From assembly GCF_004010195.1 (NCBI RefSeq), contig NC_057760.1, positions 3,800,901-3,863,690 of the forward strand: 62,790 bases of DNA, in the 5' to 3' direction. Of this stretch, positions 1 to 62,790 are shown piece by piece. The notes beneath the pieces were generated by a model. That model searched no databases. It was not told the origin of the DNA and saw nothing but the letters and a program-made list of their open reading frames with translations. The translations under genes were made by a program, and so were the position numbers. Positions within the stretch are counted from its first letter, which is position 1. Each line of letters starts with the position of its first letter. Source of the DNA: Chiloscyllium plagiosum. Taxonomy: Eukaryota.

Positions 1-524
1 GGACAGACTTAAAACAACAATTAACTTACCTGATTCTGTGCTGTGAACTTCGCCCAACATGTTCCTCCAAGATTAGTTGTGAATTTCACTGTTTGTTAAT
101 TTTCCCAGATGCACTCCGATGTCCAGCGATACACGAATTCAAACAGCAAAGGCAGTAACTGCAGGTTCTCTCTCTCTCTCTCTCCTGCACTGTCCTCACC
201 ATGTGCTTCCTTTGTCTGTTCTTCTCCCTTTTAAACTGCTGTTGTTTTGACTTTTTATTTTCCAAAGTTCCAAAACAATGCAACAGCATATAAAACAGTA
301 AGTGCTGCTCCTGGAATTCGAGGAAATCACCTCCAACACCTAAAATACCTCAAAAAAAAGGAGCAGCTCTTATAGCCAAAAATATTTCCTGTCCTCCATC
401 TTGGATTACCCATGTCTCCAAAATATTTTTAGATTTGATTTTGTTTCTATCTTACTCATCTGATTATTGCTTTTCTCATGATTTACTCTTTCCATCGCCT
501 CTGGATAATGTTTTTGTTGTGTTG

Positions 525-720
525 CCATAGTCTTACCAGACCATAGGAGCTGCTCTCTCATCAGAGAGAAGCAACTGGTTTAACCTGAGGGCCATCAGAC
601 TTCAGTCAAGGGAAGAGGTTGAGAAGGAGAATCTGGTGATGGGAATTGAACCCACACTATTGGCATCACACTGCTCTGTAAACCAACGATCCAGTCAACT
701 GAGCTGAACCAATTCCCCTG
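525..720 (-). mobile_element. tRNA-derived SINE, second family (related copy at about 18110-18305)
   Basis: Minus strand has A-box-like AGCTCAGTTGA and B-box-like GGTTCAATTCCC. A similar sequence recurs in the window. Confidence 0.6.
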
Positions 721-1609
721 GCTAGTCTTAGATCTGATCTGTAAGAGAAATGTTCATTACACATAGACATTTCCCTGAAGCAAAGTCCTTGCAATCAGTT
801 CATGGAGGCACCCAAGTCAGGGAATAGATATTTCAGCGTATTATCTCCCGAGGACACTATTATTAGGGCATACTTACCTCCACAAGCATTTCTCATGAAT
901 CCGTTTTTCCCTTGAGATCCCAGTTAGTGTATTGATTTCAAACCATTGATATTTCAAGAATTGTGTGGCCATTTTTCTTTTATCCTTCAATTCTCAGGCT
1001 GATATCAGCTGCCACCCTTCACTCAGTTTATCAGATTAACCTTAGAATACCTACATTTGCAAGTCTCTGTGAACATAATCCTATAGCAGGCAGAGCACAG
1101 TGAATGCCCCTCTATCTCACAGTTACACCCTACTGCTCCCTCCTCCAGGGTGTGTCCCGTTAAACATTTCACAAGTTGCTCCCTCAATCGTTGTGGCTCT
1201 AAAGACAAAATAACTGAGTCATATAGACCAGGAATATTCCACTCCCTCTCTGTGTTGAGTTAGTTGATGTCAGAGATGAAACCATGCCAGTGGAGTTTTG
1301 ATTGGTTTAGCAAATATGGGTTTGGGATAAGGAGAAAGCTAAGCCAGCTTCCCTAACACTCCTACTTTGACAGAGTAAGGTTTCAACCATATCTTTTTTC
1401 AAGAGCTTTCGGATTAACTTTGAAATAAGACGCTCGTTTAGTAATATGTTTACAACTCAATTCAGATATTTGAAAAAAAGCAGATATTTGAACACAGCTG
1501 CTCAACACCCACCACAGAAGTTTAATCAAAACTATCCTGCCATTGATATCCTACTCAAAGTCTCCCCTAGTTTGAGGATTCAACCTTCCCTTCACATTGA
1601 TCAAATTAC

Positions 1610-1765
1610 CTGATTGTAGGAGTTCTGCTTGCCATTAGGTGCTATGAACCTGCTATGAGTCATGTATTGTGGGTAATCACTCCGATCTGCCATTGGGTAG
1701 TATGATCCTCGAGAACCAAACATTTCAAACTTCCCATGATTTCTGCGGCGACACAGGTAGATTAT
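1610..1765 (-). CDS. MUC1: MUC1-like mucin, coding exon 6 (cytoplasmic tail IIYLCRRRNHGKFEMFGSRGSYYPMADRSDYPQYMTHSRFIAPNGKQNSYNQ)
   Basis: Acceptor tttttctag|, donor CAG|gtaatt. 156 nt, phase 0 to 0. Colinear with the human MUC1 tail [48 protein letters not shown]. No stop codon, so a terminal exon must follow (not identified, probably left of the window). Confidence 0.9.
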
Positions 1766-2431
1766 CTAGAAAAAGTACGCAGACAGGTTTGTGAAATGAA
1801 GAATGGGTTAGCACCACCAAGCAAAACAAGGATGTGCTCATCTGAAAGAAGTTGGCCAGATTCTTTAATTTACAAAATCCATAATCAATTTTGAAATGTT
1901 GACACAACCAAAATAAAAATAAAATCTGTATTTAGATTTCACAAGATTTCTTTCCAGAGATACAGATCACTAAAGTCAACCCGCTACAGCAAAAGACACA
2001 TTCTTTTTTTAAAAGATCTGCAGGCAAATCATTGATTGAACTTGGAAGTAATTTATGTTCCTTTGGCCACACATCAATTTTGAGGAGGCATCAAATACAG
2101 GGACCCTAAGCAGCATAGAAAAAGCATGCCAACTATTATATTTTGGATTTCAACTTCATCTGAATTGCCACATTCATATTTCATCCTTTTAACATGTTAA
2201 ACTGGATTTGTTCCTATTTCAATTTCCCTTTTACTCCAGTGAGTGAGCAGAAAAAGAGACGAAAGCTCAGCTTTTGGAGGTAATGAGAACCAAATCACCC
2301 TGGTCAATTTTTATATGCTCTCTAGAATGTTGATGAGTGTCATTAGACTGGTAGCAAATCTTGTTGCTACAATAATGGGAGAAGGAAGTAATCAGTGGCC
2401 ACAAACCATACAAAAAACACTAGAGACTTAC

Positions 2432-2565
2432 AATGAGAAGGATGATGATGATGATCAACAGGAGAATGATGCAGACAAGGACCAGAAGAGCAATACCCCA
2501 GCCAGGGACAATTGGAGCCTGGGAAGTTGTGGTCGTTGTGGTTGTGCTGGGTTTTATCTCTTGCA
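2432..2565 (-). CDS. MUC1: MUC1-like mucin, coding exon 5 (stalk and transmembrane helix VPGWGIALLVLVCIILLLIIIIILLI)
   Basis: Acceptor tttttttag|TG, donor ATT|gtaagt. 134 nt, phase 1 to 0. VPGWGIALLVLVC is identical to the start of the human MUC1 TM segment. Confidence 0.92.
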
Positions 2566-3148
2566 CTAAAAAAAATTAAAATAAATACATAGCAAGTGTC
2601 TTTTCTCCAACACTTCAATTTCACTCTACAGAAAATTAGAAATACAAGAATGAGAAATTACCACTCTGCAATACACACTCTATAGCTGCAAACCAGATGA
2701 GGTTTCATCTTTTTTCTGTCACCTAACCTATTCCCTGACAATCAAGATTCAATATAGTCCCTTGTATATATTTCACCGTAGACCCTGTTCTACAAGCCAT
2801 TACATTTCTGTTTGAAGAAATTAGAATCATGGTGTCTTAATTTAATTTTAATTGTGTGTTTCATTTATTCCTATCATGATTTCTTTCATCCAATACAGTC
2901 ACAGTGCTGTTCACAAAGTTAAGCCTACTCAAGTGTCTTGTCCAACTGACTAACCTGGAAGCCTGGTTTATGACCTTTGCTGAGGGATCTACAATAAATA
3001 AATAAATTCACCTTTCTGCACTTTCATTCTTCAGCTTATCCACAAAACAACACTAGTCCATTCACAGCTTCAAATAAACAAGCCTTACAACATCAGTGTT
3101 ATGCCCATCTCTCACACCAGCATTCCTCATCCTGACAAATATCCTTAC

Positions 3149-3285
3149 CTTCTATATCTTTGACCTGTAGTTTGTTGATTGTACCATTCTTTATGGCAGC
3201 TGTAAACTGTTGTTCAACTGTGCCCTGGTCTACAGATGCATCCGAGTTGAAGGTAGATTTAGTTTCAGTGATGACTGATCCTTGC
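3149..3285 (-). CDS. MUC1: MUC1-like mucin, coding exon 4 (SEA C-terminal half QGSVITETKSTF...LQVKDIE)
   Basis: Acceptor ttttctctttaag|, donor G|gtaagg. 137 nt, phase 2 to 1. Contains the G-S-V-I SEA autoproteolysis-type motif. Confidence 0.88.
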
Positions 3286-4183
3286 CTTAAAGAGAAAACA
3301 TTACAATCATCACATATCATTAACTATCAAACCCACCTTCTGAGACACTGGACACAATCTTAACAGAAAACTCACAGCTTTGGTTCCTGTTATATGCTAA
3401 GGCAGTTGTCTACCAACATATTGTATGACAAGATAGCTCTTCCTGTGAGCATGAATGTCAAAAATGCACTCCAACTATTTGTGAAATCAATTGGTCAGTT
3501 GTGCATCCATATAATAAGCAAATGACAAAAACCTTACATATAAGAGACAACAATAATCATTCTCTCTGTGGGGAGGGGCATGTAAAAGTTTCTGAGTAGT
3601 GATAATTCCAAGAGTGCAGGAGATCATACATGACATCCGCATACAATACAACTCTAACATCTGGAGAGTGTTCCTGAAATGCCTGTGGCAATCATACTCA
3701 CAGTAGTCTATTCATTTTTCCAGTCATCAGACAGATGATCAAGTCTCTTGACTTCGCATTAGACTTTATTTCCCTTTTTCTTTCATATACTGGATTATTT
3801 TCTGCAGCATTATTAAAGGCTGACAAATTTGCAAGTTTTATTTTGAAAAATTATAAAACCTGAAACAATGTCTTCTCTCCATTTGCAGTTATTTAACTTC
3901 AAGTGGCCACATCTTGTTAAATTCAAACTGGTATCCAAATCCTCTTCCAGGTGAACTACCATTGCAATTAACTTTAATTGTTCAATTTACCTGACCTCAA
4001 CATTTTCAGTGCAATCAGTTCTGAGCATGTTTGGATAATTTAACATTTACAATTCCACATTTTTGGTGCTGATTTTGCTGGGACCGATAAAATGGAAACA
4101 CTAATATAATTTTCATAGTTTGATGCTAAAAAGGACAAGATCTTTGGTGGTTCTTCATCCAACACAGAAAGTGAATGACTTAC

Positions 4184-4257
4184 CTGAAAAGCAGAACTTC
4201 AGAACCCCTATATGCTGAACGGAGGGAGCATGTAGAACAACTGTAAGCATCAGCCAG
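4184..4257 (-). CDS. MUC1: MUC1-like mucin, coding exon 3 (SEA: LADAYSCSTCSLRSAYRGSEVLLF-R)
   Basis: Acceptor ttctgttgcag|, donor AG|gtaagt. 74 nt, phase 0 to 2. Joins the next exon to give FRQGSV. Confidence 0.85.
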
Positions 4258-4671
4258 CTGCAACAGAAATTTTAGAAAACATTTACGTATGATTTAATGA
4301 AAAGAAAGTAAATATCTCCAACAGTTGTTTGTAGCCTATACTTTTTCACTGCACCAACAATACCAAATACCTGTTATAAATACCCTGTTGTTACCAATAA
4401 CTGTACCCTCTTCCCTACACATTATTAATACTTCCAAATCCAACTATCACAATATTTCAATCTAGCTACCAAATGCTAATATGCCCTGCTTTACAGTACA
4501 GAACGTGAGTACTGTTGTAAGGAAAAATATGGTTTTGAAGCTTTTTGTTATGCTTTCATTGGACAGGAAGCAAGAGTTTCACATTTCAAAGGGGACAACG
4601 TATTATACTGCGTGATGATGCACAGGACCCAGTCCTCTGCAAACAGTATGTCGAGAAATTGAGACATTTTC

Positions 4672-4970
4672 ATTAGATTCAATCAGTGTGGAAACAGGCC
4701 CTTTGGCCCAACAAGTCCACACTGACCCTCCGAAGAGTAACCCACCCAGACCCATTTCCCTCTCACTAATGCACGTAACACTATGGGCAATTTAGCATGG
4801 ACAATTCACCTGAAATGCACATCTTTGGACTGTGGGAGGAAACCAGAGCAAACCCACACAGACACTGGGAGAATGTGCAAACGCCACACAGACAGTCACC
4901 TGAGGGTGGAATCGAGCCCGGGACCGTGGTGATGTGAGGCAGCAGTGCTAACCACTGAGCTACCATGCCA
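4672..4970 (-). mobile_element. tRNA-derived V-SINE (HE1-like)
   Basis: Minus strand begins GGCATGGTAGCTCAGTGGTTAGCACTGCTGCCTCAC, with B box GGCTCGATTCC and V-domain TGTGTGGCGTTTGCACATTCTCCC. Confidence 0.85.
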
Positions 4971-5599
4971 CTCGCAATTCAATTGAATAAAAACAGAGAG
5001 GATAACTAATCATTAGTGTGTTCTTCGTGGCCATTCTCAATGAACCAGAGTGACTTGCCAGTCAATCACTGCCCTTTTGTCATATACTTTAAATTATTGT
5101 TCCCTTTGAAATTTGGCATTCTTGCATCTGTCTTGATGAGTGCACAATGAAAAGCTTTGACAGCATGTCTCTTTCTTCAAGCAATGCACTGCTTTATTCA
5201 ATTGCCAAAACACCATGTTTTTGCCATTAACTGCTCCAATCCCATGCTTCGTTATCAGATATGTAACAAACTGGAATCTTAATTTTACCAGTACATGAAC
5301 TGTGTGGCTTTGACTAGGACATTTCTAAAGTTGTGATGCTACTTTCTGCTGATAGTTAATTAGAGTAGAGGAGGTTTTTATTTGTCATTTCTACCATATA
5401 CAACTGATAACAGTTAATATGAGACAGCATTCCTCCAGGACCAAGGTGCTAGATGGACAGCACAAACTACACAATTGTACAAAGGATGGCATAAAGTGCA
5501 TAAGAAGTGCAGAACATGCAAATTACAGAGTAACAAAAGAATGATAAGTAATAGATATTTTTCTAGCAGCAATTCAAAGTTGTGCAAAGACTTTCAGAT

Positions 5600-6000
5600 G
5601 GAAAAGAGTCTGAATATACAGTGTTAAGGTGCCTGATGGCTTGGGAGAATAAACTGTGGTACAGTCTGGCCCTGAGAGACTGAATTCTCTGGTATCTTCT
5701 GCCAGATGGCAGGAGGGAGAAGAGTTTGAGTGGGGGGGGGGTCTTCCATAGTACGCTTAGCCTTTCAGATGCAGCGTGTGGTGTAAATGACCATAATGGA
5801 GGGGAGAGAGACTCCAATGATCTTCTCAGCTGCCCTCACTATCTGTTGTAAGGTCTTACGATCTGACAGTGCAATTCCCAAATCAAGCAGTAATGCAGCA
5901 GCTCAGGGTACTCTCAATAAAGCCTCTCTAGGATATGGTGAGGATGGTGGACAGGATGTGGGCTTTCCTCAGTCTACGCAGAAAGTAGAGATGCTTAACA
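5600..6000 (-). mobile_element. Rex1/Babar-like LINE 3' fragment
   Basis: LFSLLPSGRRYQRI..SLFSQAIRHLN on the minus strand. Confidence 0.7.
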
Positions 6001-6189
6001 TCAGCAACAGAAATGTTGTGACATGCAATGGAAAGGACTGAGAGATGTAGAACAGATGTGATTGCAGGATTTAGATTCTCCATCTCTCAGCCAATGCATT
6101 TTCTCTGTCACACTACAGCAAGTCTTCTACTGAATATACAGTTCCTGCAGCGATGAATAATTCATTCAATATGTTATCTCTGTAACAGT

Positions 6190-6610
6190 AGATGATGTGG
6201 AGGTGCCAGTGTTGGATTGGGGTGGACAAAGTTACGGTCGGGATACAGACAGACTCTAACCTCACACCTTTAATGCATTGTCTGAGGTGAGATGTCACCT
6301 TTTTTTATCTACCGATCAAACCTTAAGTTATCTTTGGACTGTGACTTGAAAGAAGTTCTGGGATTTATATATTAATCAATCGAAATCTGCAACCCCACTC
6401 TAAGTGATTAAAGACTGAACAGCAATCTAGGTTTGGTCAATACATCATATCAGTTGGATGATACCTTGATCTTTTACTATAAGTTCTGTGTTCTATGATC
6501 CTGCCCCACTAGCTACCTGACAAAGGAGCAGTGTTCTGAAAGCTTGTACTTTCAAATAAACCTGTTGGACTATAACCCGTTGTTGTGTGATTTTTAACTT
6601 TGTCACAGTA
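6190..6610. mobile_element. PLE-derived short element, second family (GAAAGCTA core; related copies near 12400, 21270, 24590, 25555, 30220, 38325)
   Basis: Recurrent motif aggagcagcgctccgaaagctagtgcttccaattaaacctgttggactataacctggtgttgtgtgatttttaac. Confidence 0.7.
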
Positions 6611-7684
6611 CAGACAGCCATCTACTGAATTTATAGTTCCAGCACCAATGGATCTTCTCTTTATATTTGTGCACCATAAATATTTTGGGAAGTCAGGTGT
6701 TCCTCTTTGCACATAATCAAGAATAAAGCCTAAACCTGGTAGTCATGGATATGAACAGAGTGACAGAGAGTTCAGATTGAATATAGGTTGTGAATTGAAA
6801 ACCAGATCTAGGATACCTGCTTGGTGATCAACTCAATTCAACACGTTTTAAACCAGAATTTAAATTTTATCAGGATGAAAGCCTTTTATATCTTCTGGCT
6901 AAAAGGTGCTAACAGGAAATTAGTTTGGGAAACCTAGTTCCTGTGGGGCTTCTGCTTATTGCACATGGTTGTAAACAACTTGACTTCTTTCTGAGACACT
7001 GCAAGAGTAGCTACTGCGAGAAAAGAAGCTCAAAAAAGTTGTTTGGTTGCCAAATCAATTATTACTCAGTTGGAAAGCAACACTGACTATTGCCTCATTT
7101 CCTAGAGGACACTGGAAGCTCAGTCACTGAGTATGTTCAAGACAGCAATCAAAGCATTTCTAGATACTACTGACAAGAAGTATGGGAATGGCATTGAGGT
7201 AGGTGATTGGCTGTGATCTCAAATAGCAGAGCAGGGGTGAGAGGCTGAATAGCCTAATCCTGCTCCTATTTCCTATGTCCCTTTCCCCTTTCTATTTTGT
7301 CTTGAAGGTACTAACTCATGTTGAAGCTGTCTCCTTTTTTCATGTGAATACTTGGGACATTGGGTGTTGACAGGATATTTAACTGTTGCAAGCTAAGCCT
7401 AATCCAGACAATGCACCAACTGTTTTTAGCAGAGATTATTAGACTTTTAAAAAAGCTTCCCAAATTTTCCTCTTCCCATTCCATGGACAGTAATGCTTGT
7501 TTTACTAACTCTGCTGCTACCAAACTTAAAAGAACTCAGTACTGCCCCCTGGAATAGATATTTACTCATTGAGATGGGGGTTGTGTGGAAATGGGGTTGG
7601 GGAGGATGGGGGTGTTGCATGAAAGTTGGGATGTGTTGTTAGTTAGTATATAAGCGTTTTAAGTATTGTCATTAATACACTCAC

Positions 7685-10062
7685 CGCTTTAATAACTTGA
7701 TCACTCAAGCTCTTGAATTCCGGAGTAGTTTTATCTTTCAAAGCGTTTTCAAAATTCTTGTTGATAATTCTGAAAGTTATAAGGAAATTTGATGTTGGGG
7801 TTGCTGTGGTACTAGACACCTTAGTGGTGGTCTTCATGGTTGTTAGCACTGGGGATGCTGTGGTACTGCTTGACTGTATATTGCTCGTGGTTACATATCT
7901 GGTTGTGGTGCCAGGTACTGTATTGCCATTTGGAACAGTGTTACTGACCTGCTGACTAGTTGAGGAGGTCAGAACAGTGTTTGTCAGTGTTATGGTGCTC
8001 TGGCTATTGGTGGCATTGGCAGGCTGTTGTGTGGTTACCTGTGATGTCAACGTCACTTTTGAAGCAGTGGAGTTTGACAATGGAGTTGGTGTTGAAATGA
8101 CAGAAGTCCTGGGGGGTACTACACTCATGTTGGTAGAGGTTGTACTGTTCAAATTGGAAACAACTGTAGACAGAAAAGAGGTTGTAGACTGATCAGTCAA
8201 ACTCGAACTGGTTGTCACGTTAATTGTTGACTCATTGTGTGTGAACATGGTGCTTGTAATGTTTACACCAGCTGTCGTGGCAGAGAGAGTTGGACCCTCT
8301 GTATTATTTGAGCTTGTGACAGACACCACTGTCCTTCCACTAGATGCTGCAGTATTGTCTGGCTGCAATGTGGATGAGACATTAACAGTCGTAGTGAGGT
8401 TCAGGTTTTGTGGAGTAGTAAAGGAGGTGCTGGTGACAGCAGAACTCGTGAATAATGGGGCAGATGTGCTGGTGTTCACTGGCAGGGTGGAGGCAGTTAC
8501 ATTTGCTGGTAGTACAGATGTGCTGCTATTTTCTGGAGATCTAGACGTGGAGTTCACCGGTGGGCTGGATGTGGTGTTCATCGGTGGGCTGGATGTGCTG
8601 TTCACCGATGGGCTGGACGTGCTGTTCACCGGTGGGCTGGATGTGGTGTTCATCGGTAGGCTGGATGTGCTGTTCACCGGTGGGATGGACGTGCTGTTCA
8701 CCGGTGGGCTGGATGTGGTGTTCATCGGTAGGCTGGATGTGCTGTTCACCGGTGGGCTGGACGTGCTGTTCACCGGTGGGCTGGATGTGCTGTTCACCGG
8801 TAGGCTGGATGTGCTGTTCACCGGTGGGCTGGACGTGCTGTTCACCAGTGGGCTGGACGTGGAGTTCACCGGTAGGCTGGACGTGCCGTTCACCGGTGGG
8901 CTGGATGTGCTGTTCACCGGTGGGCTGGACGTGCCGTTCATCGGTGGGCTGGACGTGCCGTTCATCGGTGGGCTGGATGTGCTGTTCACCGGTGGGCTGG
9001 ACGTGCCGTTCACCGGTGGGCTGGATGTGCCGTTCATTGGTGGGCTGGACGTGCCGTTCATTGGTGGGCTGGACGTGCCATTCATTGGTGGGCTGGATGT
9101 GCCATTCATTGGTGGGCTGGATGTGCCATTCACCGGTGGGCTGGACGTGTCGTTCACCGGTGGGCTGGATGTGCCATTCACCGGTGGGCTCGATGTGCCA
9201 TTCATCGGTGGGCTCGATGTGCCATTCATCGGTGGGCTCAATGTGCCATTCATCAGTGGGCTGGATGTGCCATTCACAGGTGGGCTGGACGTGACATTCA
9301 CTGGTGGGCTCGATGTGCCATTCATTGGTGGGCTCGATGTGCCATTCATCGGTGGGCTCGATGTGCCATTCATTGGTGGGCTTGATGTGCCATTCATCGG
9401 TGGGCTGGACGTGCCGTTCATTGGTGGGCTCGATGTGCCATTCATCGGTGGGCTCGACGTGCCGTTCATTGGTGGGCTGGACGTGCCGTTCATTGGCGGG
9501 CTCGATGTGCTGTTCACCAGTGGGCTGGATGTACTGTTCACTGGTGGGCTGGATGTGCCATTCATCGGTGGGCTGGACGTGCCATTCATCGGTGGACTGG
9601 ACGTGCCATTCATCGGTGGGCTGGACGTGCCATTCATCGGTGGGCTGGACGTGCCATTCACCAGTGGGCTGGACGTGCCATTCACCAGTGGGCTTAATGT
9701 GCTGTTCACCGATGTGCTGGACGTGGTGTTCATTGGTGGGCTGGATGTGCCGTTCACCGATGGGCTGGACGTGGTGTTCATCAGTGGACTGGATGTGCCG
9801 TTAACCAGTGGGCTGGATGTGCTGTTCACCGGTGGGCTAGACGTACTGGTCATTGGTGGGCTGAATGTGCTGTTCATTAATGGGCTGAATGAACTTTTTG
9901 TGCTTGTTCGCTGAGAAGACGTGCTTGTGCTCCCCTGCGGGGAGAGTGTGGTCAGCGACTGTTTCGTATTGAATACATGAGAGGAGATACTGGAATTTGG
10001 AGTGCTTGAAACAGATGATGAAACAGTTCCAGTGTTCTCTTGTGCTGTGTGTACTACTGCCA
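7685..10062 (-). CDS. MUC1: MUC1-like mucin, coding exon 2 (PTS/VNTR ectodomain and start of SEA domain)
   Basis: 2378-nt open exon inside ORF 7643..10138. Acceptor ttttgtcttttcag|TG, donor GCG|gtgagt. Ser/Thr/Pro-rich with 8-aa tandem repeats, ending in SEA start FLITFRIINKNFENALKDKTTPEFKSLSDQVIKA. Confidence 0.92.
8525..9896 (-). repeat. Coding VNTR, 24-bp unit (TSSPP[M/V]N[G/S/T]), about 57 copies
   Basis: Directly visible unit, e.g. plus-strand gtgccattcatcggtgggctggac. Copy number estimated as length/24. Confidence 0.97.
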
Positions 10063-11299
10063 CTGAAAAGACAAAAAAAAAAGCAAAGATAATTGTGAGT
10101 GAAAAACAAAAACAGAAGTTTCTGGAAAAGCTGAGCAAACCTGGCCGTCGCCGTGAAAAGATATCAGAGTTAACAGTTCAGGTGTGGTTACCCTTCCTCA
10201 GAACTGGTGGATTCATAATTGAGAGTGAACTGGGTGCAAGTTAAGAAAAAGAGTGGGTTTTGGTTTGTGTCGATCACCTAGTCCTCAAGTGAAAGCTGCT
10301 CTTGCACTTGACTGCTGCACTGACCCCCCACCCCAACACCCCACAACTTGTTTTGTTGATTAATAGCTTTTATAGCAGTCAAGTCTGATACCCTACACTG
10401 TTAAGTAGCACGCTGGTACCAACATATCAAAGTATCATATCAAAGATGCTCTTCCTCAGATGAGATATTAAGTCGAGGCTCATCTGCAAATTCCATTCAT
10501 CCCAAAGATCTAATGCACAAGTAAAGGTAATTGTCTGTCAAAATGCTTCCCTTGAATACTAGGACCAATTTAGCTGGTCATTTATTTCAATGTTGACATG
10601 TGTATTTGTCATGTTTGAGAGTAACACTGTTCCTTCGCATAGAACTCAAGCTCTCTGTCTCTCCCCTACACCACACATTGGGAAACAAAGGGACAATACT
10701 GCAATGCCAGGATTCTCAGTGTTACATTTTGTGAGCATAGTTATAGAGGTTCACTCATTTCATCATTGAAGCTCTTTGGTTAGATAGTGCATTCAAGTGT
10801 TTTCTGAGGTTTTATTATTGACCCGAGAAAGGACATATTTGTTAAAAATGTACTTTACTTGTTATTGACCAGCCCTGTTTTTTCATGAACAGATTCAAGA
10901 AAACATTTCTTTGAAATTGAACAGACAACCTTTTTATAATGGGGAGGACTGATCACTTTATATGGGGTAATAATTAGGGATAGTCTTGTTGATTAAAAGG
11001 CCATACTCCACAAATGAAAACATTCATCATTAATATCTCAATATAATTTAAAAGATGAGATTCATTAGGGGAGAGAAATTAGTATTGGTCATCTCCAATT
11101 CAGACTTATGCTGAACCTGTTGACTTTCACTTCAGGAGTTGAAGGTAATATTACATTTGGTGGAAATCTTTGCTTTCTTTTAAAATCTTATTTTGCATTA
11201 ACTAAAAGTTGATATTCAGATTCTCTCATAGAAATAAGGACCAGTTATTTTTTTCTTTTCAGGATAATACTTAGCTTTGCATTTATACTCTTTGTATGA

Positions 11300-11880
11300 G
11301 AGGAGAGTGTCAAGCTCCTGGGAGAGGTCATCTACAACAAGCTTTCTTGGATTCTTCATGCGGACTCACTGGTTACAAAGGCCCGACAACGTCTCTTCTT
11401 CCTCAGGCAGTTGAGGAAATTTAGCATGATGGCAAATACCCTTGCCAACTTTTATAGGTGCGCCATCGAGAGCATTCTGTCTGGATGTATCACTACCTGG
11501 TATACCATTCAAGATGGGGGACGGTTACAGAGAGTGGTGAACTCGGCCTGGACAGTCACAAAGGCCAACCTCCCATCTGTAGAATCCATCGACCAGGCCC
11601 GCTGTCAAGGAAAGGCTGCCAGCATTCTCATAGATGCATCCCACCCTGGGGAGAAGGTACAGAAGCCTGAACACACGCACCAGCCAATTTTGCAACAGTT
11701 TCTACCCTACTGTTGTTAGAATACTGAATGGACTCGCAATCTCTCAAAATTCACCTGTCCCTGTGTTTATTTTTTTGCTGCTGTTTACCTATTATTTACT
11801 CTCTATGCTAATTAACCATTTGATCTGCCTGTATTGTTCGCACTGTGCCTCGGTACACGTGACAATAAATTCAATTCAAT
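11300..11880 (+). mobile_element. Rex1/Babar-like LINE 3' end
   Basis: NFYRCAIESILSGCITTWY, GRRYRSLNTRTSQFCNSFYP, and an AATAAA-(TTCAA)n tail. Confidence 0.8.
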
Positions 11881-12763
11881 AATATTAAATTTGTGTTGAA
11901 AGTTAAATTATCTCATCCAGTCTTCTGTATCAAAAGCTAAATGAACCCAACTCCTTCTCTCTTTGGTAGGGAAATACTTGCTTGAGGAGTATTGCTCAAC
12001 ACTTGCAGTCCAGAAAAATTGCAATCTAGCTAAAACACAATGTATTTTAGACTATCAGGAAGAAGATACCCGCTTGAATAGCTTTCTTCTTTTGGGTAGT
12101 GGACTAAGTCTGAGGGCCCAAATTATATATACTCGAGCCTAATTTCCTCTGTCTGAAGTTAAAGGAAATTAATTGAAAAATAATTATTTTTAATCAGCCT
12201 GCTCAAACATATTATGATAGGTAGAATTTGAACCCAGATCTTCCAGTCCATGTTTGATGGTGATAGCTTCAAGTTGTAAAAATACCACAAACTGAGGCTT
12301 ATTAGCAGTGGACACATCATCCAGAGGACTTGGACCAGCCCTTATCAGAGTGCAAACTGACAGAGCACAGAATCTAATCGTACAATTGTGTACTCCACTA
12401 CCACCTGGTGAAGGAGCAGCACTCCGAAAGCTAGTGCTTCCAATTAAACCTGTTGGACTATAACCTGGTGTTGTGTGATTTTTAACTTTGTCCACCCCAG
12501 TCCAACACCAGCATCTCCAAACCATAATCTATTTTAGTTCGAGAATTTTGATGGAGACTGAAAGGAGGAATGCAACTGTAGAGAAGGAAATGCTTGCAAT
12601 TATGTGGGGATGTGAAAGGTTAGCAGACTATCTCATGGGCCTGAAATTCCTGGTCAAGATGGAAAACGCTCCCTTAGCAACATTATCAGGATCAAAATAA
12701 ATCTCAAAAATGCCTCTATGCACACAAAGATTCAGGCTGAGACTGACAAATAAAGCAATGATA

Positions 12764-12990
12764 CAGTCTGTCTTTCAGATCAGAGTGGTGCTGGGAAAGC
12801 ACAGCAGGTCAGGCGGCATCCGAGGAGCAGGAAAATCGATGTTTTGGGCAAATGAGGGCTTTTGCCCAAAATATCGATTTTCCTGCTCCTCGGATGCTGC
12901 CTGACCTGCTGTGCTTTCCCAGCACCACTCTGATCTGAACTCTGGTTTCCAGCATCTGCAGTCCTCACTCTTGACCAGTCTGTCTTTCAG
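12764..12990. mobile_element. PLE-derived fold-back short element with 15-bp TSD
   Basis: Near-perfect inverted repeat with arms of about 75 bp. TSD cagtctgtctttcag at 12764-12778 and 12976-12990. Confidence 0.85.
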
Positions 12991-13769
12991 TCAAGCCGCA
13001 AGTAATGGCAGGTATGCTTTTAGGGAAGCAGTGAATTGAGCAGAAAAAGAACCAGTAGTAGTAGTAGAAGAAGAACGTTATTCTCTAGCAATAGCTTTAC
13101 CAGCAACTGAGCAAATTTGTGTAGCTCAAAAAATATGTACAAAGGTCAGAAAATTCTATCTGCAAAGGTGGTTGGAACATAGTCCAGCAGACCAAGTGCT
13201 GAAAAGGTACAATGAACAAAAGTAAAATTTGACAATACTAGAAGATTCATTGGTATATGACCTCAAAATGGTTATACTAAAGTCACTGTGAAGAGAAATC
13301 CTGCAGAACCTCTGCAGGAGACATTTTAAAATGATGAGCAGTAGTGTAGCAATCGGTATGGTGGTCAGACATTTCCAGAGACATACAGGATTACATTTTG
13401 AGATGCAAAACATGAGCCATACTCAACTGAGTGTCTACACAGTCAATGATTACATCAGTTTTTTTATGGAAAGACAATGAGATAAAAAATGGATTTGTTC
13501 AATTTTAAAGGGAGATAAAGTGACATCATTCACCATAGTAGAGATCACAGCACTGAAAAGGATCTTTGCGATAAACAGTTTCCTGAGATAATTAATATGG
13601 GACAATAGATGAGTGAAGATTTCGGGAAATTTACTTTGGAAGTAGGTGTCAACCAGGTGACAAGTTCTTAACTCCATCTACTGTCAAATGGAAAGATAGA
13701 AACCAGTCAAAACTGCGAAGTAAATGATGCATAAGAATCCTGTTTGGAAATTACCTCTATACAGCATTA

Positions 13770-14687
13770 GCACAATACTGCAAAAAATACGGAGGTATGG
13801 CATTGAGGGTGAGTTGGAGGTTTGGATTAGGAGTTGGCTGGCTGGAAGAAGACAGAGGGTAGTAGTTGATGGCAAAGTTTCTTCATGGAATGCCGTCACT
13901 AGTGGTGTTCCGCAAGGATCTGTTTTGGGACCATTGCTGTTTGTCATTTTTATAAATGACCTGGAAGAGGGGTTAGAAGGTTGGGTGAGCAAGTTTGCAG
14001 ATGATACGAAAGTCGGAGGAGTTGTTGACAGTGAGGAAGGACGTGGCAGGTTACAGCGGGATATAGATAAGCTGCAGAACTGGGCAGAAAGATGGCAAAT
14101 GGAGTTCAATGTAGCTAAGTGTGAGGTGACTCACTTTGGGAAGAATAACAAAAAGATGGCGTACTGGGCTATATTGTGTGCAGTTTTGGTTGCCATACTA
14201 TAGGAAGGATGTGGAGGCACTGGAACGGGTGCAGAGGAGGTTTACCAGGATGTTGCTTGGTATGGTAGAAAGATCGTATGAGGAAAGGCTGAGGCACTTG
14301 GGGTTGTTTTCATTGGAGAAAAGAAGGTTTAGGGGTGACTTGATAGAGGTGTACAAGATGATTAGGGGTTTAGATAGGGTCGACAGTGAGAATCTTTTTC
14401 CACGTATGGAGTCAGCTATTACAAGGGGGCATAGCTTTAAATTAAGGGGCGGGGGGTAGTTATAGGACAGATGTTAGGGGTAGGTTCTTTACTCAGCGAG
14501 TCGTGAGTTCATGGAATGCCCTGCCAGTAGCAGTGGTGGACTCTCCCTCATTATGGGCATTTAAGCGGGCATTGGATAGGCATATGGAGGATAGTGGGCT
14601 AGTGTAGGTTAGGTGGGCTTGGATCGGCGCAACATCAAGGGCCGAAGGGCCTGTACTGCGCTGTAATCTTCTATGTTCTATGTTCTA
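13770..14687 (+). mobile_element. CR1 LINE RT/3' end with an internal deletion, inserted in the Gypsy relic
   Basis: SGVPQGSVLGPLLFVIFINDL, KFADDTKVGG and a (TTCTATG)n tail. Confidence 0.92.
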
Positions 14688-14964
14688 ATAATGTTGAATG
14701 ATGGGTACTCACCAGCAGAACTGTTAATGGGGCGAAGGTCAAAAATATTTTTGAACACAAGATCACAAGACGGTAAAACAACTAAAAAAACCCACAGATA
14801 ACAGAGGTGGTGCACCTCTGGGCACTGGGTATAAACTCTTTGTCAACCTGAAAATCAGTGAAGGAAAAGAAAGTCAAAAACAATAGTCACTAGATAAACA
14901 GAGTAACCAATATGTTATATGTGGTTCATTTGGGAGGCCTGGGTTCAAGTCCTGGCCAATGTAT

Positions 14965-15470
14965 AGCACACCTCTCCTTCTCTTCTGCTATAGGAAAGAT
15001 GATGTTAAATTTGAAATAGTGCAGAAAAGATTTGCAAGGATTTGAGCTGTATGGAGAGGCTGAATAGGCTGGGGCTATTTTCCCCGTAGAATCAGAGGCT
15101 GAGGGGTGTCTTTAACAGAAGTGTATAAGTCATGAGAGGTATGTATAGAGTGAATAGCCAAGATATTTTTTTCCCCAGAGTAGGAGAGTCCTAAATTAGA
15201 GGGCATAGGTTTAAGGTGAGAGGGGAAAGATTTAATAGGGACCTAAGGGGCAGCTTTTTCATGCAGAGGGTGGTGCATGTACACAATGAGCTGCTGGTAG
15301 AGGTAGTGGCGACTGATACAATGTTTAAAAGGCATCTGGATGTGTGCATAAATAGGAAGGGTTTCGAGGGACATGGGCTAAATGCTGGCAAATGAAACTA
15401 GATTAATTTAGGCTATCTGGTCAGCATGGACGAGTTGAACCGAAGGGTCTATTTCCATGGTGTATGATTC
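14965..15470 (+). mobile_element. CR1 3' fragment
   Basis: Degraded YRKDDVK...RLRG..RDLRGSFF segment. Confidence 0.8.
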
Positions 15471-16429
15471 TAATACATCTGAAGGGACATTCAGGAGGAA
15501 CAGGATGCCATTGATCTTACATGAGGCAAGAAGTGAGACTGCGGATGATTAACACGGGATGTGGGACACTCTACTATATCTGATCATTTATCAAGAGTCA
15601 GTTAGCTCAAATGGCTGGACAGCTGATTTCCAATGTAGAGTGACAGTATGGGTTAATTTCCTACATTGACTGGGACATTGAAATCATTGTGCCTTTGAGA
15701 TTGGCCTTTGAGGGTTGGGGGAAAATATTGATAACAGCGATAACTGTAACAAATGTTAGACTATAACCTGGTGTTGTGTGATTTTTAAAGTTGACCATGA
15801 TGCCACTGTTTGCAAAGATTATGCAAGGAAGTGGAAGTTGTAAGAACCATGTTTTTATATTTTATATTTTATGTCATTAAGAACTGTAGATTATAAGTAG
15901 AAAAAACTTTTTTTTAAATTAGGGATTTACCAAGATGGCTGCTGCATTTACAGCAAGAAATTTGATACTCATTGTGAACTCTTTTTTTTTAAAGAGTTCC
16001 TGCAATGTGCAGACCTTCAAGAGTCATGGAGCTGTTTAGAAGCAAAGCTGATTAGATCTCAGCTAACTGAGCAGGTTGGAACTGAAAACAAGCTAGAGAT
16101 ACAGACATGCAGAGAAAGACAAATAAGTGTGTGCTGTTGTTCTCTCCAAAAGAAGTTGCCTGTTTTCAGCAGTGAAAAAAAAACTGTCGAAACTTAAGGA
16201 AAATCAGTTACCTTTCCGATAGCAGTTGCTTTGAACTGTGACTTTTGAATTGACATAATAGAAACACTTTCTAAGTGAATCACTTGTTCTGTACGTCTTA
16301 TAAGCCAATGGAGGCTTCCAGAAGGCAGACAACTGAACACCAAGGGTCTGGATAAGCAAAGTAGGATCCTCTCCACATCAGAATTGGGGAGCAAAAACCC
16401 CTGAACTGTCTTTACGGTTTTTTTCTACC

Positions 16430-17597
16430 TCTGCTGATGACACAAAGGTGGATAGTGTGGAGGGCTGTTGTAAGTTTTAGTGGGACACTGACAGGATGCA
16501 GCACTGGGCTGATAAGTGGCAGATGGAGTTCAGCCAGGGAAAGTGTGAAACGATTCATTTTGGAAGGTTGAATTTGAATACAGGTTAAAGGCAGGATTCT
16601 AGGCAATGGGATCTTGGGGTCCTTGTCCATAGATCCCTCAAAGTTGCCACCCATGTTGATAGGATTGTTAAGAAGACATACGGTGTGTTGGCTTTTATCA
16701 GCAGGGGATTGAGTTTAAGAGCCACGAGGTTATGCTGCAGCTCTATAGAGCCCTGGTTAGACCACACTTGGAATATTGTGTTTAGTTCTGGTTGCCTCAT
16801 TATAGGAAGGATGTGGAAGCTTTGGAGAGGGTGCAGAGGAAATTTACCAGGATGCTGCCTGGACTGGAGGGCTTGTCTTATGAAGATAGGTTGAGGGAGC
16901 ACGGGCTTTTTTCATTGGAGCAACGAAGGATGAGAAGTGACTTGCTAGAGGTGTACAAAATGATGCGAGGCATAGTCAGATGAATAGTCAGAGACTTTTC
17001 CCCAGGGCAGAAATGTCTATCACAAGGGGTTAAAATTTTAAAGTGATTAGAGGAAGGTTTAGGGGAGATGTCAGAGGTAGGTTCTTTGCACAGAGCGGTG
17101 GGTACATGGAATGCACTGCCAGCGGTGGGAATAGAGTCAGATACATTAGGGACATTTAAGCGACTCTTAGATAGGCACTTGGACGATGGTAAAATAGAGT
17201 CAGAGAGATGTACAGCATGGAAACAGACTCTTCTGTTCAACCCTTCCATGCCGACCAGCTATCCCAACACAATCTAGTCCCACCTGCCAGCACCCGGCCC
17301 ATATCCCTCCAAACCCTTCCTATTCCATACCCAACCAAATGCCTTTTAAATGTTGCAACTGTACCAGCCTCCACCACATCCTCTGGCAGCTCATTCCATA
17401 CACGTACCACCCTCAGTGTGAAAAAGTTGCCCCTTAGGTCTCTTTTATATCTTTCCCCTCTCACCCTAAACCTATGCCCTCTAGTTCTGGACTCCCTGAC
17501 CCCAGGGAATATAGATTAGTTTGATCTTTGAGTTTGATAAAAAGTCAGCACAACATCGAGGGCCGAAGGGAACTATGTTGTACTGTTTTATGTTCTG
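16430..17597 (+). mobile_element. CR1 3' fragment with a nested minus-strand CR1 3' end (about 17197-17508)
   Basis: ADDTK.., YRKDVEALERVQRKFTRMLPG, plus the inverted inner copy. Confidence 0.88.
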
Positions 17598-20500
17598 TCA
17601 GTAATGTATTTTACTTATTTATTTGTCTGCAATGTAAGGGGAGTTTATGTTAGCAGATTAATGTTTTAGTTAATAGTGTTTTATGTCAATAGTTTATCTG
17701 CCTCCCTGTAGTTATAGTCCAATTCCTTATAATAAATAACAATTATTTAGTACAGAAACCTGGTCTTTCTGTTAACCTCGGTCTGAGAGCAAGGTAACTT
17801 AAGTACTGTGAGTACCTTAAAAACACTTTGACATTTAGTATGACTCCGGGAATAGCAGGGCTTGATTTACAGCATACTGCCCAAGTGGGTCATAAACAAA
17901 ATAAACTACTAATATAATGTAAACCAAGCGAAGAGAAACTTATAAGGAGGGGCGTAGAGATGTGATATAATGAGATTCATGTAAATCTTACTGATGTAAC
18001 TAATACCATGACTCTGACATCAGTACGAGAGAAGACACCAGTCTAGAATCAGCATTTGACATCAAACATCATTAGAGAGCTGTATTTGATAACCAGCTGT
18101 GTAAAGTAAAAGATAAAGTCACCAAAATCCTACCAGGCCATAAGGCTCTCTGTAATTAGAGACTTATGGTAATTTAACCTGGGGGTCACCATGCGTCAGG
18201 CAAGAGAGGTTGAAGAGAGTGATTCGTGGTAGTTGGAACAGGAATTGTACCTGCATTGTTGGTGTTCCTTTGCATTGCAAACCAGCCGTCCAAGCTAACT
18301 GACCCCCAATTTATTTTGTACAGATGAAAATTAAGAAATATTACAGTATCTAAAGAGTTAAAAGACCATACTCAGTGATAAGGAACAAACTACCTTACAG
18401 ACAGTATATGAGAAGACCCAAGATACCTGACAACAATGTTTCAATGATTTAAAATACTGCCAATCTGTGTCCTGACAGAAACTGGATTAAGTACATAAAT
18501 TACATGTTATGACCATCCTTCCCAGGGGTAAATGGAGATTGAATGTAGGGATGGGCTGTGACGTTACATGCATGTGTGTTGGGGTTGGGTGCTGATAAGA
18601 ACCACTGAATAATCAAAGCTTGAGTCATATTAAAAAAGGACAGTTACAAAAGCTATGTATAGGACATTGCATATCACAGCCTCTAATCCTATTGCTCCTG
18701 ATCACATTGTCCGATTTACTTTTTTTCACCCTTTCAACTCATACAATCTGCTTTACATAACTAACCCAAGAATCTGCTGCTTGGATGCAAAATAAATGCC
18801 AACAACATCATGTCATTCTATATTTTGAAAATAAACAAAAGGTGGGGTTAAAATAAATAAGGAAGAATTACAAACTAATTTTATTGAAACCAGGGTTTTC
18901 TCCCTCAGTTCTTGGCTCCCAACACTGTCTCCCTCCCTCATGTACTGTACATTCAAACTTTGCTGAGCCCCAGCCGAGGTAATCCATTACCAATGCTTGA
19001 GAAGGCCGGAGGCAAAAGAAAAACTTCCATTCAGTGGAAGAAACGATTAGAAGGAAACACACAACACGGAGCCCTAACCCGTCCAGACTGGAGAAAAACT
19101 CTCCCCAACCAGTTATGTTCAGAATCACAACTGTGTCCAGCTTCCGCAGTATTAGGCAGAGCCAACAAAGAGCCATAAATATATGTCCACAATACTGCAA
19201 GCATTGACGGTCGGTTTGTTCCCATAGTGCAGGTCCAGCCGAAAACAAACTCTCAAAGTCAGCTGCGAATGACTTCTCGGGGAGAACAAAAACACACACA
19301 TTGCGACGTCAGATTAAAATACATATTTAAAGATTGTTTTCCGAGATGTGGATGTTGTCATTTGTGCACAGCTGCAGGTCAGCGATAGGATGGTGCTTAG
19401 CGAGTGATGGCTGAGAACAGACTTGACCTGAGCTATAAAACTCGGTACAGAAAGTCAGCCGTTGTCATTAACCACAGCGAGAAACGGGAATTTTTAACCA
19501 GAAGAAACTCAGCACATTTCGGGGGGAGGGGCGGGTCGGTAGAGTTGTGCTGTGGGGATACAGAGATGCCCTGGTTAATGATTCACCAAAGCTGGGAGCT
19601 GGTTGGGCAACGTGAAAACTATTAAATTAATTTGGTCGGTGTTGTCACAGTGATCTGCTGAGTCAAGGTCATTGCTGAGAATCCACGTCACTTAATCACA
19701 CTGGATGGACATTATCATTGCAGTCAATCGTGAAAACCTAGTCTCTTCAGTACTTCCATCCTGGTTTAAATGTTTTTTTAAAATGACAGCGGCAACTTTT
19801 TTGAGCAGATGAACCACCTTCAATTGCTAACAAAGTGACACTGACCCTTTACAAGTCGCTGAGCTTTAGTGAGACGTGTGAAGCAGTGAATTTACACACC
19901 AGTTTCCTGGTTGCATCTGAACATGGGATAGTTTGAGTTAACCATCATCAGACTCCTCAGCTGCAAAATTTGCTGTTTATGTTTTCCCAGTGGGCACAGA
20001 TTTACCACATTTGTATAACCTCACAGCAAGGGTACTTCATGATCATCATGGGCCACAAACCCTATGGGACGACCTGGGTGCGGTGGAAGTGTTAGCTTTA
20101 ACCTTTGTAAATGAGTCAAGAGAGCCACTGTTCCCTGTTCCTTCTGTTGCCCAGCCCTAAACTCTGGAATTCAGTCCAGAAATCTCTCTGCCTCACTCCA
20201 CTAAGACATCTCTGAAAACCGAGCTGTGTCAGGCATGAGTCTGTTTGAAGACAAAAAAAATTGCAGATGCTGGAAACCGAAATACACAGGCCTGAAGAAG
20301 GCTTACACCTGAAACTTGACTTCCCCACCTCTCGACGTTGCCTGGCCTGCTGTATTCTTCCAGCCTCCTGCCTGTGTATTAAGGATCTGGTTGAATGCAC
20401 TAATGTTTCCTAATATAGCTCTGTGTCAGACTGTGTTTGGTAGTTGCTTCTGGGATGTTAGTTACTACACATATACAAGTTGCTGTTAAAAATGATACCA

Positions 20501-21789
20501 GAATTCTACAAATTGTACCAGTTTTAGTCCATAATCATTTCGAATTGTAGAGGGAATCCAGACTAAGTGTAATCACAGAATAATAGGATTGTCCTGGTAC
20601 AGGAGTTTCTTCATGTCTCCTGTCCTTTCCTCATAATCTTGCACGTTGTTTCTAACAGTCAGGCAAGGTGGAGTTAGAAAGCAAATAATAATTGGACACA
20701 GGTCTGGAAACATAATTCAACACTTTGCTTTAGTCTTTCCATTTGTTTATACCCCACTATTAATAATAGATCGTCAAAGACAATGCTAATCTTAAATTGG
20801 GAATTAAGAAAAGTAAAATTTGTTGAAGCAGAGAAGCTTGGCTATTCAGGTCGAGGGCTGAAAGATGCAAGACTGAGATGGCACCAATATCTGGAGGGTA
20901 AGTTAACATAGGCACTTTCCATTATAAATACAGAGGTAAGAGTTTACAATGGAAAATGTAACCACCAGAAGCACATTTATAGACAAGAACTGTGCAGAAG
21001 TGCAATAAATTTAATAATTTTGATTCATCCCATTTGGATTTTGATAAAGATCTGAATACAAAGCAGCTAGTGTGTCAGGAGGACACAGACATGGCCTTTC
21101 ACTCGGGTTGAAATGTAAGTTTCTTGTACCGTGAACACAAGCGTTTCCTTGGACTACATTTTATGCATAAAGAAGAATAAAGATGCAGCAAATAAAGACT
21201 ACAAATCTTGTATTTACAATATAATCATAGTGTTCGAGGATGGGATAAAGGCACAATGAAATGGTGATAGAGTTAAAAGTCACATAACACCAGGTTATAG
21301 TCCAACAAGTTTATTTGGAGGTACTAGCTTTCAAAGCACTGCTCCTTCAACAGCTGGTTGTGAAGCAGAACCATAAGACACAGAATTTATAGCTGTGTGA
21401 TTTTTAACTTTGTCTACTCCAGTCCAACACCGGCTCCTCCAAATCATGGTGATAGAGAATTTAATGCAATATTTTTATAATCACAAGGAGGGTAGTGATA
21501 TGACTATCAGCAAAGCCAGTGTTCTGGACATTTCTTCTAAGCCCCTAGAGAGTCTTAGTCACCATTGTCCCAGTCTCCATCCAGCCTGAAGTCTGGGATA
21601 CCGTGTGCAGTATTGTTATACAAGTTACAGGAGGTGTTACAGTCAGTTTCGCTTCCTATAAGTGTTGGGGAAACCTGTGTATAAATTAACCAGTCACAAT
21701 AAGGAGGGCAATGTTCACAAGCAATAGAATGAAAATACAAATATGTCTTCTTTCCTCTCCTTCCTTCTTCCTGATACATACTTAGTTAG

Positions 21790-23400
21790 AGGTAATACTT
21801 CATCTTCCACCTGGGTAGCCTACAGCCCAGAGGACTCAACATTGAGTTGTCCAATTTCAAATAATCTCCCTTCCCACCCACCCCCCGCCTCCCTTCCCAG
21901 TCCCTCCCCCTCCCTTCCATTCCTCTGATTGACCCTTCCTTTCAGCTAGGAGAAAATGAGGACTGCAAATGCTGGAGATCAGAGTCAAACTTTGTGGCAC
22001 TGGACCAGCTGTGCTTTTCCAGCCCCACACTTTTTACCTCTTCCTTCCAGCTACCAACTGGATTCACTCCTCCCATTGACCAACCAGACCAACCTCTACC
22101 TGTATTCACCTATCCCTACTTCATCAACCTGACCCCTCCCCCACCCAAAATACCCTACCCTCCTTATCTGCACCTCCCCTTACACCCACCCCCAGTCCTC
22201 AAGAAGGGTTACAGCCCACCTCTTGGAGCTGCCTGGCTTGCTGTGTTCTGAAGAAGGGCTTATGCCCGAAATGTCGATTCTCCTGTTCCCTGGATGCTGC
22301 CTGACCTGCTGCGCTTTTCCAGCAACACATTTTCAGCTGTGTTCTTCCAGCCTCATGCTTGCTTCCCTCTGATACATGGCTAAAAACAAAAAGTGCTGGA
22401 GATCACAGTGGGTCAGACAGCATGCGTTGTGAGAGGGCAGGCTAACCCTTTGACTCTAGATGACTCATCATTAGAGCTGATGTCAGGTGGGGGGGGCACG
22501 GGGAAGGTGGAGTGCTGGGCGGAAAAAGGATGTTGATAGTTCAGATTATGTGAGAATGGCAGAACAATAGTGTGTCTAACTGCCAGTGAGGAAAGAAGAC
22601 AGTTCCACTGGGGTGGAGAGGGAGGATGGGGAAGCGGGTTGAGGGGGGGTGCAGGGTGGGAGATCCTGGATCGTAGCACAAACTACTCATTGCTTGAACT
22701 GAGCAGCATCCAAGAAGAGTTACACCTGAAATATTGACTTTTCCACCTCCTGATGCTGCCTGGCTTGCTGTGTTCTTCCAGTTTCCTGCTTGTCTACTTT
22801 GGATTCCAGCATCTGCAGTTTTTTTTGTCTCTATCCAAAGAGGGACTTGGCAAGCACACCTGTCTCCTGAAACATCACAGCTCCAGCAATAAAGTCTGGT
22901 AGTGAGCTGAAATATGGCCCCCAATTTGCTCACAGGTCTTGTGTTGGGCAGTGTGCAAGACTAGGAGAAAGTGAGCACTGCAGGTGCTGGAGAGTCGGAG
23001 TGGAAAAGTGTGGCACTGGAAAAGCACAGCAGATCAGGCGGCATCCGAGGTAGACAAGCACGAGGCTGGAAGAACACAGCAACCCAGGCAGCATCAGAAG
23101 TTGGAGAAGTTGACATCTTGGCTGTAAGCCTTCTTCAGGACTGTAGGGTGGGTGTAAGGGGAGCTGCAAATAAGGAGGGTGGCGGGGGCGGGGTGGTGAA
23201 GTGGGGATTGGTGAAGACAGGTAGAAAGTCAATGGGAGCAATGAATCTGATCGGTGTCTGGGAAGAGTGGAAGGGAGAGGGAGGGGCTGGAAGGGAGTTG
23301 GGGGAAGGGAAGGGAGGTCATTTGAAATTGGAGAATTCATGCATCAGCGGAGCAGGAGAGCTGATGTTTTGGACATTAGCCCTTCATCAGTGTGCAAAGA
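21790..23400. mobile_element. Cluster of Penelope-like element (PLE) fragments and derived short elements
   Basis: FIFHLGSLQPRGLNIELSNFK* at 21799-21864 resembles a PLE GIY-YIG C-terminus and is followed by a C-rich 3' region. Several hammerhead-core pLTR pieces occur in both orientations. Confidence 0.7.
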
Positions 23401-26314
23401 CTGGGAGGCGATACCCTATTGGTATTATCACTGGACAATAATTCTGGCAAGCCCAGGTAACGGACTTGAATTTCACCATGGTAAATGATAAAACTTTAAT
23501 TTTAAAGGAAATCTGATATGAAGGAGGGGAGACCATCTGGTTCATTAACTAGAGAAAGGACAAGTCTAGGTATGACTCCAGACCCACAGCAATGCAGTTA
23601 AATCTTAACAACCCTTTGGGCTATTAATGAAAGATTCAAAAAGACAGCTCACCACCCATCACCTTCTCAAGAGTAATTAGGGATAGGCAATGAAATAAAA
23701 AAACACCGTAGATGGAAAAAGGTCACCAGACCCGAAACATTAACTTTGATTTCTCTTCACAGATGATGCCAGACCTGCTGAGTTTTTCCAACAAAGTCTG
23801 TTTTTTTTTCCCTGACTTACAGCATCAGCAGATCTTTTGGTTTTTATTACAGGTAATGAAATGCTGGCCAGGCAGCTATGTCTATGACCAATGAATTAAA
23901 AACAACATTAAGAGGTGTTCAGAACTGGGGACAATTTTGACAGGATAAAGAAGGGTGTATGTAGTAACTAGGAGTTGCAATTTCAAGATTGTAAGCAAGA
24001 CAGCCAGGAGTGAGATGAAGAGAAACCTCTTTACTCAGGGGGTTAATAGGATTTGCAATGAACTGCGTAGGAGGTTGCAAAGGACAGATATTATATGTTT
24101 GAAAGTGATGAATTTAGAGGGCGACTTGAATAGCCTGGAGAGTGGAACCAGCTGTTTTGGGAGCAGGTACAGACTCGATGGGTCGAACGGCCTCCTTCTG
24201 CACTGTAAAATTCTCTGATTCTAATTCTAATGATTGTTTTAAAAATGCAGTTCGTGGGGTGGTCCTTTGGTCCTAAGGGGAAAAGCAATGAGTTGGCTTT
24301 CACCACCGATCACTATTACTGGCCCCTGCAGAATGTTGTGGACAGGATCAGGCTTGGCCCATAGTGAAGCAACCCATTAATAAAGGGTTGTTTATGTGCC
24401 CAACTGGGGATTTAGATCAGATATGGGAGGCGGCCAGTGCCATGTAACAGTGTTATTGCGTTCAGCTTTCAGGTAACCAGGCAAAGGAGTGTCAGGAGAC
24501 TGATGAAATTTGACACAAATGCAGAGTGCTGGGGAAAAAAAATGCAAGTAGTTGAAGACTATTTAAAAGCAAAGTCACCAACTGTAGCTGTGATTTGGAG
24601 GAGCCGGTGTTGGACTGGGGTGTACAAAGTTAAAAATCACACAACACCAGGTTATAGTCCAACAGGTTTATTTGGAAGCACTAGCTTTCAGAGCGCTGCT
24701 CCTTCATCCGAAAGCTGGTGCTTTTATATAAACCTGTAGGAATATTACCTGGTGTTGGGTGATTTTTAACTTTAGCTGGTAGTGATTGCATTGTGCAGAG
24801 CAGTAAATGTTGATTCGTTACAGAGCAAGCAGCCCTCCTCTGGACTTGCCCCTTTAGTAAAACATCCCACAATATGGAAATGCAAAGCAGCACTGACTCA
24901 AAAGTCATGAAATATTCATGCCCGGAAGAAGCGCCGATACTAACCAATACCACCCACCCCCACTCTCTGTTGTGTTGCTTCCCCACCCCGGGCGACGCCT
25001 GATGGCGTCAATCCTCTCACTGTGCTTTTGATGAACAATTCTGACGCGAGTTGATACAAATCAGAAAAATATATTCACACCAGCCACCCTTAAGGAATGC
25101 CTTCCCGCGCTAATAGACCTGTTTGCCCACACTAACTTAGCTGAGCGGGTCCCTCAATGTGCGGCAACACTGAGACGTGGTTAGAGTGAAGTTAAAATAA
25201 AAGCAGAGGGACCTGGAGAAACCCCAGCAGCTTCTTTTGAGAGAGTAAAGTCGTTTCAACTTCGTTTTTCTCTCTCCACAGAAGCTGCCAGACCTGCTGA
25301 GTTTCTCCAGCAGTTTTTATTTATTGTGATGATTGTGAGAAAAAGCTTGCGATCAAGTCACTTGAAGGTGGTCTTAACAGCCGTGGATTTTATACTTGGT
25401 GGAGAGAGCGGGTCCACAAAGCGAGCGTGAGCCCTCAAAATACAGGAACACAGAGACCACCATCAATCACCAATCATTTACAGAGGTGTCTCTGGTCAGG
25501 GGGAGACTGGGTGGGGGGACTTCACCATCGCTGAAGGGACTTACAGAGAAACAAAGTTCAAAATCACACAACACCAGGTTATAGTCCAACAGGTTTAATT
25601 GGAAGCACACTAGCTTCCGGAGCGACACTCCTTCATCACCTGATGTACACCCGAGTCCAACACCGGCATCTCCAAATCATGACCACTGAGAAACATCTGA
25701 TCTCCAGCATCTGCAGTCCTCACTTTCTCCTACTGACAAACAGCCTCTTTAACACCACGTCAGTCCTCGAAACAAAAAGGGGGAGAATTACCCCCTAGAG
25801 GCCAGGGCTGAATCTAATTCCTTCGGAAAACCCTTATCTCTCCCGAAAGCAACTGTCCATCCACGGATTGTTCATACAATAAATCCCTTTTTTAACCACC
25901 CAGCCGCCAGTTTGTATTATACCCGGTTATTTACCGGTTAAACATTTCCGGCGGTGTTTTCTTTTTCGCTCACACTCTCCCACTTTCCTTACAAACCACA
26001 CACAGGTCGGAGAGACATAACTCTATGTGGCTTTGTCCACAGCTAATTCAGAAGAAGCAATCCCAGCAGATTTCAGGACTTTTGTAATCCGCCCTTTATC
26101 TAATATTCCCATTTCTTTGGTGCAGGCACGTTTTCCCATGTAGTTTTGGTCCCGCTGTTCCCATATTTTTGCTGCACTAATTCCAGGCTCACCTTTCTCC
26201 CGACAGGTGACGTTTCCCTTGGAAAAGCACAAACCTCCCCGAAGGTGTGAAGCTTTCCCGGGCACACACTAACCCACGTTCTCGCCTCCCCCAGCCCCAA
26301 TCGCCAGGTCTCAC

Positions 26315-26372
26315 CTGCTCCGAGGTAGAGCCCCAACAGCAGAAGAGCGGAGCTTTGGCGTCGCGGCTTCAT
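26315..26372 (-). CDS. MUC1: MUC1-like mucin, coding exon 1 (signal peptide MKPRRQSSALLLLGLYLGA + 1 nt)
   Basis: ATG at 26372, basic N-region then Leu-rich core, donor G|GTGAGA. 58 nt, phase 1, fits the phase-1 acceptor at 10062 (giving ...LGA-V-AVVHTA). Lies in a CpG-rich island with GC boxes upstream. Confidence 0.8.
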
Positions 26373-26439
26373 CGTAGAACAATCTGGGTCAAAATGTCGT
26401 TTCAAAACCATCAGTGCTCACAGAGCAGCTCCAGGACAG

Positions 26440-26530
26440 AATGAGGAGAGTCCGCCCACAAACAGGTACCAATACACCTGGAGGTGCCGCCCATATCTAC
26501 AATAAACTCCACCCCGTCCCCCCCCCCCCA
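26440..26530 (-). promoter_or_regulatory. Putative MUC1-like proximal promoter (GC boxes, E-box, G-run)
   Basis: GGGCGG on the minus strand at 26452-26457 and 26487-26492, CAGGTG at 26475-26480, CpG-rich, 70-150 nt upstream of the ATG. Confidence 0.5.
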
Positions 26531-26782
26531 CCGCTGGGAAAAAAATACAGCTCCCCGCTGGAATAAAACCCCACCCGATTTGAAAAAAAAACACAACATT
26601 AACTACCCTCACGCCTCCAAATAGCTGGAACTGGTACTGCACCATTGGGGTGTACCTCATGAATAAGCCCACTGCACCTGACCAAGTCCATACCTGAGAG
26701 CCAGCTGCACAAGGTTCAGGAACACATCTAGAACATATCACACACTGAAAAGGCCCATACCTGGTACCAGATAGATCCAGAG

Positions 26783-27188
26783 CCGGAGTATCATACAGCA
26801 CTGAAATAGTCCCGTCCAGGCTGACCAGACACCCCAACCTGACCTTAGTCTCGTTTGCCAACATTTGGCCCATATCCCTTTCAACCTTTCTTATTTATAA
26901 AGCCATCCAGATGCCTATTAAATGTTGTAATTGTACCTGCGCCCATCACTTCCTATGACAGCTCATTTCATGCACACCAGCCTCAGAGTGAAGTAATTTC
27001 CCCTCAGATCCTTTTTAAAATCTTACCCTTCTCACCTTAAACCAATGCCCTCTAGTTTTGGACTCCCACACCCTAGGAAAAACACCCTGTTTATTCATCC
27101 TATCCATGCCCCTCATGGGTTTATAAACCTCTATAAGGTCACCCCTCAGCCTCCAACAGTCCAGGGAAGAAAGGACCCAGGCTATTCA
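26783..27188 (-). mobile_element. CR1 3' end
   Basis: Reverse complement of the CR1 3' terminus seen elsewhere in the window. Confidence 0.8.
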
Positions 27189-27304
27189 TTCCTGGACAAA
27201 TCCAGAACTGAAAACTTACTCTTGGACATATCCAGAATTAAAAGACACCCACTCCTGGACAGATCCAGACTGGGACATGGCCAACTCCTGACAATAGCCA
27301 ACAA

Positions 27305-27897
27305 CTTATCCTGGACTTCTCACACAGGTGTAATGGTCAAGAAGGCACAACAATGTGTTTTCTTCTTCAGACGGCTCAGGAAATTTGGCACGTCCATAAG
27401 CTTTCTCACAAATCTTTACAGGTGCACGATCGAAAGCGTACTGTCCAGGTGCATAACGTTTGTATAGGAACTGCCCAGAACCATAAGAAACTACAGAAAG
27501 TTGTGTGTACATCCCAGACCATCACGGAAGCCAATCGTCCATCTATGGACTCCATTTATTCAGCTTGTTGCCGCAGAAAGGCAGCCAGCATCATTAAAGA
27601 CCCATTGCACCCTGGTAATGATCTTCTGCAACCTCTTCCGTCAGGCAGAAGATACTGAAGCTTGAACACATCAGCAGGCTCAGGAACAGCTTCTCCCAGC
27701 TGTTATTAGACTGATGAATGGAGTCTCTAACTTCAAATAATGTTGATCTTGCCTAGCACATGCCTGTGCAACGTAACCTGTGTGCCTCTAAGTTTTTACA
27801 TGTATGATCTGTATCCTTGATCTGCCTGTAGTACTCATAAACAAAGCTTTTCACTGTGCTTTGGTTTGTGTGATGATGAATGAATCAATGAATCAAT
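27305..27897 (+). mobile_element. Rex1/Babar-like LINE 3' end
   Basis: KKAQQ..FFRRLRKF, LYRCTIESVL, IIKDPLHPG, LPSGRRY, and a (GAAT/CAAT)n tail. Confidence 0.8.
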
Positions 27898-29488
27898 CCA
27901 GGACTAAAACACACCCATGCCTGGATAGATCCAGGACTGAAACACACCTCCTCCTGGATAAATCTAGGACTAAAACATAGTCACTCCTGGACAGATCTAG
28001 AATTGAACCACACCCAATCCTTGACAGATGCAGAACTTGGGCATACCCACATCATAATAGATCCAGACCTAAAACAGAGGAGACCCACAAAAGTTGGAAC
28101 AAACCAACAAGTGAATCTGCACAGACTCGAATATGAAACAGTAACACACCTGTAAGGTCCCACAACTGGAGAAGTCCCAAACCTGAAACAGATCCACTCC
28201 TGAAAGAGAAGCCCAGCAGACCTGCATGTGGAACAGGTTCATACCTGGAACTAACTCTCAGAGGAAATGGAACTGCTGTGTTTCAGAACCACACACATCC
28301 ACACCTGGAAGAATCTATACCTAAAACTAAAAGGTACTAGAAGCAGGTCAACACATGGAACAGTTCCCCAACCAATTACACCATACTACAACAGACAGAG
28401 ACTCAAAAAGCCACATCAAGATCATAGACTTCCAGGCCTCAAAGAGAACAAACCCTCAGCAGACCCTCATCTGGAATACACTCACATCTAGAATAAAACA
28501 CTTCCAGAGTTGAACGAACACACACACACACACACACGGAAGTGAATACAACTGGAACAAATTTCCAGCTGCAGCAACAACAAACACTGGGAAAACATTC
28601 CACTTGTAGCACACTCCTAGCTAGATAACACTCACACTGAGAATAGACCCACACCAAGTACAGACATGGACCAGGTTCAGCAACACATCAGGATCTGACT
28701 CACACCAGAAATGGACTTCATTTTAAACAATCCTGCACCTGAAATAATTATTCCTGCTTATATATCTTCCTCAATGTTTTTAACATTATATCTAGTGTCT
28801 AAATAGAAACTGTTCTGCCATTATGGATGCTGTCATGCAAACTAAACTACACTTAACTAAGTCTTCAAGTTCACTAAAGAAAGGAACCTGATTGAATAGC
28901 AGCAAAGATGCAAAATGGGTAGAAATGCATACCTTGCTGTTTTGAAGATCCACCCTCTAAATAGTTGGATTATTTAAACTGGAGAGCAGATGTGTGATGA
29001 CATATGTGGATAGCATTAATGATTCCTTTTATTTTCTGTCCTTACTATATTTAATTTTTACAGTGCATCTCTTGCCTCCTCAGGACTTCTGAACATTCCT
29101 GATGACAAAGGAGTTTGTTTTGAATTAGCTCGATGGCTAATATGGCATCTTAGGCCCTCCAACTAGCAGTTATACTGTTTGTTGAGGTGAATGTTGGTCA
29201 CAACACCAGGAGGACTGTTTTTGAATAACACCAATGTGATCTTTTACATGATTTAACTGCGAGTTGGAATATCTGTTTAGAGTACTTCCAAAAGACAGTA
29301 TTTCTGAAAATGCAGCACTCCCTCAGTTACTGGAGTATTGAATACATGACAGTATCGAGTAACATCTGTGTGACAATTTTAGATATAAATAGTTCATTAT
29401 CCAAATATTTAAATGTAGCTGCATTGTATTTATTTAGGTGCCAACGCCCTCTTGTGGCACAATGGTAGTGTCCGTACCCTGGACCAGG

Positions 29489-29696
29489 AGTCTCAGTTTC
29501 AAGGAGAAAGTGAGGTCTGCAGATGCTGGAGATCAGAGCCGGAGATGTGTTGCTGGAAAAGCGCAGCAGGTCAGGCAGCATCCAGGGAACAGGAGAATCG
29601 ATGTTTCGGGCAGCAGGGGCTTATGCCCGAAACGTCGATTCTCCTGTTCCCTGGATGCTGCCTGACCTGCTGCGCTTTTCCAGTCTCAGTTTCAAG
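29489..29696. mobile_element. PLE-derived fold-back short element with 15-bp TSD
   Basis: Inverted repeat. TSD agtctcagtttcaag at 29489-29503 and 29682-29696. Confidence 0.85.
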
Positions 29697-31172
29697 TCCC
29701 ACCTGCTCCAGAGATGTGTAATAACATCTCTAAACAGGTTGATTAGAAAATAGGTTAGATAATAATTTTTAAAAATGCTTCACCTAGGGCTCTTGTGGTG
29801 CAGTGGGAGTGTTCTTTCCTTCAGCCAGAAGGCCTGCATTCAACTCCTCCCTGCTCCAGAAGTTTATCATAACATTTCTCAACAGGAATTAAAAATACCT
29901 GAACACTTTGCCAAGCTCTCTTGTTTTGCAGTAGTAATGCCCTATCTCCAAGCCAGGAGACCTTGGTTGAAGTCCCACCTGCACCAGAACTATGTAATAA
30001 AATCTCTGAACAAGTTGTTTAGAAAATACTTAAAGAGATAAACGCTTTACCTCACAGGATGGAACTAGGCTCCCCGTTAGCTGGGTGCAGATGCAATGCA
30101 CACATTCAATTCCTGGTCTGTTCTGAGTTAATCTTAGCTATAGTGAGTATGAGGCTTCGACGGGAACAGGGATGAGAACCTTGCAGATGGATAAATTGCT
30201 TTTACAAGTTTGGAGATCATGATGTGGAGGTGCCTTCATCAGGAGCACTGCTCTGAAAGCTCATACATCCAAACAAACCTGTTCGACTATAACTTGGTGT
30301 TGTGTGATTTTTAGTGTGGAGATGGGAGCTGTGAGGTTAAAATTGCACACAACAGGTGATGAGCTGAATCCTATCCCTGATGTCCTCAGCACAGAGCTCC
30401 CAGCAGGGATCTTTGGAGAGCACTCAGAAATTCTGGCTAATTTATTTTCTTACATGCCCAGGTTGCAGAAGTCATGTGCCTTTTTAACTGCTGTGCAGCT
30501 GAAATCAGCTGAGCAAGGTTTACAGGCACTACATGAAAACCTCCAGGTGTGACCACACGACATCCATGCACTGAGGTACCAGTGATGCTTCTGTTGCTGA
30601 TAGAAGAACATGAGTCTAATGGTTTCAACAGGAGAGGCAGGTCATTGGTACATTTTGTCCATGTTTTGTTTCATGGTGAATAATTTAAAAACAATTTGTT
30701 TCTAGTGTTCTGTTCACCCAGAGTGGAGCAGCTACAGTCCCAACATCAAAGTAAATGTTAGCAGATCCGGTTCCTTGACACTTGGCTGTGAGCCACTCAC
30801 CTTTCAGAAGTGGAGTCACATTTAGATCTGGAGCTGATTAAATCTCAAAATGTACTTATACCTCCCCCAGGTGGTAATATTCAAATTCACAAACTGTAAC
30901 CTTGGGCAAAAGACATTACGGGGAGGCAGTGACATAGTGGTAATCGAAATCCAAAGTCACCAGTCTCCAGGGCATGGGTCTGATTCCCATGAGGAAATGT
31001 AAATTAATTTTAAAAAAATACTGGAATTAAAAGTTATTCTAATGTTGACTAGGTAACCACTATCAATTGCTGTAAAACACCACCTGGTGACTAATAAAAT
31101 GCCCGTTAGGGAAAGACATCTTCAGTCCTTACCTGGTCTGGTCTACATGTGACTCCAGACCTACAAAGATGT

Positions 31173-31915
31173 CATAGAGTCATAGAGATGTACAGCATGG
31201 AAATAGACCCTTCGGTCCAACTTGTCCAATCCGACTAGGCATCCCAACCCAATCTAGTCCCACCTGCCAGCACCCGGCCTATATCCCTCCAAACCGTTCG
31301 TATTCATATACCCATCCAAATCCCTTTGAAATTTTGCAAACGTACTAGCCTCCGCCATTTCCTCTGGCAGCTCATTCCATACATGTACCACCCTCAGTGT
31401 GAAAAAGTTGCCCCTTAGGTCTCTTTTATATCTTTCCCCTCTCACCTTAAACCTATGCCCTCTAGTTTTGGACTCCCCCACCCCAGAGAAAAGACCTTGT
31501 CTATTTACCCTATCCATGCCTCTCATGATTTTGTAAACCTCTATAAGGTCACCCCTCAGCCTCTGACGTTCCAGGGAAAACAGCCCTAGCCTATTCAGCA
31601 TCTCCCTATAGCTCAAATCCTTGTAAATCTTTTCTGAACCCTTTCAACTTTCACAACATCATTCCAATAGGAAGGAGACCAGAATTGCACGCAATATTCC
31701 AATAGTGGCTGAACCAATGTCCTGTACAATGCAACATGGCCTCCCAACTCCTGTACTCAATAGTCTGACCAATAAAAGAAAGCATACCAAACACCTTCTT
31801 CACTATCCTATCTACCTGTGACTCCACTTTCAAGGAGCTATGAACCTGCACTCCAAGGTCTCTTTGTTCAGCAACACTCCCTAGGACCTTACCATTAAGT
31901 GTGTTAAGTCCTGCT
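31173..31915 (-). mobile_element. CR1 LINE 3' fragment
   Basis: ORFs 31254..31616 and 31651..31962 (QRDLGVQVH, LRGDLIEVYKIM). Confidence 0.9.
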
Positions 31916-32039
31916 AAACCAAAAGAGAAAATGCTGGAAAGTCTCAGCAGGTCTGGCAGCATCTGTAAGGAGAGAAAAGAGCTGATGTTTTGAGTCTAAC
32001 TGACTCTTTCAAATTCCAGGACAAACCAATCTACTTGAC

Positions 32040-32370
32040 TGGCACCACATCTTCAAACATTCAATTCCTCCCCCACTGACACTCAGTAACAGCAGTGTGT
32101 ACTATCTACAAGATGCACTGCAGAAATTCACCAAAGATCCTTAGACAGCACCTTCTAAACCCACCACCACCTCCATCTAGAAGGAAATACACTGTTGTTC
32201 CTTCACAGTCATTGGGTCAAAATCCTGGAATTCTCTCTCTACTGGCACTGTGGGTGACCCCACAGCAAGTGGACTGCAGCGATTCAAGAAGGCAGCTCAC
32301 CCCCATCTTCTCAAGGGCAAACAGGGATGGGCTATCAGTGCTGGCCCAGCCAGTCCCACAAACAAATAAA
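32040..32370 (+). mobile_element. Old LINE-3'-end/SINE repeat (related copies at 23410-23690, 30920-31170, 32650-32810, 39150-39810, 42270-42435)
   Basis: Recurrent shared segments (gggtcaaaatcctggaatt, aaggcagctcaccacc, agggatgggcaataa). Family not assigned. Confidence 0.55.
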
Positions 32371-33029
32371 AAAGTCAAGATCATTGACATTTCATTGTTG
32401 ATCCTGAGGAAAGCTCTCCAACTTTCAGCTGTTAACTGTTTCTCTCTGTGTGGCTCCTGAGTATTTGCAGCATTTTCTGTTTTAATTTTAGACTTCCAGC
32501 ACAGCAGCCTTTTGTTTTTAGTATTTCAGAAGAGGTATTTTGTATTCTCCCTTCTGTTGAGAGCATCAATTCAAATAGCCTCTCATAAGCTGGATCTGCC
32601 ATTCATGAACTGAAACCTCCCCTTTACAATCCTTCACTGCGTAAACCTCGCTTTCACTGGGTCAAATTCTGGATTTCCCTCCTTCAGGGCATTGTGGGTT
32701 AACCTACAGCATGTGGCCAGCAGCAGTTGAAGACAGCAGCTCACCACCAAGAGATCAAGGGATGGGCAATAATCGCTGGCCCAGCCAGCAGTGCCCAAGT
32801 CCCTGAATTAATAAAATAAACCAACAGGCAATCACTGACTTTAAGTGGCAATCACTAATTAAGTCTATTGCCAGTTATCACTGGAAATTATCAACAATAA
32901 CCATCAATCGTTGCCATTCACCAGCAATCGCCAATTACTTGTTTTCAACAGCAATTACTGGTGCTCATGAGTAATTGAAGAAAGTTACTGGATTTCACCA
33001 GGAATTGCCATAAACTCCTTGGTATTGGA

Positions 33030-35270
33030 AGATAAGGAGACTACAAAATTGAAAGAAAAAACATAAACTGTGGCAAAGATCAGTGCTAACCTTCAGGATT
33101 GAGAAAGATTTAAAAACCAACAAAAAATGGCCAAAAATTAATAAAGAGGGAGAAAGTAAACTTTGACGGTTAACTAACAAGTTTATTATATATATATATA
33201 TAAATAAACTAAATGATCCATTAAATATGTAAAAAGGAAGAAAATACCAATACTAACATCGGCTGCTTAGAGAATGGAGCTGGAGGAAGAACAAAATGGA
33301 GCCAGGAAATAGTGGAGGAATTGAATTAATACTTTGCATCGGTCGTCACACCAAAAAAAACACTAATAGCATTCCAAAAATACTAAATAATCAAGGGGAA
33401 AAGCAGGTGAGCAGGTGGGACCACCATGACCTCAACTGGTACAGGAATTGAACCTGTGCTGTTGGTAATAGGAAAAGCAAATGGATTTTTAGCTTTTATT
33501 TCAAAGGGAATGAGGATAAAATTAAAGAAGACTATATAAACTATACTATATAGCTAAAACTATACAAACATGAGTCAGCGCACACTTATAATACTGTGAA
33601 CAGTTTTGGGCCCCTTACCTAAGGAGATATATACCAGCATTGGAGGCAGAAACATCTCTGGGTTGATCCTGGGCAAGGATGGTTTTTTTTGTGAGGGGAA
33701 GTTGTGTAAGCTGGTCCATTCATTGGTGTTTAGAAGAGGAGACATTATTGAAATATAAAAGATTCTTGGGGACTTGACTAGGTAGATACAGAAATGTTGT
33801 TGCTCTGTTGGGAGAGGTTAGGACTGGAGGGCATAATCTCAGAATAAGCGGTCCCCCATTTGAGTCTGACATGTGGCCTCATTCATTCCTGATGAAGAGT
33901 TTTTGCCCGAAACATCGATTTTCCTGCTCCTTGGATGCTGCCTGACCTGCTGTGCCTTTCAGCACCACACTAATTTGGAGGAATTTCCTAGGTTTTAGTG
34001 AAACTATGGAATTCTTTACCACACAGGCCTGTCAAGACTGAGTCACTAAGTCTATTTAAGGAAGAGATGGACAGATTTTTAATCAGTAAGGGAATCAAGG
34101 TTTATGGAGAAAAGGCAGGAAAATTGAGTTGAGGATTATCAGGTCAGCCACGATCTCATTGAATTGCGGAACAGATTCAATGGGCTGAATAGTCTATTTC
34201 TGCCCCAACATCTCTCACTCTCACCAACAATAATTAATTCTCACAGAAAGGAAAGGGTTTTGGAGGTGGGATAGATAGGCTTACAAACCAAAAGGACATG
34301 GCAGTTTGCAGGGCAGTTATTTCGGTAATGATACCCAGAGTGGATAGGAAGAGGCATGAAGGAATTACAACAATTATTTATTCATGTCTGGCACTAAACA
34401 GGAAAGGTGGCCTGATTGTCTTCATATGGAATATGAGGATTATTAGATCTAAGGAAAGGCCATGCATATTGGCCCCTGAGGTGTGGGAGGACTTTAAATT
34501 TCAACAAAATAGGTTAGAAAGATTGACCAAGAAAGGGAAAATAGAGTACAACAGTAAGTTTGTTCAGAGAAAGTGATTAGTGAAAACAAATGTCGATCCC
34601 TTACAGTCAGAAACGGGGTAAGTTAGAATGTGGAACCAACTAAATACATCATTTGTTTTTATTTCCTAAAGGAGAATTCCAAAAACATTGAGGAACTGTT
34701 GGTCACATGGGAGGAACTGAAGGAAATCAGAATTAGTAGAAAAATAGTGTTGGGAATTTTATGGGTTTAAAGGCTCTTTTTAATCTACGTCCCAGAGTAC
34801 TTAAGGAAATGAACCAGAAATGATGGTTGCATTGGAACAGTTGCTGGATTGGAAGGTACGTTCTTTAACATTACTATTTTTAATAAAGAGGAAGAGTGAA
34901 AACAGATAATTATAAACTGGTTAGCCTGATGTAGAGTAGTAGGAAAAATGTGAGAATCTATAATAAAAGAATAAAGAATATCAGAGCATTTTGAAAACAG
35001 TGATAGAACTGAATAGAGTCAGCATGGATTTGTGAAAGGGAAATCATGCTTGACAAACCCGGAATTCTTCAAGGATGTAACTAGCAGAGTTGATAAGGGG
35101 AACCGTGAATGTGGTTGACTTGGATTTTCAGAAGGTTTTCAATAAGGTCTCACATAAAAGATTAGCATGTAAAATTAAAATACATGAGATTGGGGGTAGT
35201 ATACTGACATTGGTAGAGTGCTGAAAAAAAGAGTAGGAATCAACTGCTGTTTTTTGTCTGGAAAGCAGGC
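33030..35270 (+). mobile_element. Nested, degraded CR1 ORF2 fragments
   Basis: CR1 3' segment at 33465-34210 inside older fragments, including SQHGFVKGKSCLTN near 35020. Confidence 0.7.
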
Positions 35271-35339
35271 AGTTTAGGGTACACTGTTGCATACTGTGAA
35301 CTCGTGTTTTGTGAAGTAACTTTTCCTCTTTTTTTGAGG

Positions 35340-35855
35340 TAGGCCTTTGGGATTGCGGATGACTTGCTTCGATTCCAGTTCAGCGGGTTTCAGACAGGCT
35401 GTTAAATCCAACACATGGTCTGCAACTGTCAAATGTGAGCGAGATAGTGCTTTTGGGTCAGGTGGTTATGGGATTTGGAAAATTGTGCTCTCTCCAATGC
35501 CTTGACATGGCATCTGTGTTTCTGACAAAGTCTTGTGATGTGTTTGGTCCGTTCCCAAATTACCCATCTCCGTTTGGTCGCTCACAAGCTGAGCATTCCC
35601 AGGAGATGGCAGTGAGGTACTTTGTAGACATACCTAAAGAACTTGCACTGTCTACCTGGGAGACTTCTGCTGTGACTGGTACAGCAGTTGCTTTGAGGGT
35701 CTGTTGTCAGGCATACCAACAACATGCCCCACCCTACAGAACTGGTTTTAAATGATTAGCACCTCAGTGCAGGCCGTGTAGGAATGGAAAAAGACATTAG
35801 TATTGGACTGCCTTTCTTACAACTGAATTGAATCAATCTTACAAAGGCACTGCTG
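35340..35855 (-). mobile_element. RTE-type LINE 3' fragment (degraded)
   Basis: Minus strand reads GHVVGMPDNRPSKQLLY, like the RTE motif GHV.RM.D.R.PKQLLY. Confidence 0.55.
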
Positions 35856-35857
35856 GA

Positions 35858-35911
35858 AGTACTAGTTAATTGCGGTGAGTACTAGTTAATTGCGGTGAGT
35901 ACTAGTTAATT
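35858..35911. repeat. 20-bp tandem repeat, about 2.7 copies
   Basis: agtactagttaattgcggtg repeated perfectly. Confidence 0.9.
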
Positions 35912-36349
35912 TGCAGTAGATTACCCCTAAAGCACTTTGGACATATTAGGTGAAATCACATCAACAGTCCAGTTCAAAACTCCCAACCATGTACTGGCTG
36001 TATCCAGTCGAATGGTGAAGACAGACTTGACATGATTAAGTACCCCGAAAGGTGAATTTCATTGTCCTATCACAATAAATGAATCACTTGGACAAGCAAT
36101 GGCAGTTCCCTTGGTATTACCCAAAGCAGCTCTGCTCGTTCTAACTTCTTTCACACTTTCCCCAGAGTCTTTCACTATGAGGGTCGACTGTTATTGAGCA
36201 TGGAGAAGTTCTCTTTTTAATATCCTGTGCCACCTTTGGTTGTAACTGGGTATGTATGGGTCTATTCTGATCACATTCTCTCCAACACTGACCCTGCGTA
36301 TTCATAATCGCATTCTGGAAGGGGTTTTGACCTTATTATGAATTGCTCA

Positions 36350-36960
36350 ATATCCAATGAGGAAGAAGCTGTCACTGTCCCAGGGCAATTTGCCAAAAGG
36401 TGCTGAAACTTGCAGAAAAAGAAAAAAAGTGGAGGCCCCTTTAAGTGTCAGTTCAAGCCCGAGTGAGCAGAGTCGTTCCTTTTGTTGGTGTGAGGGAAAA
36501 GGGCGGGTTCCAAGAAACCCATTTAGACCAAATGCAATTGCAGGGAGCCGCAGACTGCTCCCTCGGAGCTGAAGACTTGCTGCCGAAGCAGGGAACCCTG
36601 TCCCCAGGGAGGGGGGCAGCTGTGAAAGATGTGTTTCTGAGCAGAGAAGCTTCGGAAGCTGTTGCAAAGAAGTTAATAGTGCAGTAAAATGAACCGAGGT
36701 AAGAACAAAACAGAGAAAATAAATCGTTGTTAATTTGAAATGAAGTTGAATTCTCCAGATCTGTTGGGTTTACAGTTTTATAACAGGGAGTTACCTTGCT
36801 CTTTGAGTAAACTTTGTAAAAACTTTCCCCCGCTCTGGCTTCTAGTTCTCCTTTTGTTCCTCTCCTTTTTCATCACTTTTTTTCCCTCCTTTTCTCCCTC
36901 TTCTGCCTCTCTATTGAGCTGGTTTTGCGGAGTTGCTAGGTGCCCCGTCACCATGACGAC
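36350..36960 (+). promoter_or_regulatory. Putative promoter and first exon of the miR-92b host transcript
   Basis: Repeat-free, GC/CpG-elevated segment with CCAAT (36354), GC box (36501), splice donor GAG|GTAAGA (36699) and X-box-like motifs (36932-36960), about 2 kb upstream of the hairpins. Confidence 0.4.
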
Positions 36961-37302
36961 CACCAGTTCCTCCATACAGCCCAGTCATTCATTATGTAAT
37001 GTTTGTTTTTGTCCTTTCCAAAGAAACCCAACTTGGCTTACCCAGTGAAAAAGAAGAATTTGCAGCATCGTGGCCCTATGTTTGAAGCAGACATTAATCC
37101 ATACACAGTGTTTCTTTAATTGTCATAACCTGATCTCAACCACAGTCTTTGCCTTCACTAAAATCCTCTAATCAAGAAAAATATTTTATTCAGAGCTGGA
37201 AAAGTAATGGTGAAATTAATTCAGCGATCTCAAAGAACTTTGATTCATGGATGCTAATATCCCATAGAGATTAGTTTAGACCAAGAACAATTAAGTCAAG
37301 GA

Positions 37303-37820
37303 TTAGATTAGGTTAGATTCCCTACAGTGTGGAAACAGGCCCTTCGACCCAACAAGGTAAAAACAATGACTACAGATGCTGGAAACCAGATTCTGGATTA
37401 GTGGTGCTGGAAGAGCACAGCAGTTCAGGCAGCATCCGAGGAGTAGTAAAATCGACGTTTTGGGCAAAATCTCTTCATTCTTGATGAAGGGCTTTTGCCC
37501 GAAATGTCGATTTTACTGCTCCTCGGATGCTGCCTGAACTGCTGTGCCCTTCAACCCAACCAGTCCACACCGACCCACCGAAGAGTAACCCACCCAGACC
37601 CATTTCCCTCTGAATGATGCACCTAACACTATGGGCAATTTAGCATGGCCAATCCACCCTAACCTGCACATCTTTGGGCTGTGGGAGGAAACCAGAGCAT
37701 CCGGAGGAAACCCACGCAGATACGGGGAGAACATGCAAACTCCACTCCGAGGCTAGAATCAAACCTGGGTCCTGGCGCTGTGAGGCTGCAGTGCTAACCA
37801 CTGACCCACCATGCCGCCCA
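37303..37820 (-). mobile_element. V-SINE (HE1-like), interrupted by a PLE-derived element
   Basis: Same family as 4672-4970. Confidence 0.85.
37339..37563. mobile_element. PLE-derived fold-back element inserted into a V-SINE
   Basis: Inverted repeat with a hammerhead core at about 37481-37508. Imperfect TSD gcccttc[g/a]acccaac. Confidence 0.8.
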
Positions 37821-38772
37821 TAGCAGTAAGGAGCAGACCATTAGGCCCCTTGATACCTGATAAGATCATAACTGATCTGATTGTGGTCTCAAGGTCACCT
37901 GAATTGGGAATTTATGTCAACTCAAGCCTTGAAAATATTCTTTGACCTTGCTCTCCTTGACTAACAACTCTCTAAGGAAAATAAATCTCCATCTTAAATT
38001 TGAAGCCCCTTTATTTTTAAATTGTGTCCTCTGGTATCTCCATCAGGAACTCACCTTGCCAATCCCATTAGCATTGATGTGTTTCAATAAGAGCATCCCT
38101 CAATCTTCTGTCCTCAATCTCCAAACAAAACAATCTCCACTGGGAAATTAAACTCAAGATCTTTCTAGTGAGATTAATCCAGAAATTCCCACATCTGCAG
38201 TAGAGGGTTTCAACTGAACATGTTTCACATCACTGCTTGCAATGTTGTATCACAAAATGATTGCAATTCTGATGTACGTAATTTTGGAACATTTTAGCTT
38301 TCTCCATATTAGATTTGATGTGTGTGCTGGTGTTGGATTTAGGTGGACTACATCCAAATTCACACCACACCAGTAGCTCGACAGGTTTATTTGAAATCAC
38401 AAGCTTTCGTAGCAATGCTCATTTGTGCGATTTCAAATAAACCTGTTGGACTATAACCTGGTGTCGTGTGACTTCTGACCTTTACCAGATTTCTGAACTA
38501 GAACACCTTCAATAATATTCTTTCACAGATTAAAATTTATGAAACCAAAATAACTCCTGAAGAATGAATTTAAAACATTGTGTTTTGCTTTAGAAATCTA
38601 AGATAATCCAAATAAATGCTCCTGAGACTTGCTTGTCACTTTATTTCTGAGACAGATAATCAACCCGTTGGACTTGTTTCCTTCCCCACCAATTCTTCCT
38701 TTGTTTAAATGCTGCTATTATCTCCTTCAGGTTGATTGGCAATGTTACAGAATTGAAGAAGCTACTCTAACT

Positions 38773-38847
38773 GACCATCTGGTGCGGGATGAGGTGCACT
38801 GTTGTCTCATTACCTTCCAATATTGCACTCGTCCCGGCCTCCTGGTC
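38773..38847 (+). ncRNA. MIR92B: pre-miR-92b hairpin (mature 3p 38821-38842)
   Basis: TATTGCACTCGTCCCGGCCTCC at 38821-38842 equals mature miR-92b-3p. The 5p arm GGTGCGGGATGAGGTGCACTGTTG pairs with it, with basal stem GACCA/TGGTC. Lies between the MUC1-like gene and THBS3, as in human. Confidence 0.95.
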
Positions 38848-38913
38848 TGGCTGGATTGCCACGCTGGGTGGTAACTGCTGTGATCAGATATGGCCCACCA
38901 GCACGCAGGATTC

Positions 38914-38998
38914 CTTTCATTCTAAGGTTGGGAGGGCTGTAATTTGCATTGAGTTTTTTCTTAAAGGCATTGCACTCATCCCGGCCAGAGTCTGAGAG
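38914..38998 (+). ncRNA. Second miR-92/25-family pre-miRNA hairpin (predicted 3p CATTGCACTCATCCCGGCCAGA, 38968-38989)
   Basis: Same seed (ATTGCAC). 5p arm GGTTGGGA...TGTAAT pairs with ATTGCA...TCCCGGCC, closed by TCT/AGA with basal stem CTTTCA/TGAGAG. About 65 nt downstream of miR-92b. Confidence 0.8.
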
Positions 38999-39889
38999 GG
39001 TTGCACAGCTCAGGACCATGTCGCTTTAACTGGAAGATGCTTAATGGACTCTCTTCTTGTCCATGAAGAACTCCACAACTGGCCTGGTGTGTCCTCTTGC
39101 CTCATCCAGCAGATCAATAAGGAGACAAGATACACGGGCTGGGACCCCACCTAACAACTTAAATATTCACTCCCACCCACCATCGATACACAGTGGCAGC
39201 AGTATGGATCATCAACAAGATGCACTTGAGCAACTTCCCCAGAGTTCTCTGACAGCACCTTCCTAACCTGTGACCTCTACTATGTAGAAACAAAAGAGCA
39301 ATAGATACATCAAACATCCCCACCTACAAGTTCTCCTCCAAGTCACACACCATCCTGATTTGAAATTAGATTGCATTTTGTTTACTGTTGCTGGGTCAAA
39401 GTCCTGGATTCCCCTTCGTTAACAGCACTGTGCATGTCCCGGTGTTACATGGACTGCAGTGACACAGGGAGGCAGCTGAACCTCACTTTCTCATGGGCAA
39501 TTAATGATGGAAAATAAAGCTGGCCCACCCAGTATGGTCTTATGCTAGCATGGGACATGGCCAGTATTTGTCACTCATCCCTAAATGCCCATGAAGTCAA
39601 TAGTTTGCTAGGTCACTTTAGAGGGTAGTTAAGCATATCACAACGTTTGAAGTCAGACAAAGGCCAGACCAGGTAAGGATGTCAGATTTCTTTCCCTAAA
39701 GGACATTAATGAACTGGATGGCATTTTATGACAATCTACAGTGGTCATAGGGCTTCCATCAGACCAACTTTTAATTCCAGATGTTTTTTAAACCAAATTC
39801 AAATTTCACTAATACGCCGAGAAATGTTGCCAGAACAGAAATGCTTTGCTTCCAGATGATATACTGAAGGGCAACATGTCGACAAATAA

Positions 39890-40260
39890 ATGAGAGGCAG
39901 CTAAGGAGGACATCCGATATTATGGCTCAGAAACGGGTCATCATAGTCAGGAATAGGAAGAGTGTCTCACTTTGATGAGATGGATAACAATGGAACCACA
40001 TGACAGCAGTTTCAGTTGGACATTGATGGAAAAGCGTTGGAGGAGGATGGTGTGGACTCCTGTATCAAAGCTTACCGACAGGTCAAGAAGGATGACAAAG
40101 GAAAGTTTACTTTTGTCACTGAGACAGTGAATATGAATTATGATTTTGATAAGCTGCTTGTGATTGCATACCACGGCAAGGGCGGAAATTTGATTAAATC
40201 CCTCCAATAATGGAGTTCCAGAAAAGATGGTCACAGATTTAGAGGTGACAACATAATCAA
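39890..40260 (-). mobile_element. L2-type LINE RT fragment
   Basis: VILLDLSVSFDTGVHTILLQRF resembles the L2 motif LLDLSAAFDTVDH. Confidence 0.7.
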
Positions 40261-40374
40261 GGTCCTTATGGAAGAGAGGAAGGTTGGGAGTGGGTGTTAC
40301 TTTGCAGAGATGGTGGGGTCAAGGATTTATTTTTTATTTTCACTTCAAAGATGGTAATGGCAGAGAGAGAGAGA

Positions 40375-40965
40375 CAAGAGTCTGGATCGGAGCGGTGCTG
40401 GAAAAGCACAGCAGGTCAGGCAACATCCGAGGAGCAGGAACATCAACGTTTTGGGCAAAAGCCCTTCGTCAGGAATGAGGTGGGAGGGAAGATTGGCAGG
40501 TAGGACAGGTCATGAGGATGGTGCTGAGCTGGAAGGTTGGAACTGGGGTAAGGTGGGGGAGGGGAAACGAGGAAGCTGGTGAAGTCCACTAAGTCCGAAA
40601 CGTCGATTTTAGATTAGATTACTTTTACATTGTGGAAACAGGCCCTTCGGCCCAACAAGTCCACACCGACCCGCCGAAGCGCACCCACCCAGACCCATTC
40701 CCCTACATTTACCCCTGCACCTAACACTACGGGTAATTTAGCGTGGCCAATTCACCTGACCTGTACATTTTTGGACTGTGGGAGGAAACCGGAGCACCCG
40801 GAGGAAACCCACACAGACACGGGGAGAATGTGTAAACTCCACACAGTCAGTTGCCTGAGGCGGGATTTTTCTGCTCCTCAGATGCTGCCTGACCTGCTGT
40901 GCTTTTCCAGCACCACTCTGATCTAGTCTCTGATCTCCAGCATCTGCTGTCTTCACGTTCCCCTA
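40375..40965. mobile_element. PLE-derived fold-back element with a nested V-SINE (about 40608-40865, minus strand)
   Basis: Inverted arms of the same family, (AG)n on both flanks, SINE inside. Confidence 0.75.
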
Positions 40966-42057
40966 GAGAGAGAGAGAGAGAATCTCTTCAGAGAAACAGT
41001 TTACAATACCAGTCAGCATGGGTCCAGAAGGAAAGGTTAAGTGGTGAACAGCTTTGTGGGAGCTGGTTAAGAGAGGACAGGAGGTGAAAAAAGTGAGCTT
41101 GAAGGGGACAGGGGCGGAGGTGGGGTGAAGATAAGCAACAAATAGGAGAAAGGTGAAATTTGAACTTTAGAAGACATTTGGCCCATTGGTATGGTGGAAT
41201 GACAGGACATGGCATAGTCAGCTATCAGGTACTCCCACTCATAGTGACAGAGAAATATGTGAACTGTTTCTACTTACAGCTGCAGATAGGGGTGGAGGAA
41301 AAGGGTGGATGAATAAGTAACTGATGAATATCCACTTCCTTACTGAAATAACTCCACAGAGGCCAGTATGCCGTCACCAAGTTACCCTTTATTTACATGT
41401 AGAGATACTGATCCAGCTCCTTCAGAGCTAGTTTTCAGAATGAACAGGGTGTCTGACACTCCTGTTCTTATCTGTCACACAGATTGGACCAGATTAACAG
41501 CCCCAGTCAGCAAACCACCTGGTTTCTCTCACACTGGAAGGGGAGTAATGTGTCTGATGTGCATAGTGACACCACTGCTCCCTCTAAATGGAAAATCTTA
41601 GACTTGTACAAGAGTAAAAACTTCAAATGCCTGGCTGGAGTGAATCAAACTGGCAGACAACAGCTGCTCAACGTGGAGATGCTGATACCAAGTATTGGCT
41701 TGTGCCAAAGACAGTGGTGAGATGAGGAGGGGTAATTTACAAATTGGAAGACAGATTAGAGGGAGAAAACATCTGTAAATATTTGTTATTGAAAATGGAA
41801 ACCTTGGGGGAAATAACATAATGACCCCTCGCTGTCACCCCTTGTAACCCTTGCCCCCTGGCAGTGACCCTGGAACAACATTTACTTTGACAATCAGACT
41901 GCCAGCCAGGTTTTACCATTTTCTTTTCTATTTTTAAAATTTTTTTTTGGAGTTTTAAACAGTTGTTTGACGTTGAAATTTTGGCCAAATTCACTGGTTC
42001 TGGAAACGATTGACAAGGGCTCCTGATGTCACCTGGCAATAAGGACCTCTCAAACCT

Positions 42058-42122
42058 TCAGCGTGCTCCCATCTGGAGTTGCAGCAACTTCCGAAATGGC
42101 TCAAAGTCATCAGGAATTGTGT
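42058..42122 (-). CDS. THBS3: Thrombospondin-3 last coding exon (D-TIPDDFEPFRKLLQLQMGAR*)
   Basis: ctcacag| acceptor, TGA at 42058-42060. The FEPFR tail matches THBS3 (DTVPEDFEPFRRQLL) rather than THBS4 or COMP. Confidence 0.93.
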
Positions 42123-42434
42123 CTGTGAGACAAACAAGTAGAGGAAGGAAAGATCAAGTGAGCTGAATAATCAATCTGGCATATTTCTCCTCTGTGCCCA
42201 GCCAAGCATTTCCATCACTATTAACTTGAAGTTAGTATTTTGTGGGCTATGGGCAGCATTACCAACACGTTCCTTCCAAGCCGCTCACCATTCCTGACTT
42301 AGAATTGTAACACCATTCCTTCAGTACCACGAGCTCAAAATCCTGGAATTCCCTCCATAACAGCATTGTGGGTCTACCTACAACAAATGGACTGTGATGG
42401 CTCAAGAAGGCAGATCACCATCACCTTGTCAAGG

Positions 42435-42880
42435 GCTGTTATTGCTTGGGCTGCAGAGTTTTAGCTATGAAGTCAGATTGGATAGTCTGGGGTGGTTTTC
42501 CATGGAACAGAGGAGACTGATTGAGATGTTTAAAATTGTGGGGGGGCATAATCAGGATAGACAGGAAGAAATGTTTCTTCCTAGTGAGGGGACCAATGAT
42601 CAGGTGGCATAGATTTAAAATAAAGGGTAGGAGGTTGAGAAAGGATGTGAAGATATGTTTTTTTCATCCAGAGGGTGAGGAGTATCTGGAACCCACTGCT
42701 GGTAAGGGTGGTAGAGGCGAAACCCTCAACATTTAAGGAAAATTTACACAGCAATGCTAAGGCATGCAAGACCATTGGCAAAGTGCTAGAAAATGGGACT
42801 AGAACAGTTTGGTGGCTGTTCTGATTGGCAAGACTCAATGGGCCTAAAGGCTTTTGTTCTGTGCTGTAGACCTCTATGAC
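42435..42880 (+). mobile_element. Degraded CR1 3' fragment
   Basis: SYEVRLDSLGWFSMEQRR-type remnants and a CR1 tail. Confidence 0.7.
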
Positions 42881-42958
42881 TAGGGATAGGCATTAAGTGC
42901 TGATCCAGCCAGCAATTCCCACATTTTAAGTGAATGAATAAAAAAAAGCTGTTCTCAC

Positions 42959-43098
42959 CATTACACCTGTAGCGCAGATTGGACCAAATAATATTCTCCT
43001 GGGAAAAGCAGAAGACACCAAGGCGTCCTCCACGCATGGTTGTATCAATTGTAACGCCTGAATCTGCCACAAGATTAGGTCCTTCATACAATTTGACT
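42959..43098 (-). CDS. THBS3: Thrombospondin-3 penultimate coding exon ([46 protein letters not shown])
   Basis: 140 nt, GT-AG, phase 2 to 1. Confidence 0.96.
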
Positions 43099-43919
43099 CT
43101 GAAAGGAGAATGAAGACACAGCTTTATAACTAAATGAAATGTTTATTGTTTGTACCCCTTAAAATGGCACAGTGTGTTTGTAATCACTAACATTGTCTGC
43201 CTAATGAAATAGAGCTGGAAATATATAGCAGATTATTCAGTCTGCAAGCTGGGCTATGGACCTTTGGCTGTGTAGCCTTCAGACACCCATGCTGTGAAAC
43301 AAAATGGAGGACGTGGATCTGAAATCTTGGCTCAATGTTAGGTCAGAAGGCAGCAGAGTAATCAGATGCTGAGCTCAAAATTTGTGTGAAACTACACTGA
43401 AACAGTGGAGGGGAAGAGAGATCAGTCAATTAAAGTCGGAGTGGGTGTGTTCCAAGAAGGGGGTGATGGAGGAGGGTGATCGAGATCACATGCAGACACA
43501 AAGACATTGACAAATATAGAAAGTGCTAGAGAAACTGAGCAGGTTTGGCTGCAGCTATTGAGACAAAAACAGAGTTAATTTCTCATATTGCATATGACTC
43601 TTAATACTTAAGACATTAAGCTCTACAGACAGATACTCAATATTTAATCTTGAGAAACATATTTCACTCATACCTTCTGAGGCAAGTGGTTAGGGTATGG
43701 AATGTCTGCCCAGGAGTTTAGTGAAGGCAAGTTCAATCACAAAGAAATTGAATACGCACCTGAAGGGACAAAATGTATGAGGTGATAGGGAAAGAATGGG
43801 ACTGCTACTTTATCCTACAAACCTATGACAAGGGAAATCACACTCCAGAACTGTACACACTAACCAAGAGAGGGATGAATCGAGTAAAAGCCAGAGTTCA
43901 CAGAAAACTAGACAATATT

Positions 43920-44328
43920 TCTGTTTTCCCTGGAGCGTCAGAGGCTGAGGGGTGACCTTATAGAGGTTTACAAAATTATGAGGGGCATGGATAGGATAAA
44001 TAGACAAAGTCTTTTCCCTGGGATCAGGAAGTCCAGAACTAGAGGGCGTAGGTTTAGGGTGAGAGGGGAAAGATATAAAAGAGACCTAAGGAGCAACTTT
44101 TTCACGCAGAGGGTGGTACGTGTATGGAATGAGCTGCCAGAGGATGTGGTGGAGGCTGGTACAATTGCAACATTTAAGAGGCATTTGGATGGGTATATGA
44201 ATAGGAAGGGTTTGGAGGGATATGGGCCGGGTGCTGACAGGTGGGACTAGATTAGTTGGGATATCTGGTCGGCATGGATGGGTTGGACCGAAGGGTCTGT
44301 TTCCATGCTTTACATCTCTATGACTCTA
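43920..44328 (+). mobile_element. CR1 LINE 3' end
   Basis: RLRGDLIEVYKIMRGMDR...NFFTQRVVRVWNELP, ending in a ctatgactctat tail. Confidence 0.9.
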
Positions 44329-45553
44329 TTTGGAACTCAACTTTGCACTACCAATATTTCTCTCTAACTGCACTGTGTGGCTGTGTGTCTGTCTCCTAAG
44401 TTGGCCTCTCTTTGACCCTTTACCCTACCTCCTTTCTCAGTCTCTAAATACACTGTATGTGCCTCTGACGATTGTATGTGTTTCTTGGTCTGTGTGTAAG
44501 TATGTTTCTCAATCTCTCACTGTGCTTCCCTATCTTCTCACTATCTGTGCCTCTCTGCCTTTAACTGCACGTTTCAGCAAACTGAATCTTTTTCTGAGTT
44601 TGCTTTCAGGATCTGAAATCGGACAGAGTTCTAACAACAGAACAAATGGAATTGCTGGAAGTTGGAGTCATGCTGAACTGATGATGCAGAACTCAGATTC
44701 CAAACAGTAACTTCAGCCTGTCAGCCATTGTCTCCAGATTTACATTTCAATAGAAATGGGGCCCTAACTGACCTGCCAGGATCCTGTTGCTATGGGAATG
44801 TTTCTTGGTTACCAGAGGAAAAGGATGTCTTTTGTGCTTGGAGAACGTGTTCAGCATTCACTAGAATGACAAAACACAACTCCAAAATCAAACCTCCAAT
44901 CAGCCAACATATGGGCTGTCTCTACTCATTGGGACTGATTCCAAGGTACAAGATTACCAGGCAAACCTTTGTCAAACCTTCAAAATCCCTAAACCATCCA
45001 TGACTTCCACAGATTCTTTAATAGCCATCACTGAAAATTCAAATCTATTGGGAATACGCAAAGGATAACTGACCAATTCTTCTGGGAAGAAATAGGGAAA
45101 CTTTGACTCGGGGTTGGGGAGAGTGGGGAGATTTCTGATGACCATAACTCTCCTATGGCCAGGTGCTGGCAGGTGGGACTAGATTGGGTTGGGATCACTG
45201 ATCAGCATGGATGGAAGGGTCTGTTTCCGTGCTGGACATCTCTGTGACGAAACTGGCTAACAAAAAGACAAAGGCAGGGTTCAGTATGCCACCTGTATGT
45301 ACCCTGGAATTCTCTCCCTCAACCTCTCCACTCCCCTCCTTTAAGATGCTCCTTCAAATCTACCTCTCATCTGTTCCAATGTTTGTGACACAGTGTCAAA
45401 TTCTATTTACGATTTCACAGTGAACCATTTTCGACATTTCACTCTATAATAGCACTATTTAAATTAAAGGTATATTTAATAAGGGTTCAGTGTGTGTTTG
45501 TGAATGGGACTTAGACTTACTGGTGTCTAATGAACATGTGATTGGATGCTCAC

Positions 45554-45726
45554 CTGATATAGCCGACTTGTGGCCTGTGCACCAGCTGCCATCTGTAGGA
45601 TGTCTTGTCTTTCCATCCCACATCACGGGGATCTTTCCATAGCAGCGTGACCTGGTCTTGGGTGGTGCCAGTATTCCACAGTGCATTCCTGAGGTACTCT
45701 CCTGGGCCTGTCTTTGATTTCACGGC
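45554..45726 (-). CDS. THBS3: Thrombospondin-3 exon ([17 protein letters not shown]...RPQVGYI-R)
   Basis: 173 nt, GT-AG, phase 0 to 2. TSP C-terminal domain. Confidence 0.96.
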
Positions 45727-46169
45727 CTGATTGGGATCCAAAGTGAAGGACAAGTTAGTAATCTGAATGATGCATCATCGCCATAAACATAATATTTAAA
45801 TTAATTATCCAGACCATTGCTTAGGCTAATTGGTGGATCACACAGTATGTGTGTGTGAACGTCACACTTTTGAGCCAGTGCTTCTAATGGTGTGGGGAGC
45901 TGAATGGATTGATCCCTTTCCTGTATTTCTGCACCAAAGTGGTCATGTTCTGTGTTTATATGTAGACAAGCTATTTATTTTGATCCCAGAACTGTCTTTC
46001 TCTTTGACACAAAGCAGGGCTATTATACTGTAAGTGATCGCTTTGCTGACATGGGGGACATCTGGAGAGGAGCAGGTGAGCCAGATTTGTTGGGGGCAAG
46101 GCCAGAGGGAGCTGTGAGGAGAGAGTGAGTAAATGTAAGGTTCTTTGGTGATGCCAAAAGAAGGATAAT

Positions 46170-46450
46170 CGGTGGCTCAGTGGTTAGCACTGCTGCCTCA
46201 GTGCCAGGGACCTGGGTTTAATTCCCACCTCGGGCAACTGTCTGTGTGGCGTTTGCACATTCTCCCCGTGTCTGCGTGGGTTTCCCCTCACAGTCCAAAG
46301 ATATGCAGGTCAGGTGAATTTGCCATGCTAAATTGCCCATAGTGTTAGGTAGATTAGTCAGGAGTAAATGTAGGGGAATGGGTCGCTCTTTGGAGGGTCG
46401 GTGTGGACTTGTTGGGCCGAAGGGCCTGTTTCCACATTGTAGGGAATCTA
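46170..46450 (+). mobile_element. V-SINE (HE1-like)
   Basis: ggtggctcagtggttagcactgctgcctca...gggccgaagggcctgtttccacattgtagggaatcta. Confidence 0.88.
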
Positions 46451-46819
46451 ATAAAAAAAGCCTGAGGGTACAGGGCGATGAGGGGAAGGGCAGGGGGCTG
46501 ATTTAATGTACAAGGAGGATGCAGACTGGGATGGCCCACCAAGGATTCAGCAGCATTGGCAGTCACCCATGTACCTGGCTGTCTGTGGTTAAGAACCTGA
46601 AAGAGGGAACAAAGCTGAAGAGGGTCTTTGTTTACTGTGGCTCCACCAGCAATGTGTAGTCTGAAGAATTTCAGTCTCAATAATTTGACAGCAGTCTGCA
46701 GCAACTCAATGTGTGTCCGTGAGTCGAAACACAGCTCCTTATTAGGGGAGTTCTGGGTACACAGTTAGGTCAGGTACACTATGTGCCTCAAATTATCAGC
46801 TTGGAGAATAATCACTATT

Positions 46820-47691
<872 letters not shown>

Positions 47692-48095
47692 TCAACATTA
47701 TCTTCTTACAACAGCATCAACCACTCAGTTTGAATGATGTTGCACCAAACAACAGCTGATGAAAACATAATCAAAAATCTCCTGTTAATTTTATCGATCT
47801 TTGCTTTTATAAAGGAGCAATGTTAAATTCCATGTATATTGGGGCCGAATCTAACAAAACTTCAAACACTCTCAGCACTCGTGAGATACGCTATAAAGTT
47901 CCCTCAAGGTTGTCCACATCGACCTGTCAGGATGTGGGAAACATCTGGATTTCTAATGTAGAAGTTTTCAAGATTAGTTCAATAATAAAACCCTGATGAT
48001 TGTGGTAAATGAAACCATTCTGTTTTCAGTTAGTCTAGTTCAGGTTGTGTTGCTGACATCACATTTCACTGATTGAACAAATCACACCAACTTAC

Positions 48096-48144
48096 CGACA
48101 GCTAATCCAGGGTCACTGTTCATAGTCTGAACAATCTCCATTCC
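48096..48144 (-). CDS. THBS3: Thrombospondin-3 exon (GMEIVQTMNSDPGLAV-G)
   Basis: 49-nt exon with acag| acceptor and G|gtaagt donor. Highly conserved TSP C-terminal motif. Confidence 0.95.
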
Positions 48145-49149
48145 CTGTCGCACAAACACAAAAATTATTTATGAAACACCAGGACCTGCTGAGCATGTTG
48201 AAGGAAGGTGAGGAGCACGCCAAGGTCAGGAATACGTGAGAGGCTGGAGCGGGATGACTTTGTCTTACCAATGTTTAACCTGAGGGCTTTGTAGTTGGTC
48301 CTTATCAGGGTACCTTTGCAAACTGAAACCTTTGCATAATGTTACCTAACGGGTAGCAAGCTGGTCAATGAGAAAGAGGTCAGGAAAACAAGAAAACATT
48401 TCCAAAGAGCCAACAACAAGCAACAAGTGGAGAACACATTGTTGAAGATACTGTGTCTGTATTTGGATAAATCAGTAAAATTAGATAGCTCCATGGAAAA
48501 GGGAGACAGCTGCTGAAGAATGAAGTCAAATCATGTAAGTCAATGTTGCCAAGAGATTGAGAAGTAATAATGATCCATATTTGTAGCTGAAGAGAATTTT
48601 GTTCATTACCTTTGTTAGGATTTTGAATATTATGGGACAGTTCCAGAGATTTATAGCTGAGTTGTGGAAAAGATGTCATCATGGCTTTTGGAGATCTTCA
48701 TCGTGTTTTTGTGAGTGGTGAGATGTTGACCAGGTTGGGTTAGATTTGGGTTGTACTGATAGTGATAGACAGCAGGAGTCCAGAGACAGTTATTCAGAAC
48801 TGCCAAGCATCTTCCAACTGGCCTCTGACAACTGCACGTTGCTCAGTGAGTGCATCATAACAACATGGTGATGGGCCAACGTACCCTTAATCATGAATGC
48901 AGTCAGAATGATCCTTCTATGTGCTGAGTGAATCCAACTCCACCAACATAAAGAGGAGGGATGACTTCTGGCAGAAGCTTTAAATGGTTGGGGAGAGGGG
49001 GTGCACAGGTCAGGGGATATAATAAGCTTCAGGCAGAAGGATGGGGTTCAGTGCTGGGGCTGATATTGGGGAGATAGAGCGTGGTTCAGAAATTTTGGTG
49101 GATTTTGAGCAGGGATCAAATGGCATGTGGGATGAGGTTGGATGTGTGA

Positions 49150-49400
49150 CAGCAGGATAAATACCTGAGGAGGGGGGTCAACGTGACCCTGGGGGGGAAC
49201 AGCAGGAAAAATACGTGAGGAGTGGGGTCAGTCAGAGTGACCCTGGGGGTGAACAGCAGGATAAATACCTGAGGAATGGGGTCAGTCAGAGTGACCCTGG
49301 GGGTGAACAGCCGGATAAATACCTGAGGAACGGGGTCAGTCAGAGTGACCCTGGGAGTGAACAGCAGGATAAATACCTGAGGAATGGGGTCAGTCAGAGT
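49150..49400 (+). repeat. 54-bp tandem repeat, about 4.5 copies
   Basis: Unit cagcaggataaatacctgaggaatggggtcagtcagagtgaccctgggggtgaa. Confidence 0.9.
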
Positions 49401-50790
49401 TAATGTGGAGCTGAATGTATAAGTGGAGCTCTGGAGGTGACATTACAACTCAAAAAGTTGTGTTACCTTGGCTCCTCAGGAACCTGGTTTTCAGACTGAG
49501 TGAATCGTGTCTGCAGGGAGACTAGGTGCTTAATTTTTATAGTTGTTGTCTGCTAGGAATAGAGTGGGAGTAAGAGTCCTGAGTTTGGTGACTAGTGTTT
49601 CAGTTAGTGCAGTCAGTTCCTGAATTGTTGTCTGTAGTTAATAAAGTTGAGTGGCATGAGAACTTTCCCCCACAGAATGCTCTTCCTGCAATGTGTGGGA
49701 AATCAGGGACATTACCAGTGTCTATGAAATATGCAGGAAATGTGTTCACCTGCAGATGGACTCACTATGGAGCATCCCTTAGGATGAGAGAATGTCATGA
49801 GTTGCTCACGACAACAGAAACAGCTGCACAGAAAAGAGTTGGGTGATCATGAGGAAGGTGAGTTAAGTGTTGACGGGCAGTGTAGGAGTCCCATGTGGCC
49901 ATTCCCCTGTCAAACTGGTATGTACTGTTGGCGGGGGATGGCCTGTCAGGGAAAGCAGCAGTCACATAGGTGACACCACGATTGCTGCTGTTGTACAGCA
50001 TGGAGGGCTGAAGTGCAAGTGGACAGTAGTGACAGGGGACTCTATAGAAAAGGCATTTCTCTGGCTGCAAGTGACACTCCCAGGACAGTATATTTCCTCC
50101 CTGGGGTCAGGGTCACGCATGCATCTGAACACGAACAGGGGTGGGAAAGTAGCAGAGGTTGTGGTCCATATTGGTACCAAAGACATCAGCAGAGAGAGAG
50201 AGAGAGAGATGTGACCCTGCAAAGGGAATTCTGGGAGTTTGGTGAAAAGCAGTACCTCTATGATTGCGATGTCAGGATTACTTCCCATGCTATGTGCCAG
50301 TATAGCTAGATAGTGAGTACAGTTAAATACATGGCTAAAGAACTGGTGTAGGAGTTTCAAGTACATGGATCATTGGGAGGTCTTCTGGGCCAGGTGGGAC
50401 CTGTCCAAGAAGAACAGGCTGCACTTAAACTGTACGGGCACCAAAATCCTGGCAGGGAGCTTTGCTAGTGCCAGTCAGGAGAGTTTAAATTTGTGTGACC
50501 CTGGGGAAGGGGTGGGGGGAAGGAGCTGTCGGTCAACAAGTCAAGTGACCAAGGAGGAATCAAAGACTGAGAGCAGTCACACTAAGAGTAAGGGCAGACA
50601 GAGAGGGGATACCGAACATGGCAGGACTGATGGTCTGAGGTGCATTTGTTTTAAAATGAGGTGTATGACAGATAAGGCAGTTGAACTTGGAATAATATAT
50701 ATAACAAGGATATAGCTATTACAGAGACTTAGTAGAGAGAAGAACAAAGACTGGCAGCTTAATGTTCCAGGATTTGGATGTTAGCGGAAT
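49150..50790 (+). mobile_element. Degraded CR1 LINE 5' end (5' tandem repeat, ORF1 esterase remnants, start of ORF2)
   Basis: VVTGDS, VVVHIGTKD, DHWEVFWARWDL and RLHLN resemble the ORF1 at 61.5-62.4 kb. Confidence 0.75.
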
Positions 50791-51559
50791 ATGGACCATG
50801 TAAAGGCAAAAGTCTTTTAGTTTAGAAAGGCATCATGTAATGGCACAGTCTTCGTGGGCTGAATGGCCTGTTGGCGTGTTGTAGTAATCTTTGTCCAAGC
50901 ACAGAGGGGTTAAAGGCTGTTTATTTTGAGGAGCAAGTTTGAAAGATAAGAGCAATAGGTAAAGAGAGGGAACCATTTGCAACATCAGCTGAACTGGGAC
51001 TGAATGGGAGGTTGAGTGAGTAGCGATTTAGTATGAATAAAGCCAAACAGCAGAAAATAGGTGTTATGGATAAAATGAGCTTGGTAAAGGTATGGGGGAG
51101 ATAGGAAAGATAGAGATTTATTCAGGTAAAGAAGAGTTGATTTTAGATGGAGGTGTTCTTTATCAAAGTGGAAGCAGAACCTAAGGGACAGGGAGTGAAG
51201 AGGCAATTTTAATCTAAGCTACATGCTGGGTGACCACAGAATTAGGTTTACAAGCAGCATTCCACTGAGCCCATGGGTTCCCCAACTGGGGGATTAGGTT
51301 GGTATCCCTCAGAAACAATACTGTCTTACCTTCTACATCGTTCAGACCTACATCAAGTCAATAATGACCATGTTTCATTGATACGGCTATCAGTTATAAT
51401 AAATTAAATGAACCAATTATTTTAAGGAGTTCAGGAAGTTTGTACACTGGCTGTGTGCTTGCCTTCTCCCTATGCTCACCCTCTGTCCACCGTCACCCAC
51501 TCAAAGGCTGAGTTTTTCAAGCAATGTGGAATTTGAGTTGTTTCAATAAGTTGCTTGTA

Positions 51560-51746
51560 CTTTGTTAACATGTCGAGAGTGTGGTGCTGGAAAAACACAG
51601 CAGGTCAGGCAGCAGCCAAGGAGCAGGAGAATAAACGTTTTGGGCATACGCCCTTCATCAGGAATATATGGTGCTTTTCTAGCATCACACTCTCGACTTT
51701 GATCTCCAGCATCTGTTGTCCTCACTTTCTCCTTTGTTAACATGTC
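51560..51746. mobile_element. PLE-derived fold-back short element with 15-bp TSD
   Basis: TSD ctttgttaacatgtc at 51560-51574 and 51732-51746. Confidence 0.85.
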
Positions 51747-52294
51747 ATTACTGATCAGAGTTTGGATTCACTGCTCAAAATGTGGACAGAAAGTTGTTTC
51801 ACAATCATCATCTAGTCACTAAAACACTGAATAAACACAAATACTGAACACCCCCTATAGACAGTGGTGTTGTACATGAAACAATCATTATTTACAAAAA
51901 GGAAATAAGCCATTCAAGACAACCAGTCCGTCTGTGTTTAACCTTCCCTCATGTGAACAGTTCTAATCACATCTACGTGTTTTGTTCCCTAACTTTCAAC
52001 CACCAAATCAGTTCAGTCTACTCAAATCTGGAATGTTGACAGTAATTACCTCAAACACTGACCCTGGGTGTGAATTGCATCGCCTCACAACTGTAAACAT
52101 TTCCCCTGACCTCTACTCTTTCAGATATTTGTTGCCCCTCATTCCAAAAAACAGTTGGAAACAAGTTATTTCTATTCACTGTTTCTGTTATGGTTAAATG
52201 GTCCTGTCACATCACTCTGTAATCTATGTTCTAGCTAAACAAAACACAATTTCTGATCTTTGCACAGTCATTTGTTTAGAATTAGAATTTTTTA

Positions 52295-52597
52295 AAATTA
52301 GGATTAGAATCCCTACAGTGTGCAAACAGGCCCTTCAGCCCAACAATTCCACACTGACCCTCCAAAGAGTAACCCACCCAGACACGTTCCCTGACATTAC
52401 CCCTGACAAATAACCTACACTATTGGGAATTTAGCATCTTTGGACTGTGGGAGGAAACCAGAGCACCCGGAGGAAATCCACGCAGACGCGGGGAGAATGT
52501 ACAAACTCCACACAGTCAGTCGCCCTGAGGCTGGAATCAAACCCGGGACCCTGGTGCTGTGAGGCAGCAGCGCTAACCACTGAGCCTCTTTGCCACT
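52295..52597 (-). mobile_element. V-SINE (HE1-like)
   Basis: Same family as 46170-46450, reverse orientation. Confidence 0.85.
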
Positions 52598-52812
52598 CCA
52601 CGCCTCAGTAGATCTGTACTGAACGCTCTTTGCTGCTTTAATGCACCTCCCATAGTTTGTGGTGCTCCATATCGTGCAGTATCTTGACTGAGATCTGATA
52701 AAGGTTTTCTATTGGCTTGGCTTTAACAGGTTAGAGAAAGAGATTTGAAAGAAACATGCAAGAGGGACTGAGATTTAATACAAATAAAGAGATGCAGTAA
52801 GAATAAATTCAC

Positions 52813-52991
52813 CTGGTTGAGGACTACCCAATTTGGGTCAATCTGTGCATCACCCTCAGGATCCAGAACGACAGTCTGATAGGCTCGGAAATCAGTAAGA
52901 GTGACCTCTGCACTCTCAGGACAGACATCAAACTGGTCAAAGACAGCATCATTATCAAAGTCATTTTCGCAAGCATCACCAATCCCGTTAT
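52813..52991 (-). CDS. THBS3: Thrombospondin-3 exon (last type 3 repeat and start of C-terminal lectin-like domain)
   Basis: [14 protein letters not shown]...[37 protein letters not shown], 179 nt, GT-AG, phases consistent. Confidence 0.96.
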
Positions 52992-53229
52992 CTAGATAAA
53001 GGACAAGCCACACATCAGAATGAAACAATGGCACTGACTCATCTGACCCAGCTACTGGGAATCAACTCCCCCTCCTGCTCCAAAAATTCATGCATTCCTC
53101 GAACCTCCACACCATCACTGAACCTCAACTCCACCTCTCAATTAACCCTCATCCTCAAACCCTAGCGCTTTATGAAATATACATCAGAAACTACCACTTC
53201 ATGGTGAGAAAGTTGGTTTGAGACACAGT

Positions 53230-55513
53230 AGCATAGTAATAGAAGCAGGAGTAGGCCATTTTGCCCATTGAGCTTGCTCTAGCATTCATTAAGATCATGG
53301 CTGATCTATCCATCATCTCAGCTCCTCCTATCTGCATTATCCCCATAACCCTTAATTCCCTACCATGCAAAAACCCATCCAACTGTGTCTTGAATATATT
53401 TAATGAGGCTGCCTCTACTGCTTCCTTGGGCAGAGAGTTCCATCGATTCACTCCTCTCTGGAAAAAACAATTCCTCCTCATCTCTGTCCTAAATCTATTA
53501 CCCTATAATCTTGAGGCCATGTCCCCTAGTTCTGGTTTCGCCAGCAGAAACAACTTGTCTATCTATATCTTATCTATCCCTTTCATAATTTTATATGTTT
53601 CTATAAGATCCCCTGTCATTTATCTAAATTCTAGAGAGTACAGTCCCAGGAGACTCAACCTCCCCTCATAGGATAACCCCCTCATTTCCGGAATCAATCT
53701 AGCGAACTTCCTCTGCACCACTTCCAAAGCCAGTATATCCTCCTTCAAGGAAGGAGACCAGAATTGCGCACAATACTCTAAGTGTGGCCTCACCAACACC
53801 TTGTACAATTGCAGCAGAACCTCCCTGCTCTTAAATTCAATCCTATGACAGTGAAAGCCAATATTCCGTTTGCCTTCCTGATTACCCATCACACCTGCAA
53901 ATCAACTTTTAGCGATTCATGTACAAGCACTCCTAAGTCTTTCTGCACAATAGCATGCTGCAATCTTTCACCTCTTTAAATAATGCTCTGACCTATTATT
54001 TTTACTTACAAAGTGAATAACCTCACATTTACCAACATTGTATTCCATCTGCCAGACTCTTGCCCACTCTTTTAACCTATCTAAATCTCTCTGCAGACCC
54101 TCCACTTCCTCTGCACAGTTTGCCTTTCCACTCAATTTAGTGTCATCAGCAAACTTGGATATGTTACACTCGGTCTCCTCTTCCAAATCAATTTTATTCA
54201 TATCATGAACAGTTGCAGGCCCAACACTGACCCCTGTGACACCCCACTCACCACTGATCTCCAAACAGAGAAACACCCATTTATCCCAGATCTCTGCTTG
54301 CTGTTGGTTAACCAGTTCCCTATCCATGCTAGTACATTCCCCACAGCCCCATGCATTCTTATCTTATGGATGAGTCTTTTATGTGGCACTTTATCGAACA
54401 CCTTCTGGAAATCCAAGTATACAACATCCACCTGTTCCCGTCCATCCAACGTGCTTGTTACGTCCTCAAAGAACTCCACTACGTTTGTCAAACACGACCT
54501 TCCCTTCCTGAATCCATGCTGTATCTGCCTGACGGAACCCTTTCCATTCAGATGTCTCACTATTTCTTCTTTAATGATAGCCTCCAGCATCTCCCCTATT
54601 ACAGATGTTAAGCGAACTGGCCGAGAGTTACCTGCCTTTTGCCTACACACCCCTTTTTAAACAGAAGTGTGACATCCGCTGTGTTCCAGTCCACTGGGAC
54701 CTGCCAGGAGTCCAGTGAATTTTGGTAAATTACCACTAACATATCTACTATAACTTCCTCCATTTCTTTCAGCACCCTGGAATGCATTCCATCGGGACCA
54801 GGGGATTTATCTACCTTGAGACCCTCAAGTTTGCTCAACACTACCCCTTTAGTGATAACAATTGAATTGAAGTCCTCACCTCCCATCATTTCTTTAACAT
54901 CATTCTTTGGCATGTTAGATACATCTTCCAGCGTGAAGACTGATACAAAATACTTATTCAAGGTCTAGCCATTTCAGCATTACCCATTCTCATCCTGCAA
55001 GGGACTTATGTCCACTTTAGCCACCCCTTTCTGTTTTATATTTTCATAAAAACCTTTCCTGCGTGTTTTTTTTTATATTCTGTGCTATGTTGCATTCATA
55101 ATCTAGCTTTCCTTTCTTTATTACTTGCATTGTGGCTCTTTGTTGCTTTTTAACGTTTTCCCAATCTTCCTGTTTTCCATTACTCTTGGCTACTTTGTCA
55201 GCCTGAGCTTTTAATCAGATGCCTCCCTTTATTTCTTCGGCTATCCAAGGCTGGCTCTTCCTACCTTTGCTATCCTTGTTTTTGACTGGATTATGCTTTC
55301 CTTGAGCACTGTGAAAATCTCTTTGAAAGTCCTCCACTGATCCTCACCATTCCACCATATAACCTTTGTTCCTGGTCAAACTTAGCCAACTCTTTCCTCA
55401 TCCCATTATAGTCTCCCTTGTTTAAGCATAACACCGTGGTTTCAGACGATACTATTTCACTCTCCATTTGTATCTGAAATTCGACCATATTGTGATCACT
55501 CTTTCCGAGAGTC
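53230..55513 (-). mobile_element. 5'-truncated CR1 LINE (end of endonuclease through RT to 3' end) in a THBS3 intron
   Basis: LGKSDHNMVEF, KSPGPDGMH, QHGFRKGRSCLTN, YLDFQKVFDKVPH, QGSVLG and KFADDTKL across frameshifted ORFs. Confidence 0.92.
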
Positions 55514-55519
55514 ACTAAC

Positions 55520-55713
55520 CATCAGAATCCTTCTGATTGGGGTTCACAATTAAGCGGCAATTATCAGGACCCGATGGCCCATAGTCAGGAACCCCATCAT
55601 TGTCATCATCATCATCACACTCATCGCCCAACCCGTCATTGTCAGAGTCCAACTGAGAGCTGTTAGGAGTTTCTGGACAATTGTCTTTGGAGTCCTGATG
55701 CCCATCGCCATCA
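55520..55713 (-). CDS. THBS3: Thrombospondin-3 exon (type 3 repeats [13 protein letters not shown]...PNQKDSD)
   Basis: ttgtag| acceptor, G|gttagt donor, 194 nt. [15 protein letters not shown] resembles THBS3 GIPDYVPPGPDNCRL. Confidence 0.95.
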
Positions 55714-55947
55714 CTACAACCCAAACCCAACAAAAAATAGTCATCATTTCACCATAATATACACAAGTAGTGTCAACAGCTCACCATCTCTCTCTGTCTC
55801 TCACTCACACACACACAGAGTCAATAACTCATCATTACACATACACACACGCACACACGGCCAATATCTTACCATTACATACACACACATGGTCAATATC
55901 TCACCATTACATACACACACACACATGCACACACTCAATATCTCTAT

Positions 55948-56885
55948 AGAACCCTGTTAGACCACACTTGGAAAATTGTGTTCAGTTCTGGTCACCTCAT
56001 TATAGGAAGGATGTGGAAGCTTTAGAGAGGTACAGAGGAGAGTTACCAGGATACTGCCTGGACTGGAGGGCATGTCTTATGAAGAAGGTTGAGGGAGCTA
56101 GGGCATTTCTCATTGAAGCAAATAAGGACAAGATATAGGTGTGCAAGATGGAAGGAGGCATAGACAGAGTGGATGGCCAGAGACTTTTTCCCAGGGCAGG
56201 AATATCTATCAGGAGGGTTAAGGTAATTGAGGAAGGTTTAAGGGAGATGTCAGAGGTCGGTTCTTTACACAGAGAGTGGTGGGTGTGTGGAATGCACTGC
56301 CATCAGGGTAATAAAGTCAGATACATTAGGGACATTTAAGCAACTTTTAGATGGGCCTGGAATGGAGAGGAAGTCGTACGAGGATAGGTTGAGAGTTCTC
56401 GGCCTTTTCTCGTTGGAACGGCGAAGGATGAGGGGTGACTTGATAGAGGTTTATAAGATGATCAGAGGAATAGATAGAGTAGACAGTCAGAAACTTTTCC
56501 CCCGGGTACAACAGAGTGTTACAAGGGGACATAAATATAAGGTGAAGGGTGGAAGGTATAGGGGAGATGTCAGGGGTAGGTTCTTTACCCAGAGAGTGGT
56601 GGGGGCATGGAATGCGCTGCCCGTGGGAGTGGTAGAGTCGGAATCATTGGCGACCTTTAAGCGGCATTTGGATAGGTACATGGATGGGTACTTAATCTAG
56701 GTTAGAAGTTCGGCACAACATCGTGGGCCGAAGGGCCTGTTCTGTGCTGTATTGTTCTATGTTCTATGTTCTATGGGCACATGACAAATAGTATAATGAA
56801 GGAAATGCAGATTAGTTTGATCTTAAGAGTACGATAAGAGGTCAACACAACATTGAGGGCTGAAGAGCCTATATTATTTTATGTA
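55948..56885 (+). mobile_element. Two nested CR1 3' ends; the inner copy (about 56352-56775) has a (TTCTATG)n tail
   Basis: Two RRMRGDLIEVYKM-type segments and a microsatellite tail at 56753-56776. Confidence 0.85.
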
Positions 56886-57069
56886 CTACCTCACCATTAC
56901 ATACACACAGACACAGACAATAATATCTTAGCATTACACAGACACACATACACAGACACAGACACACACATGGTCAATATCTCACCATTACTTACAGACA
57001 CATATACTCAATATCTCCATAACATACACAAACAATGATCACTATCTCACCATGACACACAATCACCAA

Positions 57070-57940
57070 TACAGAATTGGTTGTTTCCCCATTTTCCAGT
57101 TGGCATCCCATGACAATGGGCTTCCACAGGGGTCAGTGCTGACATCGCAAATGTTTACAATAAATATTAATGACTTGGAGAAAGGAAGTGAATACACTAT
57201 AACCAAATTTGCAGACAACAGTAAAATAGGTGGCAAGGAAGGTTGCAAGAGGGATAAAAACAATTTACAGAGCGATCGTGGGAGATTATTAAGTGGGCAA
57301 GACATTGGGAAATGGAATATAATGTGAGAAAATGCAAAGCTGTTATTGTGGAAGGGAGAACAAAAGAACAGGATATTATTTAAATGGATAAAAAACTGTA
57401 GAAAGCTGTAATATACAGGGACTTGGTGGTACATGTGCATGAAACACAGGAAGCCGTAACACAAGGGCAGCAGTATTCAGGAAGGCGAATGGAATGTTGA
57501 CCCTTATTTCAAGGGGGGTTGGAGTATACAGGTAGGAAAGTCTGACTGCAACTGTACAAGGTGAGATCACATCTCGAGGACTGTGAGCTGTCTTGATCTC
57601 CTTACTTAAGGAAAGATATTTCATTAGAGGTTGTTCAGAGAAGGGTCTCTCGGACGATTCCTGTTATGGAAGGATTGTCTTATGAGCAAAGATTGGAACA
57701 CTACTTGTCGGAGTTTAGAAGAATGAGAGGTGATCTCATTGAAAGATATCAGATTCTTTAGGGGCTTGACAGGGTCAATGCTGAGAGGGAGAGTCTAGGC
57801 TCAGAGGACACAGTCTCAGAATAAACGGGTGCCAATTTAAGATCGAGATGAGAAGGAATTTCTTCTATCAGTGGATTGAATATCTTTGGAACTCATTGCC
57901 ACAAAGAACTATAGGAGCACAGTTTTTCAGTATATTTAAG
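57070..57940 (+). mobile_element. Degraded CR1 LINE 3' fragment
   Basis: GLPQGSVL...ININDL...KFADNSKIGG followed by CR1 3' region. Confidence 0.8.
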
Positions 57941-58791
57941 ATGGAGGGCTTTTGCCCGAAACGTCTACTCACCTGCTCCTCAGATGCTGCCTGACCTGCT
58001 GTGCTTTTCCAGCACCACACTCTCAACACACAAACAGCAGTCAACAACTCATAACATGCACACAAAATGGCCAATGTTCATTATAGTGAAAAAATAAGTC
58101 AACATTCATTATGACGTACACAAAATGGATATGTATGCAAAAAAACAAGATATGGTCAGAGTAAAACAGATAATGATGGGAACAGAAATGACGCCTGAAT
58201 TGGAATTGCAGGAATGGTAGACAACAGATAACAGAAAAACAATGCTCAGAAGAGGGAAGAATGGATCAGTGGAGGTGTACAAGGAACAGGAATCATGTCA
58301 TGATGGTGGGTTGGAGAAGTGGAAGGATGAGAACAAGAGCAGACACCGGCAGGAAGCATGTGGGAGGTCGTGTAGGTGCAGTGGAAGATGTTAGGATGAA
58401 TAGTCATTAGGCCAGAAACTTAAAAGGTATTAATCAGAAAACTTTCTCCCTCCTCAACTACATCTGCTGCATGTGTACAGGGGCTGTAGATATTGGAGGA
58501 GGTTTCCTAATGAGATGTTCATTACGTGTATGCAACTTATTGTCTACATTAAATCCTGTGCAAGTGCATAATTGATAATCTTCTACCTAAGATTTTTGCT
58601 TCTATTAGGTAGAGACTATCAGCAGCACGTTCCACAAAAACAGGCATTACAATTAGGCTTCATCCTGAACTCTTTGATGACACAGACCAATGGATTTTGC
58701 AGAATGGATCACGAGACAAATGATCAGAAAATTGTTACTAATACTATTGGTACTATTGAAAATGGAATCATATTAAACTGCACAGCTAGGT

Positions 58792-58880
58792 AGTGTGTGT
58801 GTGTGTGTGCACTAGAGAGAGAGAGAGAGAGAGAGGTGTGTGAGTGAGTGAATGAGTGACAGAGAGAGAGAGAGACAGAG
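58792..58880. repeat. (TG)n and (AG)n microsatellites
   Basis: Directly visible dinucleotide runs just downstream of a THBS3 donor. Confidence 0.9.
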
Positions 58881-58924
58881 ACCATAAACTGGGAGTATGT
58901 GCAGTTTAAAAGACAGTGACATAC

Positions 58925-58977
58925 CTGTCTTGATTATTATCACAAGCATCGCCAACAAGATCATCATCTGCATCAGT
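58925..58977 (-). CDS. THBS3: Thrombospondin-3 exon (type 3 repeat TDADDDLVGDACDNNQD-S)
   Basis: ctatag| acceptor, AG|gtatgt donor, 53 nt. Calcium-binding type 3 repeat. Confidence 0.9.
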
Positions 58978-59074
58978 CTATAGACAGAAAACAAAATTAG
59001 ACAAATTCATTTAGAATGCAACTCACCCGTAACATTACAACAAACACATGAATACCTAACTTCAAACGCAAGTC

Positions 59075-59320
59075 TCCCCTAACCTCACACCAAACGCAGG
59101 CCTCCCCCAAGCACATTCCTAATGCAGGCCTCCCCTAACCCCACTCCTAAGGCAGGCCTCCCCTAACCGCACTCTAAACACAGGCCTCCCCTAACCGCAC
59201 TCCTAACACAGGCCTCCCCTAACCTCACACCAAACGCAGGTCTCCCCTAAGCTCTCACCAAACGCAGGTCTCCCCTAAGCTCTCACCAAACGCAGGTCTC
59301 CCCTAAGCTCTCACCAAACA
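59075..59320. repeat. Minisatellite, 29-30-bp unit, about 8 copies
   Basis: Unit aaacgcagg[t/c]ctcccctaa[g/c]ctctcacc. Confidence 0.88.
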
Positions 59321-59589
59321 CAATCCACATGATTTACATGAAGCACAATCCCCTCAAACAAAATATGTCATTAGCAGAGTTTATTTCCACAGACAATCCA
59401 TGTACAGTCATCTATGAGCTTCACTGTCTAATTGTGACCTTGAAATCCACCTCCAGCATTCCGATCTGGATCAATGGCTGCAATCAATAGCAGAACCACC
59501 ATGAGATGGATTATTTCAACACAGCCTACAGATTAGGACAAGATTGTTTTATGACGGGTGAGTTGCTATCATCCTTTCAGATCGATAGT

Positions 59590-61465
59590 TTGTTTAAGGG
59601 ATGTATGCAACTCGGGTGTTACAGTAAACATTGATGACTTTAATCTACAAAAAGAGTTGATAAACCACATCGGCAGTAATTCTGTGGTGGATGAATTCAT
59701 GGAGTGTGTACAAGATAGATTTTTAGACCAAAACATTGAGGAACCAACGAGGGAATAGAATTAGAATCCCTACAGCGTGGCCCACCAAGTCCACACCGAC
59801 CCTCCGAAGAGTAGCCACCCAGACTCATTACCCTACATTTTCCCCTGACTAATGCACCTAACCTTCACATGCCTGAACACTATGGGCAATTTAGCCTCGC
59901 CAATTCACCTGACCTGCACAGCTTTGGATTGTGGGAGGAAACTACAGCACCAGAAGGAAACCCACGCAGACACGGGGAGAATATGCAAACTCCACCCAGA
60001 CAGTCACCCCTGGGTGGGATTGAACCCAGGTCCCTGGCACTGTGAGGCAGCAGTGCTAACCACTGAGCCACCATGCCACCCAGATTTGGATTTGTGCAAT
60101 GAGAACACATTAATTAACAATCTTTGTGGAGGTCTTTGAGGGAAATGTGATCATAACATGGGAGAATTCTTCACTTGAATAGAATGTGAAATAGTCCAAT
60201 CTGAAACTTGGCCTTCAATCTAAATAAAGGTAACTACAAAGAATGAAGGATGAGTTAGCTTCAATAAACTGAGTAATTTCACTGGAGAGCATGACAATGG
60301 TTAATATTTAAGGAACAAATGCATACATTGCAACAGCTATAGATTCCTTTCAGGTGGAAGAACATAACATGAAACCATGACTAACAAAAGAAATTAAGGT
60401 TAGTATTAGGTGCTGAGGGTTCATATAAAGTTATTAGAAAATGTAGCAAGCTTGAGGACTGGGAAAAGTTTTGAATTCAGCAAAGGTGGACAAATGATTG
60501 ATTAAGAGGGGAAAAAATAGAATTAGGAGTAAATTGAAAAGGACCATAAAAGCAGAGTGTAAAAGCTTCTATTAGCATATAAAAAGAAAAAGGTCAGTGA
60601 AAATAAATGTAGGTCCCTTACAGTCTGAACTGGGAAAATTGATAATGGAGTTAAGGAAATGGCAAAAGCAATTAAACAACTACTTTAATTCAGTCTACTG
60701 AGAAGTCACAAATAACTTCACTGAAGTACGAGGAAAACAAGGATCTATTTGGATAAAAGAACTGAAGGAACTTCCTAGCAGTCAAAAAAGGCAGTGGAGA
60801 AATGACTGAGCCTGAAAACTGAGCACTTCCCAGAGTCTGAGAAACCCATCCCAGTGTATTAAAGGAGGTGGCCATGGAAATAATGGATGTGTTGGGTTGT
60901 CAGCTTCAAAATTTTGTAGATTATGGAAAAGAATAGAGGTTAGAAATGCAACCCTCACTGTTTAAAAAAGGAGGGAGAGAGAACATCAGGAATTCCAGAA
61001 GCCTGACATCAATTGTCGGGAAAATTCTCAAGCCTACTACAAAGGATAGGATAAAATAATGTTTAGGAAATACCAATGGGATTACACAAAGTCAACATGG
61101 GTTCATGAAAGGCAAATGGTGTTTGACAAACTTACTGGAGATTTGCAAGGCTATAACGAGTGGTAAATATAGAGAGAACCAGTGGGTGTCGTATGCTTGG
61201 ATTTTCAGAAAGCTTTTGATAAAGTCCTACTTTAGAGGCTTCCGTGTCAAATTAAAGCACATGGGATTGAGGGGAATATACTGTCATGGACTGAGAACAG
61301 GAAGCAGAGGGTCAGAATAAATGGGTCTTTTTCAGCGCGGATGGTGGAAACAAGTGTTGTACTGCTGGGATAAATGCTTCCCCCAGCTACTCACAATATT
61401 TATCCATCTGGATGAGGGAATGCAGTGTAATATTGCCAAGTTTGCAGATGACACTAAACTAGGTA
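59590..61465 (+). mobile_element. Degraded CR1 LINE ORF2 fragment with a nested SINE
   Basis: Endonuclease and RT remnants (FLDQNIEEPTRE, SQHGFMKGKWCLTNLLE, KFADDTKL) with many stops. Confidence 0.8.
59755..60080 (-). mobile_element. V-SINE (HE1-like) nested in a CR1 fragment
   Basis: Same family, reverse orientation. Confidence 0.85.
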
Positions 61466-61499
61466 TGAGTGGCTTCAAGGTGACTTAGTCAGATTGAGT

Positions 61500-62790
61500 G
61501 AATGGGCAGATGTGAGGGATGCCATCGACGTCCCTGCCGATTACACTTGCAGGAAGTGCACCCATCTCCAGCTCCTCCAAGACCGTGTTAGGGAACTGGA
61601 GCTGGAGTTGGATGAACTTCGGATCATTCGGGAGGCAGAGGGGGTCATAGATCAGAGTTATAGGGAGGTAGTAACTCCAAAGATGGCAGATAGATGGGTG
61701 ACAGTGAGGGGGACTGGGAGGAAGCAGCCAGTGCAGGGACCCCCTGCGGCCATTCCCCACAAGAACAAGTATACCGTTTGGGATACTTGTGGGGGGGATG
61801 ACTTACCAGGGGTAAGTAACGGGGCTCAGGTCTCTGGCACGGAGCCTGTCCCCGTTACTCAGAAGGGAAGGGTGAAGAAGAGCAGAGCAGTAGTAATTGG
61901 GGACTCGAAAGTTCGGGGCACAGATAGGCGGTTTGTGGGAACGAGAGAGACTCACGTTTGGTATGTTGCCTCCCAGGTGCAAGGGTACGTGATGTCTCTG
62001 ACCGTGTTTTCCGGGTCCTGGAGGGGGAGGGGGAGCAACCCGAAGTCGTGGTCCACATTGGCACCAACGACATAGGTAGGAGGAGCGCTGAGGATGTAAG
62101 GCAGACCTTCAGGGAGCTAGGTTGGAAGCACAGAGTTAGAACGAACAGAGTTGTTGTCTCTGGTTTGTTACCCGTGCCACGTGATAGAGAGTCGAGGAAT
62201 AGGGAGAGAGAACAGTTAAATGCGTGGCTACAGGGATGGTGCAGGAGGGAGGGATTCCGGTATCTGGATAACTGGGGTTCTTTCTGGGGACGGTGGGACC
62301 CCTATAAACAGGATGGTCTACACCTGAACCTAAGGGGCACCAGTATCCTTGTTGGGAGGTTTGCTAGTGCTCTTGGGGGGGGATTAAACTAACTCTGCCG
62401 GGGCATGGGAACCCAGACTGTAGCTTTAGGGTGCAAGACATGGAGTGTAGGGAGGTTAGGAACATGGCAATAATTTCCAAGGAGGGTGTCTGTAAACAGG
62501 AAAGTGGCTTGAAGTGTGTATACTTCAATGCAAGAAGTATACGAAATAAGGTAGGTGAACTTGCAGCGTGGGTAGGTACCTGGGACTTCGATGTTGTGGC
62601 TATTACGGAGACATGGCTAGAACAGGGACAGGATTGGCAGTTGCGGGTTCCAGGATTTAAATGTTTTAGTAGGGACAGAGGTGGGGGTAAAAGAGGGGGA
62701 GGTATGGCATTGCTTGTCAAAGATAGTATTACAGAGGTGGAAAGGACGATGGATGAGGACTTGCCACCTGAGGTAGTTTGGGCTGAGGTT
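61500..62790 (+). mobile_element. CR1-type LINE 5' part: ORF1 (CxxC, coiled coil, SGNH esterase; one frameshift) and start of ORF2 AP endonuclease
   Basis: YTCRKC, VIGDS, VVVHIGTND and DGLHL motifs in two overlapping ORFs (frameshift near 61935-61960). From about 62509: KCVYFNARSIRNK...VAITETW...RGGGMALLVK. Runs off the window end. Confidence 0.9.

What the first reader, a model, noticed from the sequence alone, without database searches (positions are those of the whole stretch)
38914..38998. Second miR-92/25-seed hairpin clustered with miR-92b
Seen: about 65 nt after pre-miR-92b is another well-paired hairpin. Its 3p arm CATTGCACTCATCCCGGCCAGA has the ATTGCAC seed, a 5' C and a 3' GA like miR-25 (CAUUGCACUUGUCUCGGUCUGA), but a miR-92b-like body. 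Established: human MIR92B is a singleton, while the paralogous clusters carry miR-363 or miR-25 as their final member. Inference: this is the missing miR-25/363-type paralogue of the miR-92b locus, retained in cartilaginous fish. That would support miR-92b being the remnant of a fourth whole-genome-duplication copy of the cluster.
Basis: partly seen in the sequence, partly recalled or inferred. Interest (0 to 1): 0.75.

Follow-up and report, generated by a model that had tools for sequence, protein, structure and literature searches.

The report
Extra miR-92 gene beside shark miR-92b
A shark genome carries a second, strongly conserved hairpin just downstream of the microRNA miR-92b, likely an extra and apparently uncatalogued member of the miR-92 family, but not the missing fourth genome-duplication copy first proposed, because that copy is already recorded elsewhere in sharks.

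Summary
The hairpin is real. It lies at 38914-38998 (+), 71 nt after mature miR-92b, between a MUC1-like gene and THBS3 in an elasmobranch. It folds on the + strand only (z -4.5) and has canonical miRNA geometry with the miR-92 seed. In a diverged relative both arms are unchanged while 21 of 71 spacer bases differ. It is very likely a working MIR-92 family microRNA, though no small-RNA reads were available.

MirGeneDB already records four genome-duplication copies of miR-17~92 in elephant shark. These include an intact six-gene fourth copy, lost in bony fish, with its own miR-92/miR-25-type tail, and all eight Mir-92 slots are filled. The new arm is closer to miR-92b (17/19) than to shark miR-25 reads (15/19). 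I therefore favour an old tandem duplicate of miR-92b (about 0.5) over a pre-duplication pair (about 0.25).

No catalogue row or paper naming it was found, but MirGeneDB sequences could not be seen. The scan had no look-alike of this locus on other DNA; it had noted the fourth cluster in another genome.

The parts
38914..38998 (+). Hairpin 2: MIR-92 family pri-miRNA stem-loop (the finding)
   Evidence: Fold z -4.47; Rfam mir-92 20.6 bits; 1 of 85 bases substituted plus one inserted A, both in the loop, in organism E; 0 of 85 in organism C
38968..38989 (+). Predicted guide (3p arm), seed ATTGCAC at 38969-38975
   Evidence: 19 of 22 bases paired; 17/22 identical to mature miR-92b; ends inferred by homology, no reads
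38925..38948 (+). Predicted star (5p) arm
   Evidence: 2-nt overhang rule applied to the fold; unchanged in organisms C and E
38949..38967 (+). Predicted Dicer-excised loop, 19 nt
   Evidence: holds the only two listed differences in organism E (38959, after 38962)
39006..39009 (+). CNNC motif (CAGC) at +17 after the predicted 3p end
   Evidence: its role as a Microprocessor enhancer is recalled knowledge
38770..38851 (+). Hairpin 1: miR-92b (guide 38821-38842, CNNC at 38859-38862)
   Evidence: Rfam mir-92 29.3 bits; fold z -4.05 for 38770-38860; the first 20-21 nt of the guide equal two top-100 small RNAs of epaulette shark cerebellum (PMC6048248 Table 2)
38843..38913 (+). Spacer between the hairpins, freely diverging
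   Evidence: 21 of 71 bases differ, plus one insertion, in organism E
42061..58977 (-). THBS3 3' exons (flanking gene; stop about 3.06 kb beyond hairpin 2, opposite strand)
   Evidence: Exon 55518-55748 is 100% identical to a bamboo-shark thrombospondin-3a and 91-97% to other elasmobranch THBS3; 8 exons mapped by tblastn
2509..10177 (-). MUC1-like mucin exons (flanking gene)
   Evidence: Pro/Thr/Ser repeat exon ending in a SEA start (Pfam SEA E 0.0023, below the curated cut-off); GSVIT and transmembrane segments; the MUC1 label is by recalled likeness and synteny

Best explanation
This is a conserved miR-92-seeded hairpin that likely works as a second canonical microRNA, predicted to be co-transcribed with miR-92b, and likely arose as an old tandem duplicate of miR-92b. 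Shown: the fold, the seed, the geometry, the gene neighbourhood and conservation of both arms. Inferred: one + strand primary transcript spans both hairpins; Drosha/DGCR8 crops a pre-miRNA of about 65 nt (38925-38989); Dicer cuts it; the 3p arm is loaded because its 5' end is the weaker duplex end. It would repress the same seed-matched mRNAs as miR-92a/92b/25, so it mainly adds dose. Its differences from miR-92b (nt 1, 11, 20-22) lie outside the seed and would affect loading and 3' pairing only. Confidence that it is a functional MIR-92 gene is about 0.9; that it arose by tandem duplication of miR-92b, about 0.5.
For: Strand-specific stable fold. Predicted pre-miRNA 65 nt, loop 19 nt, guide 19/22 paired, lower stem of about 11 nt, CNNC at +17 in both hairpins. 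Duplex end energies favour the 3p arm (-3.4 vs +1.7 kcal/mol, rough). Purifying-selection pattern in organism E: spacer 21/71 vs hairpin 1/85, Fisher p 1.4e-7; worst case, with all 5 unlisted differences placed in the hairpin, p 3.5e-4. Organism C: 0/85 vs 17/434 outside the two hairpins, P about 0.03. The neighbour's mature sequence is among the top 100 small RNAs in a related shark's cerebellum. For origin: 17/19 identity to miR-92b vs 15/19 to shark miR-25 reads and 16/19 to shark miR-92 reads (hand count). All eight P1/P2 slots are already filled in elephant shark.
Against: No small-RNA reads show the mature or star strand. Organism E rests on one contig of depth 4.3, and it was found because it shares words with the query, so species that lost the hairpin would not be listed. 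Conservation is shown only in unnamed relatives, not across chondrichthyans. No basal UG at -14/-13 in either hairpin. For origin: star arm, loop and upstream flanks of the two hairpins are no more alike than shuffles (p 0.40, 0.63, 0.91-0.98; downstream 30 nt p 0.024, one of 8 tests), so there is no trace of the duplication itself. The shared C at position 10 also appears in Rfam's ciona-mir-92 consensus and may be ancestral. Over 22 nt the arm ties at 17/22 with miR-92b and with the miR-25 sequence quoted in the finding.
Confidence: 0.7

Rival explanations
1. Very old pair: the miR-92b locus carried two MIR-92 hairpins before the second genome duplication (or is a relic of a pre-vertebrate tandem array). 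It is not a displaced piece of the miR-106b~25 cluster, and bony vertebrates lost the second hairpin.
For: No similarity between the two hairpins outside the guide implies deep divergence. The P1-then-P2 tandem layout recurs in shark and cyclostome clusters (consecutive rows Cmi P1b/P2b, Ebu P1e/P2e, Pma P1g/P2g). The 5' C is shared with miR-25 reads. MIR-92 is unplaced in the chordate ancestor (PMC8789304 passage). Peterson et al. report no shared post-2R tandem duplication among their 14 gnathostome lineages.
Against: The elephant shark list shows P1d with no Mir-92 neighbour (last row). No second hairpin is listed for gar, coelacanth or human. No tree could be built.
Confidence: 0.25
2. Duplicated tail of the d cluster: the event that put miR-92b (P1d) beside THBS3 also carried a copy of its P2 neighbour (miR-25), which later converged on miR-92b, for example by gene conversion.
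For: 5' C and a terminal GA as in the miR-25 sequence quoted in the finding; same order as P1/P2 pairs; MirGeneDB files P1d and P2d in one paralogon.
Against: It lacks the miR-25 letters at positions 14 and 18 seen in shark miR-25 reads. Rfam prefers mir-92 to the other clan member that overlapped (that family is not named). It needs two extra changes or a conversion.
Confidence: 0.12
3. One reading: miR-92b plus this hairpin are the remnant of the fourth whole-genome-duplication copy of miR-17~92.
For: Two MIR-92 hairpins in tandem, as at the 3' end of the b and c clusters.
Against: Four copies are already recorded in elephant shark (7/6/7/5 genes). The copy missing from bony fish is intact in chondrichthyans. 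A six-miRNA cluster with miR-92 and miR-25 reads lies on one elephant shark contig (PMC3789328). No miR-17/18/19 hairpin is in the window.
Confidence: 0.04
4. Not a working microRNA: a decayed copy, or a structure conserved for another reason such as a far THBS3 3' UTR element on the other strand.
For: No reads seen; Rfam score below the gathering cut-off; THBS3 ends about 3 kb away on the - strand.
Against: The - strand does not fold. Changes fall only in loop and spacer, the miRNA pattern. miR-92b also scores below the cut-off. AATAAA signals on the - strand at 41388, 40333 and 40326 lie before the hairpin.
Confidence: 0.08

Closest known systems
miR-92b (MirGeneDB Mir-92-P1d; this name mapping is recalled, consistent with the counts)
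   Same: Adjacent and co-oriented; same seed; 17/22 identity; same letters at positions 10, 14 and 18; CNNC at +17
   Different: 5' C instead of U; A at position 11; different last three bases; unrelated star, loop and flanks; no such neighbour listed for human, gar, coelacanth or elephant shark
miR-25 / shark Mir-92-P2b and P2d
   Same: Seed; 5' C; second place in a tandem MIR-92 pair
   Different: 15/19 identity to shark miR-25 reads; those reads map to a six-miRNA cluster on another contig; no miR-17/19 genes upstream here
MirGeneDB 2-alpha (b) Mir-17~92 cluster of chondrichthyans
   Same: Shark-retained MIR-92 genes absent from bony vertebrates
   Different: That cluster has six genes of three families and is the catalogued fourth copy; this locus has two MIR-92 hairpins between a MUC1-like gene and THBS3
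Rfam mir-92 RF00464 (clan CL00137)
   Same: Best Rfam match over the full model (positions 1-80)
   Different: 20.6 bits, under the gathering score of 47, so threshold-based Rfam annotation misses it (and miR-92b here)

Membership tests
Canonical animal microRNA (MirGeneDB-type criteria, recalled) | Single stem-loop with at least 16 guide bases paired and a loop of 8-40 nt | tested here: met
   19/22 paired, loop 19 nt, pre-miRNA 65 nt
Canonical animal microRNA (MirGeneDB-type criteria, recalled) | Reads from both arms with homogeneous 5' ends and 2-nt 3' overhangs | not testable with these tools
   No small-RNA library was listed; the poly(A) runs laid are no test
Canonical animal microRNA (MirGeneDB-type criteria, recalled) | Conservation order: arms above loop above flanks | tested here: met
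   Organism E: arms 0/46 changes, loop 2 changes, spacer 21/71
Canonical animal microRNA (MirGeneDB-type criteria, recalled) | Processing motifs (optional): basal UG, CNNC | tested here: inconclusive
   CNNC at +17 present; basal UG absent, as in miR-92b
MIR-92 family | 3p guide with seed AUUGCAC at nt 2-8 | tested here: met
   38969-38975; register by homology to miR-92b, whose 5' end matches published shark reads
MIR-92 family | Homology of the guide beyond the seed | tested here: met
   nt 10-22 vs miR-92b p 0.007 against shuffles; Rfam mir-92 E 0.0038
MIR-92 family | Rfam gathering score of 47 bits | tested here: not met
   20.6 bits; the undisputed miR-92b neighbour also fails at 29.3, so this cut-off does not define the family here
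Mir-92-P2 subgroup (miR-25 type) | miR-25 letters in the guide body (positions 14 and 18) | tested here: not met
   Hairpin 2 has C/C; shark miR-25 reads have T/T
Mir-92-P2 subgroup (miR-25 type) | Precursor phylogeny with P2 genes | not testable with these tools
   The published alignment was cut before the Mir-92 columns
2R copy of the Mir-17~92 cluster | Linked MIR-17 and MIR-19 genes | tested here: not met
   0 of 24 miR-17/18/19 seed matches in the window lie in a strong hairpin arm
2R copy of the Mir-17~92 cluster | A free slot among the four paralogons | tested here: not met
   a, b, c and d are all present in elephant shark

The most novel reading that the evidence does not exclude
Sharks keep a ninth MIR-92 gene that predates the second vertebrate genome duplication. 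The miR-92b locus would then be an ancient two-hairpin MIR-92 cluster in its own right, not a displaced member of the miR-106b~25 cluster, and the lone human MIR92B would be its remnant. MirGeneDB's eight-slot scheme for the family would need revising.
Probability: 0.25. Interest if true: 0.6.

Novelty: new member of a known kind. Interest (0 to 1): 0.4.

Why it matters
If expressed, it adds a gene to one of the best-studied vertebrate microRNA families in a lineage used to reconstruct the ancestral jawed vertebrate. Either origin is a small exception to the current account. A tandem duplicate shared across sharks would go against the reported rarity of lasting post-2R tandem miRNA duplications (PMC8789304, passage). 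A pre-2R pair would reopen where miR-92b came from. Because the seed is unchanged, little new regulatory function is expected, so the interest is mainly for microRNA and genome-duplication specialists.

Tried and rejected
No whole genome is held for this window, so copy number and the other clusters of this species were not checked.

Expression: no RNA holder listed. Poly(A) single-cell raw reads (about 2% and 6% of two runs) gave no read on either hairpin, and one run gave no read on the stretch at all; this is no test for a microRNA. Low-depth contigs from runs only guessed to be RNA cover 38664-38838, 38808-39069, 38815-39018 and 38975-39129; they were not used as expression evidence. The bamboo-shark liver table (PMC3789328, 5 of 5 TTGCAC rows seen) lacks this arm but also lacks miR-92b, and it kept only reads that mapped to the early elephant shark assembly, so the absence says nothing.

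Metagenome scan: 19 of 19 hits of the 18-mer match only 18-24 bases and none includes the hairpin; rejected as chance. Rfam plant-MIR hits at 37394-37567 are an inverted-repeat element. A recent duplication was rejected because flanks, loop and star are unrelated.

Literature: the arm's sequence was in the main text of no paper. The paralogue names Mir-92-P1b/P1d/P2a/P2b/P2d/P2e were in none. Searches returned 0 papers; two searches returned only unrelated ones. These searches do not cover supplements, databases or most subscription journals. Passages of PMC10927551, PMC11701709, PMC12553114, PMC8321539, PMC11848845 and bioRxiv 10.64898/2026.05.19.726197 held nothing on this locus.

Full report
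Observation. The sequence is as described. Mature miR-92b lies at 38821-38842 and a second arm with the same seed at 38968-38989, both on the + strand. The region 38914-38998 folds into one stem-loop of -33.5 kcal/mol (z -4.47, 0 of 200 shuffles), while its reverse complement folds no better than chance. Rfam's best match is mir-92 over the whole model, 20.6 bits, E 0.0038. That is under the gathering score, but so is miR-92b at 29.3 bits. Only 2 of 11 seed matches in the window are in strong hairpin arms, and they are these two. A 17/22 match to miR-92b within 300 nt is expected about 1e-4 times by chance; one other 17/22 match, without the seed, exists elsewhere in the window.

Anatomy. With the guide set at 38968 by homology, the 2-nt overhang rule gives a star at 38925-38948, a 19-nt loop, a 65-nt pre-miRNA, 19 of 22 guide bases paired, and a lower stem of about 11 nt. 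A CNNC motif sits at +17 in both hairpins; neither has a basal UG (the meaning of these motifs is recalled knowledge). The register is anchored by data for the neighbour. Two sequences equal to the first 20 and 21 bases of the miR-92b guide are among the 100 most abundant small RNAs in the brains of four species, including epaulette shark cerebellum (PMC6048248 Table 2; section 19 read). The duplex is weaker at the 3p arm's 5' end, which favours that arm as guide (rough estimate).

Neighbourhood. A thrombospondin gene on the - strand ends about 3 kb downstream. One exon is 100% identical to a bamboo-shark THBS3 and 91-97% to other elasmobranch THBS3 proteins, and eight exons map at 42061-58977. 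Upstream, on the - strand, is a mucin with a Pro/Thr/Ser exon, a SEA start, a GSVIT site and a transmembrane segment. The order MUC1 - MIR92B - THBS3 is that of human 1q22 (recalled), so hairpin 1 is the miR-92b orthologue and the window is from an elasmobranch. None of 24 miR-17, miR-18 or miR-19 seed matches in the window lies in a strong hairpin.

Conservation. I laid 8 of the 24 listed runs; 4 of them on 38600-39200. Organism C has 19 substitutions in 601 bases, of which 18 are listed: none in hairpin 2, one at the edge of hairpin 1, and 17 in the other 434 bases (P about 0.03). Organism E has one 225-nt contig over 38815-39018 with 27 differences, of which 22 are listed. Of these, 21 are in the 71-nt spacer and 1 is in the 85-nt hairpin, in the loop, with a one-base insertion also in the loop (Fisher p 1.4e-7). 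If the 5 unlisted differences were all in the hairpin, p is 3.5e-4. Organism B is identical over 38808-39069 and so uninformative; organism D covers only the last 24 bases of the hairpin. Caveats: the E contig has depth 4.3, runs were found by shared 31-mers so losers of the hairpin would not appear, and the organisms are unnamed, so the depth of conservation is unknown. Even so, both arms and the lower stem staying fixed against a spacer 30% diverged is the pattern expected of a microRNA under selection. No expression data bear on it (see Tried and rejected).

What is known. MirGeneDB 2.1 uses this very cluster as its example: four paralogous copies, with the 2-alpha copy wholly lost in bony fishes (PMC8728216, section 5 read in full). 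Peterson et al. count 7/6/7/5 genes in elephant shark and 7/0/6/4 in human (PMC8789304 SuppFile3). The version tracker lists eight Mir-92 genes for elephant shark and seven for catshark, with no P2d row. In the elephant shark sheet the b cluster fills six consecutive rows ending in P1b and P2b. The d cluster fills four rows ending in P2d, and P1d stands apart as the last row with no Mir-92 neighbour. Row order looks genomic for clusters but is not stated to be. Independently, bamboo-shark liver reads of miR-92 and miR-25 map to one elephant shark contig in a six-miRNA cluster (PMC3789328, table rows and passages); equating that with the b cluster is my inference. The mapping P1d = miR-92b, P2d = miR-25, P2c = miR-363, P2a = miR-367 is recalled; earlier scan notes agree on P2a. 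So the fourth copy exists and is not the miR-92b locus. MirGeneDB 3.0 added invertebrates and mammals only (abstract in listing). I could not see any MirGeneDB sequence or coordinate: the alignment was cut and the supplementary figures were not held. An existing entry under another name is therefore not excluded; I put that at about 1 in 4.

Origin. By hand count over the first 19 bases, the new arm matches miR-92b at 17, shark miR-92 reads at 16 and shark miR-25 reads at 15. It shares position 1 with miR-25, and positions 10, 14 and 18 with miR-92b. Over 22 bases it ties at 17 with miR-92b and with the miR-25 sequence quoted in the finding, but its 3' end is not defined by reads. Outside the guide the two hairpins are unrelated (star p 0.40, loop 0.63, upstream flanks 0.91 and 0.98, downstream 30 nt 0.024, downstream 60 nt 0.13), so the split is old. 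A copy of miR-25 made after the second duplication should carry the miR-25 letters at 14 and 18, and this one does not. The simplest reading is an old tandem duplicate of miR-92b (about 0.5). A pair older than the second duplication remains open (about 0.25), because the shared letters may be ancestral: Rfam's ciona-mir-92 consensus also has C at position 10. A converted miR-25 copy (0.12), a non-functional element (0.08) and the fourth-copy remnant (0.04) follow.

How it likely works. One + strand transcript carries both hairpins, Microprocessor and Dicer release a 22-nt 3p guide, and the guide represses the same seed-matched mRNAs as the rest of the family. The 5' C may lower Argonaute loading (recalled preference for U or A), and the changes at 11 and 20-22 would alter only 3' pairing. 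All of these steps are inferred.

Verdict. The hairpin is real and very likely a functional MIR-92 gene, apparently missing from the curated list. The proposed genome-duplication story is contradicted by published counts. It is a new member of a known kind, interest 0.4.

Noticed in passing
window 2509-10177 (-): MUC1-like mucin with a single 844-codon open Pro/Thr/Ser repeat exon, SEA start, GSVIT cleavage-type site and transmembrane segment: the MUC1-MIR92B-THBS3 order (human order recalled) appears in a shark.
   Followed up: partly
window 26001-26600: The only CpG-island-like patch between the mucin and the hairpins (GC 0.52-0.55, observed/expected 0.7); a candidate promoter for the mucin (-) and/or the miR-92b transcript (+).
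   Followed up: no
window 37410-37552: 69-nt inverted repeat (91% complementary), with related copies at 40371-40478 and 40864-40937, that draws spurious Rfam plant-miRNA hits up to 72 bits; looks like a shark interspersed repeat.
   Followed up: partly
window 38859-38864, organism E contig: The CNNC motif at +17 after miR-92b is substituted in organism E, but a CNNC then reads at +19; possibly a shifted motif or an alignment offset.
   Followed up: no
window 11300-11716, 13724-14200, 26997-27464, 61928-62389 (+): Retroelement remnants: reverse transcriptase, two ALKBH8_N-type pieces and a GDSL-esterase piece.
   Followed up: no
MirGeneDB tracker, catshark sheet: Catshark has rows for Mir-17-P1d and Mir-92-P1d but none for Mir-17-P4d, Mir-19-P2d or Mir-92-P2d, so its d cluster is either reduced or incompletely assembled.
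   Followed up: no
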